DNA of 64,000 nt, taken from contig DAHUZK010000051.1 in assembly GCA_027306605.1 (NCBI GenBank), forward strand, positions 15,977 to 79,976. Direction: 5' to 3'. Made by a program: the position numbers and the translations under genes. Shown here piece after piece: positions 1 to 64,000 of the stretch. The stretch is from Acidimicrobiaceae bacterium (GTDB taxonomy: Bacteria; Actinomycetota; Acidimicrobiia; Acidimicrobiales; RAAP-2). The notes beneath the pieces are model-generated. The model was not told where the DNA came from and searched no databases. It worked only from the letters and a program-made list of their open reading frames with translations. Every line of letters starts with the position of its first letter. Positions within the stretch are counted from its first letter, which is position 1.

Positions 1-117
1 CATCTCCTCTTGGATCTCGATCGGCTCGATGGAGCCCTCTGGCTCGGCGGGCGGCGCCTCGGTTCCGTCGGACCCGGCGCCTCCGCTCCCGGACCCCCGT
101 GTCGACTGGCGTGGCAT
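1..117 (-). CDS. gyrA: DNA gyrase subunit A, N-terminal fragment (continues beyond window start)
   Basis: Minus-strand ATG at 117 translates MPRQSTRGSGSGGAGSDGTEAPPAEPEGSIEPIEIQEEM, the IEP-x-IxxEM lead-in typical of GyrA. It lies 24 nt downstream of the gyrB stop. Confidence 0.75.
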   Translation of the reverse strand, partial: MPRQSTRGSGSGGAGSDGTEAPPAEPEGSIEPIEIQEEM

Positions 118-140
118 GTCTTGGTGCTCCTCGTCCGCGC

Positions 141-2117
<1,977 letters not shown>

Positions 2118-2260
2118 TCAGAACTCCGGTCGTCACGGTGCGTATCGAATCCCCGAACGGCGCTCCGTCGGCCTTTCGATGCGAACGCACCATTTTACCC
2201 GACAGTCGTGCCAATTCGGCACGCAATGAACGGTCGGCCCGCTGTCCGCTTCCCCGGCGG

Positions 2261-2572
2261 TCAGGCCCGAGCGACCACGACCTCGACGCGCTGGAGCGGT
2301 GGGCCCTCGGGCATGGCGACCTGTGCCAGGATGCGCCGCGCCTCCATGCGCACCCGGGTCCCCCAGGCGGGATGGTCCACCGCTACGACCAGGGTGCCAC
2401 CGTCGATACGCACCGGCCGCGCGTGGGCCGACAGCTCCGCACCGACCAGCTCGTCCCACCGGCTGAACACGCTCTCCATGGTGGTCGGAGACGGTGGCGC
2501 ACCGAGCCGGCGCAAGAGCCGCGGCATGGATGCCCCGAGGGGCCGGGGGCCGTCCGGACCGCGCGCCCTCAT
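2261..2572 (-). CDS. dciA: DUF721/DciA-like protein (putative replicative helicase operator)
   Basis: 103-aa frame MRARGPDG...VFSRWDELVGAELSAHARPVRIDGGTLVVAVDHPAWGTRVRME. Its ATG overlaps the recF stop as ATGA (2569-2572). It sits between recF and gyrB, as Rv0004 does in mycobacteria. Confidence 0.75.
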   Translation of the reverse strand: MRARGPDGPRPLGASMPRLLRRLGAPPSPTTMESVFSRWDELVGAELSAHARPVRIDGGTLVVAVDHPAWGTRVRMEARRILAQVAMPEGPPLQRVEVVVARA

Positions 2573-3648
2573 GCCTTCTCCAGGGACTCGACGGGGATCA
2601 CGCGGGCCGCGGCGATGCCGTCGGGGAGCGGTGCCGCCGTGGTCACGAGGCACTGCCCGGGGGGCAGCGCGGTGACCAGTGCCCTGCTCCGGACCGGGTC
2701 GAGCTCCGAGAACACGTCGTCGAGCAGCAGGATCGGCACCAGCGACGTCCGAGCACGCACCAGCTGGTGGACCCCGAGGCGCAGGGCGAGGGCCACACAG
2801 CGCTGTTCCCCCTGTGAAGCGCGCGTCCTGGCTTCCCGTCCGTCGATGGTCAGGGACAGGTCGTCGCGATGCGGTCCCACCGTGGTCACGCCCCGGCGGA
2901 GATCGTCCCGACGGCTCTCCTCGAGGGCGCTCGAGAGGTCGCCGGCCCAACTGCGGACATAGGCGAGGCGCACCACCTCGCGACCCTCGGCGCCGGCGAT
3001 GTGCGCGTAGGCGGTGTCGACGAGCCCGGCCAGATCCGCCACCAACCGCTCGCGCGCGGCCACCAGGATCTTCGCCGCGTCGGCCAGTCGCTGGTCCCAC
3101 ACGTCGAGCGTCGTCGTCACATCCGCACTGGGACGGCCGCCGGACTGGCGCAACAGCGCCGAGCGCTGCCGGACGATGCGCTCGGTATCGTCCGCCGCCC
3201 GCGCCCCCTCGGGGTCGAGCAGGCCCAATGCGTCGTCGAGCAGGTCGCGCCGGCCCTTGGGCCCACCGCTCACGATGGAGAGGTCCTCGGGCGAGAAGAG
3301 CGTGCACGGCGACGCCGCACCGAGGGCGCGTCGTCCGCTGACGCTCTTGCGGTTCACACGGATCCGGCTCCTCGTCGTCAACGAGATCTCGGCGTCCACC
3401 GTCGAAGGTGTGCCGGCGTTGTCGATCTCTGCCCGGACGATCGCCGCCGGCGCTCCGGTGCGCACGAGAGCCTCGGGCGGGGCGCCACGAAACGAACGCC
3501 GGGTGCCCAGATAGGCCAGCGCCTCGAGCACGCTGGTCTTGCCGGTGCCGTTCGGACCCGTGATCACGGTCGTGCCCTCGAGCTCGGGGGCCACGTGGGC
3601 GTGCCGGAAGATGCGGAAGTCGTCCAGATCGAGGTGGCGGAGGGTCAC
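2569..3648 (-). CDS. recF: DNA replication and repair protein RecF
   Basis: 359 aa with Walker A GPNGTGKTS near the N-terminus, SQGEQR signature and LLLDDV Walker B. Synteny dnaN-recF. Confidence 0.95.
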   Translation of the reverse strand: MTLRHLDLDDFRIFRHAHVAPELEGTTVITGPNGTGKTSVLEALAYLGTRRSFRGAPPEALVRTGAPAAIVRAEIDNAGTPSTVDAEISLTTRSRIRVNRKSVSGRRALGAASPCTLFSPEDLSIVSGGPKGRRDLLDDALGLLDPEGARAADDTERIVRQRSALLRQSGGRPSADVTTTLDVWDQRLADAAKILVAARERLVADLAGLVDTAYAHIAGAEGREVVRLAYVRSWAGDLSSALEESRRDDLRRGVTTVGPHRDDLSLTIDGREARTRASQGEQRCVALALRLGVHQLVRARTSLVPILLLDDVFSELDPVRSRALVTALPPGQCLVTTAAPLPDGIAAARVIPVESLEKA

Positions 3649-3660
3649 CGCCGTCCCCGC

Positions 3661-4776
3661 TCAGGAGACCCGGACGGGCATCAAGAGGTATCGGAAGCTG
3701 TCGTCCTCTGCTCCTCGCACCGTGGCGGCGCGGGTCGCATCAGCCGACTCGACGATGACCTCGTCACCGCTGACGGCCTCGACGCCGTCGATCAGATAGG
3801 ACGGGTTGAAGGCGATGACGAGGTCCTCGCCGCTGTAGTCACCGTCGACGGTCTCGGCGGCGTCGCCCACGTCCTGGCTCTGCACGGCCAGGTCCACCCC
3901 GCCCGAGCGCATCGACAGGCGGACGGGGGTCGTGTTGTCGCGCACGAGGAGCTGGACCCGGCGCAGGGCCGACAAGAAGCTCTCCTTCCCGAGATGGAGT
4001 CGGTTCGGGTACTGATCGGGGATGAGCTGCTTGTAGTCGGGATAGCGCCCCTCGAGCAACCGGGTGGTGATCTGGACCTTGCCCTGCCAGAAGGTGATCT
4101 CGTTGCTGCTCGCCGCCACACCGACGTGGTGGGCTTCCGAGCCCTCCGACGGCCCACCCGGCAGGCGCTGCAATTCCGAGAGGGCGCGGGCGGGCACCAG
4201 CAGATCCTCTTCACCGGGAATCGTGTTGGCCCCGGAAAGGTCGCGCAGGGCCATCCGGTACGAGTCCGTGGCCACCAGGCGCAGGACGCCATCGAGCCGC
4301 GACACCAGGACGCCGGTCAGGAGCGGTCGGCCGTCGTCGTGCGACGCCGCCCGGACCACCTGGCGGATCGCCTCACCGAGGGCTCCTTCGGACAGCTGGG
4401 TCATGGGCTCGCTGGTCTTGGCGACAGGCGGGAATTCGACCACGGGATAGGTCTGCAACTTGAAGGTCGAGCGGGCCGCGGAGATCGTGATGTGGTCCCC
4501 CTCGTCGGCGAAGGTCACCGCACCCGGCTCCAGACGGCGCACGATGTCCGTCGAGAGGCGTGCCGGGATCACACAGCTGCCGTCGTCGATGCCGATGACC
4601 TCGTCGGTGACCTGGATGGTCAGATCGAGATCCGTCCCCGTGACGCTCAGCGCGTTGCCCGAGCAGTGCAACAACAAGCCGAGCAGCACCGGTGAGGACC
4701 CACCTCGGCCTCCGACGGCTCGGCCGGCTGTGGCGAGCATCTCGACGAGCGCATCGCGCTCCGATCTGAACTTCAC
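3661..4776 (-). CDS. dnaN: DNA polymerase III beta sliding clamp
   Basis: 371 aa with GTG start at 4776. MKFRSERDALVEML... is a typical three-domain clamp sequence. Lies directly downstream of dnaA/oriC. Confidence 0.95.
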   Translation of the reverse strand: MKFRSERDALVEMLATAGRAVGGRGGSSPVLLGLLLHCSGNALSVTGTDLDLTIQVTDEVIGIDDGSCVIPARLSTDIVRRLEPGAVTFADEGDHITISAARSTFKLQTYPVVEFPPVAKTSEPMTQLSEGALGEAIRQVVRAASHDDGRPLLTGVLVSRLDGVLRLVATDSYRMALRDLSGANTIPGEEDLLVPARALSELQRLPGGPSEGSEAHHVGVAASSNEITFWQGKVQITTRLLEGRYPDYKQLIPDQYPNRLHLGKESFLSALRRVQLLVRDNTTPVRLSMRSGGVDLAVQSQDVGDAAETVDGDYSGEDLVIAFNPSYLIDGVEAVSGDEVIVESADATRAATVRGAEDDSFRYLLMPVRVS

Positions 4777-5073
4777 CGCGGGCTGTCCTTTCGGGGCGTT
4801 CCCTGATGTTCCATCGTGCAGGGAAGAGTATGTGTGGGTTGTAAAGGTAGTAAGGGCTGTGGACTGTGGAGAATATGGCCGCGGCCCAGGTCAGTGTGGT
4901 TCGCTCCTTCCCCAGCGCGATGGGGGTGGAGCGCGGTGAGGAGCGCGGCCGATTCGTGCCCTGGGGGAAGCTGGGGAAAAGGGCGGGCCGCGTCCCCAGG
5001 ACGCCGGCGCTGGTTCCACAAGCTTTTCCTCTTGCGAACCACAGCTGTCGTCCGTCGCGATTCGGGTGCAGCT
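4777..5073. other. Candidate chromosomal origin oriC (dnaA-dnaN intergenic region)
   Basis: 297-bp non-coding gap in the position oriC occupies in Actinobacteria. It has a locally AT-rich tract (about 4826-4880). Adjacent DnaA-box-like 9-mers sit on the minus strand: TTCTCCACA (4865-4873) and CAGTCCACA (4858-4866). Weaker CCACA-core sites lie at 4833-4841, 4894-4902, 5011-5019 and 5035-5043. Confidence 0.6.
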
Positions 5074-6480
5074 TCAGGCCGATCCGGCACGGATCTTCTG
5101 GATCAGTTCGGTCACCTGCTCGTAGATCTGCCGACGCTCCTGCATCTGGCCGGCGATCTTGTCGACGGCGTGGATGACCGTGGTGTGGTCCCGCTTGCCG
5201 AAGACCCGGCCGATGGCCGGATAGCTGTAGTCGGTGAGGTCCCTGGTGAGGTACATGGCGACCTGACGTGCCGTCACCAGTGGCCGGGTCCGGCTTGGCC
5301 CGATGAGGGCCTCGACCGAGAACCCGTAGCTGGCCGAGACGGCCTCGAGGATGGTCTGGGGCGAGATCCGCCGGGGCTCACCGGCCCGGACCAGGTCCGA
5401 GAGGACCTCTTCGGCCTGGGTGAGGGAGATGGGCTCCTTGTTGAGCTTGGCGAAGGCGCAGATCCGGATCAGGGCCCCTTCGAGCTCTCGGATGTTGTCC
5501 TTCACGTGCGAGGCGATGAACTCGAGGACGTCGTCGGGCACCTCACGACCTTCGCTGAGGGACTTGGACCGAAGGATGGCCAGGCGGGTCTCGAGGTCCG
5601 GTGGGTCGATCTCGGTGATCAGTCCGGACAGAAAACGGCTGCGCAACCGGTCTTCGAGGGTCTCGATCGACTTGGGAGGCCGGTCCGACGTGAGCACGAT
5701 CTGCTTCGAGGCCCCTTTGAGGTCGTTGTAGGTATGGAAGAACTCCTCCTGGAGGCCCTCCTTGCGCTCCATGAACTGGACGTCGTCGATCAGGAGGACG
5801 TCGCAGTCGCGGTAGCGGCGCTTGAAGGCGAGGGTGGTCGACGTCCGGAGGGAGTCGACGAAGTCGTTCATGAACGTCTCGGTGGTGACGTAGAGCACCT
5901 TGCGCCGGGGGTAGTTCTCGGCGACGTAGTTGCCGATGGCGTGGAGCAGGTGGGTCTTGCCGAGGCCCGAGTCCCCGTAGATGAAGAGGGGGTTGTAGGA
6001 GCGCCCGGGCGTCTCGGCCACCGCCTGGGCCGCCGCATGGGCCAAGCGGTTGGAGGAGGCGGCGACGAAGGTCTCGAACGTGAACTTCGTGTCGAGTTGG
6101 ACCGCCGGGGTTTCGCGTCCTGGTCTGGTGGTCGCCGCCACCGCCGCGGGCTCGGGTGACGCGAGGGGCTGGGGATCGCTGGGAAAATCAGCACCTCCAC
6201 CTGGGATTTCGATCGAATTGTGCTCGACGTCCGCCTCCCGGACGGTCAGCCGGCCGCGCACGGGTGCGCCGGCCTCGTTGGCGAGGGTGTCTTCGATCAT
6301 CGGCAGGTAGCGCGATTCGACCCGTTCGCGGATGAGGCCGTTGGCGACGGACAGGGTGAAGACGCCGTCGTCGAAGGCCTCGGGTTCGAGGCCCGACAGC
6401 CACAGCTGCCACGTGCTCTCCGACACCTGGTCGTGCAGGGCCTTCGAGCATCTTGTCCAGAGTTCTGTCGCCTGGGTCAC
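5074..6480 (-). CDS. dnaA: Chromosomal replication initiator DnaA
   Basis: AAA+ motifs (GDSGLGKTHLL, LLIDDVQF) and a C-terminal DNA-binding domain (HTTVIHAVDKI). The start is placed at GTG 6480 (VTQATELWTRC...). The 29 extra codons up to ATG 6567 are Arg-rich with lower GC3 and contain a DnaA box, so the 6567 alternative is possible. Confidence 0.9.
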   Translation of the reverse strand: MTQATELWTRCSKALHDQVSESTWQLWLSGLEPEAFDDGVFTLSVANGLIRERVESRYLPMIEDTLANEAGAPVRGRLTVREADVEHNSIEIPGGGADFPSDPQPLASPEPAAVAATTRPGRETPAVQLDTKFTFETFVAASSNRLAHAAAQAVAETPGRSYNPLFIYGDSGLGKTHLLHAIGNYVAENYPRRKVLYVTTETFMNDFVDSLRTSTTLAFKRRYRDCDVLLIDDVQFMERKEGLQEEFFHTYNDLKGASKQIVLTSDRPPKSIETLEDRLRSRFLSGLITEIDPPDLETRLAILRSKSLSEGREVPDDVLEFIASHVKDNIRELEGALIRICAFAKLNKEPISLTQAEEVLSDLVRAGEPRRISPQTILEAVSASYGFSVEALIGPSRTRPLVTARQVAMYLTRDLTDYSYPAIGRVFGKRDHTTVIHAVDKIAGQMQERRQIYEQVTELIQKIRAGSA

Positions 6481-6721
6481 CTTGAGCGGAACACCCCTTC
6501 TCCCCCTCGGCGTCCGGCTGCGACCTCGGGGACGATCCTCGGTGTGGGTAAGGGGCCGACGGTACACCGCTCCGACCCGATGCGACTAGAGGCCATCTGC
6601 AAAACGCGCCTAACATGGGAGGACTCGCCGCCGGCGGCCGCATTCGACTGGAAGGCCGCGACAATGACCTGCGAGGAACGGTCCCCGATGCCGCTCGGGC
6701 GTCGCGAAAGGCTCATTTGAC

Positions 6722-6856
6722 GTGAAGCGCACTTATCAACCCAACTCCCGGAAAAGGGCCCGTACCCACGGCTTTCGCAAGCGGATGTCGACACGGGCCG
6801 GCCGGGCCATCTTGAAATCGCGGCGGCTCAAGGGGCGCCACCGTCTCACCGTCTGA
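6722..6856 (+). CDS. rpmH: 50S ribosomal protein L34
   Basis: Not in the ORF track because it is too short. GTG 6722 gives [44 protein letters not shown] (44 aa), a textbook L34 sequence. It precedes rnpA. Confidence 0.93.
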
Positions 6857-6865
6857 GGCGGTCGC

Positions 6866-7225
6866 GTGCCTGTACGGAGGGTCGGACGGATCACCAGCCG
6901 CGGCGCGTTCTCGGAGCTCCGGCGCTCGAGGTGCCGCGGCGCGAGCGGCCCGGTCCAGGTGAGCTTCGTCCCGGCCCACCAGGACACGGTGGGAGTGTTT
7001 CCGCAGGTGGCATACGCCATCGGGCGGCACTGTGGGAGCGCGGTCACGCGCAACCGGTTGCGCCGGCGGGCCCGGGAGGTCGTACGGGCGGAGGCTCCGA
7101 GCCTGGCTCGCGGGCGCTACCTGGTGCGGCTGGCCCCCGGTGCGTCCGGGCTGGCGGCCGGACCTTTCCGCAGCGCGGTCAGCACGGCCCTGCGCCGGGC
7201 CGGCAGAACGGGAGGATGCCCGTGA
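6866..7225 (+). CDS. rnpA: Ribonuclease P protein component
   Basis: 119-aa basic protein with the RNR motif region (VTRNRLRRRARE). Synteny rpmH-rnpA-yidD-yidC. Confidence 0.88.
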   Translation: MPVRRVGRITSRGAFSELRRSRCRGASGPVQVSFVPAHQDTVGVFPQVAYAIGRHCGSAVTRNRLRRRAREVVRAEAPSLARGRYLVRLAPGASGLAAGPFRSAVSTALRRAGRTGGCP

Positions 7226-7494
7226 ACAGGGAAGACGAACGGCTCAGCCTGCCGGTCCGCGCCGCCGTCGCGCTGGTGAGGCTCTACCAGGGCGCGGCCT
7301 CCGGCCGGATCTCACCGTGCCGGTTCTACCCGAGCTGCTCGAATTACGCCCTCGAGGCCTTCACCGTGCACGGGTTCTGGCGGGGCTTCGCCCTCACGGC
7401 GCGCCGGCTGGTGCGCTGCCGGCCCTTCGGGCCCCACGGTGTCGATCTGGTGCCGCTCCGTGTGCACGCCCATGACGGGGAGGGGCCGTGCTGA
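7216..7494 (+). CDS. yidD: Membrane protein insertion efficiency factor YidD
   Basis: Translation contains LVRLYQGAASGRISPCRFYPSCSNYALEAF, the YidD signature. Start is ATG 7216 or GTG 7222; the latter is better spaced from GGAGG at 7211-7215. Confidence 0.85.
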   Translation: MPVNREDERLSLPVRAAVALVRLYQGAASGRISPCRFYPSCSNYALEAFTVHGFWRGFALTARRLVRCRPFGPHGVDLVPLRVHAHDGEGPC

Positions 7495-8711
7495 GCCATC
7501 CGCTCCTGGCCGAGAACAGCCTGTTCAAGCTGGTCGGGGAGATCTTCCACCCGATCTTCGAGCTGTTCGGGCTGATCCTGGCCGGCCTCTACGCCGTCTG
7601 GCCGAACTACGGGTTCGCCATCACGGGGCTGACGGTCATCATCATGCTGGCGCTGACACCGGTGACGGTGAAGAGCACCAAGTCCATGCTGGCCATGCAG
7701 CGGCTGCAGCCCGAGATGAAGAAGCTCCAGGCCAAGTACAAGGGCGCGGAGAACCGGGAGATGCTCAACCAGGAGATGATGCGTCTCTACAAGGAGAACG
7801 GGACCAGCCCGTTCGGGGCCTGCCTCCCGAGTCTCCTGCAGATGCCCTTCCTGATCGTCCTCTACACCCTGATCCGGGGACTCTCCAACCAGGTCTCGCG
7901 CGGCGCTCAGTACGTCAATCAGTTCGGCCAAAATGCTGTCTGCAAACAAAAGGTGTGTGGAGCGCCCAGGTACATTCCAACTAATTCACAAATGCATCAC
8001 GACCTCGTCGTGAGTCAAGGCCAGATGCATTGGTGGTTCGGGATGGATCTTTCCTCGCTTCCCTTCTCGAATCACGTAACGAGTACTTCCAGCGCAAGCC
8101 AGGCCGTGCTGGTCATCCCCTACCTGGTCCTCATCGCGGCTGCGATGTTCCTGCAGTACTACCAAATGCGGCAGATGAACAATCGTAATCCGCAGGCGGC
8201 AGCGGCGAACAAACAGATGCAGTCGATGCAGAAGTTTTTCCCAATTATCTTCGGTGTCATTTACCTAAGAGTGCCGGCGGGAGCAACGATTTACATGGTG
8301 GTCTCGTCGGCGATGCGCATCGGGACACAAGAGGTGATGTTCAAGACGGGCATGGTGGAACCGGTCGCGGCCGAGCGCGAGATCGGCTCGGCCAAGGAGG
8401 GCAAGGAGAAGGCAGCGGCCAAGGAGGTCACCGCGAAGGAGGAGAAGGCGAAGCCGACTCCTCCTTCGCCCACGGCGAAGAAGAAGTCGACCGCCACCGA
8501 CGGCACGGCTGCCGCGAAGGGGACGTTGCCGCCGGCGAAGTCCGGCACGGGCCGGAATGGCAACCGCAACGGGTACGGGAACGGGCGCAAGCCGACCGGT
8601 GGCGCCCGCAAGGGAAGGACGAACGGCAAGGCGGCTGGCGAGGACGAGGCGGCACCTGCGCCCAAGGCGCATCCGCGGTCGCGCTCCAAGCGTGCCAGAA
8701 AGGCTCGGTAA
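7488..8711 (+). CDS. yidC: Membrane protein insertase YidC with basic Lys/Ala-rich C-terminal tail
   Basis: 407 aa. Conserved 60-kDa-IMP core (MQRLQPEMKKLQAKYKG, PFGACLPSLLQMPFLIVLY, PAGATIYMVVSS). GTG start overlaps the yidD stop. Confidence 0.93.
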   Translation: MLSHPLLAENSLFKLVGEIFHPIFELFGLILAGLYAVWPNYGFAITGLTVIIMLALTPVTVKSTKSMLAMQRLQPEMKKLQAKYKGAENREMLNQEMMRLYKENGTSPFGACLPSLLQMPFLIVLYTLIRGLSNQVSRGAQYVNQFGQNAVCKQKVCGAPRYIPTNSQMHHDLVVSQGQMHWWFGMDLSSLPFSNHVTSTSSASQAVLVIPYLVLIAAAMFLQYYQMRQMNNRNPQAAAANKQMQSMQKFFPIIFGVIYLRVPAGATIYMVVSSAMRIGTQEVMFKTGMVEPVAAEREIGSAKEGKEKAAAKEVTAKEEKAKPTPPSPTAKKKSTATDGTAAAKGTLPPAKSGTGRNGNRNGYGNGRKPTGGARKGRTNGKAAGEDEAAPAPKAHPRSRSKRARKAR

Positions 8712-8715
8712 GAGG

Positions 8716-9759
8716 GTGGAGTGGGTCGAAGTGGCGGGCAAGACGGTCGAGGAGGCGACTGATCGGGCGCTGGAGCAGCTCGGTGTGGCCGAGGGCGATG
8801 CCGAGGTGATCGTCGTCTCGGAGCCCAAGACAGGGCTGTTCGGCCGCATGCGGGTGGAGGCCCGCGTACGCGCCCGCGTGCGGCCCGTCGGTGCGCGTCC
8901 GCGCCGGGAGCGTCCGCGCCGGAGCGAGCGGTCACGGCAGGGGGGCCGCGACGGGGGCCGCCAGGGGGGGCAAAGACAGACATCGGGCTCTGGCTCGGGC
9001 TCGGGGAACCAGAGCCGGTCGGATGCCGGTCGGGGTCAGGCTTCCTCGACGACCTCGGATCGGCCGACCGCCGGCGCAGGCACGAGTCGTTCGGCCCGCC
9101 GGCGGCGGAACAGGCGCAATGGTGCCGGTGCCGGTGCCGGTGCCGGTGCCGGTGCCGGTGCGGTTGCCGGCGCGCGTGAGGTCTCGCAGAACGGCTCCGG
9201 CGCAATGCCCGGGAGCGAGTCCGGGAGCGAGAATGCCCGGGAGCGGGCCACTGAACCGAGGGGAACCGAGGCGAAGGAGACGGAGATGGCCGAAGGAATG
9301 ACGCTCGAGGAGCAGGGCGAGGTCGGTCGGGCCTTCGTGTCCGGCCTTCTCGACGAGCTCGGGATGGAGGGCACGGTCGAGAGCCGGATCCTCGACGAGG
9401 AGACGGTGGAGATCGCCGCCACGGGCGAGGACCTCGGCATGTTGGTCGGCCCCCGTGGTTCGACGCTGCTGGCCCTCCAGGATCTGACGCGGGCCGTCGT
9501 CCAGCGGCAGTGCCCCTCACGGACCGACCGGATCCTCGTCGACGTGGCCGGCTACCGGGAACGTCGATCGGCTGCGCTCACGCGCTTCAGCATGCAGATC
9601 GCCGAGGAGGTCCTGGCGTCGGGTCAGGAGAAGGCACTCGAGCCCATGAGCCCCGCCGATCGCAAGACGGTGCACGACGCGGTCAACGAGATCGAAGGGG
9701 TCGTCACGCGCTCCGAGGGCGAGGACCCGAACCGCCACATCGTCATCTCCCCTGCCTGA
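8716..9759 (+). CDS. jag: Jag/KhpB-like RNA-binding protein (Jag_N + KH + R3H) with long disordered linker
   Basis: GTG 8716 gives VEWVEVAGKTVEEATDRALEQLGV (Jag N-domain). The C-terminus has KH/R3H-like sequence (MSPADRKTVHDAVNEIEGVVTRSEGEDPNRHIVISP). Synteny yidC-jag-rsmG. Confidence 0.85.
   Translation: MEWVEVAGKTVEEATDRALEQLGVAEGDAEVIVVSEPKTGLFGRMRVEARVRARVRPVGARPRRERPRRSERSRQGGRDGGRQGGQRQTSGSGSGSGNQSRSDAGRGQASSTTSDRPTAGAGTSRSARRRRNRRNGAGAGAGAGAGAGAVAGAREVSQNGSGAMPGSESGSENARERATEPRGTEAKETEMAEGMTLEEQGEVGRAFVSGLLDELGMEGTVESRILDEETVEIAATGEDLGMLVGPRGSTLLALQDLTRAVVQRQCPSRTDRILVDVAGYRERRSAALTRFSMQIAEEVLASGQEKALEPMSPADRKTVHDAVNEIEGVVTRSEGEDPNRHIVISPA
9121..9168 (+). repeat. In-frame hexanucleotide microsatellite (GGTGCC)x6 plus degenerate copies, encoding (GA)n in the Jag linker
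   Basis: Direct reading of ggtgccggtgccggtgccggtgccggtgccggtgccggtgcggttgcc. Confidence 0.9.
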
Positions 9760-9769
9760 GGGCGCGCCG

Positions 9770-10498
9770 GTGACCGGCGCCGGTCAAGGTTCTGGCTCCG
9801 GCGCCGCTGATTCCCTACTCGAGGTGTTGGCCGAGGCGCGTCGCGCCGGCTTCCTCGGTCCGGGGTCCCTCGATCTCCAGATCCGCCACGGAGCCGGGTT
9901 CGTCGTGGTCGCCAGAGGTCTCACGGAGGCGGACCCGGCGACGAGAGCAGGGACGGGTCGAACCCGCAGTTCCCGGCCGAGGCTCGTCGACCTGGGATCG
10001 GGCGGTGGCGTGCCTGGTCTGGTCGTCGCCCATTCATGGCCCGAGGTGGAACTGGCGCTGCTCGAGGCGTCACGGCGGCGCTGTGAATTCCTGAGGCGCT
10101 CCATCGCGCAGCTCGGGTTCGATGGCCGGGTGAGCGTGCTGGAGGGTCGGGCCGAAGAGCTGGGTCGTGACCCGGACCTCCGAGGCACCTTCGACGGAGC
10201 CTTTGCCCGGTCCTTCGGGAAACCGGCGGTCGTCGCCGAATGTGCCGCTCCCCTGTTGCGTCCCGGCGGCTGGCTGGTGGTCTCGGAGCCGCCTGCCGAC
10301 GGAGGGGGCATCACGGGCACCGCCCGACCGGAGCGGCAAAGAGAGCGCTGGCCGGCCGACGAGCTCGGCCGACTGGGCCTCGAACCGGGGGTCGCCGTCA
10401 CGGAGGAATTCGAGTACCAGACGCTGCGACAGGCCTTGCCGTGCCCACCCCGCTTTCCCCGCCGCAATGGCGTTCCTGCCAAGAGGCCGCTCTTCTGA
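9770..10498 (+). CDS. rsmG: 16S rRNA (guanine527-N7)-methyltransferase RsmG (GidB)
   Basis: 242 aa with SAM-binding motif LVDLGSGGGVPGLVVA. Position is between jag and parA. Confidence 0.9.
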   Translation: MTGAGQGSGSGAADSLLEVLAEARRAGFLGPGSLDLQIRHGAGFVVVARGLTEADPATRAGTGRTRSSRPRLVDLGSGGGVPGLVVAHSWPEVELALLEASRRRCEFLRRSIAQLGFDGRVSVLEGRAEELGRDPDLRGTFDGAFARSFGKPAVVAECAAPLLRPGGWLVVSEPPADGGGITGTARPERQRERWPADELGRLGLEPGVAVTEEFEYQTLRQALPCPPRFPRRNGVPAKRPLF

Positions 10499-10537
10499 TC
10501 AGGGCCATGGAGCGACTCCGCTTTCTCGGAGCGGTGT

Positions 10538-10553
10538 GGTTCCACGTGAAACA
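10538..10553. promoter_or_regulatory. parS: parS centromere-like site 1
   Basis: GGTTCCACGTGAAACA matches 14 of 16 positions of the canonical parS palindrome TGTTTCACGTGAAACA. Confidence 0.8.
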
Positions 10554-10650
10554 TCTTGACGAGGCTGAGAGTTCTGATCGCTCAGTATTCGACCGGGCAG
10601 GGGTTGCCGTGGAAGCCATCGGGGGCCCGTGCCAAAGGAATCCTGGTCGA

Positions 10651-10666
10651 GGTTTCACGTGAAACA
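10651..10666. promoter_or_regulatory. parS: parS centromere-like site 2
   Basis: GGTTTCACGTGAAACA matches 15 of 16 positions of TGTTTCACGTGAAACA. It lies 113 bp from site 1, upstream of parA. Confidence 0.85.
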
Positions 10667-11083
10667 GCCGTAAGTCTTGACCTCGACGCATGTGCAGGCC
10701 AGGATATGCGTCGTGCTTGGGCGAGTCGGGAACCCTGCTTGATGCGCATCAGGCGCCGGGACAGGGAGTCTCCAGACAAGAGACAGGCAGTTGCCGAACC
10801 AGCTCCGTACGACCAAGAGGTGGGCGTACACGCGGAATCGGGACCGACATCGACAGATCCCGTTCGGAGCCTCGACACCGAAAGCGAAGCCGCACCGGCT
10901 CCTTCGTCACCCGCCCCGGCGTCGGAGCCTCGGCGGCCGGCGCACGCGGCTCGCGTGGAGGATGCCGCCGAGGTGGAACCCGACCGAACACCCCCGGCCG
11001 GCCCGAGCCGGGCCGCTCCAGAGGAGATGCCCGCTCCCCCGCCCCCTGCGCCGCCCGCTGCGTCCACACCCCCGTCTACTCCC

Positions 11084-11200
11084 CCAGTCAGCCCAGTCAG
11101 CCCAGTCAGCCCGGTCAGCCCGGTCGCCGAGGTGGCCACAGCCGAGGTCACCACAGCCGAGGTCACCACAGCCGAGGTCACCACAGCCGAGGTCACCGAG
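11084..11200 (+). repeat. Two adjacent in-frame tandem repeats: 9 nt x5 (CCAGTCAGC, PVS) then 15 nt x5 (GCCGAGGTCACCACA, AEVTT)
   Basis: Read directly. Both periods are multiples of 3 and lie in the parA reading frame, just upstream of ATG 11207. Confidence 0.9.
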
Positions 11201-11206
11201 CCGACC

Positions 11207-12052
11207 ATGCGCCCGCCTTCCATCGGGAGCGATGCCGCCGACCTGTTGAACGGCGCCAAGCCCGAGGTCCGGCCGCTCCCGCGCATCATCGCCGTGGCCA
11301 ACCAGAAGGGTGGCGTCGGCAAGACGACCACGACGGTGAACCTCGGGGCGGCGCTGGCCGAGCAGGGCTACCGCGTGCTCGTCATCGACCTCGACCCACA
11401 GGGCAATGCCACGACGGGACTCGGGGTCGAGGCACGGAACTTCGAATTGTCCATGTACGACGTGATCATGCGGGACCAGCCGCTCGAGGATTGCATCGAG
11501 CCCACGAGTGTCAAGAACCTCTTCGTGGCTCCGGCCACCATCGATCTGGCCGGCGTGGAGATCGAGTTGGTCCCCGCCTTCAGCCGTGAGCTCAAGCTGA
11601 AGAAGGCCATCGACTCGGTGGTCGACGACTTCGACTTCGTCCTCATCGACTGCCCGCCGTCGCTCGGGCTCATCACCGTGAACGGTCTGGCGGCGGCGGA
11701 CGAGGTCCTGGTGCCGATCCAGTGCGAGTACTACGCCCTCGAGGGGCTGAGCCAGCTGTTGCGCAATGTGAACCTGGTCTCGACCAATCTGAACGAGACC
11801 CTGGAAGTCTCGACCATCGTCCTCACGATGTACGACGCCCGGACCCGGCTCTCGGTCGACGTGGCCAACGAGGTGCGGGAGCACTTTGCAGAACGGGTGT
11901 GCCGGATCGTGATCCCTCGGACCGTCCGGCTTTCCGAGGCGCCCTCGTTCGGGCAGCCCATCACGGTGTTCGATCCAGCCTCGCGGGGTGCCGTGGCCTA
12001 CCGCGAGCTGGCCAAGGAGGTGAGCAATGGCGCGCCGCAGCGGACTCGGTAA
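11207..12052 (+). CDS. parA: Chromosome partitioning ATPase ParA/Soj (conservative core; N-terminal extension possible)
   Basis: Deviant Walker A NQKGGVGKTTT follows RIIAVA. The 281-aa core starts at ATG 11207. The same frame is open back to 10556, so upstream starts (for example GTG near 10954 or ATG 10742) cannot be excluded. Confidence 0.9.
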   Translation: MRPPSIGSDAADLLNGAKPEVRPLPRIIAVANQKGGVGKTTTTVNLGAALAEQGYRVLVIDLDPQGNATTGLGVEARNFELSMYDVIMRDQPLEDCIEPTSVKNLFVAPATIDLAGVEIELVPAFSRELKLKKAIDSVVDDFDFVLIDCPPSLGLITVNGLAAADEVLVPIQCEYYALEGLSQLLRNVNLVSTNLNETLEVSTIVLTMYDARTRLSVDVANEVREHFAERVCRIVIPRTVRLSEAPSFGQPITVFDPASRGAVAYRELAKEVSNGAPQRTR

Positions 12053-12977
12053 GGGTCTCAGCGCCCTGATTCCCGGTGAGGTGGTGGGGGAGTCCGACTC
12101 GGCGCTCCGGGTCGTGCCCATCTCCCACATCCGACCCAACGCCTACCAGCCGCGGAGCCATTTCGACGAGGAGTCGATGGCCTCCCTGGCGGCGTCCATC
12201 AAGGCGGTCGGCCTGCTCCAGCCCGTCCTGGTGCGCGAGATCCAGGAGGAGACGGAGAGCTACGAGCTGATCGCGGGGGAGCGGCGTTGGCGAGCCGCCC
12301 GCCGGGCGGGGCTCCAGACCATCCCCGTGCTGGTGCAGGTGGCGGACGACGTCGCGAGCCTGGAGCAGGCTCTCGTCGAGAACCTCCACCGTGTCGACCT
12401 CAACGCCCTCGAGGAAGCCGCGGCCTACCAACAGCTGATTGACGAATTCGGGCTGACCCACGAGCAGGTGGCCAGCCGAATGGGCAAGGGCCGCGCCACC
12501 GTGACCAACACCTTGCGGCTCCTGCAGCTGCCGGCCGGAGCCCAGCGGGCGCTCTCGGAGCGCACCATCTCGGCCGGGCATGCCCGCGCCCTGCTGGGGA
12601 CGCCCGACCGTGTGCTCCAAGAGAGGCTCGTGCTGCGCATCGTCGAGGAGGGCCTGACCGTGCGGGCGGTCGAGGAGCTGGTCCGAACGGGCGGAGCCGA
12701 GCTGCGGGTGGTGCCCAGCGAGCCCGAGCCGCCAACCCCGACAACCAACGGTGTGACGGCGGGCACGGCCGATGGGTCCGCCACGCGCCACGTGCCCGTG
12801 CGCAAGCTGCCCGAGCCGGGTGTGCTCGAGCTCGAGGATCTCCTCTCGACCTACCTCAACACCAGGGTCAAGGTGGACATCCAGAACCGGCGGGGGCGCC
12901 TGGTGGTGGAGTTCGCAACCCTCGAGGACCTCGAGCGCATCTACCGGGCGATGGTGGGCGACGGCGGGGTGGCCTAG
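12027..12977 (+). CDS. parB: Chromosome partitioning protein ParB/Spo0J
   Basis: 316 aa: MARRSGLGKGLSALIPG, the ParB box GERRWRAA and an HTH region. It overlaps the parA 3' end by 26 nt. Confidence 0.93.
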   Translation: MARRSGLGKGLSALIPGEVVGESDSALRVVPISHIRPNAYQPRSHFDEESMASLAASIKAVGLLQPVLVREIQEETESYELIAGERRWRAARRAGLQTIPVLVQVADDVASLEQALVENLHRVDLNALEEAAAYQQLIDEFGLTHEQVASRMGKGRATVTNTLRLLQLPAGAQRALSERTISAGHARALLGTPDRVLQERLVLRIVEEGLTVRAVEELVRTGGAELRVVPSEPEPPTPTTNGVTAGTADGSATRHVPVRKLPEPGVLELEDLLSTYLNTRVKVDIQNRRGRLVVEFATLEDLERIYRAMVGDGGVA

Positions 12978-13158
12978 CCCGGAGGAACCGTCAACGGGCT
13001 GTTCAGCTTCATCCACAACCTGTGCATGACGTTGTGGATTGTCACCTGGTTCACCTGCAGGAGGCTTTGCTCGCGTCACCGTCACACGGGCCGGCGCAGC
13101 GTCCGGCGTCAACCCGGAGCCCGCCCGGCACTGTCTGCCGGAAATTGATTACTGGTAA

Positions 13159-14097
13159 TCACTCCCAGGAGGCGTCGGCCCAGCGCCCCAGCGCGTGCGA
13201 GAGCGCGGCGGCCAGGGCGGGGGCGTGCTCGACCACCGCGCTGGCCGGCCCCACCTCGATGAGGACCGCAGGCATGCGGGTCTCGCGCAGGATCGGCAGG
13301 GCCATGCCGTGCACGCCGCCGTCGGCCACGCCCAACGCCTCGGGGACCGTGCTCTGGACCAGCTCGGCCAGGCGCCGTCCGCCGGGCGAGTCGTCGTGGG
13401 TGCCCGACCAGAACGAGGTGCGGCACGCCGACACGTCGGGGTTGAGGCGCAGCCCGACGAAGACGTCGACCTCGAGCTCGTTGGCCTCCTTGGCCTGCAC
13501 GGTGTCGTCGGGGTGGTGCAGCTCGGTCACCCGGGTCCCGTTGAGGGTGAGGCGGCGCCGCAGGGCACCGGTCACGCTGCCCAGTCCGCCGCTCTCGCCC
13601 ACGGCCAGATGACGGCCGCGCAGTGTCGGAGGGGCGTCGCGCAACGCGGCCCGGGCCCGTACCGCCGAGACCAGCTGGAGCTGGTCGTACCGGGGCTCGA
13701 GGCGGAGGAGCTCGTGCAGGGTGGCCCCGCCCACGATGCCGTCGACCGGGAGCCCGGCGTTGCGCTGGAACTCGCCGAGCGCCCCGACGGTGGCGTCGCC
13801 GAAGATGCCGTCGACGCGCCCGGTGTCGAACCCCAGGCTGCACAGGCGTTGCTGGAGTTCCGCCACGTCGTCACCCCGCAGCATGGGGGTCCGGCGGTAG
13901 AGGAAGCGGTCGCCGAGGCGGAAACCGGCCTCGACCAGCGTGTTCCACGTCTGAGGCCCACAGATCCCGTCGACGCGCAGGCCCCGCAGGCGCTGGAAGG
14001 CCTCCAGCGCGGCCCGCGTCGCCGGTCCGAACTCGCCGTCGACGTCGACCGGCGCGCCGGGGATGACGGCGGTGAGGCGGTGCTGGACGTCGGCCAC
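13159..14097 (-). CDS. cwlM: CwlM-like protein: two PG_binding_1 repeats + N-acetylmuramoyl-L-alanine amidase (Amidase_3) domain
   Basis: Two peptidoglycan-binding repeats (VDGEFGPATRAALEAFQRLRGLRVDGICGPQTW and VDGIFGDATVGALGEFQRNAGLPVDGIVG) are followed by an amidase_3-like C-terminus. Synteny with trxB-trxA matches mycobacterial cwlM. The start is uncertain. GTG 14097 is the first canonical start after the trxA stop, but the first PG-binding repeat appears to begin a few codons upstream. Confidence 0.8.
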   Translation of the reverse strand: MADVQHRLTAVIPGAPVDVDGEFGPATRAALEAFQRLRGLRVDGICGPQTWNTLVEAGFRLGDRFLYRRTPMLRGDDVAELQQRLCSLGFDTGRVDGIFGDATVGALGEFQRNAGLPVDGIVGGATLHELLRLEPRYDQLQLVSAVRARAALRDAPPTLRGRHLAVGESGGLGSVTGALRRRLTLNGTRVTELHHPDDTVQAKEANELEVDVFVGLRLNPDVSACRTSFWSGTHDDSPGGRRLAELVQSTVPEALGVADGGVHGMALPILRETRMPAVLIEVGPASAVVEHAPALAAALSHALGRWADASWE

Positions 14098-14132
14098 CGC
14101 GTCACCGCGGTCGCCGAGAGCGAGCGGCAGCC

Positions 14133-14459
14133 CTACAGGTAGGCCGAGATCTCCTCGAGCAGCTGGCCCTTGGGCTTGGCCCCGATCAGGCGTACCTGGG
14201 GCTCGCCGTCCTTGAACAGGATCAGCGTGGGGATGCTCATCACGTCGAAGCGGCGCGTCACGTCGAGGTTGTCGTCGATGTTGAGCTTGCCGATCCGAAT
14301 CTTGCCCGCGTGCTCCTCCGCGATCTCCTCCAGGACCGGAGAGATCATCTTGCACGGGCCGCACCATTCCGCCCAGAAGTCCACCAGCACGGGGACATCC
14401 GAACTCTTGACATGCTCGTCAAACGTAGCGTCGGTCAGCGTCTCGATCTTCTCGCTCAT
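14133..14459 (-). CDS. trxA: Thioredoxin
   Basis: 108 aa with the WAEWCGPCK active site. AAGGAG lies upstream of the ATG. Confidence 0.96.
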   Translation of the reverse strand: MSEKIETLTDATFDEHVKSSDVPVLVDFWAEWCGPCKMISPVLEEIAEEHAGKIRIGKLNIDDNLDVTRRFDVMSIPTLILFKDGEPQVRLIGAKPKGQLLEEISAYL

Positions 14460-14508
14460 GCCATCTCCTTGTCAGCGGGTGTGACGCCGCCTCCTCGTCA
14501 GCGGGTGT

Positions 14509-14534
14509 AACGCCACGCCCTGTCGTTCTGTTCC
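14509..14534 (-). promoter_or_regulatory. Candidate ECF (SigH/SigR-type) promoter for trxA: GGAAC-N17-CGTT
   Basis: The minus strand reads GGAAC agaacgacagggcgtgg CGTT, about 50 nt upstream of the trxA ATG. This matches the GGAA(C/T)-N17-18-(C)GTT pattern of thiol-stress ECF sigma promoters known to drive trx genes in Streptomyces and Mycobacterium. Confidence 0.45.
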
Positions 14535-14603
14535 CCGTTTCGGGCTCGGCCGCCCTTTGCCCATGAATCCTCCCGGCGCTTCGTCGCAGGGCCGGGTCCG
14601 CGC

Positions 14604-15593
14604 CTATTCGCCCTGCGTCTCCAGCCAGCGCTCGGCGTCGATGGCGGCCATGCAGCCCGACCCGGCCGAGGTCACGGCCTGGCGGTAGTAGTCGTCCTGG
14701 ACGTCGCCGCAGGCGAAGACCCCCTCGACGCTGGTCCGGGTGGTGCCGTCGAACGTGCGGACATAGCCATTGTCGGCCAGCTCGACCTGCCCCTTGAGCA
14801 GGGACGAATTGGGCTCGTGGCCTATGGCGACGAAGAGGCCGGTCGCATCGAGCTCGGACTCTTGACCGCTCACCGTGTCGCGCAGGCGCAGACCCGCCAC
14901 CTTGGTGTCGCCGAGGATGTCGGTCACCACCGAGTTCCACCTGAACTCGATCTTGGGGTTGGCGAAGGCGCGCTCTTGCATGATCTTCGAGGCGCGCAGC
15001 TGGTCGCGGCGGTGGATGATGGTCACCTTGGAGGCGAAGCGCGTGAGGAAGCTGGCTTCCTCGATCGCCGAGTCCCCGCCGCCGGCCACGGCGATGTGCT
15101 GGTCCCGGAAGAAGAAGCCGTCGCAGGTGGCGCAGGTCGACACGCCGTAGCCGAGCAGCCGTGCCTCGTTGGCGACGCCCAGCATGAGGGAGCGGGCACC
15201 CGTGGCCACGATGACCGCGTCGGCCGTCACGGTCGGCGCGTCGGCCGCGGGGTCTCCGATCCAAAGCTCGAAGGGCCGGGGCCCCAGCTCGAGGCGACTG
15301 ACCTTGGCGACGCGCAGCTCGGCGTCGAAGCGCAGGGCCTGGGCCCGCATGATGCCCATCAGCTCGGGCCCCATGATCCCGTCCACGAAGCCGGGATAGT
15401 TCTCCACCTCGGTCGTGAGCATGAGCTGGCCGCCGGGCTGGTCGCTCGTGGAGGAGGGCTCGCCCTCGATGACGAGCGGCTCGAGCTGGGCTCGCGCCGT
15501 GTAGAGGGCGGCGGTCAGGCCGGCGGGCCCGCTGCCGATGATGACGACCTTGCGGTGCTCGGGCCGGTGCGCCGTCGGCGCCCCCTCAGGCAT
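14604..15593 (-). CDS. trxB: Thioredoxin-disulfide reductase
   Basis: 329 aa with FAD motif [14 protein letters not shown], redox-active CATCDG and NADPH motif. Confidence 0.96.
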
Positions 15594-15888
15594 CGGGCGG
15601 GAGCCCCCGGCGCGAGTAGAGGACGGCCCCGAGGATGCTGAACAACCCGCCGAGGACGAGGTAGGAGGCCCAGACCTTGTGCCCGGCGATGGTGGTCACC
15701 CGGATGAAGCCGACACAGAACAGCACCACGGTGGCGATACCGACCACGGCGATGACGACACCGAAGACCACGCCACGGGCGGCCACGATGGCCGGCCGGA
15801 CGGCCTTGTCGTTGACGGTCGCCACGACGGCGTCAACCGCATCGAGCGCACGCTCGCCCAGCGCATCGGAGAAGTCGTTGTCGGGCAC
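15586..15888 (-). CDS. Small membrane protein (two predicted TM helices), function unknown
   Basis: GTG 15888 gives [19 protein letters not shown]... followed by two hydrophobic helices. Its stop overlaps the trxB start by 8 nt. The upstream part of track ORF 15586..16125 is a shadow of degV. Confidence 0.5.
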
Positions 15889-15898
15889 GGGGGCGAGA

Positions 15899-16786
15899 CT
15901 ACCCGGCCGATCCACCCGCACCGGCGGAGCTGGGCGTCCTGGCTGGGACGATGTAGCAGACGCCGACGGTGTTCGGACCGGCGTGGGTGCCGACGACGGG
16001 CCCGAGGTCCACCGGAACCAAAGGGTGCTCGGTGGGGATGTCGGCCAGGCCGGCCAGCACCTCGGGGAAATCGTCGCAGGCGCCGTCGGCCACGGCGATG
16101 CGCTCGAGCGGCGCCGCCGCCGCATCGGCCCTGACCTTGTCGAGCAGGTAGGCGAGGGCGCGAGCCCGGGTCCGCTGCTTGGACTCCTCGGCCACCTCGC
16201 CGTCCTTGAGCTGGATCACCGGTTTGATGTTGAGCAGCGAACCCAGCAGGGCACGGGCCCCGCCGATGCGCCCGCCCCGTTGGAGGTGCTCGAGACCCCC
16301 GATGACGCCGTAGATCCGGGTCCGGGCCATGCGGTCCTCGGTGGCCGTCACCAGCTCCTCGAGGCCGGCGCCCGCCGCCGCCTCCTCGGCCGCCGCGATG
16401 ACCAACAGCCCCTGGCCCATGGTCAGGCTCAAGGTGTCGACGACCGTGACCGGGATGCCCTCGAACGAGCCGGCGGCGGTACGCGCCGAACCGTAGGTCG
16501 CGGACACCTTCGAGGAGATGGTCAGGCAGAGCACGCCGGCCGCCCCTTCGTCCGCCGCCTGCTGGAAGGCCGCCTGGAACGCTCCGGGCGCCGGCGCGGC
16601 GGTCTCGGGCAGCGCGCCCTTGCCGCGGCAGCGGTCCCAGAACTCGTCGGGGCTCAGCTGGCGGCGGTCCTCGAACTCCTCGCTGCCGAAGCGGATCGTG
16701 AGCGGCACCACGATGACACCGTGCTCCTCGACCAACTGGTCGCTGAGGTCGCACGCGCTGTCGGTGACGATACGGATCCCGGGCAT
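15899..16786 (-). CDS. DegV family fatty-acid-binding protein
   Basis: Only the last 295 aa of the 986-aa track ORF are used: MPGIRIVTDSACDLS...TAAPAPGAF...LTISSKVSATY..., which is typical DegV. ATG at 16786. Confidence 0.85.
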   Translation of the reverse strand: MPGIRIVTDSACDLSDQLVEEHGVIVVPLTIRFGSEEFEDRRQLSPDEFWDRCRGKGALPETAAPAPGAFQAAFQQAADEGAAGVLCLTISSKVSATYGSARTAAGSFEGIPVTVVDTLSLTMGQGLLVIAAAEEAAAGAGLEELVTATEDRMARTRIYGVIGGLEHLQRGGRIGGARALLGSLLNIKPVIQLKDGEVAEESKQRTRARALAYLLDKVRADAAAAPLERIAVADGACDDFPEVLAGLADIPTEHPLVPVDLGPVVGTHAGPNTVGVCYIVPARTPSSAGAGGSAG

Positions 16787-16839
16787 GGAAGGGGAGTCTG
16801 CCACGGGGCCGCGGTCGGGACCCGGACCGGCGGTGCGGT

Positions 16840-18972
16840 TCAGGTGCCCTCGGGACCGCCGGGCGGTGGTCGCCGCGGACGGACCGGTCCCGCCCCCGAG
16901 GGACCCGGAGCCTCGTCGGGACCGATGGGACGGAGCGACCGGAGAGGCCGGACCGTCGGCTCGGGTGGGCGCAAAGGCCGGATGGTCGCGTCGGGGTGCA
17001 GGGGCCGGATGGTGCCGGAGGGATCGGGGCGGTCCGACCGTGGGGCCGACGGTGGCGCCGACGGTGGGGCCGGCTCGCGGGTACCGCCGACACGGCGCAC
17101 CACGCCCACGTCGACCGGCTCGGGTTCCCGCTCCGTCCCTGGCTCCGTCTCTGGCTCCGCTTCCGGCTCGGTCTCCGGCTCCGGCTCCTGTCCTGTGCGC
17201 GACGGGGGCTGCGGTTCGGGTTCTCCGGCCGCGCCGGCACGGGAGGCATGGGCGCCGTTGGGTCTCGGCGTCGTGGGCCCCGGACCGGGTCCCACCACTG
17301 GCCGCGAGCCCGGTGGTCGCGGTGGGCGCGGTGGAGGGTGCGGGTGCTTTTGGACCGAGGCGGGCCGGCGCGCGTCGTGGCGCCGGCCGAGCCAGACCAC
17401 CACGCCGCCGAAGACGAGCCCGCCGGCCACCAGGCTGCCCACCACCCGCACGAACAGGGCGGGCAGGCTCGTCGAGCCCGAGAGGTTGGACACGACGAGG
17501 ACCACGACGCCCATGGGGATGCTGGCGATGACGACGCGCCAGAGCGGGGCCCACTCGGCGTGGTCGCCCAACTGGCCGAACCACCGGTGGAAGGTCGACA
17601 AGGCGAGCAGTGCCGCCACCGTGTAGGCGATCGAGAGCGAAAGGGCCAGACCCCGCACCCCGAGGGGGTGCACCAAGATGAGCGCGAGCACGATGTTGAG
17701 CCCGTTCTCCACCAGGTAGAGACGGAAGGCGACCTTGGTGCGCTGCATCGACTGCAGCACCCGCACGAAGTACAGGTAGGCGCAGAAGCCCGGGACCCCC
17801 AGGGCGAACATGGCCAGGGAGGCGCCAGTCGTCGCCGTCTCGGCCGGGGTGCTGTGACCGTGGCCGAGCAGCAGCTCCACGGCGGGCCGGGCCAGCAGCA
17901 GCATGCCCACGGCGGAAGGGACGACGAGGGCCAGGATGGCGCGCATGCCGCCGGTCATGCGGTGGAGGAACGCCTCCTGTTGACCCGTGGACCACTTCTC
18001 GGACAGGTCGGGTGTGACGACGTACATGATGGTGACGGCGATCACGCCGTAGGGGAGCTGGAAGAAGGCGTAGGCGTAGGTGTACGACGACACCGGGTCG
18101 GGGCCGGCCACGGAGCCCGCCAGCACGGTGACGATGAAGAGCGCAATCTGGTTGGCCACGACGAAGCCGAACGTCCAGCCCCCCAGGTGCACGATGGCGC
18201 GCAGCGCGTCGTCGTGGATGTTCCAGCGCCAGCGCAGCAAGCCCAGATCGGCCCGACGCAGGCTCGGAATCAGCGCCAGCCCCTGACAGACCACGCCGAG
18301 GGAGGTGCCCAGGCCGAGCAGCACCAGCTGTGCGTGGTGCTGCTGCACGCTGGCGAGGGTCGCCCCGTGCCCGGCCCACAGCCCGAACCACACCAAGATG
18401 CCGATGGCCACCAGGTTGTTGACGATCGGTGCCCAGGCCACGGCGACGAAGCGCCGGCGCGTGTTGAGGAGCGCCGCCGCCAGGGCGAAGAGGCCGTAGG
18501 CGGCGATCTGGATCACGAACCAGCGCAGGAACGTCGTCGCCACCTGTCGCTCGAGCTCGACCTGGTGCACGCGCCCGGCGTGGGCGTGGGTGTCCAGTGC
18601 CGTCAGCGCGTCGATGAAGTAGGGCGCCGCCACCAGCGCGGCGAGGGTCGTCACCAACAGGACGACCACCGACACCGTGATGACCGCCGAGATCGAGTCG
18701 AAAGCCTCGGATTCCTTCTTGTTGGCCAGCCGGTCGACGAAGACCGGGATGAATGTGGCCGAGAGCACGCCGCCGAGCACGACGTCGTAGAGCATGTTCG
18801 GGGTGGTGTTGGCGAGGTTGTACGAGTCGGCCAGGAGGTGTGAGAGGCCCAGGGCCCACGCCAGGGCGACGAAGCGCAGCAGACCGGTGAGGCGCGAGAC
18901 GCCGGTCCCGACCGCGACGTAGACGGCCGAGGTCCGCAGGGGGAGGGTCCGGGCCCGACGGGGCGGGGCCAC
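16840..18972 (-). CDS. murJ: Lipid II flippase MurJ (MviN) with about 190-aa Pro/Glu-rich C-terminal tail
   Basis: Polytopic MurJ/MOP core (GVSRLTGLLRFVALAWALG, NTPNMLYDVVLGGVLSATFIPVF). Start is GTG 18972, 3 nt after the upstream stop, or ATG 19029. The tail is low-complexity (EPEPETEPEAEPETEP, PPRPPRPP). Confidence 0.88.
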   Translation of the reverse strand: MAPPRRARTLPLRTSAVYVAVGTGVSRLTGLLRFVALAWALGLSHLLADSYNLANTTPNMLYDVVLGGVLSATFIPVFVDRLANKKESEAFDSISAVITVSVVVLLVTTLAALVAAPYFIDALTALDTHAHAGRVHQVELERQVATTFLRWFVIQIAAYGLFALAAALLNTRRRFVAVAWAPIVNNLVAIGILVWFGLWAGHGATLASVQQHHAQLVLLGLGTSLGVVCQGLALIPSLRRADLGLLRWRWNIHDDALRAIVHLGGWTFGFVVANQIALFIVTVLAGSVAGPDPVSSYTYAYAFFQLPYGVIAVTIMYVVTPDLSEKWSTGQQEAFLHRMTGGMRAILALVVPSAVGMLLLARPAVELLLGHGHSTPAETATTGASLAMFALGVPGFCAYLYFVRVLQSMQRTKVAFRLYLVENGLNIVLALILVHPLGVRGLALSLSIAYTVAALLALSTFHRWFGQLGDHAEWAPLWRVVIASIPMGVVVLVVSNLSGSTSLPALFVRVVGSLVAGGLVFGGVVVWLGRRHDARRPASVQKHPHPPPRPPRPPGSRPVVGPGPGPTTPRPNGAHASRAGAAGEPEPQPPSRTGQEPEPETEPEAEPETEPGTEREPEPVDVGVVRRVGGTREPAPPSAPPSAPRSDRPDPSGTIRPLHPDATIRPLRPPEPTVRPLRSLRPIGPDEAPGPSGAGPVRPRRPPPGGPEGT

Positions 18973-18974
18973 GG

Positions 18975-21044
18975 TCAGCGCGCCCGGGCGCGGGCGCGTC
19001 GCGAGCGGAGCCAGGTGCGCACCCACCACAGGAGGAGGACCGCCCCGGCCAGCGCCGTCAGCGCCACGCCGGCGAAGGAGATGGCGGTCGACTGCACCGT
19101 CAGGACGGTGTGGGCGATGAGCAGCTGGCCGTCGGGTGTGCGCAGCGTGACCTCGATGGGAAGGCGGTCGCCCGATGTGCGGGCCTGGGCCGTGACCCGG
19201 ACCGAGGTCGTGGGCCGGTCGAGCAGGAGGGTCCGGGTGTTGCCGTTGGGGAACGTGAACTTGTCGCTGTCGAGGGTCACCACGACGTGCACCGGATAGG
19301 GGGACGCCGACAGGACCGTCACCGGGATGGCCGCCTGCTGCGCGGTGAACGTGACGGTCCGCTCCGTGGCCAGGGTGATCTTGCCCGTCGCGGCCGCGAA
19401 GGACCGGTCGTAGGCGCTGAGCGCGGCGGCGCGGCGCGTGGCGGAGAGGCCGAGGGCCTCGGTGGCCAGGAGGCCGTCACCGAGCGAGTTCAGCTGGGGT
19501 GGGTGGCCCGGCTTCACCGCATCGGCGTAGGAGCCCAGCTGCTGGCGTGCCAGGCCGATGCGGACCGCTGCGTTGTGCGTGATGCCGTGTGTCGCCCCAC
19601 CTGCCTGGAGGTGCCGCACCGAGGGCTCGCGGTCGTTGGGGCCGCCCCCGACCGGCACGGACTGGAAGAACTGGGCCAGGGTCACGGGGCTGAGCACCTG
19701 GTTGGGCAGCAGCCCTCCGAGCAGCGTGTCGAGGAAGGCCGCCGACGGTTTCCAGCCGGCCGGTGGCGCCAGCACGATGCCGCGCTGGTTGGACAAGAAG
19801 GCGTTCTCGAAGTGGACGAACGAGAGGCCGGCCAGGAGCTGCTCGGCCGAGAGCACCGGATCGGCCGGATCGGCGCTGAAGCGGGCGCTGAGGGAGGTGT
19901 CGACGGCGGCGGCGGTCGTCGGCGAGCCCTGGCCCAGGTCGAGGCCGAAGGGCTGGGCGAAGGTGAAGGACGAGTTGAGACCGCTGGTCGCCAGGTCCGA
20001 GTCGCTCAGGACCAGCTGGGACGCGCCGGCCGCTTGCAGGCCGGTGGCGAGGTTGGCAGCGTCGCCCTGGGTGAAGTTCGAGAAGGGGTCGACCCAGGTC
20101 CCCCCGGCCGGTTTGAGCCCGGCGGCGCGCAGGAGCTGGTCGCCTCGGAGCATCTGCGCGGTGATCTCGCCCGTGATGCCCGCCTCGGAGAGAGCCGACA
20201 GGTTGATGGGGACGTAGGAGTCGTCGACGACCTCGTCGGCGGGCAGTGCCTGGAGCTGCGCCAGCGCGTGGCCGCCGTCGCGCGTGCGCCCCTGCTCGAT
20301 GGCGTTCACCGAGGCCGGGTCGACGGCGAGCGTCGTCGGGACGTCGTGATGTGCAGCCAGCGCGTTGGCCACCGTGTCGAAACCGGCACCGGCGACCGGC
20401 AGCACGACCGCCACGGAGAGGGGACCACCGGCGCCGATCGCCCCGGGCTCTTGGTAGGTGAGGAAGGTGGTGAAGTGCGCGACGGGCACGGCAGAGCCCT
20501 GGCGCACCAGCGCGACGCCGACCGGGTAGACGTCACCGCACCGCCCCGTCAACGGCGTGCAGCCGAGGACGAGGATCGGCGCGCCGGCGGGGCAGGCCCC
20601 GGCGCCGGTGGCCGGCGTGCTGGCGCTGGACTGGGGGAGGACGGTCACGCAGACCGAGGCCGTCAGGCCGGTCGGCCCGCCGGCGGCCACCGTCACGAGG
20701 TTGTCGTGCGCCAGCGTCCCCGTGGGCGGCGTTCCGCCGATGGACTGCTGCAGCTGTGAGGAGTCGTCGAGGCGCCCGTAGAAGGTGAGGTCGACGTGGA
20801 GGTCGCCGGCCGAGCCCTCGGCCGGGTTCACGCCCACGGCGAGGTTGAACCAGGGCTGTTGGGGCGACACCCACGGGGACTGGGACAACAGCGTCAGCGC
20901 CGGGCCGCCCGAGCTCGCCGGTACGACCGAGTGTCCTTGTGCCGCCGCCCCGGCTCCGGGCGCGGCCGCGCCCCACGTGCCGAGGAGGGCAAGTGCGACA
21001 GAGGAAAGCGTGCAAAGGGCGGTCCTGGCCCAGCGCATCGGCAC
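18975..21044 (-). CDS. Large secreted, C-terminally membrane-anchored protein of unknown function (Rv3909-like by position)
   Basis: 689 aa with an N-terminal signal peptide (ALCTLSSVALALLGTWGAAAPGAGA) and a C-terminal TM helix plus Arg-rich stop-transfer (LLLWWVRTWLRSRRARARAR). It lies immediately upstream of murJ, as Rv3909 does with Rv3910. Confidence 0.7.
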   Translation of the reverse strand: MPMRWARTALCTLSSVALALLGTWGAAAPGAGAAAQGHSVVPASSGGPALTLLSQSPWVSPQQPWFNLAVGVNPAEGSAGDLHVDLTFYGRLDDSSQLQQSIGGTPPTGTLAHDNLVTVAAGGPTGLTASVCVTVLPQSSASTPATGAGACPAGAPILVLGCTPLTGRCGDVYPVGVALVRQGSAVPVAHFTTFLTYQEPGAIGAGGPLSVAVVLPVAGAGFDTVANALAAHHDVPTTLAVDPASVNAIEQGRTRDGGHALAQLQALPADEVVDDSYVPINLSALSEAGITGEITAQMLRGDQLLRAAGLKPAGGTWVDPFSNFTQGDAANLATGLQAAGASQLVLSDSDLATSGLNSSFTFAQPFGLDLGQGSPTTAAAVDTSLSARFSADPADPVLSAEQLLAGLSFVHFENAFLSNQRGIVLAPPAGWKPSAAFLDTLLGGLLPNQVLSPVTLAQFFQSVPVGGGPNDREPSVRHLQAGGATHGITHNAAVRIGLARQQLGSYADAVKPGHPPQLNSLGDGLLATEALGLSATRRAAALSAYDRSFAAATGKITLATERTVTFTAQQAAIPVTVLSASPYPVHVVVTLDSDKFTFPNGNTRTLLLDRPTTSVRVTAQARTSGDRLPIEVTLRTPDGQLLIAHTVLTVQSTAISFAGVALTALAGAVLLLWWVRTWLRSRRARARAR

Positions 21045-21078
21045 AAGGAGAGGCTAGAGCGGGCACTACCGTGGGCGG

Positions 21079-22467
21079 GTGCAGTCCTCGACGGTCCCCG
21101 ATCGGTTCCGCCCCTACGTGCGCGCCACCGAGGAGCTGGCGGGGCGCTTCGCCGGCGCAGGCCGCTCCCTGTATCTGGTCGGTGGCTCGGTCCGTGACGC
21201 CCTGTTTCCCGGCGAGACCGGCGCCGACGCCGATCTCGACCTGACCACGGAGGCACGGCCCGACGAGATCAAGCGCCTGGTGGCCGGCTGGGCCGAGGAC
21301 GTGTGGACCCAGGGGGAGCGCTACGGCACGATCGGCTGCCGGAGGGGGACGCAGGTCTACGAGATCACGACGCACCGGGCCGAGGTCTACGTGCCCGAGT
21401 CGCGCAAGCCGGACGTGACCTTCGGGGACGACATCGCAGTGGACCTGTCGCGCCGGGACTTCACCGTCAACGCCATGGCCCTGCGCCTGCCCGACATGGA
21501 GCTGATCGACCCCTACGACGGGCTGGGCGACCTGGCCGCCCGCCGCCTGCGCACGCCGCTCGACCCGGAGATCTCGTTCGGGGACGACCCGCTGCGCATG
21601 CTGCGCGCGGCCCGCTTCGCCGCTCGCTTCGACCTGGCGCCCGATCCGGCGCTCGTGGCGGCGGTGGAGCAGATGCACGGGCGCATGTCGATCGTCTCGG
21701 CCGAGCGGATTCGCGGCGAGCTCGACAAGATCGTCGTCCTCGACGTGCCCTCGACCGCGTTGTGGTTCGTCGTGCACACGGGCCTGGCGGCCGAGTTCTT
21801 CCCGGAGCTGCCGGGCCTCGCACTCGAGCAGGACCCGATCCACCGGCACAAGGACGTGCTGGCGCACACGCTGGCCGTGGTCGACAAGACGTCGCCCCAG
21901 CGACTGCTCAGGCTGGCCGCCCTCTTCCACGACGTGGGCAAGCCGCGCACGCGCGCCATCACCGGCGGGGGCGTGACGTTCCATCACCACGAGGTGGTCG
22001 GTGCGCGCATGACGCGGGCACGCATGGAGGCCTTGCGCTATCCGGCCGCAGACGTCGACACCGTCGTCCGGCTCGTCGAGCTCCATCTCCGCTTCCACAC
22101 CTACCGCCTGGGATGGACGGACAAGGCGGTGCGCCGCTACGTGCGCGACGCCGGGCCCCATCTGGCCATGCTCAACGAACTGACACGTTGTGACTGCACG
22201 ACGCGCAACGCGGCGAAGGCCCGCGCGTTGGCCCGGCGCATGGACGAGCTCGAGGCGCGTATCGGGGAGCTGCGCCAGAGGGAGGAGCTCGATGCGTTGC
22301 GACCCGACCTCGACGGCAACCAGGTGATGGAGATCCTCGGCATCGGCCCTGGCCGCGCCGTGGGACAGGCCCTCCACTTCTTGATGGAGCTTCGCCTCGA
22401 CGAGGGCCCTCTCGGCGTGGAGGAGGCCACGACCCGCTTGAAGGAGTGGTGGGCCGCCCAGGGCTGA
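21079..22467 (+). CDS. cca: CCA tRNA nucleotidyltransferase / poly(A) polymerase family protein with HD domain
   Basis: 462 aa: GGSVRDALFP, the DLDLTT nucleotidyltransferase motif, RRDFTVNAMA and an HD domain (LAALFHDVGKP). Confidence 0.9.
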   Translation: MQSSTVPDRFRPYVRATEELAGRFAGAGRSLYLVGGSVRDALFPGETGADADLDLTTEARPDEIKRLVAGWAEDVWTQGERYGTIGCRRGTQVYEITTHRAEVYVPESRKPDVTFGDDIAVDLSRRDFTVNAMALRLPDMELIDPYDGLGDLAARRLRTPLDPEISFGDDPLRMLRAARFAARFDLAPDPALVAAVEQMHGRMSIVSAERIRGELDKIVVLDVPSTALWFVVHTGLAAEFFPELPGLALEQDPIHRHKDVLAHTLAVVDKTSPQRLLRLAALFHDVGKPRTRAITGGGVTFHHHEVVGARMTRARMEALRYPAADVDTVVRLVELHLRFHTYRLGWTDKAVRRYVRDAGPHLAMLNELTRCDCTTRNAAKARALARRMDELEARIGELRQREELDALRPDLDGNQVMEILGIGPGRAVGQALHFLMELRLDEGPLGVEEATTRLKEWWAAQG

Positions 22468-22499
22468 GCCGGGACCGGGTGCAGCGGTAGCCTCGTTCC

Positions 22500-22985
22500 A
22501 TGACGAGGATCGCGGCACCGGAGAGCGGCATGGGCGAGCACATCGACTGGGCGCTGTTGCGCCCGGAGATGGCGGCGGGAATGGGGAAGCTGTCCGAGTC
22601 CGTCTACGGGAACTCGCAGCTGTCGGTGCGCGAGCGCGAAGCGGCCCGCTGGACCATCGCGCTGATCAACGACTGCGCGGTCTGCCGCGACACGCGCGCC
22701 CGTGACGGTGAGGCGGCCGGGGCGGGGGAAGGGTTCTACGCCGAGGTGACTGACTGGCGCGGCGCCACCGCACTGAGCGACCGCGAGCGACTGGCGGCGG
22801 AGTTCGCCGAGCGGTTCGCCTTGGACCATCTCGCCATGGACGACGCGCTGTGGGACCGGCTCCACGCGGCATTCGACGAGGGCGAGCTGGCTGATCTCGT
22901 CATCTGCTGCGGTGCCTTCCTCGGCATGGGGCGGGCACTCGCCGTCGTCGGCGTGCGCGCGCCGGACGAGCGCATCCTGGTCTGA
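22500..22985 (+). CDS. Carboxymuconolactone decarboxylase (AhpD-like) family protein
   Basis: 161 aa with a CxxC-type motif (NDCAVCRDT) in the AhpD/CMD fold context. Confidence 0.7.
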   Translation: MTRIAAPESGMGEHIDWALLRPEMAAGMGKLSESVYGNSQLSVREREAARWTIALINDCAVCRDTRARDGEAAGAGEGFYAEVTDWRGATALSDRERLAAEFAERFALDHLAMDDALWDRLHAAFDEGELADLVICCGAFLGMGRALAVVGVRAPDERILV

Positions 22986-22996
22986 ATCGTCCCGGC

Positions 22997-23064
22997 CGAC
23001 GGGCTCAGTCGTCCGACGGGCTGAGTCGTCCGACGGGCTCAGTCGTCCGACGGGCTCAGTCGTC
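22997..23064. repeat. 17-nt tandem repeat x4 (CGACGGGCTCAGTCGTC) overlapping the ino1 stop codon
   Basis: Read directly. The last copy contains the final two codons and the TGA of ino1. Copy 2 carries one substitution (ctgag). Confidence 0.9.
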
Positions 23065-24156
23065 GGGCCAGCGTTCCTGGGTCTCGCCGGCGGCGAACGC
23101 CTCGACGAGGGCGTGGGCTTCGTCGTCGTGGTACTGCACCGGCGGCGACTTCATGAAGTAGGCCGAGGGGCCGAGAAGGGGACCGCCGATACCGCGATCG
23201 AGCGCCAGCTTGGCGCAGCGCACGGCATCGATGATCACGCCGGCCGAATTCGGGGAGTCCCAGACCTCGAGCTTCAGCTCGAGGTTGAGCGGGACGTCGC
23301 CGAAGTTGCGCCCCTCCATGCGGATGTAGGCCCACTTGCGGTCCTTGAGCCACGGCACGTGGTCGGAGGGTCCGACGTGGACGTCCTCGGTGTCGAGCAC
23401 GTTCTGCTCGATCTGGCTCGTGACCGCCTGTGTCTTCGAGATCTTCTTGGACTCGAGCCGGTCGCGCTCGAGCATGTTCTTGAAGTCCATGTTGCCGCCG
23501 AAGTTCAGCTGGTACGTGTGGTCCAGGGCCAGCCCGCGGTCCTCGAAGAGCCGGGTGAGGATCCGGTGGACGATGGTCGAGCCGACCTGGCTCTTGATGT
23601 CGTCGCCGACGATGGGCACCCCGGCGTCGCGGAACTTGCGGGCCCATGCGGGATCGGAAGCGATGAAGACGGGGATGGCGTTGACGAAGGCCACCCCGGA
23701 ATCCAGGCAGGCCTGGGCGTAGTGGCGCTGCGCCTGCTCGGAGCCGACGGGGAGGTACGAGACGAGGACGTCTGCTTTCACCTCGCGCAGCGCGGCGGCA
23801 ACGTCGACCGGTTCGGCCGGTGACTCCTCCACCAGTTCTCGGTAGTACCGGCCGAGCCCGTCGAACGTCGGTCCGCGCTGGACGGTGACGCCGAGCTCCC
23901 CCACGTCTGCGAAGCGCACCGTGTTGTTCAGTCCGGCGTGGATCGCCTTGCCGAGGTCCGTGCCGACCTTGGTCTGGTCCACGTCGAACGCCGCCACCGG
24001 GACGAGGTCGCGGACGTGGTACCCGCCCAGCTCCACGTGCATCAGTCCGGGCACGACGTCGCCGGGATCGGCGTCCCGGTAGTACTCGATGCCCTGGACG
24101 AGCGAGCTGGCGCAATTGCCGACGCCGGCGATCGCGAGTCGGATGGGGGTGGGCAT
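23056..24156 (-). CDS. ino1: Inositol-3-phosphate synthase
   Basis: 366 aa: [22 protein letters not shown] and a conserved INO1 core. Upstream padR matches mycobacterial synteny. Confidence 0.93.
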
Positions 24157-24209
24157 GGAGGCTTCTCCTTTGGTGTCGGCGTTGTTGGTGTCGGCGTTGC
24201 GATGGTCGG

Positions 24210-24827
24210 TCAGCTCGCCGGCTCGTGGCCGGCGGTGGCGAGGGCGGCGCGCTCGGACGCGATGAGGGTGTCGAGCCAGCTGATGTCGCGGGCGATGCCG
24301 TCCGCGGTGTGCTGCACGACGGAGCGGGCGTAGACGTCGAGGTCGGCGCGGGCGCCTTCGGCTTCACCGAGGCGCTGGACCAACAGCGCCCGGCGGCGTT
24401 CGAGCAGCGCCATCCGGGCCTGCGGGGCCAGGTGCCGCGCGAAGGCCAGCCGGAGGCCGAAGCTGCGGGCGTCGTCGACCCCCCCACCTTCGAGGAGCTC
24501 GGCGAAGAGCCGCCTCCCGTCGTCGGTGATGCGGTACACCTTGCGGCCGCGGCGACCCCGGGTGGGGGAGTGGCGACGGGCGCGCAGAACGGCCAGCTCG
24601 CCGCTCAGGGACCCGGTCGGGGGGGCAGTGACGGAAACCGCCGCCGTCGAGCTCGGCCCTTCGATGGTCGTCACCGCGCCGGACTTCTCCAGCCTGGTCA
24701 AGGCGGGGTAGATCGACCCGAAGGAGACGTTGGCCAGCAGGCCCAGGTGCTCGCGCAATTGGCGTCGGATCTCGTACCCGTGGAGGTCGCCCTCCTCGAG
24801 CAGCCCCAATATGGCCAGATCCAACAT
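24210..24827 (-). CDS. PadR family transcriptional regulator
   Basis: 205 aa: [40 protein letters not shown] (winged helix of PadR). Confidence 0.9.
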
Positions 24828-24836
24828 GACGGTCCA

Positions 24837-24855
24837 TTATATCGGTTCGATATAA
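24837..24855. promoter_or_regulatory. Candidate PadR operator: perfect 8-3-8 palindrome TTATATCG-gtt-CGATATAA overlapping a TATAAT -10 box
   Basis: An AT-rich palindrome 10 nt upstream of the padR ATG. The minus strand reads TATAAT (24836-24841), 8 nt before the ATG, which implies a leaderless or near-leaderless padR transcript. Confidence 0.55.
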
Positions 24856-24983
24856 CGCGGAACGCGGATTGGTCGCGGTGGGTGTTGGAACCTGCCGGAC
24901 GGACCGTGTCCTTCGACCAGTGCCTGAGCGGTAGCCTGGCCGCCGTGTCCGTCACCTCGGAGCCGAGGTCGCCTTCTCGTGCC

Positions 24984-25391
24984 GTGAGCGCTGACGTCAC
25001 CGCCCAGGTCGAGTACCGCATCGTCCGCAATGGCCTCGTCCGGGAGGTCGAGCGGGGCCGGGTCCAAAAGGTCGACGTGTGCGACGCCCATCCCGAGCTC
25101 CTGCGGGCGGCCCGGAATGTCGGTCGTCCCACCAAAGAGGTCTGCCCGATCTGCGACGACGGTCGGCTGGTCACCGTCACGTTCGTCTTCGGGGCGAAGC
25201 TCCCCTCCGGCGGACGCTGCCCGGGGACGGCGGCGGAGTTGAAGGCACTGTGCCGGCGGCCCGAGCCCGTGCTGTGTTACGAGGTGGAGGTCTGCCCGTG
25301 CTGCGCGTGGCACCACCTCATGCGCAAGTACCCGGCGGGTGGGGTCAAGCCGCGCCAGAAGGACCAGAAGAAGGCGACGCCCCGACGGTGA
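24984..25391 (+). CDS. DUF5318-like conserved actinobacterial protein (Rv0049-like)
   Basis: GTG 24984 gives VSADVTAQVEYRIVRNGLVREVERGRVQKVDVCDAHPELLRAARNVGRPTKEVCPICDD...VCPCCAWHHL. The four-Cys pattern and the location beside padR/ino1 match Rv0049 as I recall it. Confidence 0.65.
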   Translation: MSADVTAQVEYRIVRNGLVREVERGRVQKVDVCDAHPELLRAARNVGRPTKEVCPICDDGRLVTVTFVFGAKLPSGGRCPGTAAELKALCRRPEPVLCYEVEVCPCCAWHHLMRKYPAGGVKPRQKDQKKATPRR

Positions 25392-26227
25392 GCGAGACAC
25401 CCGTCACCGTCCCTTCGCTGCGCGCCCGCAAGCGCCGCGACGGTTCGACCCCGATCGTCATGGTCACGGCCTACGACGAGCCGGGCGCTCGAATCGTCTC
25501 CGGCGCCGGGGCAGACATCATCTTGGTCGGGGACTCGGTGGCCAACAACGTCCTCGGATACGACGACACGCTCCACGTCGACATCGACGTGATGGCCCAT
25601 CACACCGCGGCCGTGGCGCGCGCCAGGCCGCGCTCGCTCATCTTGGGTGACATGCCGTGGATGAGCTACCACCTGAGCCCCGACGAGGCGGTGCGCAACG
25701 CGGCGAGGTTGATCCGCGCCGGCGCCCAGGCGGTCAAGCTCGAGGGCGGCCGGGCCCGGCTCCCGGTCGTCGAGGCGATCGTCAAGGCCGAGATCCCGGT
25801 CGTCGGGCACCTCGGGCTCACCCCGCAGTCCGTCCTGGCCATGGGTGGTTTCCGTGTCCAGGGAAAGAGCGTCGATGCCGCCGGCGCCCTGCTCGACGCC
25901 GCCAAGGCACTCGCCGCCGCCGGGTGCTTCGCCTTCGTGATCGAGGGCGTGCCCGACGTCGTGGGGGCCAAGGCCACCGAGGCACTCGACGTCCCCACCA
26001 TCGGCATCGGCGCTGGTCCGGACTGCGACGGCCAGGTACTCGTGTTCCACGACCTGCTCGGGCTGGGGCGGACCACGCCCCCCAAGTTCGTGCGGCAGTA
26101 CGCCGACCTCGGCCGCATCGCCACCGAGGCGATCGCGGCGTTCGCCGACGACGTCCGGAGCGGGAGCTTTCCGAGTGACGCCGAGACCTACCACGCCCCG
26201 GCAGGCCTGGGCGACGCTCTGGGCTGA
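25388..26227 (+). CDS. panB: 3-methyl-2-oxobutanoate hydroxymethyltransferase
   Basis: GTG 25388 overlaps the upstream stop (GTGA). Translation: VSETPVTVPSLRARKRRDGSTPIVMVTAYDEPGARI...GDSVANNVLGYDDT...VKLEGG. Confidence 0.92.
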   Translation: MSETPVTVPSLRARKRRDGSTPIVMVTAYDEPGARIVSGAGADIILVGDSVANNVLGYDDTLHVDIDVMAHHTAAVARARPRSLILGDMPWMSYHLSPDEAVRNAARLIRAGAQAVKLEGGRARLPVVEAIVKAEIPVVGHLGLTPQSVLAMGGFRVQGKSVDAAGALLDAAKALAAAGCFAFVIEGVPDVVGAKATEALDVPTIGIGAGPDCDGQVLVFHDLLGLGRTTPPKFVRQYADLGRIATEAIAAFADDVRSGSFPSDAETYHAPAGLGDALG

Positions 26228-26238
26228 GCCCGGCCCTC

Positions 26239-26264
26239 GCCCGCGGGCGGTCACGGCCGCGGGC
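26239..26264 (+). terminator. Possible intrinsic (I-shaped, no U-tract) terminator hairpin after panB
   Basis: GCCCGCGG-10 nt-CCGCGGGC, 12 nt after the panB stop. Confidence 0.3.
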
Positions 26265-26370
26265 TGAACCCTTCCCAGCAGGAACGCTCTCTTTCTGCGG
26301 TGTATACGCGGGCTGCCCGGGACTCCGTGCGGCGCCCTCTACGCGTGCTCCCGCCTCGGGCGCTCCTGGC

Positions 26371-26412
26371 TGTATATGCGGGTGAAGCCGAGAGGCTTCC
26401 CCCGCATATACA
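26371..26412. repeat. Long imperfect hairpin TGTATATGCGGG-T-GAAGCC-GAGA-GGCTTC-C-CCCGCATATACA
   Basis: 12-bp and 6-bp stems around a GAGA loop, read directly. Part of a family of GTATA(C/T) palindromes in the panB-rpsF spacer. Confidence 0.85.
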
Positions 26413-26603
26413 GGCGAGGAGAACGTGGCCGGCCGGCCGTATACGGCCGGTGAAGCCACTTGCGGCGCCTGCGAGGTCGGACCTCGCCGGGACCGCCCTG
26501 TTCAGGGGCTGGCGGCGGCGGCTAGCATGGCGACCCGCAAGAGAACCCTGCTCCTGACCGCCAGGAGCCCGGCATCGCCGGTCCAGAGGGAGGTGTGCCG
26601 CAC

Positions 26604-26921
26604 ATGCGGCCCTACGAAGTCATGGCCATTTTCGAGGCCACCACCGAGCCCAGTTTGATCCAGGGCGTCCTCGACCACGCTCTCGAGACCATCCGCGGTG
26701 CGGGGGGCACTCCCGGGACGATCGACCGGTGGGGCCGCCGCGCCTTCGCCTATGAGGTGAACCACAAGCGCGAGGGTTACTACGTCGTGGTGGAGTTCAC
26801 GGGCGAGCCCGAGACGGTTGCCGCCTTGGACCGCATGCTCGGTCTGGCCGACGAGGTGGTGCGTCACAAGGTGGTCCGCCTCCCCGACCACAAGCCTGCC
26901 GCCGAGCACGCGGCGAGCTGA
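26604..26921 (+). CDS. rpsF: 30S ribosomal protein S6
   Basis: MRPYEVMAIFEA... after an AGAGGGAGG RBS. Operon rpsF-ssb-rpsR-rplI. Confidence 0.93.
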   Translation: MRPYEVMAIFEATTEPSLIQGVLDHALETIRGAGGTPGTIDRWGRRAFAYEVNHKREGYYVVVEFTGEPETVAALDRMLGLADEVVRHKVVRLPDHKPAAEHAAS

Positions 26922-26943
26922 AGGCCCCCGAGAAGGAGCAGAG

Positions 26944-27432
26944 ATGGCGACAGACAACAGCGTGACCCTCGTGGGCAACGTGACCCGGGACCCCGAGCTG
27001 CGCTTCACCAACACCGGGCAGGCCAATGTCACCTTCGGGTTGGCTGTCAACCGGCGCTGGCAGAACCGCCAGACTCAGGAGTGGGAGGAAGCAACGTCCT
27101 TCTTCGACATCGTGTGCTGGCGCGAGATGGCCGAGAACGTCAGCGAGACCATCACCCGAGGTGCCCGGGTCATGGTGGCGGGTCGGCTCGAACAGCGCAG
27201 CTGGGAGACCCAGGAGGGTGAACGCCGGTCAAAGGTGGAGGTCGTGGCGGACGAGATCGGACCCTCTCTGCGTTGGGCCACCGCCCAGGTCACGAAGAAC
27301 GAGCGCCGCGCGCCCGGTGAGTACGGCGGACGCGGCGGCGGACGGCAGTCGGCGCCGCCGCCTACCCCGAGCCCAGGTGGCAACGGAGGCGGCGGAGCAG
27401 GTGGCTACGGATACGACGAGGAGCCCTTCTGA
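26944..27432 (+). CDS. ssb: Single-stranded DNA-binding protein
   Basis: [22 protein letters not shown] (OB fold), a Gly-rich linker and the acidic tip DEEPF. Confidence 0.95.
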
Positions 27433-27986
27433 TGGCACGCAACAACCAACGCGGCGGGTCGAGCTCGCGGCGCGTCCCCAAGGACCTGGGCCGCCGGGTC
27501 AAGAAGAAGCCTTGCGCCTTGTGCCGCGACAAGACGGAATGGGTGGACTACAAGGACATCACCATGCTCCGCAAGTACATGAGCGATCGGGGCAAGATCC
27601 GTTCACGCCGGGTCACGGGCAACTGCGCCCAGCACCAGCGCGCGCTCGCTCAGGCGATCAAGACGGCCCGCGAGCTCGTCCTGCTCCCCTACACGCAGCG
27701 CACTGTCACCGAGCGCCCAGGTGGTCGCGGCCGCGACCGTGGCGAGCGGGCACCGGGCGAGCGGGGATCGGGCGAGCGGGGATCGGGCGAGCGGGGATCG
27801 GGCGAGCGCACACCGGGCGAGCGCACACCGGGCGAGCGCGGTGAGCGCGTCGCCGTGGACGTGATCGACGAGACCGACGCCCAGGGTGACGGGGCGAGCG
27901 AGGCCGCGGTCATGGAGGAGGGCACCGAGTTGGTGTCCGAACTGGTCGAGGAAGCGGTCACGGTCGACGCCGGCGGTGAGGCATGA
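27432..27986 (+). CDS. rpsR: 30S ribosomal protein S18 with about 95-aa repeat-containing C-terminal extension
   Basis: S18 core ([47 protein letters not shown]) followed by [10 protein letters not shown] pentapeptide repeats and an acidic tail. 184 aa in total. Confidence 0.9.
27741..27845 (+). repeat. 15-nt in-frame tandem repeat x7 (GGCGAGCGGGGATCG and variants) inside rpsR
   Basis: Read directly. Encodes [10 protein letters not shown] x3/GERTP x2/GERGE. Confidence 0.9.
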
Positions 27987-28432
27987 GGGTCGTGCTCCGA
28001 GACGACGTGGCCGGCGTCGGTCGCCGTGGTGACATCGTCAAGGTGGCTGGCGGTTTCGCCCGCAACTTCCTGTTGCCGGGCGGGCGTGCCATCGCGGCCA
28101 GCGACGGCGTCGAAGGGCAGGCCGAGCAGATGCGGCGCCGCCGGGACCTGCGCGAGGCACAGGACCGCAGCGCAGCGGAAGCCCAGGCCCAGCTGCTGGC
28201 CGGCACGGTGATCCCGATCACCGCCCGTGCGGCGGGTGGCGGCCGGCTCTTCGGTTCTGTCGGTCCGGCCGAGGTGGCCGAGGCGATCCAGGCCGCCAGG
28301 GGCGTCGAGGTCGACCGCAAGCACATCATGCTCCCGGACCACATCAAGGAGACCGGCACCTTCGAGGTCCCGGTCGAGCTCTTCCGCGACGTGACCGTGG
28401 TGGTCACCGTGGAGGTCAGCCCCACCGGCTGA
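27983..28432 (+). CDS. rplI: 50S ribosomal protein L9
   Basis: [32 protein letters not shown] is a typical L9 N-domain. Its start overlaps the rpsR stop. Confidence 0.93.
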
Positions 28433-28577
28433 GGGGAGCCGAGGGAGCCACGCTGCACCGGGCCGGTGGCCGCCCCGGGCGGCATCACCCAAGACGTCGC
28501 GACCGTGTGCTCATCATGTCGGGTGATGGTGACGGCACGTCCATCGGGGGCTCCAGGTCCGGCCGCTCGTACACGGC

Positions 28578-28682
28578 TTGTCCACACCACCACCGTGCCT
28601 CTGCCCGGGGTTACCCACATGGAGAGGGGCTTTTCCCACAGGCCGCGGCCGCTTTCCCACAGCAATTTCTTTCTTATGTTCC
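28578..28682 (+). promoter_or_regulatory. Phased DnaA-box cluster plus AT-rich tract upstream of dnaB
   Basis: Four same-orientation boxes: TTGTCCACA (28578-28586), TTACCCACA (28611-28619), TTTCCCACA (28632-28640) and TTTCCCACA (28653-28661). Spacings are 33, 21 and 21 bp. They are followed by gcaatttctttcttatgttcc (28662-28682). Confidence 0.6.
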
Positions 28683-28712
28683 CCAGCCCGCCGCCGTCAG
28701 AGTAGGGGCACC

Positions 28713-30104
28713 GTGGTCCAAGCCTTCGACGACACCCGACCCCAGCCGCTGCGGGCCGCCCCGCCCCCGGGCGCGGCCGGCGCGCGCATCCCCCCTCACG
28801 ACCTCGAGGCGGAGAAGTCGCTCCTCGGCGCCATGCTCCTCTCCAGCGACGCGGCGTCGGTCGGGATCGAGACCTGCGACGGGGCGGACTTCTACAAGCC
28901 GGCGCACGGGCACATCTTCTCGGCCATCCAGGCCCTGATGGAGCGGGGGGAGGCCATCGACGCCGTCACCGTCACCGACGAGCTCAAGCGCTCGGGGCTG
29001 CTCGAGCAGGTGGGTGATCCCTCGATCTTCATCTCGCTGCAGGCCAACACCCCGTCCATCGCCAACGCGCGGCACTACGCCCAGATCGTCGAGGAGCACG
29101 CGCTGTTGCGCCGGCTCATCGCGGTGGCCGGTGAGATCGCCGATATCGGCTATTCGGTGCCCGAGGACGTCAAGGCCGCCGTGGACGAGTCCGAGCAGAA
29201 GGTCTTCAACGTGGGCGAACGGCGCACGGCCGACACCATGCGCCCGCTGCACGAGCTGCTGGGGGCGGGACTCGACCGTATCGAGGAGCTGGGCCAACGC
29301 GGCTCGCACATCACCGGGGTGGCCACGGGCTACCACGAACTCGACCAGATCCTGCTCGGATTCCAGCCCTCCTCCCTCAACATCGTGGGCGCCCGTCCTG
29401 GCATGGGCAAGACCAGCTTCGCCCTCGGGGTCCTGGCCAACGTCGGGCTGCAGGTGGGACGCCCCGCCCTGCTGTTCTCCCTGGAAATGGGCCATCTCGA
29501 GCTGACCCAGCGCCTGCTGGCCTCCGAGGCCGAGGTCAACGGCCAGAGTCTGCAGACCGGGCGCATCCGCACACAGGACTGGAGCAAGATCGGCATGGCC
29601 GTCACCCGCCTCTCGAGCGCGCCGATCTTCATCGACGACAATCCCGCCGTCACGGTGATGGACATCCGGGCCCGGGCACGCCGGCTCAAGAAGTCGGAGG
29701 GTGATCTGGGGATCGTCGTCATCGACTACCTGCAACTGATGACGGGACGGGGCCGGGCGGAGAACCGCCAGACCGAGGTGGCCGAGATCAGCCGGGGGCT
29801 GAAGATCCTGGCCCGCGAGCTCGAGGTGCCCGTGGTCGCCCTCTCCCAGCTCTCCCGCAATCTCGAGTCACGGCAGGACAAGACGCCGCAGCTGTCGGAC
29901 CTGCGCGAGTCGGGCTCGCTCGAACAGGACGCCGACGTGGTCCTGTTCATCTACCGGGAGTCCGAGTACAACGACGAGGTCCCCATCGACCGGGCCGACG
30001 ACGCGCTGATCGAGGTGGCGAAGCACCGTAACGGACCGACGGGCAAGGCCAACCTGCTCTTCTTGAAGCAGTACGCGCGCTTCGAGAACCACCGCAGCGT
30101 CTGA
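28713..30104 (+). CDS. dnaB: Replicative DNA helicase DnaB (no intein)
   Basis: GTG 28713 gives VVQAFDD...PPHDLEAEKSLLGAML. Walker A GARPGMGKTSF. Ordinary 463-aa length. The track start at 28578 would translate through the DnaA boxes and gives an implausible peptide. Confidence 0.93.
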   Translation: MVQAFDDTRPQPLRAAPPPGAAGARIPPHDLEAEKSLLGAMLLSSDAASVGIETCDGADFYKPAHGHIFSAIQALMERGEAIDAVTVTDELKRSGLLEQVGDPSIFISLQANTPSIANARHYAQIVEEHALLRRLIAVAGEIADIGYSVPEDVKAAVDESEQKVFNVGERRTADTMRPLHELLGAGLDRIEELGQRGSHITGVATGYHELDQILLGFQPSSLNIVGARPGMGKTSFALGVLANVGLQVGRPALLFSLEMGHLELTQRLLASEAEVNGQSLQTGRIRTQDWSKIGMAVTRLSSAPIFIDDNPAVTVMDIRARARRLKKSEGDLGIVVIDYLQLMTGRGRAENRQTEVAEISRGLKILARELEVPVVALSQLSRNLESRQDKTPQLSDLRESGSLEQDADVVLFIYRESEYNDEVPIDRADDALIEVAKHRNGPTGKANLLFLKQYARFENHRSV

Positions 30105-30127
30105 GAGGCCGAGACGGGACGCGGCGA

Positions 30128-31084
30128 CTAGGTCGCCGAGGTACCGCGGGCGGCGGGCAGGACGAAGCGGTCGACCGCACGGGCGAAGCCCTCGTCCTCG
30201 TTGCTGCTCGTCGTGTGCCGGGCCGCCCGCTTCACCTGGGGGTCGGCGTTGCCCATGGCGATGCTCAGCCCGGAATGGGCGAACATCAAGATGTCGTTGG
30301 GCATGTCACCGATGGTGGCGATCTGCACGGGGTCGAGCGCGTAGCGCGACGCCAGGTAGCGGGCGACGGAGCCCTTGTTGGCTTTCGGATGCGTGACGTC
30401 GAGGTAGTAGGGCTGTGAAGCGGCAGCGGTGACGTGGTGGCCGAAGGTGTCGGCGGCCGCCTCGGCCGCCTTCTGCACGGCGCCGTGGTCGTCGCTCACC
30501 CCGACGAGCTTGACGACGCCGTCGGTCAGCCCATCGAGGCCGTCCATCACCTTGGGCTCGAACTTGACCGTCCACGCCTCGCGGTCGACATGGGGCCCTT
30601 TGGGATCGCGCACGTACCAGTCGGCACCGCGGTAGAGCCACACGTCGAGGTCGAAAGAGCCCATCAGGTCGGCCACCGGTTGCACCACGTGCTCGGGCAG
30701 GACGTGTTGCTCGAGGGTCTCCATGGCACGGTCCACGACCAGCCCGCCGTTGAAGGCGGCGATGGAGGTCTCGAGCTCGAGCGGCTCGACCAGCATCTCC
30801 ATGCCACGGGGTGGGCGCCCGCTCGTGATGGCGAAGAGCACACCCGCGTCGTGCAGGCGCTGCACGGCGGCGACCGCCTCGTCGGTCAGGACCTTGTCCT
30901 CGGTGACCAGGGTCCCGTCCACGTCGGCCAGCAGCAGGCGGACGGGCAGGGACGGCGCCGAGGGCTCGGACGGCGCGGACGGCGCGGGAGCCGGCGGCGG
31001 AGCGGGCGGAACGCTCGAGGATCCTGAGGATTCGGGGGCGATGGGGCCGATGGTACCGGCCCGACCCGGGTATACACGGTGCAT
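30128..31084 (-). CDS. HAD-superfamily hydrolase, Cof-type phosphatase, with Pro/Ser-rich N-terminal leader
   Basis: Motif I LLLADVDGTLV, plus TSGRPP and GDMPNDILMF. The nearest canonical start upstream of motif I is ATG 31084 (alternative 31150). Confidence 0.8.
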   Translation of the reverse strand: MHRVYPGRAGTIGPIAPESSGSSSVPPAPPPAPAPSAPSEPSAPSLPVRLLLADVDGTLVTEDKVLTDEAVAAVQRLHDAGVLFAITSGRPPRGMEMLVEPLELETSIAAFNGGLVVDRAMETLEQHVLPEHVVQPVADLMGSFDLDVWLYRGADWYVRDPKGPHVDREAWTVKFEPKVMDGLDGLTDGVVKLVGVSDDHGAVQKAAEAAADTFGHHVTAAASQPYYLDVTHPKANKGSVARYLASRYALDPVQIATIGDMPNDILMFAHSGLSIAMGNADPQVKRAARHTTSSNEDEGFARAVDRFVLPAARGTSAT

Positions 31085-31493
31085 GGTCCACGACGCCCAC
31101 GAGCGGATCCCCGACAGCCACCGCGACCTCCTCGACGCCCGTTTCGCCACGCTGGCGACCGTCGGCGGGGACGGATACCCCCAGCTCTCGGAGGTGTGGT
31201 TCCTGGCCGAGGAGGATCAGGTCTGCATCTCGCTCAACCGGGCGCGGCAGAAGACCAAGAACCTCCTGGCGGAGCCCAACTGCACCGTGTTCATCCTCGA
31301 CCTGGCCAACCCGTACCGCTATCTCGAGATTCGCGGCACGGCCGACGTGACATCCGACGACGACCGGGCCTTCGCCGACCGCGTCGGCGCCAAGTACGGG
31401 GCCGATTTGCGCGACCACGATCTCCCCGGCGACACCCGGGTCGTGGTGCGCGTCGTGCCCGTGCGCGTCAACGCGGTGGACATGAGCCGCTGA
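31083..31493 (+). CDS. Pyridoxamine 5'-phosphate oxidase family (PPOX / F420-binding split-barrel) protein
   Basis: 136 aa: MVHDAHERIPDSHRDLLDARFATLATVGGDGYPQLSEVWF...FILDLANPYRYLEIRGTA. Confidence 0.75.
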   Translation: MVHDAHERIPDSHRDLLDARFATLATVGGDGYPQLSEVWFLAEEDQVCISLNRARQKTKNLLAEPNCTVFILDLANPYRYLEIRGTADVTSDDDRAFADRVGAKYGADLRDHDLPGDTRVVVRVVPVRVNAVDMSR

Positions 31494-32242
31494 GCAACGG
31501 GTGCCAGCGCGGCGGCCAACGCGGCCACCAGCACGGCCACCAGCACGGCCAGTGCCACCCAGGGCGACAGGGCGAGGCCGAGGGCCAGTGCCGATGCGGT
31601 CTCGACCGCCACCACCACCCAGAGAGCGACGGGGTCGAGAGCCGTGAAGCGGCGATGGAAGGCAGCGAGTGCGGCCGGGCTGGTGATGCGGCGCCCGAGC
31701 AGGACGGCCAGACCGCGCACCAGGCCGAAGAGGAGGCCCAGCGCGAGCGCCACCCAGGGCGACGCGGTCAGCGCGGCCAGGACGACCATCAGGTACACGG
31801 CGGCCGTCTTGATATAGGTGGCGAAGCCGCTGCCGATCTGCCAGCCGAAACCGGCGCCGTAGACCCAGGAGCGGAACTGGTCCAGCCAGCGCTCGTTGAC
31901 CTGGCGATGGTGGACCGGCAGCGTGAAGCCCCCGAGGCGCCGGTCCGACGCGGCGGCGAAGGCGCAGCCGGCGCAGGCCAACGCGGCCACCACCGCCGGC
32001 GACGGCCCGGCGGCACGGACGGCGAGGGCAGCCATGGCCAGGGCCAGGCCGAGCGTGGCCCCACCGGCGACGGCACCGGCCACGAACCACCGCGCCGTGC
32101 TGCGGTAGCGGTGGCCCCGGCCGGACTCGGCCAGCGGGGTGACCGTGGCCAGCATCGAGATGCCGCACGGCGACCACGTCGAGCGCACTGCTGCCGCCGT
32201 CGTGACGAGCGCGGCCGAGCCGACGAGAAGGGTGGTGGTCAC
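31319..32242 (-). CDS. Polytopic membrane protein (about 8 TM), last gene of the Mau-like operon; function unknown
   Basis: AAGGAG-5 nt-GTG start at 32242. Hydrophobic throughout, with motifs STWSPCGISML and ALACAGCAF. The first 205 codons of track ORF 31319..32857 are a shadow of the propeller gene. Confidence 0.65.
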   Translation of the reverse strand: MTTTLLVGSAALVTTAAAVRSTWSPCGISMLATVTPLAESGRGHRYRSTARWFVAGAVAGGATLGLALAMAALAVRAAGPSPAVVAALACAGCAFAAASDRRLGGFTLPVHHRQVNERWLDQFRSWVYGAGFGWQIGSGFATYIKTAAVYLMVVLAALTASPWVALALGLLFGLVRGLAVLLGRRITSPAALAAFHRRFTALDPVALWVVVAVETASALALGLALSPWVALAVLVAVLVAALAAALAPVAQRLMSTALTRTGTTRTTTRVSPGRSWSRKSAPYLAPTRSAKARSSSDVTSAVPRISR

Positions 32243-32276
32243 GGGAACTCCTTTCGGGTCGTTGGGGGCGGGCGGC

Positions 32277-33677
32277 TCATGCGGGCGAACCGAGGAACGG
32301 GGCACCACCGAAGGCGAAGATGCCGCCGTCGGAGGCCACCATCCAGTACCCGGCGTCGTCGCGGTAGACGGCCATGCCGACGACGGGGCGGGCCAGGACG
32401 AGCGAGCCGGTCGACCCGTCGAACGCGGCGTCGCCGAAGGCGAAGATGCCGCCGTCGGAGGCCACCAGCCAGTAGCCCCGGCCGCTCGGCGTGGCCGCCA
32501 TGCCCACCACGGGCTTGTTGAGCGGCGTGCCGCCCATGGAGCCGAGAAAGGGCGCGTCGCCGAAGGCGAAGATCCCGCCGTCGGCGGCCACCATCCAGTA
32601 GCCCCGGCCGCTCGGCGTGGCCGCCATGCCCACCACGGGCTTGTTGAGTGGCGTGCCGCCCATGGAGCCGAGAAAGGGCGCGTCGCCGAAGGAGAAGAGG
32701 CCGCCGTCGGCGGCCACCATCCAGTAGCCCCCTCCCGTGGGCGTGCCGGCGATACCCACCACGGGTGCGTTGAGATGCTGTCCGCCCATCGACCCGAGGA
32801 ACGGGGCCCCGCCGTAGTCGAAGATGCCGCCGTCGGCGGCCGCCAGCCAGTAGCCACCGGTGTGGCACAGGGCCGCTCCGACCACCGGGGCGTCCAGCGG
32901 CAGGCCCGACGCGTCGCCCGCGCTGACGAAGTCGCCGTAGGGGAGCAGCTTGCCGAACGCGGTCAGCACGGCGTACCCACGGTCGTCGGCGCTGGGGAGC
33001 AGGCCGACCGACTGGCAATTGGTGGCCGGCGAGTTGCACGGGGGTGCCGGCGGCGCCGGTGTCCAGCACGGCTCGTTCTGCTCCGCCGTGGCGTTGTCGA
33101 CCGCCACCGCGGTGGTGCACGACGGGTCGACCGTCCAGGGCGGGACGCAGGCGACGACGCGGCACACGATGCGACCCAGGCACGCCACGTTCTGGTTGCA
33201 CTGCCCGTAACGGAACTGCAGGCATCCGGTCAGGAAGGAGTCACACCCTTGGGACCCGCAGCCGCAGCTGAGCCCGTCGCACTGCGTCTCGCAGAACGGG
33301 AAGCCGCTGGCGCATCCGGCGTCACAGGCACAGGTCGCGTTGCAGTCCATGTAGTAGCGGGGGCCGTTGCAGTAGGACGATCCCTCTGCCACCCACCAGC
33401 CGCCCATGATCGTGTTCTCGGGACAGTAGTTGTCGCCGCTGACGGCGCAGCAGAACTCCGAGAAGCCCGAGCAGCAGGTGCTCCCGCAGCTGCACCCCGC
33501 GTTCCCGCACTGGCAGATGGCGCCGTAGGCCGTGCCCGGCCGCAAGGCAAGATCGAGGCCGGACCCGATGGCCACGGCGCTGCCCACGAAGGCGGAGCGG
33601 TTGATGAGGCTACGGCGCGACAACCGGCCCTCCAGGGCGCGCGCCGTGCGCGTCACCAGCGCGGTGGAGAAGCTCAC
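32277..33677 (-). CDS. Tat-signal protein: 28-Cys MauA-light-chain-like module fused to a six-blade (about 42-aa repeat) beta-propeller-like domain
   Basis: Twin-arginine motif LSRRSLINRSAFVGSAVAIGSG. Cys-rich region at residues 55-221 (nt 33015-33515) includes CCAVSGDNYCPENTIMGGWWVAEG..YYMDC. Six repeats follow of GYW(M/L)VA(A/S)DGGIFAFGDAPFLGSMGG..LN.PVVGMA (nt 32280-32981). The GTG start overlaps the upstream stop (GTGA). Confidence 0.8.
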   Translation of the reverse strand: MSFSTALVTRTARALEGRLSRRSLINRSAFVGSAVAIGSGLDLALRPGTAYGAICQCGNAGCSCGSTCCSGFSEFCCAVSGDNYCPENTIMGGWWVAEGSSYCNGPRYYMDCNATCACDAGCASGFPFCETQCDGLSCGCGSQGCDSFLTGCLQFRYGQCNQNVACLGRIVCRVVACVPPWTVDPSCTTAVAVDNATAEQNEPCWTPAPPAPPCNSPATNCQSVGLLPSADDRGYAVLTAFGKLLPYGDFVSAGDASGLPLDAPVVGAALCHTGGYWLAAADGGIFDYGGAPFLGSMGGQHLNAPVVGIAGTPTGGGYWMVAADGGLFSFGDAPFLGSMGGTPLNKPVVGMAATPSGRGYWMVAADGGIFAFGDAPFLGSMGGTPLNKPVVGMAATPSGRGYWLVASDGGIFAFGDAAFDGSTGSLVLARPVVGMAVYRDDAGYWMVASDGGIFAFGGAPFLGSPA

Positions 33678-34243
33678 GACGATGCCGCCGCCTCGGTCCG
33701 GGGCCGGATCAGGCGGCGGGCGCCCTCCAGCGCGCCCAGCGCGGACAGGGCCAGGAGGCTGAGCCAGAGCGCGACGGCGCTGACGAAGACCAGCGGCACG
33801 CCGGCCCAGGGCTGGTGCGCCAGCAGCGTGAAGAGAGTGCCGTGTGCCGGTGCGGTGACGGCGACGACGGCTGCCGCCACCGCCAGGGTCAGATCCAACA
33901 GCAGGTGCACGAGGGTGGGCGGCGTGTCGGGCTTGCCGAAGCAGCCGCAGGTGGCCAGCGGGCCGCCGCGGCGCCAGGCCGAGGCGACGACGGCCGCGAA
34001 GGCTGCGTAGGAGAGCGAGACGAGGGCCGCAGTGACGGGCCGCGGCGCCACCAGGGCGGCGATGCCCAGGAGCATTTCGACCAGTGCACCGGTGCGGACG
34101 GCCGTGCGCGTGACGCGCCAGAGCCGGGCGCGACCGGCCAGCTCGGAGAGGGCGCGCGCCGTGTCGTCGGGTCGAGCGGCCTTCGCCGCGCCGGCGACGA
34201 CGAGGAGGTCCGCGGCCACCAGGTAGGGACCGATCAGTTCCAC
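33674..34243 (-). CDS. MauE/DoxX-family redox-associated membrane protein
   Basis: 189 aa from GTG 34243. Four to five TM helices and the CGCFG motif (LATCGCFGKPDTPPTLVHLLLD) characteristic of MauE-like proteins. Confidence 0.7.
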   Translation of the reverse strand: MELIGPYLVAADLLVVAGAAKAARPDDTARALSELAGRARLWRVTRTAVRTGALVEMLLGIAALVAPRPVTAALVSLSYAAFAAVVASAWRRGGPLATCGCFGKPDTPPTLVHLLLDLTLAVAAAVVAVTAPAHGTLFTLLAHQPWAGVPLVFVSAVALWLSLLALSALGALEGARRLIRPRTEAAASS

Positions 34244-34722
34244 AGCGGCCTCGCCGCCGGGAGCCCGGGTGCAGTCGCCGTCACGCCCAGGGCCGTGACG
34301 AGCTGGTTGAGGCGCGGCACCAGGACGTGGCGCATGGTGTGGCTGCCGAGGACGGCGTAGAAGGAGAAGGGACGGCCCGCCTCGGTGAAGAACCACTGCG
34401 TGCCCGACTGCCCGGGCAGGCCACGGCGCAACATGGTGGGCGAGAAGTCGGCCGCAGCGAGCGCGGCCGGCCGACCCTGGCGCGCGAAGAGCGCGGTGCC
34501 CAGGCTCTCGGGTCCGTACTCGAAGAGCGTGGCGAACACGTCGCCCGGACCCATCAGGTTCACGGCACCGCTGCCGAAGTCGCCGACCTCGTCGGGGATC
34601 GGGAATGTCGCGAACTGCGCCACCGGATAGGTGGGGCCGACCGCCGAGGGCCGGACGTAGATGCGGCCCTCGAAACCCTGCGGCAGGCGGGCCGTGATCC
34701 CGTGCGCACCGATGGTGGCCAT
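34234..34722 (-). CDS. Hypothetical protein, no signal peptide, embedded in the Mau-like operon
   Basis: ATG 34722 (MATIGAHGITARLPQGFEGRIYV...) lies 4 nt after the upstream stop. 162 aa. High-GC3 coding frame. No motif recognised. Confidence 0.55.
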   Translation of the reverse strand: MATIGAHGITARLPQGFEGRIYVRPSAVGPTYPVAQFATFPIPDEVGDFGSGAVNLMGPGDVFATLFEYGPESLGTALFARQGRPAALAAADFSPTMLRRGLPGQSGTQWFFTEAGRPFSFYAVLGSHTMRHVLVPRLNQLVTALGVTATAPGLPAARPLWN

Positions 34723-34726
34723 CGGT

Positions 34727-35575
34727 TCAGCTCCGGTGGGGGAACACGTCGTCGAGGGTGCGCGGATAGAGGCTCGGGTCGCCCGGATGGATGCCGGCGG
34801 CCCGCAGCACCTCGTCGGCCGCGGCCTCGCGCTCGGGTCCGCCCAGGGCCGGATCGTTCCGGCGGCCCCGACGGCGGTTCCGTCCGCGGTCCCCGCCGCG
34901 GCTGGCGTCCCCGCCGCGGTCGTGCTCGGCGCGCCGTACCAGATCGACCAACTGCCCGACGTGGTTCGCCACGCCTTGGCCGACCTTGGTGCCGGTGGCA
35001 CCGTCGACGAGGACGAAGAAGGGGGAGCCCGGTACCTGGTACTCGAGCCAGGCCTCGGTCGACATGACCACCGGGACCTGCCCCGTGGCGCGGGCACGTA
35101 CCTCGCTCGGGACCTCGCGGTCGGGACCCTTGGTGACGATCACGGCGCGGGTGCCGGCGGGCAGGTCGAGGCGACCGGGGTGCCCGAGCGCCTCCCAGAA
35201 GCCGGCGCAGCTGGCACAGCCCGACGAGAGAAAGGCCAGCAGCGTGAGCCCGTCGCTGTTGGTGACCGAGATGGCCCGGGCGTCGCCGGCGGGTGTCCGG
35301 CCGGCGATGGTGGGGGCGGGCCCGAGGGGCGGGGCCGGCGCGGCCGTGGGCGCCAGAGTGGTGGGCGCCAGCGTGGGGGGAGCGGCCCCGGTGGCGGTGG
35401 CGGTGGCCGCGGCGGGGGCGGGGGTGGCCGCGCCGGCCTCGAGCACCGGGTCACCGACGCCGACACCGAGCTCGTGCAGCGATCGCAGGATGTCCGCATG
35501 GCTGCGCAGGAGTCCCGCCACCAGGACTCCGAGGACCAACACCGCGAACGTCGACACCACGACGAGAGCGATCAC
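34727..35575 (-). CDS. Membrane-anchored TlpA/MauD-like thioredoxin-fold protein (CxxC = CASC) with Arg/Gly/Asp-rich tail
   Basis: AGGAG-5 nt-GTG 35575. N-terminal TM helix (VIALVVVSTFAVLVLGVLVAGLL), an Ala/Pro/Thr linker and a thioredoxin fold LLAFLSSGCASCAGFW...GSPFFVLVD. Only the last 282 aa of the 711-aa track ORF are used. Confidence 0.75.
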   Translation of the reverse strand: MIALVVVSTFAVLVLGVLVAGLLRSHADILRSLHELGVGVGDPVLEAGAATPAPAAATATATGAAPPTLAPTTLAPTAAPAPPLGPAPTIAGRTPAGDARAISVTNSDGLTLLAFLSSGCASCAGFWEALGHPGRLDLPAGTRAVIVTKGPDREVPSEVRARATGQVPVVMSTEAWLEYQVPGSPFFVLVDGATGTKVGQGVANHVGQLVDLVRRAEHDRGGDASRGGDRGRNRRRGRRNDPALGGPEREAAADEVLRAAGIHPGDPSLYPRTLDDVFPHRS

Positions 35576-35692
35576 GCCGGCTCCTTTCCCCGTCCGCCCA
35601 TACCGTCTTCCCAGTATCCACCCGATGCCGCAGCCGGGCGCGGCATCCCGGGGCGGACGCATCGGGGCGCGCTCCTCGGGCATACTCCGGAC

Positions 35693-36877
35693 GTGCAGGC
35701 TGACGACCTCCTCCTTCCCGACCCCGAGCCCCGGGAGGTGCGCTGCACCGTGATCTCGGTCGACGACCACGTCGTGGAGCCGGCCCACCTGTTCGAGGGA
35801 CGGGTGCCGGCGGCGCTGGCCGGGCGGGCGCCGAGGATCGTCGAGACCGAGCAGGGTCACCAGGTGTGGGAATTCGAAGGGGAGCGGTACACCCAGGTCG
35901 GCATGAACGCGGTGGCGGGGCGTCGCCCAGAGACCTACGGCCTCGAGCCCTTCCGCTTCGACCAGATGCGACCCGGCTGCTACGAGGTCGATGCCCGTGT
36001 CGGCGATATGGACATCAACGGGGTCTGGGCCTCGGTGAACTTCCCGTCGCAGATCACCGGCTTCTGCGGCCGCGTGTTCTTCGCCGCCGCCGACCGCGAC
36101 CTCGGACTGGCCTGCGTGCGCGCCTGGAACGACTGGCTCTTCGAGGAGTGGTACACGCCGCACCCCGATCGGATCGTCCCCCTCGGCATCACCTATCTGG
36201 CCGACCCCGCGTTGGCCGTGGCCGAGATCGAGCGCAACGCGGCGCGCGGCTTCACCTCGGTCACCTTCCCGGAGCGCCCGCACGCCATCGGCCTGCCCTC
36301 GCTGTGGGACCGGGCGCACTGGGACCCCATCATGGAAGCGGTGGTCGCGACCGACACCGTCGTCTCGCTCCACGTGGGCAGCTCGGGGCTCGAGATCGGC
36401 CCACCCGGCGGCGCGCCGCTGCAGATCGGTGCCACGCTCTTCGGCCAGCTCTCGCTGACGGCATGCGCCGAGTGGTTGTGGTCCGCGTACCCGATCCGGC
36501 ATCCCGGACTCAAGATCGCCATGAGCGAGGGCGGCATCGGCTGGGTGGCCATGCTGCTGGACCGCCTGGAGAACATGGTCGACCGTTCGGGCTACGGCAA
36601 GGGTTGGGACATGCGCCCGGCGGACGTGGTGCGGCGCAACTTCTGGTTCTGCACCCTCGACGACCCCTCGACCATCGACACGCGCCACGCCATCGGGGTC
36701 GAGAACATCATGGTCGAGGTCGACTACCCCCACGGTGACGGCACATGGCCCGATACGCAGCAGGTGATCGCCGAATGCTGGGGTCACATCCCGGCCGGCG
36801 AGCTCCGCGCCATGTGCTGCGAGAACGCCGCGGCCCTCTACCGCCACCCGCTGCCCGAGCACGTCCTTCCGGAGTGA
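35693..36877 (+). CDS. Amidohydrolase-2 (ACMSD-like metal-dependent hydrolase/decarboxylase) family protein
   Basis: ISVDDHVVEP, SVNFPS, VSLHVGSS and VEVDYPHGDGTWP motifs. The start is tentatively GTG 35693. Confidence 0.75.
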   Translation: MQADDLLLPDPEPREVRCTVISVDDHVVEPAHLFEGRVPAALAGRAPRIVETEQGHQVWEFEGERYTQVGMNAVAGRRPETYGLEPFRFDQMRPGCYEVDARVGDMDINGVWASVNFPSQITGFCGRVFFAAADRDLGLACVRAWNDWLFEEWYTPHPDRIVPLGITYLADPALAVAEIERNAARGFTSVTFPERPHAIGLPSLWDRAHWDPIMEAVVATDTVVSLHVGSSGLEIGPPGGAPLQIGATLFGQLSLTACAEWLWSAYPIRHPGLKIAMSEGGIGWVAMLLDRLENMVDRSGYGKGWDMRPADVVRRNFWFCTLDDPSTIDTRHAIGVENIMVEVDYPHGDGTWPDTQQVIAECWGHIPAGELRAMCCENAAALYRHPLPEHVLPE

Positions 36878-36915
36878 GGCCGGCGACCGTGTTCACGCCG
36901 ACGGCCGACAAGCTG

Positions 36916-37620
36916 ATGCCCGATCTCACGCCCCGCGAGGAGTTGGTCGTGCTGGCCCGCGCCCTCTGGCGAGAGGGCTACAACGACCATCTCGCCGGGC
37001 ACATCACGGTCAACCTGGGCGACGGGACGCTGCTGTGCAACCCGTGGCTCCTCACCTGGGCGGAGCTCAGGCCCTCCCAGGTGCTGCGCATCGACCTGGA
37101 GGGCCGGGTGGTCGAGGGCGACTGGCCCGTCCCCCTCGGCATCCCGCTCCATCTCGAGCTGCACAAGGCGCGAGACGACGTCGGCTGGGCGGTGCACAAC
37201 CATCCGCTGTTCGGCACCGTCTGGGCAGACCTGGGCCAGGTGCCCCCCGTCCTCGACCAGAGCTCGGCGCTGGGCGGAGGAACCCTGAGGCTGGTCGACG
37301 AGTACGAGGGCCCGGTCAACGATCCCCTGAGCGCGCGGCGGGCGGTGGCTCAGATGGGCGATGCCGCCATGGCGCTGCTCGCCGGCCACGGCGTCCTCGT
37401 CCTGGGAGGCTCGGCGCGGGCGGTGCACCAGCGCGCGGTCGCGCTCGAGCAGCGCTGCCAGCACGCCTGGTACGCCCGGGCGGCCGGCGGGACGGACGCC
37501 ACGCGGGTGCCCCGGTCCTTTCTGGAGCTGGTGGCGCGGAGCGACGGCGAAGGGTTCCTCGGCTTCTGGGAGGCAGCGGTCCGGGCCGAGCTGGCGGCCG
37601 ACCCCGGCCTGCTCGACTGA
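36916..37620 (+). CDS. Class II aldolase/adducin domain protein
   Basis: MPDLTPREELVVLARALWREGYNDHLAGHITV...HLELHKAR..AVHNHP..LLAGHGVLVLG. Confidence 0.8.
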   Translation: MPDLTPREELVVLARALWREGYNDHLAGHITVNLGDGTLLCNPWLLTWAELRPSQVLRIDLEGRVVEGDWPVPLGIPLHLELHKARDDVGWAVHNHPLFGTVWADLGQVPPVLDQSSALGGGTLRLVDEYEGPVNDPLSARRAVAQMGDAAMALLAGHGVLVLGGSARAVHQRAVALEQRCQHAWYARAAGGTDATRVPRSFLELVARSDGEGFLGFWEAAVRAELAADPGLLD

Positions 37621-39145
37621 GATCGAGCGCCGGCGAGCGAGCAGCACGAGCCCGGCCGACAAGCAAAGGACGTTCGTCCCTGGACACCACGGCGCGGCGG
37701 CGCGTGACTGGACCCATGAGCCCGCCGCCCTTCATGCGCCCGAGCGACGCCTTTGCGTGGTACATGGAGCGCGATCCCGACCTGCGTTCGACCGTCGTGG
37801 CGATCGCCTGGCTCGAGGTCCCGCCCGACTGGGACGACCTCACGGCGCGTCTCGAGCGGGCGACCCGCCGGATCCCGTCGTTCCGCCAGCGCCCGGTGGA
37901 GGTTCCCGGGAGGCTGGCCACGCCGCGGTGGAGCACCGTTCCGCACTTCGACGTGACCTGGCACCTGCGCCGGGTGGAGACCCCGGCGCCGCACGGGCGC
38001 GACGAGGTCCTCCGGCTGGCGGCACTGGCCGCCATGACCGCCTTCGACCCGGCGCGGCCGCTGTGGGAGTTCACCCTGGTCGAGGGGCTGACGGGTGATG
38101 CGGCCACCGCGGCGCTGATCATGAAGATGCACCATTCACTGGCCGACGGCATCGGGGGTGTGCAGCTGGCGGTCGAGCTCTTCGACACGGAGGCAGATCC
38201 GGATCCCCGCGCCGCCGGCCCGCTGCCCCCGGCACCGCGCGGCGAGCAGGTCGGTGCTCGCCGGCTGCTCCTCCAGGCCATGGTGGACCGGACCACCCGG
38301 CTCTGCGGCCGGACGGGTCGGGCAGTCCGGAGCGCGCCGGGAGCGGCCGCCCGCCTGGCGTGCCATCCGCTCGGCACGGGCACCGACCTCCTCGACACGG
38401 CACGCTCCATCGGCCGCATCGTGCGTCCGCTGCCCGCCGCACTCTCGCCCGTCATGACCCGGCGCGGGCCGGGACGCGCCTTTCACAGCATCACGGTCGG
38501 GCTGGACGAACTGAAGCAGGCGGGCGCCCTCGCCGGCGGGACGCTCAACGACAGCTTCCTGGCCGCGGTCACCGGGGGCCTGCGCCGCTACCACCAGGAG
38601 CACGGGGTGACGGTCGAGGCGCTGATCGTCACCATCCCCATCAGCGTGCGCCGGCCCGGAGACCCGCCCGGCGGGAACCGGGTCACGCTGCAGCGGTTGC
38701 GCCTGCCGCTGAGCCCGGCGGATCCGGTCCAGCGCATGCGCGCCATCGGGGCCAGCCTCCGGGCGGCCCGGGCCGAGCGCTCACTGGCGTTCACCGACGC
38801 CATCGCCGGCGCCATGAACCTGGTCCCGACCGGGTACGTGGCGTCCGTGCTCAAGCACGTGGACTTCGTGGCCAGTGACGTGACGGGGTTCCCGGACCAG
38901 ATGTTCCTCTGCGGGGTGGGGGTGACGGGCTACTCGGCCTTCGCGCCCACCATCGGCGCCGCCGTGAACGCCGCCCTCTTCTCCTACAAGGGATCCTGCA
39001 GCATCGGCGTCAACGTGGACACGACGGCCGTGCCGGACCACGAGCTGCTCGCCGAGTGCCTGAAGGAGGGCTTCGCCGACGTCGTGGCGGCGACCGGCCC
39101 CCGGCGTGGCGGCCGCACCGCTCGGCACGGCGCGTCCGGCGCTGC

Positions 39146-40210
<1,065 letters not shown>

Positions 40211-40238
40211 GTGGGTCTCGTCATGCGCTCTCTACCGC

Positions 40239-41264
40239 TCATGCGGCCTTTCCATGCGAGGCGGCCCAGGCCACCAGTTCGTCCGCCGTCATGCGGTTGA
40301 CGACGCGCTCGGCCGGGACCCCGGCCGCCGCCGCGTTGCGGCACCCGCGTGCGAGCCAACCGAGCTGGCCCGGCGCATGGGCGTCGGTGTCGATGGCGAA
40401 GCAACACCCGTGGCCGACGGCCAGTCGCAACAGCTCCTCCGGCGGGTCCTGGCGCTCGGGCCGTGCGTTGATCTCCACCGCGGTCCCGGTCCGGGCGCAC
40501 GCCGCGAACACCGCGTCGGCGTCGAAGGAGGACTGGGGTCGGCCGCGGCCGGTGATCAGCCGGCCCGTGCAGTGCCCGAGGATGTCGGTGTGCGGGCTCT
40601 CGACGGCGGCCAGCATGCGTTCGGTCATCGGGGCCGCGTCCATGCGGAGCTTGGTGTGGACGCTGGCGACCACGACGTCGAGCTCGCCCAGCAGGTCGAG
40701 CTCGAGATCGAGGGCGCCGTCCTCGAGGATGTCGACCTCCATGCCGGTCAGGATGCGGAACGGCGCCAACTGCTCGTTGAGGCCGGCCACCAGCTCGAGC
40801 TGGCGGCCGAGCCGCTCCCCGTCGAGCCCGTGGGCCACCGTCAGGCGAGCGCTGTGGTCGGTGAGGACGAGGTACTCGCGCCCCAGGTCGCGGGCGGCCT
40901 CGGCCATCTCGATCACCGGGCTCCCACCGTCGGACCAGTCCGAGTGGGAGTGGCAGTCGCCGCGCAACGACTCGAGCAGGGCGGCAGCCGGACCGTCGAC
41001 CACGAGCTCGTCGGGGACGTCCTCGAGACGGGCCAGGTAGGACGGCACCCCGCCGCGGAGCGCCTCGGTGATGACGGCCGCCGTCGACTTGCCCACGCCC
41101 TCGAGGCGCTGGAGCCGACCGGCCGCGGCCAGAGAGGCCAGCTCGTCGGGCGGCACACCGGCGATGGCGCGGGCGGCGTGGCGGAAGGCGCGCACCTTGT
41201 AGGTGTCGGCGCCGCTCCGTTCCAGACGGAAGGCGATCGAGGTGAGCGCGTCGAGCGGGTCCAC
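40239..41264 (-). CDS. PolX-like helix-hairpin-helix (8-kDa-type) domain + PHP phosphoesterase domain protein, no polymerase palm
   Basis: N-terminus IAFRLERSGADTYKVRAFRHAARAI...LEGVGKSTA. PHP motifs GDCHSHSDWSDG, LTDHS and AIDTDAH. 341 aa. Confidence 0.8.
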   Translation of the reverse strand: MDPLDALTSIAFRLERSGADTYKVRAFRHAARAIAGVPPDELASLAAAGRLQRLEGVGKSTAAVITEALRGGVPSYLARLEDVPDELVVDGPAAALLESLRGDCHSHSDWSDGGSPVIEMAEAARDLGREYLVLTDHSARLTVAHGLDGERLGRQLELVAGLNEQLAPFRILTGMEVDILEDGALDLELDLLGELDVVVASVHTKLRMDAAPMTERMLAAVESPHTDILGHCTGRLITGRGRPQSSFDADAVFAACARTGTAVEINARPERQDPPEELLRLAVGHGCCFAIDTDAHAPGQLGWLARGCRNAAAAGVPAERVVNRMTADELVAWAASHGKAA

Positions 41265-41268
41265 CCGG

Positions 41269-42279
41269 CTAGCCCTTCTTGGCCCGGCTCGGTGCGACCC
41301 GCGGCGGCTCGTCGGGCATCTTGGGGTACTGGGGCGGCCACGGCGCGTCGCGCAGACCGTTCTCGCGGTCGCGCTCGGCCAACGCGAGGAGCGGCTCGAG
41401 CGACTGGGGCTCCGCCGCGTAGCCGGCCCAGGGGTCGCCCCGCTCGGCCACGAGGGCGGGCACGGTCCCGATGGTGAGCTCGTGGGGCACCACGGTCTCG
41501 ACCTCCTCCCACGTCAGCGGTGTCGAGACCTGGCCGCCGGTGCGGGACCGGGCGAACCAGGCGCCGAAGACCGTCTTGTGCGGCGCGTTCTGGTTGAAGT
41601 CGACGAACACGCGGCTGCCGCGCTCCTCCTTCCACCAGTTGGCCGTGATCTCCTGTGGGAAGCGCCGTTCGAGCTCGCGGGCGAGCGCCAGCGCGGCGGC
41701 GCGCACGGCGAAGGAATCCCAGCGCGCTTCGAGAGGCACGTAGACGTGCAGACCGTTGTTCCCCGTCGTCTTGGGATAGCTCCGCAGCCCGAGCGCGTCG
41801 AGGAGGCCACGGCACCTGAGCGCCGTGGCGCGCACCTCCTCGAAGCCGATCCCGGCGGTGGGGTCGAGGTCGATGCGCAGCTCGTCGGCATGTGCAGGGT
41901 CGTCGGCGTGGTACGGCCAGAGGTGCAGACCGAGGCAGCCGATGTTCACCGCCCAGACCACGTGGGCGACGTCCGCCACCACGAGGGCGTTGGAGGTCGT
42001 CCCGTTGGGCGTGGACACGATGGTCGACTGGATCCAGTCGGGGGCGCCGTTGGGAAGGCGCTTCTGGTAGAAGGACTTGCCCGTCGCCCCGTCGGGGAAG
42101 CGCTGGAGCAAGGCGGGCCGCCCGCCCGCCGTGACCATGAGGTGGGGGCCGATCTCGAGGTAGTAGGTCACGAGATCGAACTTCGTGGCGCCCAGACCCG
42201 GGAAGTAGACCTTGTCGGGGCGGGTGATGTGCACCTGGTGGCCGTCGACCTCCACCGTGCGTCCTTCGTCCGCTGGCAC
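41269..42279 (-). CDS. LigD polymerase/primase (PrimPol, AEP) domain protein
   Basis: 336 aa: ITRPDKVYFP, RFPDGATGKSFYQKR and TTGNNGLHVYVPL are typical of the non-homologous end-joining polymerase domain. Confidence 0.88.
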   Translation of the reverse strand: MPADEGRTVEVDGHQVHITRPDKVYFPGLGATKFDLVTYYLEIGPHLMVTAGGRPALLQRFPDGATGKSFYQKRLPNGAPDWIQSTIVSTPNGTTSNALVVADVAHVVWAVNIGCLGLHLWPYHADDPAHADELRIDLDPTAGIGFEEVRATALRCRGLLDALGLRSYPKTTGNNGLHVYVPLEARWDSFAVRAAALALARELERRFPQEITANWWKEERGSRVFVDFNQNAPHKTVFGAWFARSRTGGQVSTPLTWEEVETVVPHELTIGTVPALVAERGDPWAGYAAEPQSLEPLLALAERDRENGLRDAPWPPQYPKMPDEPPRVAPSRAKKG

Positions 42280-42333
42280 CGTCGTGGACTCTACCGACGG
42301 CCCCTCCCTCCCGGCACCGGTGCGCCGGCCGGA

Positions 42334-42684
42334 TCAGGGGTAGGACGGCTGGGCCCGCAGGGCGGGGCTGCTGTCGAGCGGGACGCCGCGGGCGTGCAGC
42401 GCCCGTTCGAGGCGGGCCCGCTCGCGCTCGGGGCTGGCGAAGCCCGCGGGAGTGGCCGGGACCTGGAGCGACTCGCAGAGCCTGATGAGGGCGCCGTCAT
42501 AGGACAGTTCCCGGGCCAGGGCCTCTGCAACCGGGGTCGCTTCCTCGGTCGCCCGAAGCCTGGCCCGGGAGTGCGTGAGGTCGGCCAGGAGCAGGTCCGG
42601 GGGCCTGCGACCTCCCTCTCCTTTGCCAAGGGCCTGTGTCAGGAGGTCCACGTACATGACCACCCGACGATGGTGCACCACCAC
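42334..42684 (-). CDS. Hypothetical protein
   Basis: 116-aa ORF (alternative start M10 at 42657). No recognisable motif. Confidence 0.35.
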   Translation of the reverse strand: MVVHHRRVVMYVDLLTQALGKGEGGRRPPDLLLADLTHSRARLRATEEATPVAEALARELSYDGALIRLCESLQVPATPAGFASPERERARLERALHARGVPLDSSPALRAQPSYP

Positions 42685-42730
42685 CGGCAGGGGTCACTAG
42701 AGCTGAACGACCCCTCTTCGGAGCCGGCGC

Positions 42731-43534
42731 TCAGACGAGCTCGGCCAGCCCTTCCCACCCCCGAGGCGGCGGGGCGAGGCGCCAGAACTGCTCGGGGACC
42801 CGTCCCTCCATGCGGGCCGTCAGGGCGTGGTCGCGCTCGAGGGGCGCGATCTGCGACGTGTAGCACCAGATGGCCTTGCGCTTGCGCTCCTCGTCGGCGA
42901 CGTGGGGGACGATGGCCGGGGTCGGCCACGGCCGGGAGCGCAACAGCTTCGCCACGCGCCAGGCCAACAGGCCCGGCAGGTGCTTGTAGCCGTGGTCCTC
43001 GTAGCAGAACCAGGTCCGCTCCGGTTGCGCCGCCACGACCTCGAGGCACGCCTCGTGGACCATGACGTGGTCCGGGTTGGCCAGCCCCATCGGGAAGAAG
43101 ACGGCGGTCGGGTCCAGGCTCGAGATGGTCTCGCCGAGCACGGGCGCGACGTCGGCCGGCGTCGGACGGTCGGCCGGCTCGAGGTACTGGTGGTCGGAGA
43201 AGTCCAGCCACCGGTAGCCGGATTCGAGGACGGCCATGGCCGCCACGTCCTCCTGGCGGCGCAGCGCCACGATGTCGTCGCCCGCCACGAAGCCGCCCAA
43301 CGCGTCCCACTCGCTGGGCTCGGCCGGGTAGGCGGGCGGCCTCCCTCCGAGGACGGTGACCACGGTGGTGTCCTGGTAGCTGGCGAGGAGGTGCCCCGCG
43401 CCCATGGCGGCGTCGTCGAAGTGCGGCGAGACGACCACGATGCGCCGGAAGGCCTCGGGAGCGACCTCGCCCCAGCTCGGCTCGGCGAATGCTTGGCTCA
43501 CGGACGGATCATACGGGGACGTCGTCGGGCTCAC
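42731..43534 (-). CDS. PIG-L/LmbE family N-acetylglucosaminyl deacetylase
   Basis: VVVSPHFDDAAMGAGH motif and HxDH-type region (NPDHVMVHEA). Confidence 0.82.
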   Translation of the reverse strand: MSPTTSPYDPSVSQAFAEPSWGEVAPEAFRRIVVVSPHFDDAAMGAGHLLASYQDTTVVTVLGGRPPAYPAEPSEWDALGGFVAGDDIVALRRQEDVAAMAVLESGYRWLDFSDHQYLEPADRPTPADVAPVLGETISSLDPTAVFFPMGLANPDHVMVHEACLEVVAAQPERTWFCYEDHGYKHLPGLLAWRVAKLLRSRPWPTPAIVPHVADEERKRKAIWCYTSQIAPLERDHALTARMEGRVPEQFWRLAPPPRGWEGLAELV

Positions 43535-44753
43535 CGGCCACGTGGTGACGGAAGGCGGGCAGGAGCGAGCCGATCACCACCGCGCCCACGATGCAGGCGA
43601 GCCCGCCGGAGACGACGGAGAACTCGACGCTGGTGAGCGCGGCCACGGTGCCCGACTCCATGTCGCCCAGGCGCGGTCCGCCCTGCACCACCGCCATCTG
43701 GATGGAGGACAGACGGCTGCGGAAGCGCTCGGGGATCGAGGTCTGGAGCATGGTGTTGCGCAGCACGGCGGAGATCACGTCGGCCCAGCCGGCCACGGCC
43801 AGCAGGGCCAGGGCGAGCCACAGGGTACGGGTCAACCCGAAGACCGCGATGGACGCGCCCCACACCGTCACCGCCGCGATGACCGCCCAGCCCTGCCGGC
43901 GGAGGTTCGAGACCCACCCGGTGGTCACCGCACCGATCAGCGCGCCCACGCCGGGCGCGGCGTAGAGGAAGCCCAGGGTGATCGTGCCCCCGCCGAAGAC
44001 GGTGTCGGCCAGGGCGGGGAACAGGGCCCGGGGCATGCCGAAGACCATGGCGTTGACGTCGATGAGATAGACGCCCTGGAGGGCCTGGCGCGAACGCAGG
44101 TAGCGCAGTCCCTCCTTGGTGGACTCCCACGGCGACAGGCGGCCGGCGTGGTGGGAAGGGGGGATGGGCTGCAGCATGGCCGAAGTGACGCAGGCGACGA
44201 CGAAGCTGAGCGCGTCGAGTGCGTAGACGAGGGGCAGGCCGATCCCCAGCAGGACACCGGAGAGCGCGGGTCCCACGACGGTGCCGACCTGGATGATGAT
44301 CTGCATCATGGCGAAGGCCGCCGACAGCCGGCGGCGTTCGACCATCCCGGGGACCGAGGCCATGCGCGCCGTGCTCGAGAAGCCCATCAACCCGGCCGCC
44401 AGAGAGCTCACGACGTAGAGGACGGCGAGCGAGGGGTGGGCCATGGCCGCGTTGAGCGCCATGGCCCCGCTGGTGAACGTCATGGCGGCGGCCGTCCACA
44501 CCATGATCCGCCGGCGGTCCGCCGTGTCGCCGACCGGCCCGGCGGCCAGCGCGCCGACGATGAAGGGGATCAGCTGGGCCAGGCTGATGGCGCCCACCTG
44601 CAGGGACGAACGCGTCATGGAGTACACCTGGTAGGGAATGGCCACCACGGTGAGCTGCGTGCCCAACATGGAGATCAGCTGGCCGGTGAACAGCAGGCGG
44701 AAGTCCCGGCTCTCGCGCAGCGGGGTGGTGTCCACGAGGATCCGACCCGGCAT
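43509..44753 (-). CDS. MFS transporter (EntS/MFS_3-like)
   Basis: 414 aa, 12 predicted TM helices. N-terminal RDFRLLFTGQLISMLG and GDTADRRRIM motif A. Confidence 0.85.
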   Translation of the reverse strand: MPGRILVDTTPLRESRDFRLLFTGQLISMLGTQLTVVAIPYQVYSMTRSSLQVGAISLAQLIPFIVGALAAGPVGDTADRRRIMVWTAAAMTFTSGAMALNAAMAHPSLAVLYVVSSLAAGLMGFSSTARMASVPGMVERRRLSAAFAMMQIIIQVGTVVGPALSGVLLGIGLPLVYALDALSFVVACVTSAMLQPIPPSHHAGRLSPWESTKEGLRYLRSRQALQGVYLIDVNAMVFGMPRALFPALADTVFGGGTITLGFLYAAPGVGALIGAVTTGWVSNLRRQGWAVIAAVTVWGASIAVFGLTRTLWLALALLAVAGWADVISAVLRNTMLQTSIPERFRSRLSSIQMAVVQGGPRLGDMESGTVAALTSVEFSVVSGGLACIVGAVVIGSLLPAFRHHVAGEPDDVPV

Positions 44754-44830
44754 GCCCGCAGCCTACGATCGGCGTCTCGCCGGAGCGCCCCGACGGGCCG
44801 CCGGGCGCCGGAGCGCTGCGAGCGGGAACG

Positions 44831-45652
44831 CTACGAGAGGGTGCGGCCGAGGTCGCGCACCGAGATGTCCCAGGCCGAAGGCCAGTCGCGCCCCCGCAGC
44901 AACGCGTCGCTGCCACCGTCGCAGAACAGCACCGAGCCGCAGAAGAACCCGGCGTCGGGGCCGATCAGGAACTCCACCAGCGCGGCGATCTCCTCGGGCC
45001 GCCCGGGTCGTCCCAGCGGGATGGGCAACATGTCGAGCATGGGCGCCGTGTCGGGATCGGCGCGCATGGCGGCGACCATCGGCGTGTCGATCATGCCCGG
45101 GGCCACCGCATTGAGCCGCAGGCCTGCCCCGGCCCAGTCGGCACCGGTGGCGTGACCGCGCACCCAGTGGGCAAGGGCCAGCTTCGAGGCCGGATAGGCG
45201 ACCAGCGCGCCACGGCTGTCGGCGATCGCTGCGGCCCGCGGCTCGTCGTGGTCCAGGCATGCCTCCACCAGATCGGCGGGGATGCCCGGCTGGACGGTGG
45301 TCGAGTTCGAGCTGAAGGCCACCGCGGCGCCACCGGGGACGAGGACGGGCCGGAGTCCTTCGAGCAGCTCCACCGAGCCGAAGTAGTTGACGGCGGTGAG
45401 GAGCGATCCGGGGCGATTCGGCAGTGCGGCCAGTCCGGCGCAGGTCACCACTGCGTCGAGCGTCCCGCCACTGCGCTCCGTGCAGGCATCGACGGCGCGC
45501 CGCCGCCCTTCGGCGGTGGCGAGGTCGGCCACCACGTCGGACTCGTCCTTGTCCACGCCCACCACCTGCCAGCCGGCGGCCGCCAGGCGCGCCGCCGTGG
45601 CGGCGCCCATGCCCGATGCGGCACCCGTGACGACGACGGTGCGCTCAGGCAG
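44831..45652 (-). CDS. Short-chain dehydrogenase/reductase (start codon unresolved)
   Basis: Rossmann motif VVVTGAASGMGAA. No ATG, GTG or TTG lies between the bcp stop and the motif; only CTG at 45652. The upstream 82 codons of the track ORF overlap bcp out of frame. Confidence 0.7.
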   Translation of the reverse strand: MPERTVVVTGAASGMGAATAARLAAAGWQVVGVDKDESDVVADLATAEGRRRAVDACTERSGGTLDAVVTCAGLAALPNRPGSLLTAVNYFGSVELLEGLRPVLVPGGAAVAFSSNSTTVQPGIPADLVEACLDHDEPRAAAIADSRGALVAYPASKLALAHWVRGHATGADWAGAGLRLNAVAPGMIDTPMVAAMRADPDTAPMLDMLPIPLGRPGRPEEIAALVEFLIGPDAGFFCGSVLFCDGGSDALLRGRDWPSAWDISVRDLGRTLS

Positions 45653-46103
45653 GGCGGCGCGCCTTGAGGAGGTCCAGCGCCTTGTCGGCGTGGCCGGCCA
45701 TGGAGATCTCGCTGCGAATGACCTCGAGCACCGTGCGATCGGTGTCGATGACGAAGGTGATGCGCCTGTTCGGGAGGAAGCTCGGTCCGCGGGCGGCGCC
45801 CAGTTGCGCCGCCACGACCCGGTCCGGGTCGGAGAGCAACGGGAGCCCGAGCGACTCCTTGTCGTCGAAGCGCTTCTGCTTCTCCACCGTGTCGGCACTG
45901 ATGCCGACCGGCTGTGCCCCCACCGCGGCGAACTCGGCCGAGAGGTCCCGGAAATGGCAGCTCTCCTTGGTGCAGCCGTAGGTCATGGCGGCCGGGTAGA
46001 AGAACAGCACGACCGGGCCCGTCCGGAGGAGCTCGCTCAGCGCGCGGGTCGTACCCGTCTGGTCCGGGAGCTCGAAATCCGGGACGACGTCGCCTTTGCG
46101 CAT
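45645..46103 (-). CDS. bcp: Peroxiredoxin (Bcp-type thiol peroxidase)
   Basis: 152 aa. FFYPAAMTYGCTKESC contains the peroxidatic Cys in a Bcp context. Confidence 0.9.
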   Translation of the reverse strand: MRKGDVVPDFELPDQTGTTRALSELLRTGPVVLFFYPAAMTYGCTKESCHFRDLSAEFAAVGAQPVGISADTVEKQKRFDDKESLGLPLLSDPDRVVAAQLGAARGPSFLPNRRITFVIDTDRTVLEVIRSEISMAGHADKALDLLKARRPA

Positions 46104-46138
46104 GCGCTCAATGTAGAGCCCCCGGAGCAGCCCCGCCC

Positions 46139-46213
46139 GGATCGCTCAGGTCCGGACGGCTCAGGTCCGGACGGCTCAGGTCCGGATCGCTCAGGTCCGG
46201 AGCCTAGGGCTCG
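46139..46213. repeat. 15-nt tandem repeat x4 plus a degenerate fifth copy (GGA(T/C)(C/G)GCTCAGGTCC) abutting the response-regulator stop
   Basis: Read directly. Copies follow an A-B-B-A pattern, and each junction creates the palindrome GTCCGGAC. Lies between the regulator stop (46204) and the bcp start (46103). Confidence 0.9.
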
Positions 46214-46950
46214 AAGCGGAAGCCGACGCCGCGGACCGTGACGATATGGCGGGGGTGGGCGGGGTCCGGCTCGACCTTGCGGCGCAGGCGCTTGATGTGG
46301 GTGTCGAGTGTGCGCGTGTCGGTCAGTTCCTGGTCCCACCACAGGCGGTCGATGCACAGGTCGCGGGTGACGACCTGCCCGCTGTGCGACATCAGGAGCG
46401 CCAGCAGGTCGAACTCCTTGCGGGAGAGCTCGACCGGGACGTCGTGCACCGTGACCTCCCGGCGTCCGGCGTCGAGGCGCACGGGTCCGACGCTGAGCAC
46501 CTCGTCGTGGTGCTCCACGATGGAGACGCCCCGGCGCAGGACGGCGCGCATGCGCGCCACCAATTCGCGCAGCCGGAACGGCTTGGCCACGTAGTCACTG
46601 GCGCCGAGCTCGAGCCCGAGGACGACGTCGACCTCGGAGTCGCGGGCGGTCACCATGATGATGGGCACGGGCTTGAGATTGCGCATCTGCTGGCAGATCT
46701 CGATCCCGGACTGGTCGGGGAGCATGACATCGAGGAGCACGATGTCCGGATGCAGACGGTGGAAGAGCCGGAGGGCGTCGTGGCCGTTTCCGGCCGATTC
46801 CACGGCGAAGCCCTCCCGCGCCAGGCCGGAGGCGAGCGCCTGCCGGTAGGACTCCTCGTCGTCGACGACGAGGACCAGCGGCCGGTTCTCGCGCGCCGGC
46901 CCGGCGTTGGGGTTACCGCCGGCGCCCGCCGATGGCTTCGCGATCACCAC
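46204..46950 (-). CDS. OmpR/PhoB-family response regulator (no adjacent histidine kinase)
   Basis: Receiver domain (LVLVVDDEES, DIVLLDVMLPDQSG, MVTARD) and a winged-helix output (LSRKEFDLLALLM...VRGVGFRFEP). Confidence 0.9.
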   Translation of the reverse strand: MVIAKPSAGAGGNPNAGPARENRPLVLVVDDEESYRQALASGLAREGFAVESAGNGHDALRLFHRLHPDIVLLDVMLPDQSGIEICQQMRNLKPVPIIMVTARDSEVDVVLGLELGASDYVAKPFRLRELVARMRAVLRRGVSIVEHHDEVLSVGPVRLDAGRREVTVHDVPVELSRKEFDLLALLMSHSGQVVTRDLCIDRLWWDQELTDTRTLDTHIKRLRRKVEPDPAHPRHIVTVRGVGFRFEP

Positions 46951-46962
46951 GCCCGGCCCGCC

Positions 46963-47244
46963 TCAGGCTGCGTCGTGCGGGACCCGAGGCGGGGCGGTGG
47001 TGCGAGGGGCAGGCGACGACGGCGGCCGGGGGGAGGATTCCGCCGACGCCGCCTGGGGACGCGGGGAGGCGATCACCCGCGCCACGGCTACCAGCGACCC
47101 GATGAGCCCGGGGCGGTGTGCGCGCCCCGGCCGGATCCTGATGACCTCGGCCAGGGAGGAGTCCTGGCCGCGATGGCGGCCGGCAGCGGGGTTGGAACGG
47201 AACCCTCGACCGCCGCGCTCGGGGTGCTCGACCACGTTCGCCAT
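46963..47244 (-). CDS. Hypothetical small protein upstream of the orphan response regulator
   Basis: 93-aa ORF with high GC3. Its stop is 12 nt before the regulator start. No recognisable domain. Confidence 0.3.
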   Translation of the reverse strand: MANVVEHPERGGRGFRSNPAAGRHRGQDSSLAEVIRIRPGRAHRPGLIGSLVAVARVIASPRPQAASAESSPRPPSSPAPRTTAPPRVPHDAA

Positions 47245-47380
47245 CGGGCCTCACGCTACGGAGCCGAGGTGAACACCCCGTGAAACGGTTGCAACCGGCG
47301 GGTGTTCTCGAGATGAACTCTCAAGGACGGCGACGGTGTGTCGAGCGGTACGCTCCCGGGACCGGACAGGGAGGTGCCCG

Positions 47381-47881
47381 ATGACCCAGGCGATGGGCCA
47401 TGGCGTGAACCAGCGCAAGCTCATAGAGATGACGCCCGACGAGGTGGACGCGTTCTTGGCCGAGCGTCGTGCCATGACCATGTGCTCGTTGTCCCCGGAC
47501 GGCTCGATCCACGCGGTCGCCATGTGGTACGGCTTCTTGGAGGGCTGCGTCACCGTCGAGACCAAGGCCAAGTCCCAGAAGGTGCAGAACCTGCGTCGCG
47601 ACCCCCGCCTCACGCTTCTCTTCGAGGCCGGCGACTACTACGAGGAGCTCCGGGGCGTGGAGCTGGTGGGCAAGGCGGAGATCGTGGAGGACCCCGAACG
47701 GGTCTGGACCCTGGGGGTCAGCGTGTTCGAGCGCTACTACGGCGCCTACTCCGAGGAGGTCAAGCCCTTCATCGAGACCATGCTGCGCAAGCGCGTGGCG
47801 ATCAAGCTCAATGTCGAGCGGACCGTGAGCTGGGACCACCGGAAGCTGGGGCTACCCTCGACGCGCCCGGCCGCCGGCTGA
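47381..47881 (+). CDS. PPOX-class F420/FMN-dependent split-barrel protein
   Basis: MTQAMGHGVNQRKLIEMTPDEVDAFLAERRAMTMCSLSPDGSIHAVAMWY...KAKSQKVQNLRRDPR. Confidence 0.78.
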   Translation: MTQAMGHGVNQRKLIEMTPDEVDAFLAERRAMTMCSLSPDGSIHAVAMWYGFLEGCVTVETKAKSQKVQNLRRDPRLTLLFEAGDYYEELRGVELVGKAEIVEDPERVWTLGVSVFERYYGAYSEEVKPFIETMLRKRVAIKLNVERTVSWDHRKLGLPSTRPAAG

Positions 47882-47915
47882 ACATCGCCGGCGACGCACC
47901 GTCCGGGCGCGGGGG

Positions 47916-49340
47916 TCACGAAGCCGGCTGTTCGGTCGCCTTGATCATCTGGAGCATGCCGTCCTCGACGCCGCCGGCGAGCACGTCGATGTCGGGGGCG
48001 GAGTCGTAGTCGCCGGTGATGCCGAAGTTGACTTCGCCGTCGTAGGAGAAGACGGCGATGCCGAGGCGCATCTGCCCGCCCAGCGGCACGTAGGGATAGG
48101 CCCGGATCATGCGCCGCCCCGCGGCGTAGAGCGGGAACTGCGGTCCCGGGACGTTCGTCGTGACCGTGTTGACGTTGCGCTGCCCGGCCCGGGTGGCGAG
48201 GCGCATGCCGAGTGCCAACAGCATGGGCGGCGCGAAGCCCGACATGGACGTCAGCGCCTCGCCGGCCAGTGCCTGCCTGGAATCCTTCAGGTCTTTCATC
48301 TGCTCGGTGATGGCGTGGAGCCGGAGCACGGGATCGTCGATGTCCACGGGTAGCTCGGCGAACATGGCGGAGACCCTGTTCTCGTAGGTGCCGTCACCGA
48401 CGGCCTTCCCCGAGGGGTCGCGCGGGCGGACCGAGACGGGCACGAGCGTGCGCACCACGCGGTCGACGCTCTCGTGGCGCGCGAGGAGCAGCTCGCGGAA
48501 CCCGTTGGTGATGGAGGCCAGGACCACGTCGTTGAACGTGCCGCCCAGTGCCCTTCGGACCCGCTTGATGTCGTCGACGGACGTCGACGCCCAGGCATAG
48601 CGGCGGTGAGGGCCGAGTGGCCCGTTCAAGCTCGACAGGGGCATCGGCCGCACGAGACCGCTCAGCGAGAACAGCCCGCCGGCGACCTCGAGGGCGTACC
48701 CGAGGGCGCGCCGCAGGGGACGCGTGTGGGCCCGGGCGGCGCGGATCTGCTCGTACGGCGAGAGGGCGAGGTTCTCGACGGCCTGGACCACCAGCTCGAG
48801 CCCGGACGGCTCGGGGTGGGGCTCCCAGGTCGAAGAAGCCGGCTGCGCCGGCTCGGGTGTCACGTCCAGCACGACAGCGAGGAGGTCGCTGCCCGAGATG
48901 CCGTCCACCAGGGCGTGGTGGGTCTTGGCCAGAATGGCCCAGCGACCTTCGTCGAGGCCCTCGACCACCCAGATCTCCCAGAGTGGCTTCGAGCGATCGA
49001 GCGGCTGGGCCATGACGCGCCCGACCAGCTTGCGCAGCTCGCTCTCCCCACCCGGTGCCGGCAGCGCGGTGTGCCGCAGGTGGTACTCGAGGTTGAAGTG
49101 GGGATCGTCGACCCACACCGGCCGACCCAGCTCGAAGGGGACCGCCTTGACCTTCTGCCGGTAGCGGGGGACGAGATCGAGCTTGGCGCCGACCATTCTG
49201 ACGACGTCGCCGTAGGGCGGCGGCGGACCTTGGAAGATCATGACCGACGCGATGTGCATGTGGGAGACGTGGTCCTCGATGTGGAGGAACGAGGTGTCCA
49301 GGGGGCTGAGGCGGTCGGGACCCATCCACCCTCCCTTCAC
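47916..49340 (-). CDS. Wax ester synthase/diacylglycerol acyltransferase (WS/DGAT) family protein, copy 2
   Basis: 474 aa. SPLDTSFLHIED at the N-terminus and the catalytic HHALVDG motif. Confidence 0.88.
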   Translation of the reverse strand: MKGGWMGPDRLSPLDTSFLHIEDHVSHMHIASVMIFQGPPPPYGDVVRMVGAKLDLVPRYRQKVKAVPFELGRPVWVDDPHFNLEYHLRHTALPAPGGESELRKLVGRVMAQPLDRSKPLWEIWVVEGLDEGRWAILAKTHHALVDGISGSDLLAVVLDVTPEPAQPASSTWEPHPEPSGLELVVQAVENLALSPYEQIRAARAHTRPLRRALGYALEVAGGLFSLSGLVRPMPLSSLNGPLGPHRRYAWASTSVDDIKRVRRALGGTFNDVVLASITNGFRELLLARHESVDRVVRTLVPVSVRPRDPSGKAVGDGTYENRVSAMFAELPVDIDDPVLRLHAITEQMKDLKDSRQALAGEALTSMSGFAPPMLLALGMRLATRAGQRNVNTVTTNVPGPQFPLYAAGRRMIRAYPYVPLGGQMRLGIAVFSYDGEVNFGITGDYDSAPDIDVLAGGVEDGMLQMIKATEQPAS

Positions 49341-49383
49341 GGTCGGCGGCCAGCGCCGCGTCCGCGCGCACGCTACCGCGCCC

Positions 49384-49468
49384 GGCGGACGCGGCGGGTT
49401 CGGTGCGCCGGCTCAGCCGACGGACGCGGCGGGTTCGGTGCGCCGGCTCAGCCGGCGGACGCGGCGGG
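49384..49468. repeat. 35-nt tandem repeat, 2 full copies plus a partial third, overlapping the patatin gene stop
   Basis: GGACGCGGCGGGTTCGGTGCGCCGGCTCAGCCGAC-type unit repeated at 49387, 49422 and 49457. The copy nearest the gene encodes the last residues and the TGA of the patatin-like gene. Confidence 0.88.
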
Positions 49469-50464
49469 CAGAGGCTCGCCGAGGGAGGCCAGGAACGGCG
49501 TGGCGACGATCCGGCGCCGGGTCTCCTCGTAGGCCGCTTCGATCACCGCCGGGCTCCGGTCCTCGGCCATGGCGCGCAGGCCCATGGCGCGGCGCGAGGA
49601 CGCGCCCGGCTCGAGGCTGATGACGGCGGTCCCCGCCTCCTCGAGCCGCGTGATCTCGCGTCGCATCCGGCGGTGCACGGCCCGGCGGACCAAGCCGTCC
49701 GCCCCGTTGGCGTTGCCGTGGGCGGCCGAGAGGGACGAGACGACGACGACCACGTCCAGCTCCGCCCGGGTGAGGACGTCGGCGTTGGTGGCCGAGTGCA
49801 CGCCACCGTCGACGTATTCGGTGCCGTCGACGGCAACGGGACAGAAGTACCCCGGGATGGCGCACGAGGCCAGGACGGCGGCGGCCAGGCGGGCCGGCGG
49901 CGCACCGGGATCGCCGAAGACGACGCGCTCCCCGTCGGTGCGACGGACGGCACAGAGGCGCAGCCCCTCGGGCCAGCGTTCACCGATGAGCCGGTCGAGG
50001 CCCGCCGCCCGGTCCGAGATGTCGACGCGGCCCCGGGGCAGCAGCGTCATGGCCGCCACGTCGGGCCGGAAGGCGAGCGGCCGGCGGAGGGTCCGGGCCA
50101 CCAGGGCGGGAGAGGGCAGGTTCCAGGGACGCAGGAGCGAGAGCACCGAGGGGGCGGGCAGCGGTCCGGCATCGCCGGGCAGGATGCGCCGCAGGAGGGC
50201 GCCTCCCCTGCGCGAGGTCGGGGCGCCGTAGAGCGAGGCGGCCAGGTCGGTCGCGGGAACACCGACGCGGAGTGCGGTCCCGGTGACCGAGCCGGCCGAG
50301 GTGCCGACGACCGCATCGGCACGGCGGGGGTCCCAACCCGCTTCGCGCTCGAGTGCGGCCAGCACGCCGGCCTGGTAGGCCTGGCCGACGACGCCACCGG
50401 CGCCGAGCACCAGCCCGATCCTCGGCGTCCGGTGAGGTTGGAATCCTCCGTGCACCACCTGCAT
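49448..50464 (-). CDS. Patatin-like phospholipase
   Basis: Oxyanion motif GLVLGAGGVVG and the serine lipase motif GTSAG. Start taken at ATG 50464. Confidence 0.85.
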   Translation of the reverse strand: MQVVHGGFQPHRTPRIGLVLGAGGVVGQAYQAGVLAALEREAGWDPRRADAVVGTSAGSVTGTALRVGVPATDLAASLYGAPTSRRGGALLRRILPGDAGPLPAPSVLSLLRPWNLPSPALVARTLRRPLAFRPDVAAMTLLPRGRVDISDRAAGLDRLIGERWPEGLRLCAVRRTDGERVVFGDPGAPPARLAAAVLASCAIPGYFCPVAVDGTEYVDGGVHSATNADVLTRAELDVVVVVSSLSAAHGNANGADGLVRRAVHRRMRREITRLEEAGTAVISLEPGASSRRAMGLRAMAEDRSPAVIEAAYEETRRRIVATPFLASLGEPLPAASAG

Positions 50465-50560
50465 CCCCCTGGTTCTACCCGGCGGCCGCCGTGACATCAC
50501 ATCGGTCACACAGCCGCAGGCGAAGTGTGGTGCCCGCACCGGCCGTTCCGGGGCGGCCGG

Positions 50561-51220
50561 TCAGGAGTCGAGGAAGCGGAGCACGGCGAGCACGCGACGG
50601 TGGTCCTTGTCCGACACCGGGAGGTCGAGCTTGGCGAAGATGTTGGCGACGTGCTTCTCCACCGCTCCCTCGCTGACCACCAGCGCGGCGGCGATGGCCG
50701 CGTTGGAGCGGCCCTCGGCCATGAGCGAGAGCACCTCGCGCTCGCGCGGGGTGAGCGAGGAGAGCGAGTCCGTGCGCCGTGTCGCCCCCAGGAGCTGGGT
50801 CACCACTTCGGGGTCCAAGGCCGTTCCTCCGATCGCCACGCGCTCGAGTGCTTCGACGAAGTCCTTGACGTCGGCCACCCGGTCCTTGAGCAGGTAGCCG
50901 ATTCCGGCGGCGTCGTCGGCCAGGAGGTCGGCGGCATAGCGGGTCTCGATGTACTGCGAGAAGAGAAGGATGCCCATCCCCTCACAACGCGCCCGGAGAT
51001 CGAGCGCCAGGCGCAGCCCCTCGTCGGTGAACGTCGGGGGCATGCGGATGTCGATGACGGCCACGTCGGGTGGGTTCTGGGCGACCGAACTACACAGCGC
51101 GTCCGGATCGGCGACGGCACCGGTGATGACGAAGCCGCGGTCGACGAGGAGCTGGACCAGGCCGTCGCGCAGGATGGCCGAGTCCTCGGCGATGGCGACG
51201 CGCAGCCCCTCCCGCGTCAT
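50561..51220 (-). CDS. NarL/LuxR-family response regulator
   Basis: 219 aa: receiver (RVAIAEDSAILRDG, DVAVIDIRMPP) and a LuxR HTH (LTPREREVLSLMAEGRSNAAIAAAL). Its ATG overlaps the kinase stop (ATGA). Confidence 0.92.
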   Translation of the reverse strand: MTREGLRVAIAEDSAILRDGLVQLLVDRGFVITGAVADPDALCSSVAQNPPDVAVIDIRMPPTFTDEGLRLALDLRARCEGMGILLFSQYIETRYAADLLADDAAGIGYLLKDRVADVKDFVEALERVAIGGTALDPEVVTQLLGATRRTDSLSSLTPREREVLSLMAEGRSNAAIAAALVVSEGAVEKHVANIFAKLDLPVSDKDHRRVLAVLRFLDS

Positions 51221-52602
51221 GCCGAGAGCGGGAGGTCGACGGTGACGACCGTGGGACCCCCCGTCGGGCTCGTCAGGTACAGGCGGCCGTCCACGGTGCG
51301 GACGCGCTCGGTCAGTCCGACCAACCCGCTCGAGGAGGAGCCGAGGGTGGAGAGCTCCGCCCCGCCCCGTCCGTCGTCGCGCACGACGAGCCGCAACCAG
51401 GTGCCCTGCTGGGCACACGACACCGAGGCGCGAGATGCCTGCGCGTGCTGGGCCACGTTGGCCAGCAGCTCCGCCACGCAGTAGTAGGCGATGGCCTCGA
51501 TGGACGGGGTGGGCCGCGCCGGCAGGTCGACGGTCACCGTGGTGGGCACGGCGCTGCGGGCGGCCAGGGTGGCCAGCGCCCCTTCCAGGCCGATGTCGAG
51601 CGCAGGGGGATGGATGCCGCGGGCGATGTCGCGCAGCTCGACGATGGCCTCCTTGGCGCCGCGGTGGGCCTCGTCGACCAGGGCGCGCACCTGGGCCAGG
51701 TCGGCGTGCTCTGGATCCTCCAGCTTCTCCTTGGCCATGCCCAGCCGCATGGCCAGGGCCACCAGCTGGGCCTGGGTGCCGTCGTGCAGGTCGCGCTCGA
51801 TCCGGCGCAGCGTCGCCGCCGAAGCGTCCACGGTCTGGGTCCGGGCGTGCTCCAGGGTGTGCAGGCGAGCGGCCACCGGGTCGGGCCCCAGCAGGCTGCG
51901 CACGAGGAGCCGGTCGACGCTGACGAAGGCGCGCACGAGCCACGGCGCGGCGAGGAGGAAGACGAATCCGGCGATGACGAGCGCCACCGCATGGGTGAAC
52001 GTCCCGTCCCCGTCGAAGGTCCCTCCCGGCACCAGGGCGCGCGGCAGGCCGAAGGCCGGAACGCTGCCGCCGCCGAAGAACGGGTGGGCGATGCACACGG
52101 CAGCGTCCCACCAGAAGGCGAACCCCACGAGGCCGGCGAGGACGGCCCACGGGACCTTGAGGACCAGGTAGCCAACGGCCCGCCACGCCACCCGGTCGCG
52201 CAGCGCGGACTGGAGCCAGCCGAGGAAGCCGCGCCGGGCGGCGAACGGCTCGGGGTCGTCGACCGTCTCCCCGAGCAGGGAGCGGGCCAGCCCGCGGGTC
52301 CAGCCTCCGAAGCCCCGGGCCGAGCGCAGGGAGAGCGCCAGGATCGCCACGCCGAAGAAGGTGACGGCCAGCAGCACGCCCGTCGCCATGGTGACGCCGA
52401 CGAAGCCGAGAGCGACGGCGGCCAGGCCCCCGCTCACCAGGGAGAAGGCGAGCTCGTGCCAGGCCCGCCTGGTGAACGGCTCCCGCGCGATGCGGCGAGC
52501 GAGCGCCTTGGCCGCGGCAGCCTGCTCATGGGTGATGGCGAGGGACATCTCTCTGCCTCCCAGGCGCACGCGCACCTCGCTGCTCTCGGCCTGCTCGACC
52601 AT
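51217..52602 (-). CDS. Sensor histidine kinase (HisKA_3 / NarL-partner type) with actinobacterial multi-TM sensor domain
   Basis: H-box RIERDLHDGTQAQLVAL and a HATPase_c region (ELLANVAQHA, DDGRGGA, GLVGLTERV). N-terminal TM sensor region. Confidence 0.9.
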   Translation of the reverse strand: MVEQAESSEVRVRLGGREMSLAITHEQAAAAKALARRIAREPFTRRAWHELAFSLVSGGLAAVALGFVGVTMATGVLLAVTFFGVAILALSLRSARGFGGWTRGLARSLLGETVDDPEPFAARRGFLGWLQSALRDRVAWRAVGYLVLKVPWAVLAGLVGFAFWWDAAVCIAHPFFGGGSVPAFGLPRALVPGGTFDGDGTFTHAVALVIAGFVFLLAAPWLVRAFVSVDRLLVRSLLGPDPVAARLHTLEHARTQTVDASAATLRRIERDLHDGTQAQLVALAMRLGMAKEKLEDPEHADLAQVRALVDEAHRGAKEAIVELRDIARGIHPPALDIGLEGALATLAARSAVPTTVTVDLPARPTPSIEAIAYYCVAELLANVAQHAQASRASVSCAQQGTWLRLVVRDDGRGGAELSTLGSSSSGLVGLTERVRTVDGRLYLTSPTGGPTVVTVDLPLSA

Positions 52603-52924
52603 CAGGCATCACGCTTGCCGAGGACGAGGGCCCCCGCAAACAGAGCCAACAGGGTGGAGACGACCATCCCGAAGCATCCCGTCACCGTTCTCGGCCGCAC
52701 GGTGGAGCTGAGATGGTCGGCCGCGAGCGTCTTGCCGTCGCGCTTCGTCGGTCCGTCGGTCCGTCGGTGACGATCATGGGGATTCCTCCGGGGGGCCAAC
52801 CTGTCGGGCTCCCCCAGCTTGCGGTGACGCGGTGGCCGGCGGAATGCCGCTACCGGGCGTCCGGTGCTGGTGCTGGCACCCCTGTGGCGAGGCCGGGCGC
52901 TCCGGACGCCGCGGCCGGGGCGGC

Positions 52925-54685
52925 TCAGTGCCCGGCGGCGGCCGGGGAACCCGGCCAGGCGGGATAGGCGGGTGGCGCGTCGGGCGGCGAGGAGTAGCTG
53001 GTGACGGATCCGGCCTTGCTGAACATGGGGACCGGTCCCGAGGGCACCACCCCTTCCTTGTAGCGGCGGCCGCCGTCGACATAGCGCATCAGCCCGGTGC
53101 CGTCGACGCCCTCCTCGTCGGGGCCATTGGCCGTGGCGTCGTACCACAAGAACGTGTAGTCGGCCGGGGACGAGTAGCTCGGGAGCGGGGACGCACCCTG
53201 GTAGCCGTAGGCGTCGAGGGGGGAGGTGGGCCCACCGCCGGCCGGCGGCGCGCGGAAGAGCCCGGTGGTGAAGGTGGACGCGCTGAGATCCGGTCCGGCC
53301 AGCTGCACGCCCTCGAAGAACTGCTGGATGGGCGGGATGATGGCGGGGGCGGCGAGCGAGGCCGGTGCGGCGCCGGCTCCGTACCACCAGTGGTAGAGGC
53401 GGAGGGCCCCGCCGGTGGCCGGCGGCGTGGGGACGGCCAGGCTGGTGACCCCGAAGGCGTGCGCCCACTCCTTCTGGTCGTAGTAGCGCGCCAGCGTGGA
53501 CGTGTCCGTCAACACGATGCCGGTGATGATCCACTCGGGGTAATAGCCGATGTTGGCGGCGGCCTTGGTGAGGTAGATCGGCATGATGGGATCGCCGGCG
53601 AACACCACGCTGGTCGCCCCCGAGGCCTTGAGCTTCTCGGCGACGGTGGCCGCCTGCGTCGGCAGGGTCGTGAGGTCCAGCGTGTAGTTCAGGGCGTGCT
53701 GGGACGCCATGTCGACGTGGCCCGCCTGCAGCTTCTTCGTCAGGAGCGCCGTCAGCTCGTGGGTCCCGGGCGAGGGCGGCTCCGACGTCTCGGCCACCAC
53801 GATGAACGAGCGCTTCTCGTGGTGCATGGCGGGGTCACCGGCCCAGATGGCGTCCTTGCCGTTCAACTTGGCCACCAGGTAGTCGATCGTCTCGGTCAGC
53901 GAGGTGTCGGCGGTGGGAAGGTTGGCCCACTGGTAGGGGGCGTTCTGCTTGATCTGCCCGTAGAGGGACGAGTCGCCACAGGCCAGGCACAACACGTGCT
54001 GGCGGGCCAACTCGTCCTCGTAGGCGTTCGTCAGGGCGGGGCCGTTGATGGAGGCGAACGCGTGGTCCTGCTCGGCGACGGTCACCGCGTCGGCGTGCGC
54101 CGCCACCGGATCACTGGCGGAGCCCGTGGCCACGAACGGGATCAGGTTGACGTGCCGCCCGTACATCTCGAAGATCTTGTTGAACATGGCGACGTAGGCC
54201 TGGGCCGTGGCGAGTGCCTGGGCGTTGGTCCCCGCCGCGCCCTGGACCACGGCGGTGAGCCCACCGGGCTGCGCCTGGTAGTACACGAGATTGATGGCGG
54301 TGCTGCTCACCCCGTTCGAGGTGGCACCTCCGTTGGAGGCGCCGGGGGCCGCCACCGGCACGCAGGGGGGCGCGTAGACGCTCGGGACCTTCAGGCGCCC
54401 CGTCGTGTGGTCGCACTGGGGACCCCAGTCGTAGCTGCCCGCCTTGCCCGCCTTGGCGGCCGCGGCGTAGGTGATCGGCACGCTGGTGTGCTGACCCGGC
54501 GGGGAGCCGGTGCCGCCGCCGGTCCCGGTGGCGTCGGTGGTGGCGGTGCTGTTGTTCTCGTTCACGGTGGCGATGGCACCGGCCGCCACGAGCGCGGCCA
54601 CGACGAGCACGACCGGACCGGCGATCCGCAGGCGGCTGACCTTGGGCCACGGACGTTCCGTCCGTCGCGGGTCGGGGTCGCTCAT
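52925..54685 (-). CDS. Large (586 aa) type-I periplasmic-binding-protein-like ABC substrate-binding protein, N-terminal TM anchor
   Basis: N-terminal anchor LRIAGPVVLVVAALVAAGAIA, then a Thr/Gly linker and a Liv-type SBP-like body. ATGA overlap with the upstream ATPase gene. Confidence 0.7.
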   Translation of the reverse strand: MSDPDPRRTERPWPKVSRLRIAGPVVLVVAALVAAGAIATVNENNSTATTDATGTGGGTGSPPGQHTSVPITYAAAAKAGKAGSYDWGPQCDHTTGRLKVPSVYAPPCVPVAAPGASNGGATSNGVSSTAINLVYYQAQPGGLTAVVQGAAGTNAQALATAQAYVAMFNKIFEMYGRHVNLIPFVATGSASDPVAAHADAVTVAEQDHAFASINGPALTNAYEDELARQHVLCLACGDSSLYGQIKQNAPYQWANLPTADTSLTETIDYLVAKLNGKDAIWAGDPAMHHEKRSFIVVAETSEPPSPGTHELTALLTKKLQAGHVDMASQHALNYTLDLTTLPTQAATVAEKLKASGATSVVFAGDPIMPIYLTKAAANIGYYPEWIITGIVLTDTSTLARYYDQKEWAHAFGVTSLAVPTPPATGGALRLYHWWYGAGAAPASLAAPAIIPPIQQFFEGVQLAGPDLSASTFTTGLFRAPPAGGGPTSPLDAYGYQGASPLPSYSSPADYTFLWYDATANGPDEEGVDGTGLMRYVDGGRRYKEGVVPSGPVPMFSKAGSVTSYSSPPDAPPAYPAWPGSPAAAGH

Positions 54686-57600
54686 GTGGGTTCAGCCTCC
54701 GTGGTCGTTCCGGTCGGTCCAGTCGTTCCAGCTGTTGCAGTCGCGGTGGTGGTCGTCGTACGCGCCGCCGCCACGCCGGAGGCAGCGCCCGCCGCCGCGC
54801 CCGAGACAGGTCCGGTGCGGGCCCGGGACAGCGGGTCGGAGCCGAGGAACGCTTCACCCACCTCCGGCGAGGCCAGCACGTCGCGGGGCGGTCCGCTGGT
54901 GAGGACCGTGCCACGGTCCATGGCCACCAGCCGATCGGCCAGCTCGGCGATGAACGCGATGTCGTGCTCGACGATCAGCAAGGTGGCGTCGAGGCGGTCG
55001 CGCAGGTTGCGCAGCAACGCCACCATCGCCTCCACCTCGCGCTGGGCCACTCCCGAGGACGGCTCGTCGAGCAGGACGACCGAGGGCTGGTGCGCCACCA
55101 CCGCCGCCAGGTCCACCAGCCGCCGCGAACCGGTGGAGAGCTCGCTCACCAGGTTGTCGGCGAAGCGTGTCAGGGAGAAGAGCTCCAGCAGCTCCTCGAC
55201 GCGGTGGGTGACGGCAGCCTCGGTGCGAACCTGCACCGGCAGGCGGAGGACGGCATTGAACGGGTCGTTGACGTCGGTGAAACGTTCCAGCGAGACCGCC
55301 AGCGCCTCGCGTACCGTGAGCGAGGAGAAGAGCCTCGAGTCCTGGAAGGAACGGCCGAGGCCGAGGCGGGCCCGTGCCGATGCGCTGCGATCGGTCACGT
55401 CGAGGCCGCCCAGCCGCACCCACCCGCCGTCGGGCCGCAGGAACCCCGAGACGACGTCGAACAGCGTCGTCTTGCCCGCCCCGTTGGGGCCGATGATCCC
55501 CATGATCTCGCCGTGCTCCGCGTGCAGCGAGACGTTGTCGAGGGCGGCGATCCCGCCGAACGACACCGAGACACCGTGCACTTCCAGCGCGTACCCCTCT
55601 CCGTTGGGCCCCACCGCTCCGTTCGGCCCCACCGCTGCCGCCGCGCCGGCACCGTGTCCGGCGGCGCTCAACGTGGTCGAGGCCTTGTCGAGATAGATGG
55701 ACCACAGCAGTTCGGGGTGCGCCGCCAGCTCGTCGGCGGAGCCTGAGAAGCGGACCACCCCCGTCTCCATGACGTAGACGCGGTCCGCTACCGCCACCGC
55801 CACGTTCATCGACTGCTCGACGAGGAGGATCGCCGTCCCGGCCTGGCGCATCGACTCGATCGCTCCGAGCAGCTGCTCGACCACCAGTGGCGACAGTCCC
55901 AGGGAGAGCTCGTCGATGAGGAACAGCTTGGGCCGGGTGATGGTGGCCATGGCCAGGGCGAGCATCTGCTGCTGGCCGCCCGAGAGGTTGCCGGCACGGT
56001 CACCCCGCCGTGCCGCCAGGACCGGGAAGGCGGCCAGCGCCTCGTCGATCATGTCGGCGTCGCGCTCACCGCGCCGGCGACCCTGCCAGGCGGCGGCGCG
56101 GAGGTTGTCCTCGACCCGGAGGTTCGGGAAAATCCCTTCGCCGCCCGGCACCTGGGCGACGCCCAGACGGGCGATCTCGTCGGGCGGCAGGTGGGTGATG
56201 TCCCGGCCGTCGAAGACGATGGCGCCGTGATCGGCCTCGACGACGCCTCCGATGGCCCGCAGCAGAGTCGACTTGCCGGCACCGTTGGTCCCGACGAGGG
56301 CGACGATCTCACCCTCGCCGACCTGGATCGAGACGTCGCCGAGGACCTCGACACCGTCGTAGCCGACGTTGAGCGCGCGCACGGCCAGCAAGGGCAGACG
56401 GCCCGCGTGGCGGTCCACCAGCATCTGGGCCCTCGTCCGCATGGACGTCCACACGTCCTGCACGTCGTGCTCGATGAGGCGGCCCGCACTGGCGACGATG
56501 AGGCCGCCCACCACGAAGATCGGCACCAAGATGAGCAATCCGTAGCGGAACCCGACGGCATCGCCGAGGGCGCCGACGATGGGCAGCACCAGGAAGCCGG
56601 GCAGCACGAACAGCGCGCCGATGGAGAACCCGACGGCACGGACGCGGGCGGGAATGGCCAGGGACAAGGAGGCCAGCACGCCGGGTCCGACGATGGCGAG
56701 CGACGCGTCGATGCCGGCGTTGCCGACGAAGGCGACGGGCACCGAGGGTGCCAACGCGAAGAGCACGGCAAACCCGGCGGCGATCACGGAGGCGACTGCC
56801 AGCATGCGGAAGACGAGCCCGATGTCGCGGGCGGCGAGGCGCGTGGCGATCACGGCCCCTACGGCCAGCCCGATCAGATCGAAGACCTGGATCGGCGCGA
56901 TGAGGTAGGCGCGGTGCACGGCGTCGAGGTGGAAGGTCTCCTGGTACTGCAGCGAGGCCAGGGAGGTGAACCCGGCGATGGACGCGGCCAGGAAGGGCAG
57001 CGCGATGAAGATGCGCCGCAGGACGCCGATCTTCCAGACGGTGCGCCACGCCTCTCCGAGCGACGGTGGCGGCTCGGCCGGTACGTCGATCGGCGCGGCT
57101 GCCCCGGCCCCTGCCGACGCGGCCGCCCCGGCCCCCGTTGACGCGGTCGTCCCGGCCCCCGTTGACGCGGCCGCCCCGGCGCCGCCCGCCGGGACCGCCG
57201 TGTCCGCCAGCGGTGCCGGCTGCCCCAGCTCGGAAGCGAGCATCTGCTCGGTCAGCTCGAGCTGCTCGTGGCGGCCCCGCGCCGGTTCGCGCAGGCGGAC
57301 GCCGACGAGCACCACGAGCACGATCGGCACGGCGAAGACGAAGAAGGGGGTGCGCCACGACCCGATGGCAGCCAGGCCGGCGCCCAGGAGGACGCCGACG
57401 ATGGCGCCGAGGTTGATGCCCGAGCGGTGGGCGGAATAGATGCGCGGCCGGGCCGGGACCGGGTAGTAGTCCGCCAGCAGGGAATTGTGCGTGGGGAAGA
57501 TGACGGCCTGCCCCATGGAGACACCGGCGAGCATGATGCCGGCGACCACGACCGTGGGGGCGGCGCCGAGCCCGATGGAGAAGGCGGCACCGACGAGGGC

Positions 57601-57855
57601 TCCGATCAGCGCGATGCGCACGCGGTTCATGCGGTCGGCCAGCACCGAGATCGGCAGCGTGAAGCCCAGCGCGGCGGCGCCGGCGATGGCCACGATCAGG
57701 AGGATCCCTGCGTTGGTGAGGTGGAAGGCGTCGCGCACGTTGGGCGTCAAGACGTTGAACGCGCTCTGCGTGGCCTGGTCCAGCAGCTCGATCGAGAAGA
57801 GGATCCCCAGGGGGAACAGCGAGACCCCTGCGCCAAGGGCGGCGAGGCGTTTCAC
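54682..57855 (-). CDS. Triple-fusion protein: MFS-like 12-TM domain + LivF-like ABC ATPase + LivG-like ABC ATPase
   Basis: GTG 57855 overlaps the LivHM stop (GTGA). Residues 1-465 are MFS-like (LADRMNRVRIALIG, SWRTPFF). Residues about 488-722 have GTNGAGKST, LSGGQQQ and LFLIDE. Residues about 755-1005 have GPNGAGKTT, LSTGSRR and VVLLDE. A Thr/Ala-rich tail follows. 1057 aa. Confidence 0.8.
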   Translation of the reverse strand: MKRLAALGAGVSLFPLGILFSIELLDQATQSAFNVLTPNVRDAFHLTNAGILLIVAIAGAAALGFTLPISVLADRMNRVRIALIGALVGAAFSIGLGAAPTVVVAGIMLAGVSMGQAVIFPTHNSLLADYYPVPARPRIYSAHRSGINLGAIVGVLLGAGLAAIGSWRTPFFVFAVPIVLVVLVGVRLREPARGRHEQLELTEQMLASELGQPAPLADTAVPAGGAGAAASTGAGTTASTGAGAAASAGAGAAAPIDVPAEPPPSLGEAWRTVWKIGVLRRIFIALPFLAASIAGFTSLASLQYQETFHLDAVHRAYLIAPIQVFDLIGLAVGAVIATRLAARDIGLVFRMLAVASVIAAGFAVLFALAPSVPVAFVGNAGIDASLAIVGPGVLASLSLAIPARVRAVGFSIGALFVLPGFLVLPIVGALGDAVGFRYGLLILVPIFVVGGLIVASAGRLIEHDVQDVWTSMRTRAQMLVDRHAGRLPLLAVRALNVGYDGVEVLGDVSIQVGEGEIVALVGTNGAGKSTLLRAIGGVVEADHGAIVFDGRDITHLPPDEIARLGVAQVPGGEGIFPNLRVEDNLRAAAWQGRRRGERDADMIDEALAAFPVLAARRGDRAGNLSGGQQQMLALAMATITRPKLFLIDELSLGLSPLVVEQLLGAIESMRQAGTAILLVEQSMNVAVAVADRVYVMETGVVRFSGSADELAAHPELLWSIYLDKASTTLSAAGHGAGAAAAVGPNGAVGPNGEGYALEVHGVSVSFGGIAALDNVSLHAEHGEIMGIIGPNGAGKTTLFDVVSGFLRPDGGWVRLGGLDVTDRSASARARLGLGRSFQDSRLFSSLTVREALAVSLERFTDVNDPFNAVLRLPVQVRTEAAVTHRVEELLELFSLTRFADNLVSELSTGSRRLVDLAAVVAHQPSVVLLDEPSSGVAQREVEAMVALLRNLRDRLDATLLIVEHDIAFIAELADRLVAMDRGTVLTSGPPRDVLASPEVGEAFLGSDPLSRARTGPVSGAAAGAASGVAAARTTTTTATATAGTTGPTGTTTEAEPT

Positions 57856-59864
57856 GGGACGAGGGCCGGGTCGAGGGGCCGGGGAGCGGCGTGCGGCGGC
57901 GTCGTGTCGGCATGGCGTTGCACCAGGCGGGCGACGCCCCAGTCGCGCAGGTCGTACCAGAGGCCGGCCAGGCCGCCCGGGAACATGATCAGCACCACGA
58001 GGACACCGATGGCCGACGGGAAGAGCTGCCAGCTCGGCGGGAGGTACACGGCGCTGCCCTCGACGATGGCCGCGCCGAGGACTGCCCCGAGAGCCGACCC
58101 GAGACCGCCGACCGCGGTCGAGGTGAAGACGACCAGGCTGGCGGAGGCCAGGAAGGCGGTGTCGGCGTACTGCTGGTTGACCAGCACGAAGAGGCAGCCT
58201 CCCACCCCGGCGATGAAGCCCGAAATGGCGAAGGCACCGAGCTTGGCCCGCACGACGCTGACGCCGTAGCCGGAGGCGGCACGTGGGTTGGCCGGCAGGG
58301 CGCGCAGGACGCGCCCGGTGCGGCTGTGGCGGAGGCCCCACAGCGCCACCAGGATGAGGACGAGGGCGCCCAGGCAGACCTCGAACACGGAGGACTGCGT
58401 GGTGAGCGAGATCCCGAAGAGATACGGCACACCCACCTGCCCCTGGGGGATCCAGGAGAACTCGGCCGGGACGAGGAAGTAACCCGAGGCGGCGAGGGCG
58501 AAGGCGAGAGTGGTCACGGCGGCGAACATGCCGTCGAGTCGCAGCGTGGGGATGCCGACCACCACGGCGGCCACGGCGGCGGCGGCGCCGGCCAGCAGCA
58601 GGGCCAGGCTCACGTCCCAGTGCCAGTCGATGAGCGCGACGGCACCCACCACGGCACCGACGGCGGCGAAGGACATCTGCCCCAGGCTCACTTGGCCGGA
58701 CCAGCCGGTGAGCACGACGACGGAGCAGCCGACGATGGCCAGCACGACCAGGGCGGAGGCCCGGATCAACTCCCCGGCGCCCATCCACAGCGGCAGCGTG
58801 CACACCGCTCCGAAGACGAGCAACGCTCCCGCGGGCGTGCCGAAGCGCACCTCGGGGAGCGCCCGCGCCGACGGCGCGAGGTCGCGCACGCTGCCCGCCA
58901 GCGACAGGGTCGGCTCGGCCTCCCGGTCGCCGCGGCGGGCGACGAGCTGGCGCACCACGATGGCCGCGAAGACCACCCCGGCCAGCACGGCCAGGCCCAA
59001 GGCGGGGTTCGTCGGATCGTCCCAGGCCACGCCCTGCTGCAGGACGCCGAGCGCCGCGGCGGAGGCCGCGATGACCGGGAGCTCGACGAAGTTGCCGAGC
59101 GCCACCGCGGCCAGCGCGGTGACCAGCGCGGTCAGGCCGTAGGTGGGGTCGAGGGGCAGGCCGAAGATGGCCGCCTGGAAGAAGATGCTCACGAACGAGA
59201 GCACGCCCGCCACGACCCAGGTGACCGACTGGAGGCGCCCGACCGGGATCCCCAGCATCGACGCGCGGTCGCGCCGGTCGCCCGTCGCCTGCACGGCGAT
59301 GCCGATGTCGGTGCGCGTGAACCAGAGCGACACACCGGCGAGGCAGGCGATCGACACGATCACCGCCACCAGGTGGTTGGCGTTGAAGACCACGGGCCCG
59401 ACGTGCCAGGCCACGTGCCAGGGGAAGGACACCACGGCGCTGGCGATGGGCGTCTGACCCCAGATGCTCGGGAGCAGCAGGCTCACGACCACGAGCAGCT
59501 GCGAGAGCCCGATGGTGGCGACGGTGAGGATGAGGCGCGGCGAGCGGCGGAAGCGCCGCACCACGACGATCTCGACGGCAGCGGTGAGGAGGACGGACGC
59601 CACCAGACCGGTGGCGAGCCCGAGGAAATAGTTGACACCGGAGAAGGCCACGAGTGCGACCGCCAGCACGGCCGGCGCCGTGCCGAGGTCCCCCTGCGCG
59701 AAGTTGATCACCTTGTTGAGTCGGTAGGTCAGGCCGAGACCCACGGCCATGAGGGAGCCCAGCAGCCCGAGCACCACACCCTGGAGCCACACGCCGAAGG
59801 GCACGGGGAACAGGATCAGCTGGACCAGCAACACGGCGGCGACGGAGATGGCGGCCGCGACCAC
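57852..59864 (-). CDS. Fused branched-chain-amino-acid-type ABC permease (LivH-like + LivM-like)
   Basis: 670 aa. The N-half has LTYRLNKVINFAQGDLG (LivH-like). The C-half has LTGWSGQVSLGQMSFAAVGA (LivM-like). Confidence 0.85.
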   Translation of the reverse strand: MVAAAISVAAVLLVQLILFPVPFGVWLQGVVLGLLGSLMAVGLGLTYRLNKVINFAQGDLGTAPAVLAVALVAFSGVNYFLGLATGLVASVLLTAAVEIVVVRRFRRSPRLILTVATIGLSQLLVVVSLLLPSIWGQTPIASAVVSFPWHVAWHVGPVVFNANHLVAVIVSIACLAGVSLWFTRTDIGIAVQATGDRRDRASMLGIPVGRLQSVTWVVAGVLSFVSIFFQAAIFGLPLDPTYGLTALVTALAAVALGNFVELPVIAASAAALGVLQQGVAWDDPTNPALGLAVLAGVVFAAIVVRQLVARRGDREAEPTLSLAGSVRDLAPSARALPEVRFGTPAGALLVFGAVCTLPLWMGAGELIRASALVVLAIVGCSVVVLTGWSGQVSLGQMSFAAVGAVVGAVALIDWHWDVSLALLLAGAAAAVAAVVVGIPTLRLDGMFAAVTTLAFALAASGYFLVPAEFSWIPQGQVGVPYLFGISLTTQSSVFEVCLGALVLILVALWGLRHSRTGRVLRALPANPRAASGYGVSVVRAKLGAFAISGFIAGVGGCLFVLVNQQYADTAFLASASLVVFTSTAVGGLGSALGAVLGAAIVEGSAVYLPPSWQLFPSAIGVLVVLIMFPGGLAGLWYDLRDWGVARLVQRHADTTPPHAAPRPLDPALVP

Positions 59865-60181
59865 CGTGTGGGCACGCTCGGGCAGGTGCAGCGCGGTCCT
59901 CAGCGACTCAGGCCCTTCTCACGGCGTCGTCCCCATCGCGTACACCCCCCCGGGTGGCTCAACTCTCTCCTGCCCGTGCGCGGCCCCCGCCGTGCGGGGC
60001 CACAGGGTAGTGGTCCATCTCCGGGCCGCCAAGGGCATGCCGTCGGCGAGGACCGACCGGGCGGCGGGGTTGCTTGTGTCGCGCCGGGCCGCGGGCCAGA
60101 GTGGGAGCGGGTCCTCGGCTCTGCCCGTCCCCCTGTTCCCCGGCGAACCGAGGCACCGACCCCCCACGAAATCGAGGCACC

Positions 60182-60943
60182 GTGACGCTTGCCGAACCGG
60201 CACCGGCCGGACAACGCTCTGACGCCCCCGCCGCGCGTGCGGTCGAGCTCCGCAAGACCTACGGAAGCGGAGCGGCCACCGTGCATGCCCTCGCCGGCAT
60301 CACGGTGACGTTCGACCGCGCCAGGTTCACGGCGGTCATGGGGCCGTCGGGATCGGGCAAGTCCACGTTGATGCACTGCATGGCGGGACTGGACCGGCCG
60401 ACCTCGGGCCAGGCCTACGTGGGGAGCCTGGACATCGCGGGCCTCGACGACTCCGACCTCACGCAGCTCCGCCGCGACCGCATCGGCTTCGTCTTCCAGT
60501 CGTTCAACCTGGTCCCGACGCTCAGCGCGGGCGAGAACATCACGCTGCCGGCCGACCTGGCCGGGCGCAAGGTCGACCGGGACTGGTTCGACTACCTGGT
60601 GACGCAGCTGCGTATCGGTGACCGCCTGTCGCACCGGCCGACCGAGCTCTCGGGCGGTCAGCAGCAGCGCTGTGCCTGCGCGCGGGCGCTGATCAACCGG
60701 CCCGACCTCGTCTTCGCCGACGAGCCGACAGGGAACCTGGACTCGAATTCCAGCTCGGAGGTGCTCGAGTTCATGCGGCGGTCCGTGACCGAGTTCGGCC
60801 AGTCCATCGTGATGGTGACCCACGATCCCCGCGGCGCCGCCTTCGCCGACCGGGTCGTGTTCCTCGCTGACGGCGACATCGTCGACGAGCTCGCCGCCCC
60901 GACGGCGGACTCCATCCTCGAGCACATGCGGACGCTCGGCTGA
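60182..60943 (+). CDS. ABC transporter ATP-binding protein (MacB/LolD-type)
   Basis: GTG 60182. GPSGSGKSTL, FQSFNLVPTLSAGEN, LSGGQQQR and VFADEPTGNLD. Confidence 0.9.
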   Translation: MTLAEPAPAGQRSDAPAARAVELRKTYGSGAATVHALAGITVTFDRARFTAVMGPSGSGKSTLMHCMAGLDRPTSGQAYVGSLDIAGLDDSDLTQLRRDRIGFVFQSFNLVPTLSAGENITLPADLAGRKVDRDWFDYLVTQLRIGDRLSHRPTELSGGQQQRCACARALINRPDLVFADEPTGNLDSNSSSEVLEFMRRSVTEFGQSIVMVTHDPRGAAFADRVVFLADGDIVDELAAPTADSILEHMRTLG

Positions 60944-60944
60944 C

Positions 60945-63476
60945 ATGTGGCGGGTGACCCTGAAGGGTCTGCTGGCCCACAAGCTCCGGCTCGCGCTCAC
61001 CGCGCTGGCCATCGTGCTGGGTATCACGTTCATCGCCGGCACCTTCGTCCTGACCGACACCCTGCACAACACCTTCACCAGCTTGTTCGGCAACGTCTAC
61101 CAGAACGTCGACCTCCAGGTGCGCGGGGTGGCGCAGCTGGGGAGCAGCGGCGGCAGCGCGACGCGCAACGCGCTCCCGCAGTCCCTGGTGGCCTCCGTGC
61201 GCGCCGTCCCGGGCGTGGCGGCGGCGGAGGGCTCGGTGCAAGGGCTGAACGTGCAGTACGTCTCGCCCCAGGGCAAGGCCATCTCCACCGGCGGCGCGCC
61301 CAATATCGGCGTCTCCTTCGACCCCGACCAGCGGGTGTCGGCCCTTCGGCTGGCCCAGGGGGGACCTCCCACGACCCCCCACGACGTCGTCATGGACCTG
61401 GGCACGGCCCAGAAGTACGGCTTCAAGGTGGGCCAGACCGTCCGGATCCTCTTGCCGTTCGCGCCGCCGGCGGACTTCACCATCACGGGCCTGGCCCGGT
61501 TCGGCACGGCCAACAACCTGGCCGGCGCCACGCTGGCCGCCTTCGACCTGCCGACCGCCCAGGCCATCTTGAACAGGGTCGGAACAGTCGACTCCATCGA
61601 CGTGGTCACGTCGCCGGGCGCCGACAAGGCCCGGGTCCAGCGCGCCATCGCCCGCATCCTGCCGCCCGGGGTCGAGGTCGTGACCGGTCAGACGGTGGCG
61701 AACGAGCAGACCAGCGCCATCAACAGCGCACTCGCGTTCTTCAACACGGCTCTTCTCGTGTTCGCCTTCATCGCTCTCTTCGTCGGCGGCTTCACCATCC
61801 TCAACACGTTCTCCATCATCGTGGGGCAGCGGACACGCGAGCTGGCCCTGCTGCGCATCGTGGGCGCCAGCCGCCGCCAGGTCTTCCGCTCCGTGCTCGG
61901 CGAGGCGGCGGTCGTGGGGCTGCTGTCCTCGCTGATCGGGCTCGGCCTGGGCGTGCTGGCGGCCATGGGGCTCGAGGCGCTTCTGGGCGCCTTCGGCGTG
62001 ACGCTCCCCTCCGGGCCCCTCGTCTTCGAGGGGCGCACCGTCGTCGTGTGCCTGATCGTGGGGGTCGGCGTGACCGTGGTCTCGGCCATCAGCCCGGCCC
62101 GGCGCGCCGTGCGTATCGCGCCCGTCGCCGCCATCGCCGAGCAGCAGACGGAGGCGGACATCCCGCTGCGCCGCCGCTTCACCTGGGGGGCCGGCATCAC
62201 CCTGGTGGGCATCGTGGCGCTGGCCTACGGCCTGACCAAGCCGCTGATCGAGCTGGTGGGACTCGGTGCCGTGCTGATCTTCATCGGCGTGGCCCGCCTT
62301 GCCCCCGCGGTCGCACGCCCGATGTCGAGCGTGATCGGTCGGCCGATGGCCGGGATGCTGGGCATGTCGGGCCGTCTCGGGCGCGAGAACTCCATGCGCA
62401 GCCCGCGCCGGACCGCCCAGACGGCCTCCGCTCTGATGGTGGGGCTGGCCCTCGTCTCGGCCATCGCGGTGTTCGGTGCCTCCCTGTCGGGCTCGGCGGT
62501 CAGCAGCATCAACGACGCCCTCAACGCCGACCTGATCGTGACGCCCGTCAGCAACGTGTCGGGTGCCGTCCCCAACGCGGTGGTGCCCGTGGCGGCAGCG
62601 GCGCCGGGCGTGACGGCGTCGTCGAGCATCTACACGGGGAAGTTCGAGCTGAAGGGCGAGTTGAACACCCTCACCGCCACCTCCACCAAGGACCTGTCCA
62701 AGACGGTGAACCTCGCCATGGCCGAAGGGACGTCGGGTTCCCTGGCGGCCGGCCAGCTCCTCATCGACACGACCACGGCGAGCGCCAAGAACCTGCACGT
62801 CGGCAATGTCGTGCCGGTGACCTTCGCCGAGACCGGGCGCTCGACGATGCGCATCGGCGGGGTCTTCAAGGCGAATGCATTGATCGGCCGCTATCTCGTC
62901 AGCGACGGCTTCTACCGCGCGCATTACGCGAGCACCGAGCTGCCGGTCGCCGTGCTGTTACGGACCGACGGCAGCCCGACGGCAGAGGCTGCCGTCACGC
63001 ACGCCCTGTCCGGGTACCCCAACCTCAAGGTGCAGACCAAGGCGCAGTTCGAGCAGTCCCAGCGGGCCCAGGTGAACCAGCTCCTCGGGCTCGTCTACGC
63101 GTTGTTGGCGCTGGCCGTGATCATCGCTCTGATCGGCATCGTGAACACGCTGATGCTCTCCGTCTTCGAACGGACCCACGAGATCGGGCTGTTGCGCGCC
63201 GTCGGGATGAGACGGCGTCAGGTCAGAGCGATGATCCGCTCCGAGTCGGTGATCCTCGCCGTCTTCGGTGCCGTCATCGGCATCGTCGTCGGGACCGGCC
63301 TGGGCATCGCCCTGTCCTCGTCGCTGCGGTCGCAAGGCATCACCGACATCGTGGTGCCCGTCTCGAGCCTCGTGGTCTTCCTGGTCCTGGCGGCAGTCCT
63401 GGGTCTGATCGCCGCCAGCTGGCCGGCGCGCCGGGCGGCACGCCTCGACGTGCTGGCCGCGATCGCGTCCGAGTGA
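60945..63476 (+). CDS. ABC transporter permease with two FtsX-like domains (MacB-type)
   Basis: 843 aa. N-terminal TM helix, a large extracytoplasmic domain and an FtsX 4-TM bundle, with the arrangement duplicated. Starts 2 nt after the ATPase stop. Confidence 0.88.
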   Translation: MWRVTLKGLLAHKLRLALTALAIVLGITFIAGTFVLTDTLHNTFTSLFGNVYQNVDLQVRGVAQLGSSGGSATRNALPQSLVASVRAVPGVAAAEGSVQGLNVQYVSPQGKAISTGGAPNIGVSFDPDQRVSALRLAQGGPPTTPHDVVMDLGTAQKYGFKVGQTVRILLPFAPPADFTITGLARFGTANNLAGATLAAFDLPTAQAILNRVGTVDSIDVVTSPGADKARVQRAIARILPPGVEVVTGQTVANEQTSAINSALAFFNTALLVFAFIALFVGGFTILNTFSIIVGQRTRELALLRIVGASRRQVFRSVLGEAAVVGLLSSLIGLGLGVLAAMGLEALLGAFGVTLPSGPLVFEGRTVVVCLIVGVGVTVVSAISPARRAVRIAPVAAIAEQQTEADIPLRRRFTWGAGITLVGIVALAYGLTKPLIELVGLGAVLIFIGVARLAPAVARPMSSVIGRPMAGMLGMSGRLGRENSMRSPRRTAQTASALMVGLALVSAIAVFGASLSGSAVSSINDALNADLIVTPVSNVSGAVPNAVVPVAAAAPGVTASSSIYTGKFELKGELNTLTATSTKDLSKTVNLAMAEGTSGSLAAGQLLIDTTTASAKNLHVGNVVPVTFAETGRSTMRIGGVFKANALIGRYLVSDGFYRAHYASTELPVAVLLRTDGSPTAEAAVTHALSGYPNLKVQTKAQFEQSQRAQVNQLLGLVYALLALAVIIALIGIVNTLMLSVFERTHEIGLLRAVGMRRRQVRAMIRSESVILAVFGAVIGIVVGTGLGIALSSSLRSQGITDIVVPVSSLVVFLVLAAVLGLIAASWPARRAARLDVLAAIASE

Positions 63477-63504
63477 ACCGGTGGAACGGAATGGACAGGG
63501 GCCG

Positions 63505-63759
63505 TCAGCTACTGATGCGCCACCTGACGGTGACGCGCGTGAAGGGGGTCTCGGTCAGCTCCGAGACCAGTGCGCGCAGATCGCGGTCGAACTCCTCGTC
63601 GATCATCTCGTAGGGGGAACGGGCGTAGACGTCGACGTAGAGCACGTCCCCCCAGCCACGGGTGGCGACCGTGTGGGTGACCTGGAGCCGCTCGTCGGCG
63701 CCCGTGACCTCGTCCACAGCGCCGCGCACCACGCTCTGTAGCGCCCCGTTCATGGTCAC
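63505..63759 (-). CDS. Hypothetical small protein
   Basis: 84-aa ORF with good coding GC3. No motif recognised. Confidence 0.4.
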   Translation of the reverse strand: MTMNGALQSVVRGAVDEVTGADERLQVTHTVATRGWGDVLYVDVYARSPYEMIDEEFDRDLRALVSELTETPFTRVTVRWRISS

Positions 63760-64000
63760 GGCGCCGTTCGGGCGCTGCCGTCGGTGGCGGTGACGGTGGC
63801 GGTGACGGTGGCGGCAGCGGCAGCGGCCGCCTCGAGATACGGCCAGGCCAGGTCGGGTGGGAGACCACCGACCAGGGGTTGGAGATTCAGGGGGAAGCCC
63901 GTGGCGAGCAGCGCGCGGGCGTCGTCGGGCGTGAGGATCTGGTAGGCGCCCCGCTCGGCCGCGAGGTCCTCCACGGTCGGGGCCGACGAAATGGACGCGG
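63756..64000 (-). CDS. Hypothetical protein, partial (frame open to window end)
   Basis: The frame is open from 64000 down to the stop at 63756. It contains a 12-nt repeat encoding VTATVTAT. The start is not determinable. Confidence 0.3.
   Translation of the reverse strand, partial: ASISSAPTVEDLAAERGAYQILTPDDARALLATGFPLNLQPLVGGLPPDLAWPYLEAAAAAAATVTATVTATDGSARTAP

Follow-up and report, generated by a model that had tools for sequence, protein, structure and literature searches.

MauF-, MauE- and MauD-type genes beside the gene of a cysteine-rich, putatively exported protein: a candidate maturation module in Acidimicrobiales

The operon and its upstream region

The 64-kb window considered here (the whole stretch of DNA that was analysed, 64,000 nucleotides) carries five co-directional genes at 31319-35575, as read from the minus strand and from the list of open reading frames. 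From upstream to downstream, the genes and the region that precedes them are:

35576-35692, no strand: divergent intergenic region of 117 bp with a ribosome-binding site, two conserved boxes and an inverted repeat
34727-35575, minus strand: g1, 282 aa, a predicted thioredoxin-fold, MauD-like protein with an N-terminal membrane anchor
34234-34722, minus strand: g2, 162 aa, a predicted cytoplasmic protein and conserved core member of the module
33674-34243, minus strand: g3, 189 aa, a MauE-family membrane protein
32277-33677, minus strand: g4, 466 aa, a Tat-type leader followed by a Cys-rich domain and a β-propeller
31319-32242, minus strand: g5, 307 aa, a MauF-homologous polytopic membrane protein

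The junctions are nearly seamless, as an earlier reading of the DNA letters (the sequence-only reading) had described them, and each is present. A 4-nt gap (34723-34726) separates g1 from g2, g2 and g3 overlap by 10 nt (34234-34243), g3 and g4 share a GTGA overlap (33674-33677), and in the 34-nt gap between g4 and g5 an AAGGAG lies 7 nt upstream of the GTG at 32242. The two overlaps indicate that translation is coupled from g2 to g3 and from g3 to g4. An NCBI contig is on record with products of exactly 189, 466 and 307 aa for g3, g4 and g5. The cluster sits in a housekeeping region beside dnaB and ribosomal protein genes, as seen in the syntenic locus L001.

Within the intergenic region a ribosome-binding site, AAAGGAG, is found at 35581-35587. 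Two boxes, TGGATACTGG (35611-35620) and CCGGAGTATGCCCGAGG (35674-35690), are kept ahead of g1 in some 15-25 close relatives, the former in more of them than the latter. Both might represent -10 elements; a scan of the region for the sigma-70 consensus found nothing. The 8-bp inverted repeat GATGCCGC-N8-GCGGCATC at 35624-35647, to which the sequence-only reading drew attention, does exist but is at chance level: an 8-bp repeat with a spacer of at most 20 nt arises in 6.9% of the shuffled versions of this 117-bp region, and 11.5% of all tiles of that length in the window contain one. Orthologous promoters do not keep the second arm.

The arrangement of the genes goes far beyond what chance would produce: practically all of 80 Acidimicrobiales species loci have the same five genes in the same order, and absences coincide with contig ends. 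A comparison of neighbourhoods across Actinomycetota, proposed at the outset, shows that this order is kept in about 80 Acidimicrobiales species although the flanking genes differ, and that all five genes also recur, in shuffled order, in three distant actinobacterial loci (g3-g1-g2-g4-g5 in L083 and L085, g3-g4-g1-g5-g2 in L084).

The MauF/MauE/MauD-type trio and its cytoplasmic companion

The membrane protein g3 matches the Pfam family MauE (PF07291) with an E-value of 5.7e-16 and 59.4 bits, above the gathering score of 27, which bears out its initial description as a MauE-like CGCFG membrane protein. Its active-site motif reads C99-G-C101-F-G and is conserved together with a Lys in TM1 (K21) and a Glu in TM2 (E56), the two latter residues in at least 90% of 81 orthologues. 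The topology, taken from hydropathy only, would place the CXC motif in an extracytoplasmic loop. Recently, MauE has been described as a stand-alone, DsbB-like disulfide-forming protein, and the accessible part of that preprint ties CXC-F-G, a conserved Lys in TM1 and a conserved Glu in TM2 to the DsbB-replacing activity of proteins from Calditrichota and Thermodesulfobacteriota (Gonzalez et al., bioRxiv 10.64898/2026.03.05.709764). As far as this part of the source goes, g3 resembles these proteins in its Pfam family, in its motif and charged residues and in occurring without MauA, and there, too, a thioredoxin-fold partner is expected.

In g1, a single hydrophobic segment (aa 1-19) precedes a domain with the CxxC motif C120-A-S-C123, which holds both Cys residues of the protein. 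The protein also has a linker rich in Pro and Ala, and its C-terminal tail is conserved. Among orthologues C120, C123, P182 and P185 are invariant, as are the CxxC and a VPGSP loop. When the orthologue alignment (A5) is compared with MauD of Paracoccus denitrificans, hhalign returns a probability of 94.5% (E 7.9e-8, 103 columns), and hmmsearch an E-value of 7e-8. The MauD equivalog model TIGR02661 gives 18.5 bits, below its cut-off of 188.6, no Pfam family reaches its threshold, those for thioredoxins included, and the orthologues yield isolated sub-threshold matches only. Matches in the PDB are weak (StoA and a DsbC-like chain, E about 0.5). We regard g1 as a remote relative of MauD, the relation being visible by profile comparison only. 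Of the earlier label, a membrane-anchored CxxC thioredoxin of the MauD/TlpA type, the anchor, the CxxC and the likeness to MauD stand, whereas every Pfam thioredoxin threshold is missed.

The third member of the trio had been left as an anonymous membrane protein with eight transmembrane segments. By profile and pairwise comparison g5 is a MauF homologue: its orthologue alignment (A4) matches P. denitrificans MauF with an hhalign probability of 98.2% (E 6.3e-14, 162 columns), BLASTP gives an E-value of 3e-7 at 30% identity, hmmsearch one of 1.6e-14, and tblastn with MauF finds matches in 80 loci. The family is marked by an invariant R-x-x-W-S-P-C26-G motif. The count of eight segments is not secure, as the conserved core spans about aa 1-240 (about 31523-32242) and orthologue conservation stops near residue 240; the last ~60 codons (31319-31493) encode an unconserved tail and run antisense through a convergent gene for an F420-dependent PPOX protein (31083-31493). 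With g5 as a MauF homologue, the operon holds the whole MauF/E/D trio of small-subunit maturation, and on these comparisons the tie to mau is stronger than the sequence-only reading had it.

The remaining small protein, g2, lacks a signal peptide, TM segments and Cys residues. Searches of Pfam and NCBIfam, and of the PDB by profile, gave no match, so that its listing as a 162-aa protein without assigned family still applies. It is found in 80 of 82 loci as well as in all three distant ones (E 1e-39 to 5e-49). Comparison with MauJ shows no relation.

The putatively exported cysteine-rich protein

Three parts can be distinguished in g4:

33522-33677, minus strand: leader, aa 1-52, a long twin-arginine-type signal peptide
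33015-33521, minus strand: Cys-rich domain, aa 53-221, with 28 Cys and invariant GWW, RYxxDC, FRYGQC and CRxxxC motifs
32277-33014, minus strand, stop codon included: C-terminal β-propeller of six ~42-aa repeats of the type GYWxVAxDGGIFxFGDAxFxGS

The leader consists of a conserved helical n-region, the motif S-R-R-S-L-I-N, an h-region and a predicted A-Y-G/A cleavage site. R21 and R22 are invariant across a diverse alignment of the family (A2, 42-62% overall identity). The Tat model TIGR01409 exceeds its cut-off in the relative from L083 and is not reported for g4 of the window at E up to 0.1; some relatives are named 'twin-arginine translocation signal domain-containing protein' by NCBI. With its RR motif, hydrophobic region and AxA-type site, g4 has the sequence hallmarks of a putative Tat substrate.

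Behind the leader follows a domain of ~170 residues. The whole protein contains 29 Cys, of which 28 lie between residues 55 and 221 while the first propeller blade holds the other (C271), a small correction to the earlier description of a Tat-signal, 28-Cys/propeller protein, in which leader, propeller and the count for the domain hold. Besides the twin arginines, 13 Cys are invariant in alignment A2 and 5 further ones are at least 90% conserved. The Cys-rich domain has no match in Pfam, NCBIfam or the sequences of the PDB. The family itself comprises 467 clusters at 50% identity, and a set of 185,579 species genomes contains at least 585 of its loci.

Structure prediction, another check suggested by the sequence-only reading, provided AF2 models of both the Cys-rich domain and the propeller. 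For the former, pLDDT lies at 77-91 over most of aa 60-200 and at 72 for the block 151-160, and a Foldseek search of the PDB returned nothing under E = 2. The propeller is modelled with three strands per repeat and a pLDDT of about 90 or higher at aa 221-420, then 83-89; its only Foldseek matches are WD40-like propellers of a generic kind (E about 5e-9, TM 0.5-0.6).

The C-terminal part varies within the family. Relatives replace the propeller by SLH, CWB2, LGFP, DUF4214, B_lectin or nothing, and many members are only about 205 aa long. These C-terminal partners are modules that bind the wall or glycans. The lectin domain of some members is closest to putidacin-type lectin-like bacteriocins, at 43.8 bits against a cut-off of 275. 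Several representatives of the family were called as MauE-client fusions.

A probable dedicated maturation pathway and its alternatives

Methylamine dehydrogenase (MADH) offers the closest setting for comparison. Work by van der Palen et al. and Chistoserdov et al. in the 1990s reportedly showed that its small subunit, which is Cys-rich and Tat-leadered, accumulates only if MauF, MauE and MauD are all present. The large subunit of MADH is a seven-bladed propeller. To our knowledge, the biochemical roles of the three helpers have never been settled in some 30 years. In the mau clusters of P. denitrificans and Methylobacterium extorquens the homologues of g5, g3 and g1 likewise adjoin a Cys-rich protein with a long Tat leader; MauE and g3 share CGC, MauD and g1 share CxxC, and MauF and g5 share STWSPCG. 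The position of MauA is taken here by g4, and the two have in common the long leader and a CPPGT..W motif.

There are also differences. Searches of the window by tblastn with P. denitrificans MauB, MauG and MauC (E up to 1) gave no match, the best one anywhere having an E-value of 0.44; across the window and 85 related loci, tblastn detects neither MauA nor any of MauB, MauG, MauC, MauJ, MauM and MauN. No predicted gene of the window contains a CxxCH motif. The absence of mauB, mauG, mauC and c-type cytochrome genes from the window, as stated in the sequence-only reading, is upheld and extends to the related loci. Unlike a mau cluster, the operon lacks amicyanin along with these other components and includes the extra cytoplasmic gene g2. 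Its client has a domain of 28 Cys in about 170 residues, where MauA has 12 Cys in 125 residues, and is fused to wall- or glycan-binding modules. Moreover, the host is a Gram-positive-type actinobacterium, hence a periplasmic electron chain leading to amicyanin is missing.

We consider it probable, if far from certain, that the operon encodes the client g4 and, alongside it, a self-contained maturation pathway of the MauF/MauE/MauD type that is dedicated to this protein. The client would be made with its long twin-arginine leader and exported, whereupon the membrane-anchored g1 would use its CxxC to fold the 28-Cys domain oxidatively outside the membrane. By analogy with DsbB, g3 would re-oxidise g1 through its CGC motif and pass the electrons on to the respiratory quinone. 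The proposed logic is that of DsbA with DsbB or VKOR, in which a quinone-linked membrane oxidase serves a thioredoxin-fold CxxC protein and this in turn exported substrates; here, in contrast, the membrane protein is the unrelated MauE, MauF-like and cytoplasmic components are added, and the system would be genetically dedicated to one substrate. With its single conserved membrane-embedded Cys in WSPCG, g5 may act at the same step as MauF does in biogenesis of the MADH small subunit, probably handing over, holding or proof-reading the client at the membrane. This role is a guess, because that of MauF is not settled even in the canonical system. The cytoplasmic g2 would most likely be a client-specific factor, possibly a chaperone for the unusually long and conserved Tat leader. 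Mature g4 would be associated with the cell envelope. The conserved Cys-rich head would be its functional part and the propeller an exchangeable module for anchoring or binding, in whose place other family members carry SLH, CWB2, LGFP or lectin domains. Proteins exported by Tat are normally folded already, which fits poorly with disulfide folding after export; the same paradox applies to MauA.

One alternative interprets g4 itself as a very diverged light chain of MADH or aromatic amine dehydrogenase (AADH) with a tryptophan-derived cofactor, its N-terminal domain and propeller corresponding to small and large subunit of a surface dehydrogenase for amines or other substrates that would not need MauG. 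The genomic context, which matches mauF-(B)-E-D-A, the unusually long Tat leaders of both families and the presence of a propeller, as in the MADH large subunit, fit this idea. When alignment A2 is compared with MauA/AauA including the leaders, hhalign gives a probability of 95.7% (E 9.5e-9, 141 columns), placing the invariant W95 on the TTQ residue βTrp57, with CPPGT ahead of this Trp in both families, and the invariant D111 on βAsp76. Once the leaders are removed, however, the probability falls to 14% (P = 0.002, empirical p about 0.01-0.03), a score about equal to the best of 100 column shuffles, and nothing in g4 matches βTrp108. Against PF02975 (Me-amine-dh_L), for which P. denitrificans MauA scores 180 bits, g4 has no match at E up to 0.1; a profile search of the PDB, which includes the light chains of MADH and AADH, is empty at E up to 10, and Foldseek with a reasonably confident model retrieves no MADH chain. 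No MauG or CxxCH protein occurs across six genomic contexts, and the propeller is dispensable, given the many members of about 205 aa or with LGFP, SLH or lectin domains. Homology of g4 to MauA is, on these alignments, marginal, and we judge the light-chain interpretation unlikely. For the sequence-only reading, which had proposed a different Cys-rich client, this means that the Tat-leadered g4 is the obvious candidate and lies outside PF02975, but may still be a very diverged relative of MauA.

It is similarly improbable that g1, g3 and g5 form a general extracytoplasmic disulfide machinery, an alternative to DsbA with DsbB or VKOR, next to which g4 and g2 are mere neighbours. In the accessible text of the preprint, two MauE proteins take over from DsbB in E. 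coli, MauA is found in only 10% of MauE-bearing species, and MauE is argued to be a generalist (10.64898/2026.03.05.709764); a generalist MauE implies that g3 and g1 could serve many substrates, with g4 merely linked, and the housekeeping surroundings of the cluster would suit such a role. Yet the five genes move jointly into unrelated genomic contexts and stay together despite their shuffled order, which is unexpected for chance neighbours, the overlaps point to translational coupling of g2-g3 and g3-g4, and no role in general folding is known for MauF homologues. While the preprint, as far as accessible, treats stand-alone MauE as a generalist and in that portion makes no mention of the five-gene module, MauE is locked here into a module with MauF- and MauD-like partners and one client.

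Least credible, indeed highly improbable, is the idea that the locus directs biosynthesis of a secreted, Cys-rich product of ribosomal origin, RiPP-like or a bacteriocin-like toxin, with g4 as precursor or toxin and the redox proteins as tailoring enzymes. In Streptomyces, decRiPPter proposed candidate RiPP families in which mauE clusters, one of them with mauD, lie beside precursors of at least 8 Cys (PMC7794033), and the putidacin-like lectin domain of some g4 relatives might point the same way, were its score not well under the cut-off. Likened by description rather than by sequence, these clusters are also actinobacterial, carry mauE (in one family mauD) and no other mau genes, and adjoin a Cys-rich product. 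Their precursors, in contrast, are short peptides predicted by machine learning, and neither a MauF homologue nor g2 is reported there (PMC7794033), whereas g4 is a large, 466-aa multidomain protein with a Tat leader, not a short leader and core. No gene for a protease, an ABC exporter or immunity lies in the cluster, Pfam families of proteases or ABC exporters are absent among the neighbours of g4 in the examined loci, and the SLH, CWB2 and LGFP partners attach proteins to the producer's own wall. The earlier remark that the arrangement has no described function holds for the five-gene module, which is undescribed in the searchable literature; MauE outside mau was partly anticipated in 2020 (PMC7794033) and, in the accessible portion of the preprint, in 2026 (10.64898/2026.03.05.709764).

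In hundreds of actinobacterial species the MauF/E/D-type trio stays together in the absence of the dehydrogenase and is tied to one exported client. The module therewith offers an independent and simpler system for the role of each helper, free of TTQ chemistry, a large subunit and a periplasm, at a time when the disulfide-forming activity of MauE is shown only in the 2026 preprint, as far as its accessible text goes (10.64898/2026.03.05.709764). In a bolder version, to which we assign a quite low probability, the Cys-rich domain is a new cell-surface redox or catalytic domain that shares an ancestor with the MADH light chain, MauF/E/D being ancient core machinery for disulfide-knotted, tryptophan-modified domains and the invariant W94-W95 pair, with D111 (aligned to the catalytic βAsp76), carrying a tryptophan-derived or cross-linked cofactor without MauG. 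If true, this would add a new cofactor-bearing family and reveal the long-sought step of MauF, MauE and MauD. Independently of this, two protein families without annotation are defined, the 28-Cys domain with its 467 clusters at 50% identity and the cytoplasmic g2, and the findings suggest that Acidimicrobiia of soil and peat display a conserved, disulfide-knotted domain on their envelope.

The operon and its surroundings

The five genes of the operon lie on the minus strand of the window, which has a G+C content of about 70%. The minus-strand reading and the ORF table agree with the tightly coupled, co-directional arrangement described in the sequence-only reading: g1 and g2 are 4 nt apart, g2 overlaps g3 by 10 nt, g3 overlaps g4 at a GTGA, and a 34-nt spacer with AAGGAG precedes g5.

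Genes of the operon, from first to last (minus-strand reading and ORF table)
34727-35575, minus strand: g1, 282 aa
34234-34722, minus strand: g2, 162 aa
33674-34243, minus strand: g3, 189 aa
32277-33677, minus strand: g4, the predicted client, 466 aa
31319-32242, minus strand: g5, 307 aa

Proteins matching g3, g4 and g5 exactly in length (189, 466 and 307 aa) are recorded from a 98-kb NCBI contig. Inside the propeller-coding part of g4 (32699-32715, minus strand) there is a terminator-like hairpin with a 7-bp GC stem and a T-rich tail; such hairpins occur in this region at chance level (1 found, 0.9 expected).

The 8-bp inverted repeat noted earlier upstream of g1 is present, but it is at chance level and its second arm is not conserved. 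Such a repeat arises in 6.9% of spacer shuffles and in 11.5% of window tiles, and a role as operator was rejected on both grounds. Two other boxes upstream of g1 are conserved among close Acidimicrobiaceae relatives:

35611-35620: conserved box TGGATACTGG
35674-35690: conserved box CCGGAGTATGCCCGAGG

Both are kept in roughly 15-25 of these relatives, TGGATACTGG in more than CCGGAGTATGCCCGAGG; they have an ATACT core in common, and the unconserved repeat lies between them. Judging from sequence, they may be the -10 elements of two divergent transcripts; a sigma-70 consensus scan of the promoter region returned no match. Since 2 nt separate the end of CCGGAGTATGCCCGAGG from the following GTG (35693), which a GC3 heuristic picks as the amidohydrolase start, the mRNA of that gene might be leaderless.

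The chromosomal origin region seems to lie within the window (141-6141 and 7488-15593): judged by their N-terminal sequences, ORFs there read as gyrB, recF, dnaN and dnaA, with yidC-like, parB-like and trxB-like ones after them. An rpsF-ssb-rpsR-rplI-dnaB block is found just downstream of the g5 end, as in a syntenic Pfam-annotated locus (L001). A further stretch (16840-21038, minus strand) encodes a MurJ-family lipid II flippase (727 aa) and then a DUF6049 protein (686 aa) with a signal-like start, the two ORFs overlapping by about 50 nt.

Relatives of MauE, MauD and MauF

Only g3 passes the Pfam and NCBIfam scans of the five proteins. Its match to PF07291 (E = 5.7e-16) supports the MauE-like character proposed for it; the protein carries C99-G-C101-F-G, and a Lys in TM1 and a Glu in TM2 are conserved. 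In a 2026 preprint (10.64898/2026.03.05.709764) these MauE features, CGCFG, Lys and Glu, are tied to the replacement of DsbB in E. coli. The MauD/TlpA-like label of g1 stands as far as its single N-terminal hydrophobic anchor, its one CxxC motif and its profile are concerned, but fails at every curated threshold. A profile of 20 orthologues matches P. denitrificans MauD in hhalign (94.5%, E = 7.9e-8, 103 columns) and hmmsearch (E = 7e-8); the MauD model TIGR02661 yields 18.5 bits (cut-off 188.6), and no Pfam family rises above threshold.

The last protein, g5, had been described as a membrane protein and left unnamed. On sequence grounds it is a homologue of MauF, as seen by hhalign (98.2%, E = 6.3e-14, 162 columns), hmmsearch (E = 1.6e-14) and pairwise BLASTP (30% identity, E = 3e-7). 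The two share a STWSPCG motif that is invariant within the g5 family, and in 80 related loci tblastn with MauF gave a match at the position of g5. Library scans were silent on g5 because neither Pfam nor NCBIfam has a model for MauF itself. A DsbD/CcdA-like identity, suggested by the SPC motif, was discarded, there being no Pfam DsbD match and MauF explaining the motif better; a GAPDH match in the PDB profile search (E = 0.25) was spurious. Nothing further came of taking 18-20 g1 and g5 orthologues singly through Pfam and NCBIfam. The annotated 3' end of g5 (31319-31493) runs antisense to a convergent gene, with an overlap of 175 nt:

31083-31493, plus strand: F420-dependent PPOX-class oxidoreductase gene (TIGR03618, 103.6 bits, cut-off 79; Pfam PNPOx_N)

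Conservation within g5 stops at about residue 240, and its orthologues are mostly 250-290 aa long. As the tail overlaps the PPOX gene and is unconserved in orthologues, it resembles read-through of an antisense frame that is high in GC and poor in stops.

The g2 protein has no signal peptide, TM segment or Cys, and profile search detected no relatives in Pfam, NCBIfam or PDB; comparison with MauJ rejected that identity. Querying PDB sequences with the single g4 sequence, or with profiles built for g4N, g2, g5 and g1, gave nothing or noise.

The predicted client and its partners

The leader of g4 is long and contains S-R-R-S-L-I-N, whose RR pair does not vary within the family; TIGR01409 scores above its cut-off in one relative, and NCBI names some others Tat-signal proteins. 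The Cys-rich domain, about 170 residues long, follows. The figure of 28 Cys given earlier holds for residues 55-221, but the protein has 29 in total. The domain family comprises 467 clusters at 50% identity, with 17-28 Cys per member, and a search of 185,579 species genomes turned up no fewer than 585 loci; the nearest relatives are Acidimicrobiaceae MAGs. Alongside 13 invariant Cys and 5 others with at least 90% conservation, members that are 42-62% identical retain G93-W94-W95, R107, D111, F155-R156-Y157-G158 and R173. The domain has no match in Pfam, NCBIfam or PDB sequences; PF26607 is precomputed on a few relatives. A first AF2 run with 37 close orthologues left it unmodelled (pLDDT <50). 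With a more diverse alignment, pLDDT reached 77-91 over most of residues 60-200 (72 at 151-160), and a Foldseek search of the PDB with this model found nothing better than E = 2.

For the C-terminal propeller the prediction is confident, with pLDDT at about 90 or more across residues 221-420 and at 83-89 after that; in Foldseek it resembles generic WD40-like propellers only. Other family members have SLH, CWB2, LGFP, DUF4214 or bulb-lectin domains in its place, which are wall- or glycan-binding modules, or nothing at all; function therefore resides in the conserved Cys-rich head of g4, and a location at the cell envelope is probable.

Co-occurrence of the five genes is borne out by tblastn in the Acidimicrobiales species sampled: they are found at 76-82 of 82 loci in unchanged order, missing members fall at contig ends, and the flanking genes vary. 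All five families (E = 1e-22 to 1e-92) also recur at three distant actinobacterial loci whose clients are 42-50% identical, in shuffled order (g3-g1-g2-g4-g5 in two, g3-g4-g1-g5-g2 in the third). Some database proteins unite MauE and the Cys-rich protein in one product (P0013, 652 aa; P0110, 661 aa; P0107, 518 aa; further representatives are P0126, P0129, P0152, P0239 and P0266); such joined entries could reflect genuine fusions or erroneous gene calls at the GTGA-type overlap. The named relatives all belong to the Actinomycetota (Acidimicrobiales, Iamia, Aquihabitans, Pseudonocardiales, Jatrophihabitans).

Searches by tblastn with queries from the P. denitrificans mau cluster gave no significant match to MauB, MauG, amicyanin, MauJ, MauA, MauM or MauN in the window or in 85 loci, and no predicted gene of the window contains CxxCH. 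The reported lack of mauB, mauG, mauC and a c-type cytochrome gene thus holds within the 64 kb.

Another 'orphan' arrangement outside the Proteobacteria is seen on a Thermomicrobium roseum plasmid (NC_011961.1, 717-9349; locus L094). Two genes there are MauA-like, of which one is annotated and the other is an ORF without annotation that ends at 6315. Alongside them are a Redoxin-like gene and a gene for a 596-aa protein whose MauE domain is C-terminal. The large hypothetical proteins encoded between these genes match no Pfam family, and MauB and MauG are not among the annotations of this stretch. The MauA-like proteins, one of them with GGAWW, were tried as a bridge to the g4 family and made no link.

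Likeness to MauA and the proposed role of the operon

Is g4 a relative of MauA? Its position mirrors that of MauA in the mau cluster (mauF-B-E-D-A), both have a long Tat leader, and both contain N-x-C-P-P-G-T-(4-6 residues)-W followed by Y-x-D-C. A single MauA sequence aligned with the g4 family over 12 columns only and was set aside. Against an alignment of eight MauA/AauA precursors, leaders included, hhalign gives 95.7% (E = 9.5e-9) and places g4 W95 on the TTQ residue betaTrp57 and D111 on betaAsp76; nothing in g4 aligns with betaTrp108. Once the leaders are removed, the probability drops to 14% (P = 0.002) and the score about equals the best of 100 column shuffles, so most of the signal comes from the Tat leader. 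Comparisons of g4 with PF02975, by PDB profile search and by Foldseek were all negative. Common ancestry of g4 and MauA is possible on this sequence evidence. A TTQ-type cofactor in g4 is unlikely because MauG is absent, and we consider a true quinoprotein related to MADH improbable.

A housekeeping disulfide system with g4 as a linked neighbour seems equally doubtful to us. MauE is described, in the preprint cited above (10.64898/2026.03.05.709764), as a generalist disulfide-forming protein with a distribution different from that of MauA, and Streptomyces mauE/mauD adjoin Cys-rich 'precursors' (PMC7794033); the idea of MauE acting beyond mau clusters is thus partly anticipated by these two sources. 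Set beside this is the constant company of g4 and its partners amid varying flanking genes. The literature searched holds no paper describing the five-gene module, its MauF homologue, the Cys-rich Tat domain family or g2. A RiPP or bacteriocin locus is a very remote prospect: many relatives of about 305-330 aa (P0287-P0380; locus L083, 8001-8948) do carry a C-terminal bulb-type lectin domain (PF01453), but its top NCBIfam match, the putidacin L1 lectin-like bacteriocin, scores 43.8 bits, far below cut-off.

We favour, with moderate confidence, a dedicated MauFED-type maturation pathway encoded together with its client. Here, g4 would be exported by Tat and receive its disulfides from the MauD-like g1, which the MauE-like g3 would re-oxidise, passing electrons to quinone. 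The MauF-like g5 would act at the membrane, in the step that MauF takes in small-subunit biogenesis, and g2 would be a cytoplasmic factor that may act on the long conserved leader of g4. In both the MauA/AauA precursors and a diverse g4-family alignment, T/S-S-R-R-S/G-F-L is preceded by an n-region of some 20 residues, unusually long and predicted to be helical, and the two families could share a leader-recognition factor.

Follow-up and report, generated by a model that had tools for sequence, protein, structure and literature searches.

The locus described here raises the question of whether a single polypeptide, in which a domain unusually dense in Cys is followed by tandem repeats, could be a one-chain analogue of a quinoprotein amine dehydrogenase, as proposed in the earlier note on this DNA, or whether its Cys serve a different end. 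The 466-aa open reading frame lies in a 64,000-nt stretch of DNA, the whole of which was analysed and is referred to below as the window. GC content in the frame is 0.93 at codon position 3, compared with 0.62 and 0.60 at positions 1 and 2, and we therefore regard it as coding. A six-frame HMM scan found no second member of the family in the window. The target ORF and its parts are laid out as follows:

32277..33677, minus strand: target ORF, 466 aa
33540..33677, minus strand: residues 1-46, conserved N-terminal helix and twin-arginine signal (LSRRSLINRSAF...), from the leader match and AF2
33057..33539, minus strand: residues 47-207, Cys-rich domain with 26 Cys, from the A3 alignment and AF2
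32982..33056, minus strand: residues 208-232, Pro-rich linker (PAPPAPP) with 2 further Cys (214 and 221), from the sequence
32280..32981, minus strand: residues 233-466, six 42-aa repeats, a predicted six-blade beta-propeller, from AF2, Foldseek and TRF

The leader (...LEGRLSRRSLINRSAFVGSAVAIGSG...PGTAYG/A) conforms to the Tat consensus S-R-R-x-[FL]-[LI], behind which come a hydrophobic segment and a site resembling AxA. Conservation of R21 and R22 is 90% or higher among 93 diverse relatives. These features bear out the twin-arginine signal read here previously. AF2 placed helices at residues 3-18 and 21-31, with low pLDDT. Exactly 28 Cys were counted within residues 55-221, in agreement with the earlier note, and one extra Cys lies beyond them at residue 271. 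The linker is the least conserved part of the protein (mean identity 0.58).

We found that 16 of the 26 Cys in the Cys-rich domain are universal in the family (A3 alignment, 80 sequences), and that in the same alignment G81, N83, P86, G93, W94, W95, R107, D111, F155, R156, Y157, G158, R173 and T197 are the invariant non-Cys residues; W94, W95, D111, Y157 and T197 are retained even in relatives only ~42% identical to the window Cys domain. The AF2 model of the domain alone had a pLDDT of 89.7 and a pTM of 0.84. The clustering of W94, W95, R107, Y108, D111 and R173 at a central three-stranded sheet, together with an invariant FRYGQ loop, suggests a putative specific binding or catalytic site. 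Foldseek searches with this model against PDB and BFVD gave no match at E<=0.001 (best E 1.9), the domain matched nothing by sequence in Pfam, NCBIfam or PDB, and the family HMM had no match at E<=10 in PDB, MauA and AauA included. Sub-threshold Pfam/NCBIfam matches of the target to RNR_Alpha and F420H2_quin_red were set aside as spurious, as was a phmmer match of the domain in PDB to the zinc site of a glucokinase (CGCGSQGC, E 0.006), which we judged to be low-complexity chance. At 50% identity the family falls into 475 clusters, and species-representative genomes contain 587 loci, carried mostly by uncultured soil and peat Acidimicrobiales, with cultured carriers such as Nakamurella alba (WP_154771390.1), and literature searches found no description of the domain or its architecture. 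Judging from the model, the Cys-rich domain appears to constitute a new, extremely disulfide-rich family whose predicted fold is absent from solved structures.

The number of Cys in the domain ranges from 16 to 28 across 165 relatives and is even in 156 of them (95%), and the variable Cys appear and disappear two at a time (co-occurrence r = 0.74-0.98). This even parity and paired turnover point to disulfides and not metal clusters, contradicting the metallothionein-like alternative that had been offered; the pattern would correspond to 8 universal pairs and up to 6 lineage-specific ones. The domain also differs from a metallothionein in having invariant W, Y and F residues, a confident AF2 fold, an export signal and an adjoining disulfide-forming system.

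That system is encoded by the other members of a five-gene cassette, in the order trx (MauD-like), unk165, mauE, cys (the target) and mauF:

34727..35575, minus strand: MauD-like membrane-anchored thioredoxin-fold protein, from BLASTP and TIGR02661
34234..34722, minus strand: unk165, conserved protein of 162-165 aa without a signal peptide, from conservation
33674..34243, minus strand: MauE, DsbB-like membrane disulfide generator, from PF07291
31319..32242, minus strand: MauF homologue, polytopic membrane protein, from BLASTP and hhalign

Of 80 loci, 75 show this order, among them every one of the 65 Acidimicrobiales loci whose flanks are complete, and divergent members keep the gene set in a changed order, although no MauF-like gene was detected in one divergent locus (L015). 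The genes abut or overlap; at all loci examined, mauE directly precedes the Cys-domain gene, and in the window its stop codon overlaps the target start codon (GTGA). MauE matched Pfam PF07291 (6.9e-16, 59 bits, cut-off 27) and carries the active-site motif CGCFG within ATCGCFGKPD. A second MauE-like tblastn match, at 56704-57015, falls inside transporter-like membrane ORFs and is probably noise from hydrophobic composition. The MauD-like protein, whose ORF start was set by comparison with orthologues, combines an N-terminal TM helix with a CxxC site, found in FLSSGCASCAGFW (GCASC); it matched P. denitrificans MauD by BLASTP (E 2e-8) and NCBIfam TIGR02661 MauD at 1.4e-3, under the cut-off of that model, and its gene is present in 65/65 full-flank loci. 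The MauF homologue, likewise encoded in 65/65 such loci, bears the motifs STWSPCGxS and RQVNERWLDxFRxWVYGxGFGxQIGxGxATY and resembles P. denitrificans MauF (BLASTP E 4e-6, 30% identity over 168 aa; tblastn 3e-9 in locus L001), and hhalign joined the MauF families at 98.2% (E 4.8e-14, 160 columns). The remaining protein, unk165, occurs in 65/65 loci and also in two divergent ones (L013 and L015), had no match in Pfam, NCBIfam or PDB, and showed no similarity to any P. denitrificans Mau protein.

MauF, MauE and MauD mature the light chain of methylamine dehydrogenase (MADH). We put at roughly 60% the probability that the target is an exported, probably cell-surface two-module protein and the dedicated client of a co-transcribed MauFED oxidative-folding cassette. 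Under this proposal, the twin-arginine leader would direct the precursor to export, and MauE, through its CGCFG site, would make disulfides outside the membrane in the manner of DsbB, as shown for MauE homologues (10.64898/2026.03.05.709764). The same preprint describes MauE as DsbB-like, with a CXC then F-G active site, and MauD as a DsbA-like carrier, and leaves MauF unmentioned. From MauE, disulfides would pass to the MauD-like thioredoxin (CASC), presumed to be the disulfide carrier, which would oxidise and shuffle the 28 Cys, a transfer to the client suggested by gene linkage. The MauF homologue and unk165, the latter presumed to be a cytoplasmic accessory factor, would be obligatory partners. 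Separately, we noted that the client bears a Tat leader while needing extracytoplasmic disulfides, which was counted against the folding-cassette explanation.

Turning to the C-terminal module, units opening with GY[WA] were counted at residues 234, 275, 317, 359, 401 and 443, and TRF returned a 126-nt period (4.4 copies, 83% matches), so that the six tandem repeats of about 42 aa described before were recovered; units 3 and 4 are 97% identical in DNA. AF2 modelled residues 220-466 at pLDDT ~90 as six three-stranded groups (18 strands in all), and Foldseek gave 1448 PDB matches at E<=0.001 for the repeat region, the best being WD40-type propellers (E ~3e-9, probability 1.00). Both methods thus predict a propeller fold, in line with the six blades that had been claimed. 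The repeats matched no Pfam repeat family, and the MADH heavy chain was not among the 50 Foldseek matches listed. In MADH the light chain docks on a separate propeller heavy chain (MauB), which has seven blades, in contrast to the six of the fused propeller here.

The proposal that this propeller stands in for the heavy chain in a single-chain MADH did not hold. Stand-alone Cys-domain proteins of 190-223 aa exist without a propeller, and the C-terminal partners found in 93 relatives include LGFP (28), FG-GAP_3 (5), CWB2 (4) and SLH (4), as well as ricin and tectonin. Most relatives either have no propeller or carry wall-binding modules in its place, so it cannot serve as a required partner in catalysis. 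The same 42-aa repeat is also found behind other N-terminal domains (P0085 and P0108), and the propeller is most likely an independent, swappable unit for anchoring or ligand binding, the anchoring role being suggested by domain substitution in relatives. A full-length AF2 run on a shallow orthologue alignment, meant to show whether the Cys domain docks on the propeller face, left that domain at pLDDT 30-40, and the two modules may share a tight interface.

The earlier note had likened the Cys-rich domain to MauA using a P. denitrificans sequence, which proved exact when compared with PDB 2bbk_L. Part of this likeness stood, namely the MauD, MauE and MauF neighbours, which that note had not seen, and a CPxGT..W motif, whereas PF02975, the fold, the second Trp and MauG spoke against it. 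The sole stretch that hhalign paired between the two families was the one pointed out before (CPENTIMGGWW... against CPPGTKLATASW...). On this motif near Trp57 the score was 47.6% (P 1.9e-4, 17 columns), with W94 or W95 falling onto Trp57 in a register ambiguous by one, and the confident alignment between MauA and the Cys domain spans these ~17 columns only. None of 400 composition-preserving column shuffles reached the motif score, which in a smaller alignment beat 199 of 200. In an extended, low-confidence alignment, D111 pairs with the catalytic Asp76, and Y-x-D-C and (Y/F)R-x4-N-x3-C form further colinear pairs. Mature domains scored 12.7-47.6% by hhalign, and 97%, colinear over 135 columns, with leaders included. 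We discounted the latter score because generic Tat leaders (eleven unrelated ones) scored 11-24 compared with 22 for the MauA leader; the target leader reached 94.6% against MauA leaders, and generic Tat leaders score alike.

The second TTQ Trp had been reported missing, and indeed, in the extended alignment, the position matching Trp108 (NDI(I/N)WC) lies just ahead of C166, where the family has A, G or D; W181 is not universal, being absent in two relatives (P0213 and P0172). The window protein had no match to PF02975 at E<=1, nor did any of 93 diverse relatives at E<=0.001, while the same Pfam library detected the divergent Thermomicrobium roseum light chain at 36 bits. No MADH/AADH chain was in the Foldseek top 50, with the caveat that small disulfide domains rich in coil are a weak point of this method. 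The T. roseum MauA-like protein, used as query to look for bridging sequences, brought back 9 close relatives only. What the Cys domain appears to have in common with MauA is G-x-x-x-C-P-x-G-T-x(4-6)-W, Y-x-D-C at low confidence, and a Trp and an Asp on a predicted beta-hairpin. Given the shared MauF/MauE/MauD helpers and this MauA-like CPxGT...W...Y-x-D-C hairpin, the domain would probably, with odds close to even, be a remote and heavily elaborated relative of the light-chain family that lacks the TTQ machinery.

The rival that survives best denies such descent, holding that the CPxGT..W match reflects convergence or chance and that a portable MauF/E/D disulfide module was recruited by an unrelated Cys-rich domain of a glycan-binding, adhesin or toxin-like kind. 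To our knowledge, MauF, MauE and MauD have otherwise been reported together only from mau and aau clusters, which argues against recruitment. Homologues of mauE and mauD do, on the other hand, lie beside Cys-rich precursors in Streptomyces clusters put forward as RiPP candidates (PMC7794033), and recruitment would fit the uniformly negative Foldseek, Pfam and PDB HMM searches as well as mature-domain scores that rise no higher than 47.6%. It would also fit the many aromatics among the invariant residues (W, W, Y, Y, F, Y), a trait of carbohydrate-binding sites, and fusion partners that are lectin or wall-binding modules. Against it stand the motif score, which no shuffle of the larger alignment equalled, the colinearity of the Y-x-D-C and (Y/F)R-x4-N-x3-C pairs with the motif, and a predicted hairpin that bears Trp and Asp as aligned. 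We regard this alternative as unlikely, though it deserves to be taken seriously.

Less probable by our estimate is the reading from which the question arose, in which the Cys domain would be a genuine quinoprotein module of the light-chain type, W94 or W95 would become a Trp-derived quinone (TTQ-like, or CTQ-like with a nearby Cys or some other residue) and the propeller would play the MADH heavy chain, making a one-chain amine dehydrogenase or oxidase. The first hydroxylation of MauA Trp57 needs no MauG, the maturation helpers MauF, MauE and MauD are present in the operon, unk165 could serve as a novel maturation factor, and the motif aligns W94/W95 with TTQ Trp57 while the extended alignment brings D111 onto Asp76, with W94, W95, D111, Y157 and T197 all invariant down to ~42% identity. 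However, tblastn with P. denitrificans MauG was negative in the window and in two further loci (L001 and L002), as the earlier note had stated for mauG; MauG, MauB, amicyanin and cytochrome c were absent from the window and from all 65 loci within 8 kb either side, and no coding-like ORF of the window contains CxxCH. In the cassette and the Pfam-annotated neighbourhoods of L001 and L002 we noted neither a LodB/QhpG-type flavoprotein nor any radical-SAM gene. The lack of a Trp at the Trp108-aligned position, the inconstancy of W181, the failure of PF02975 to pick up the family while it does detect T. roseum light chains, the missing fold match to MADH/AADH light chains and the dispensable or swapped propeller all weigh in the same direction. 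A further reading, in which the domain is a deeply diverged MauA relative with a new W94/W95-built cofactor formed without MauG, perhaps aided by unk165, strikes us as a long shot; were it true, the family would be widespread wall-anchored quinoproteins of soil Actinomycetota.

That the Cys bind metal, as metallothionein-like thiolate clusters or as Fe-S clusters inserted in the cytoplasm ahead of export through Tat, is scarcely credible, for although there are CxC, CC and CxxxC runs in the N-terminal third and proteins that acquire a cofactor before export typically bear Tat leaders, Actinomycetota also use Tat widely for cofactor-less proteins, the Cys are even in number in 95% of relatives and turn over pairwise, the N-terminal CxCx4CxC quartet is absent from 44% of relatives, a ferredoxin-type CxxCxxCxxxCP motif is missing, the fold predicted by AF2 is compact with no metal present, and a disulfide-generating MauE with a thioredoxin-fold partner is co-transcribed with the target.

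With the dedicated-client reading preferred, several consequences follow from the locus. A large, unannotated domain family has been defined whose predicted fold is missing from PDB. The cassette would be a natural example of the whole MauF/MauE/MauD trio serving a client other than the MADH light chain, and our literature searches found no description of another. MauF, a protein of obscure role ever since the 1990s, gains a second genetic context for study, and the proposed MauE disulfide pathway gains a defined substrate that makes extreme demands, with as many as 14 disulfides within ~170 residues. If the similarity to MauA reflects common descent, the family would show what may be a precursor, or a descendant, of the TTQ light chain.

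Among known systems, the target resembles the MADH/AADH light chain (MauA/AauA, PF02975) in its long twin-arginine leader with an N-terminal helix and its small, disulfide-dense exported domain, and its operon holds mauE, mauD-like and mauF homologues, as does the mauFBEDACJG(L)MN cluster. It differs in that the light chain has 12 Cys in 125 aa, compared with 26-28 in ~160 aa for the Cys domain, which is moreover fused to variable C-terminal modules; unlike the mau cluster, the target loci are without MauG, MauB, MauJ and amicyanin, and the hosts are Actinomycetota as opposed to Pseudomonadota. In common with the MauE-centred pathway (10.64898/2026.03.05.709764), a MauE with a CXC-F-G site lies beside a thioredoxin-fold protein in a region without mauA. 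The MauE of the target locus, however, is no generalist housekeeping gene but is translationally coupled to one extremely Cys-rich client, and the cassette adds MauF and a fourth conserved protein.

The decRiPPter candidates from Streptomyces (PMC7794033) are alike in gene context, with an actinobacterial mauE (with or without mauD) by a Cys-rich secreted product outside methylamine metabolism. The precursors there are short, with 8 or more Cys per peptide; the target client, by contrast, is built on a conserved folded domain (~160 aa, 16-28 Cys), to which a Tat leader and sizeable C-terminal modules are added. The plasmid-borne MauA-like genes of T. roseum encode proteins that, unlike the target, are recognisable by PF02975, keep the second Trp (NWC), and at 150 aa have no C-terminal module. 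As at the target loci, no MauG was recognised among the neighbours scanned; these genes are likewise of MauA type outside Pseudomonadota, with a GGAWW variant of the motif, and they adjoin a gene for a 596-aa MauE fusion protein and a redoxin-like gene, just as the target adjoins MauE.

The Cys-domain protein is real and conserved. Its gene, the target, has a GC content of 0.93 at the third codon position (0.62 and 0.60 at the first and second), which is typical of real genes in a window of 72% G+C. The N-terminus, MSFSTALVTRTARALEGRLSRRSLINRSAFVGSAVAIGSGLDLALRPGTAYGA, combines a twin-arginine motif with a hydrophobic segment and an AxA-type site, with R21 and R22 conserved to at least 90% among 93 diverse relatives, in line with the twin-arginine signal proposed in the earlier note. 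The 28 Cys it had reported within about 170 residues were counted exactly, in residues 55–221, and one further Cys lies at 271. The target belongs to a five-gene cassette on the minus strand, listed here in order of transcription:

34727..35575, minus strand: MauD-like thioredoxin, membrane-anchored, with a CASC site
34234..34722, minus strand: unk165, a protein without a homologue in any library
33674..34243, minus strand: MauE, with a CGCFG site
32277..33677, minus strand: target, 466 aa
31319..32242, minus strand: MauF-like polytopic membrane protein

The MauE stop overlaps the target start (GTGA, 33674..33677). MauE matched Pfam PF07291 (6.9e-16), and the thioredoxin matched Paracoccus denitrificans MauD by BLASTP (2e-8) and TIGR02661 at 1.4e-3, under the family cut-off. 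The MauF-like protein matched P. denitrificans MauF by BLASTP (4e-6, 30% identity over 168 aa), tblastn placed MauF in the orthologous locus L001 (3e-9), and the MauF-like profile aligned with MauF by hhalign (probability 98.2%, E 4.8e-14, 160 columns); the motifs STWSPCGxS and RQV...WV.G..(F/Y)G...G...TY are common to both. P. denitrificans MauF is itself not covered by any Pfam family, which explains why scans of the libraries returned nothing for this gene. Four database proteins (P0013, P0107, P0110 and P0185; 518–661 aa) are gene calls joining MauE to the Cys-rich protein, and are probably frameshift or gene-calling artefacts, not true fusions. Elsewhere in the window, a thioredoxin-like stretch at 45792..46094 (minus strand, inside ORF 45645..46145) weakly matched P. 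denitrificans MauD by tblastn (E 0.006) and, by its position, has no relation to the cassette. MauE also matched weakly by tblastn (E 0.004) at 56704..57015 (minus strand), inside long hydrophobic transporter-like ORFs of the ABC/permease region at 54.7–59.9 kb, and this match is probably composition-driven; AT skew in this region is unusually high (0.23–0.35 at 56–60 kb).

A scan of species-representative genomes yielded 587 loci with Cys-domain relatives. The best 80 of these all came from soil and peat MAGs of Acidimicrobiales or Acidimicrobiaceae; 75 carried thioredoxin, unk165, mauE, the Cys-domain gene and mauF in this order on a single strand, and the remaining five were cut by contig ends. 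All five genes were present in 65/65 loci with full 8-kb flanks, none of which matched MauG, MauB, amicyanin, MauJ or MauA, bearing out the earlier remark that mauG is missing. Since flanking genes vary between genomes, the cassette is the unit. Its neighbours in the window, judged by ORF-translation motifs, resemble a DnaB-type replicative helicase (28578..30104, plus strand), a HAD/Cof-like hydrolase (30128..31150, minus strand) and an amidohydrolase-2 family protein (about 35700..36877, plus strand), and are not kept beside the cassette in other genomes. Among divergent members, including P0176 (295 aa) and the stand-alone P0213 (190 aa), MauE is still directly upstream, thioredoxin and unk165 are retained in changed order, and a MauF-like gene is also found in locus L013.

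An exhaustive profile search placed the Cys domain in 475 clusters at 50% identity (E<=1e-3), 188 of them at E<=1e-30, in proteins of 145–742 aa where it nearly always directly follows the leader. Neither Pfam (2025 copy) nor NCBIfam (2026) contains the domain, it matched no solved structure, and no description of the protein was found in literature searches; members are labelled only "hypothetical", "twin-arginine translocation signal domain-containing", "VCBS repeat-containing" or "DUF4214 domain-containing". The domain is also carried by cultured organisms, among them Nakamurella alba and Acidimicrobiaceae bacterium USS-CC1. One member (P0160), labelled "Nitrososphaerales archaeon", comes from a contig of 2.2 kb and shares 62% identity with the window domain, so the contig is most likely actinobacterial and mis-binned.

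Besides stand-alone forms such as P0213 and P0195 (223 aa), the 93 diverse members carry C-terminal LGFP repeats (28), FG-GAP_3 (5), CWB2 (4), SLH (4) or DUF4214 (3), with single cases of ricin, tectonin, fn3, Hyd_WA and DUF346. Of these modules, ricin and tectonin are lectins, and LGFP, SLH and CWB2 anchor Gram-positive surface proteins to the wall. The target's propeller repeat is also found following different N-terminal domains (P0085, P0108), and mean identity is lowest in the Pro-rich linker (0.58; Cys domain 0.75, propeller 0.69). Because relatives substitute other domains for it, the propeller is best read, from domain architecture, as an exchangeable unit for surface anchoring or ligand binding, which the Cys domain does not need as a partner. 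The six tandem repeats of about 42 aa described earlier were recovered as six GY[WA] units of 42 aa (starts 234, 275, 317, 359, 401 and 443), and TRF gave a period of 126 nt (4.4 copies, 83% matches). The proposed propeller was likewise predicted by full-length AlphaFold2, in which the last 245 residues (pLDDT about 90) formed six groups of three strands that Foldseek matched to WD40-type propellers (E about 3e-9, probability 1.00). Repeats 3 and 4 (32478..32729, minus strand; residues 317–400) show 95% protein and 97% DNA identity, as against 45–81% DNA identity for the remaining pairs, which suggests recent unit duplication or gene conversion within the gene.

The Cys domain reached a pLDDT of only 30–40 in that run. 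Modelled from an 80-sequence family alignment, residues 47–210 reached a mean pLDDT of 89.7 and a pTM of 0.84, with a core formed by a long beta-hairpin (strands 89–100, IMGGWWVAEGSS, and 105–115, GPRYYMDCNAT), a third strand at 167–176 (LGRIVCRVVA) and disulfide-stapled coil. In Foldseek searches of PDB (best E 1.9) and BFVD no structure matched at E<=0.001, and light chains of methylamine and aromatic amine dehydrogenase (MADH/AADH) were absent from the top 50 matches; the domain is a predicted new fold. Invariant W94, W95, R107, Y108, D111 and R173 in the central sheet, together with a FRYGQ loop, point to a candidate specific site, not mere scaffold.

We compared this domain with MauA, whose sequence as given in the earlier note was verified against 2bbk_L, using 16 sequences of PF02975 type, drawn from plasmids and metagenomes and among them the divergent Thermomicrobium roseum type. 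The light-chain membership that note proposed checking against PF02975 was not borne out: PF02975, NCBIfam, phmmer and an HMM search of PDB showed no relationship, and none of the 93 relatives matched PF02975. Profile-profile comparison of mature domains by hhalign gave a probability of 12.7% (P 0.0023, score 24.5, 16 columns) with a 10-sequence MauA alignment, a score reached by 1 of 200 shuffles, and 47.6% (P 1.9e-4, score 30.4, 17 columns) with all 16 sequences, reached by none of 400 shuffles (null mean 13.5, maximum 28.1). Both runs aligned identical columns, G-x-N-x-C-P-x-G-T-x4-W-W of the target family with G-S-x-x-x-C-P-P-G-T-x6-W(57) of MauA. At relaxed stringency the alignment extended colinearly via Y-x-D-C, with D111 opposite catalytic Asp76, then via (Y/F)R-x4-N-x3-C, with a non-Trp residue opposite Trp108; the one remaining candidate Trp, W181, is not conserved throughout the family. 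The second TTQ Trp is missing, as the earlier note had remarked. Including leaders raised the match to 97% (E 5e-11, 135 columns), but this gain is mostly generic Tat similarity, since eleven unrelated Tat leaders scored 11–24 against 22 for the MauA leader.

The MauA-like motif is, in our reading, real, non-random and placed on the equivalent hairpin, and, taken together with the helper genes, it leaves distant common ancestry with MauA at roughly even odds. By profile, fold, second Trp, MauG and heavy chain, the target is nevertheless not a member of the light-chain family. On these same five counts, and with the propeller swapped in relatives, the single-chain quinoprotein amine dehydrogenase envisaged in the earlier note has little support (probability about 0.1). 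The T. roseum plasmid NC_011961.1 (L004) carries two MauA-like genes (780–1232 and 6001–6282), one annotated and confirmed by PF02975 (36 bits), the other unannotated; they adjoin a 596-aa protein with a C-terminal MauE domain and a redoxin-like gene, and scanned neighbours gave no Pfam match to MauG or MauB. This locus may itself represent a non-canonical light-chain system.

Cys number per domain ranges from 16 to 28 and is even in 156/165 complete relatives; 16 Cys positions are shared by at least 92% of sequences, 15 of them by at least 96%. A variable quartet (55/57/64/69) co-occurs (r = 0.89–0.98), as do 129–133 (r = 0.93), the alternative pair 136–151 (r = 0.89) and 118–122 (r = 0.74). 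Parity and paired turnover are predicted by disulfide partnering and neither is predicted by metal ligands; with the co-transcribed MauE and thioredoxin, they led us to reject the metallothionein-like metal binding suggested earlier, or an Fe-S site.

MauE homologues, with a CXC site then F-G, stand in for DsbB in E. coli and are generalists, MauD is seen as a DsbA-like carrier, and MauA is present in only about 10% of MauE-bearing species (bioRxiv 10.64898/2026.03.05.709764). In candidate Streptomyces RiPP clusters, mauE and mauD homologues adjoin Cys-rich precursors (PMC7794033). The analysis itself shows the gene identities and linkage, a predicted new fold, a predicted propeller and Cys parity. 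We infer a route in which the precursor would be exported via its Tat leader, MauE would oxidise the anchored MauD-like thioredoxin, and the latter would install and shuffle up to 14 disulfides. The MauF-like protein and unk165 would be required partners, unk165, which has no signal peptide, possibly acting on the precursor before export, and the propeller would hold the mature protein at the cell surface. Like the MADH light chain, the target is a disulfide-dense client of MauF, MauE and MauD helpers with a Tat leader; unlike it, the target is built on a larger domain of another kind, lacks TTQ machinery and is paired with modular surface-binding partners.
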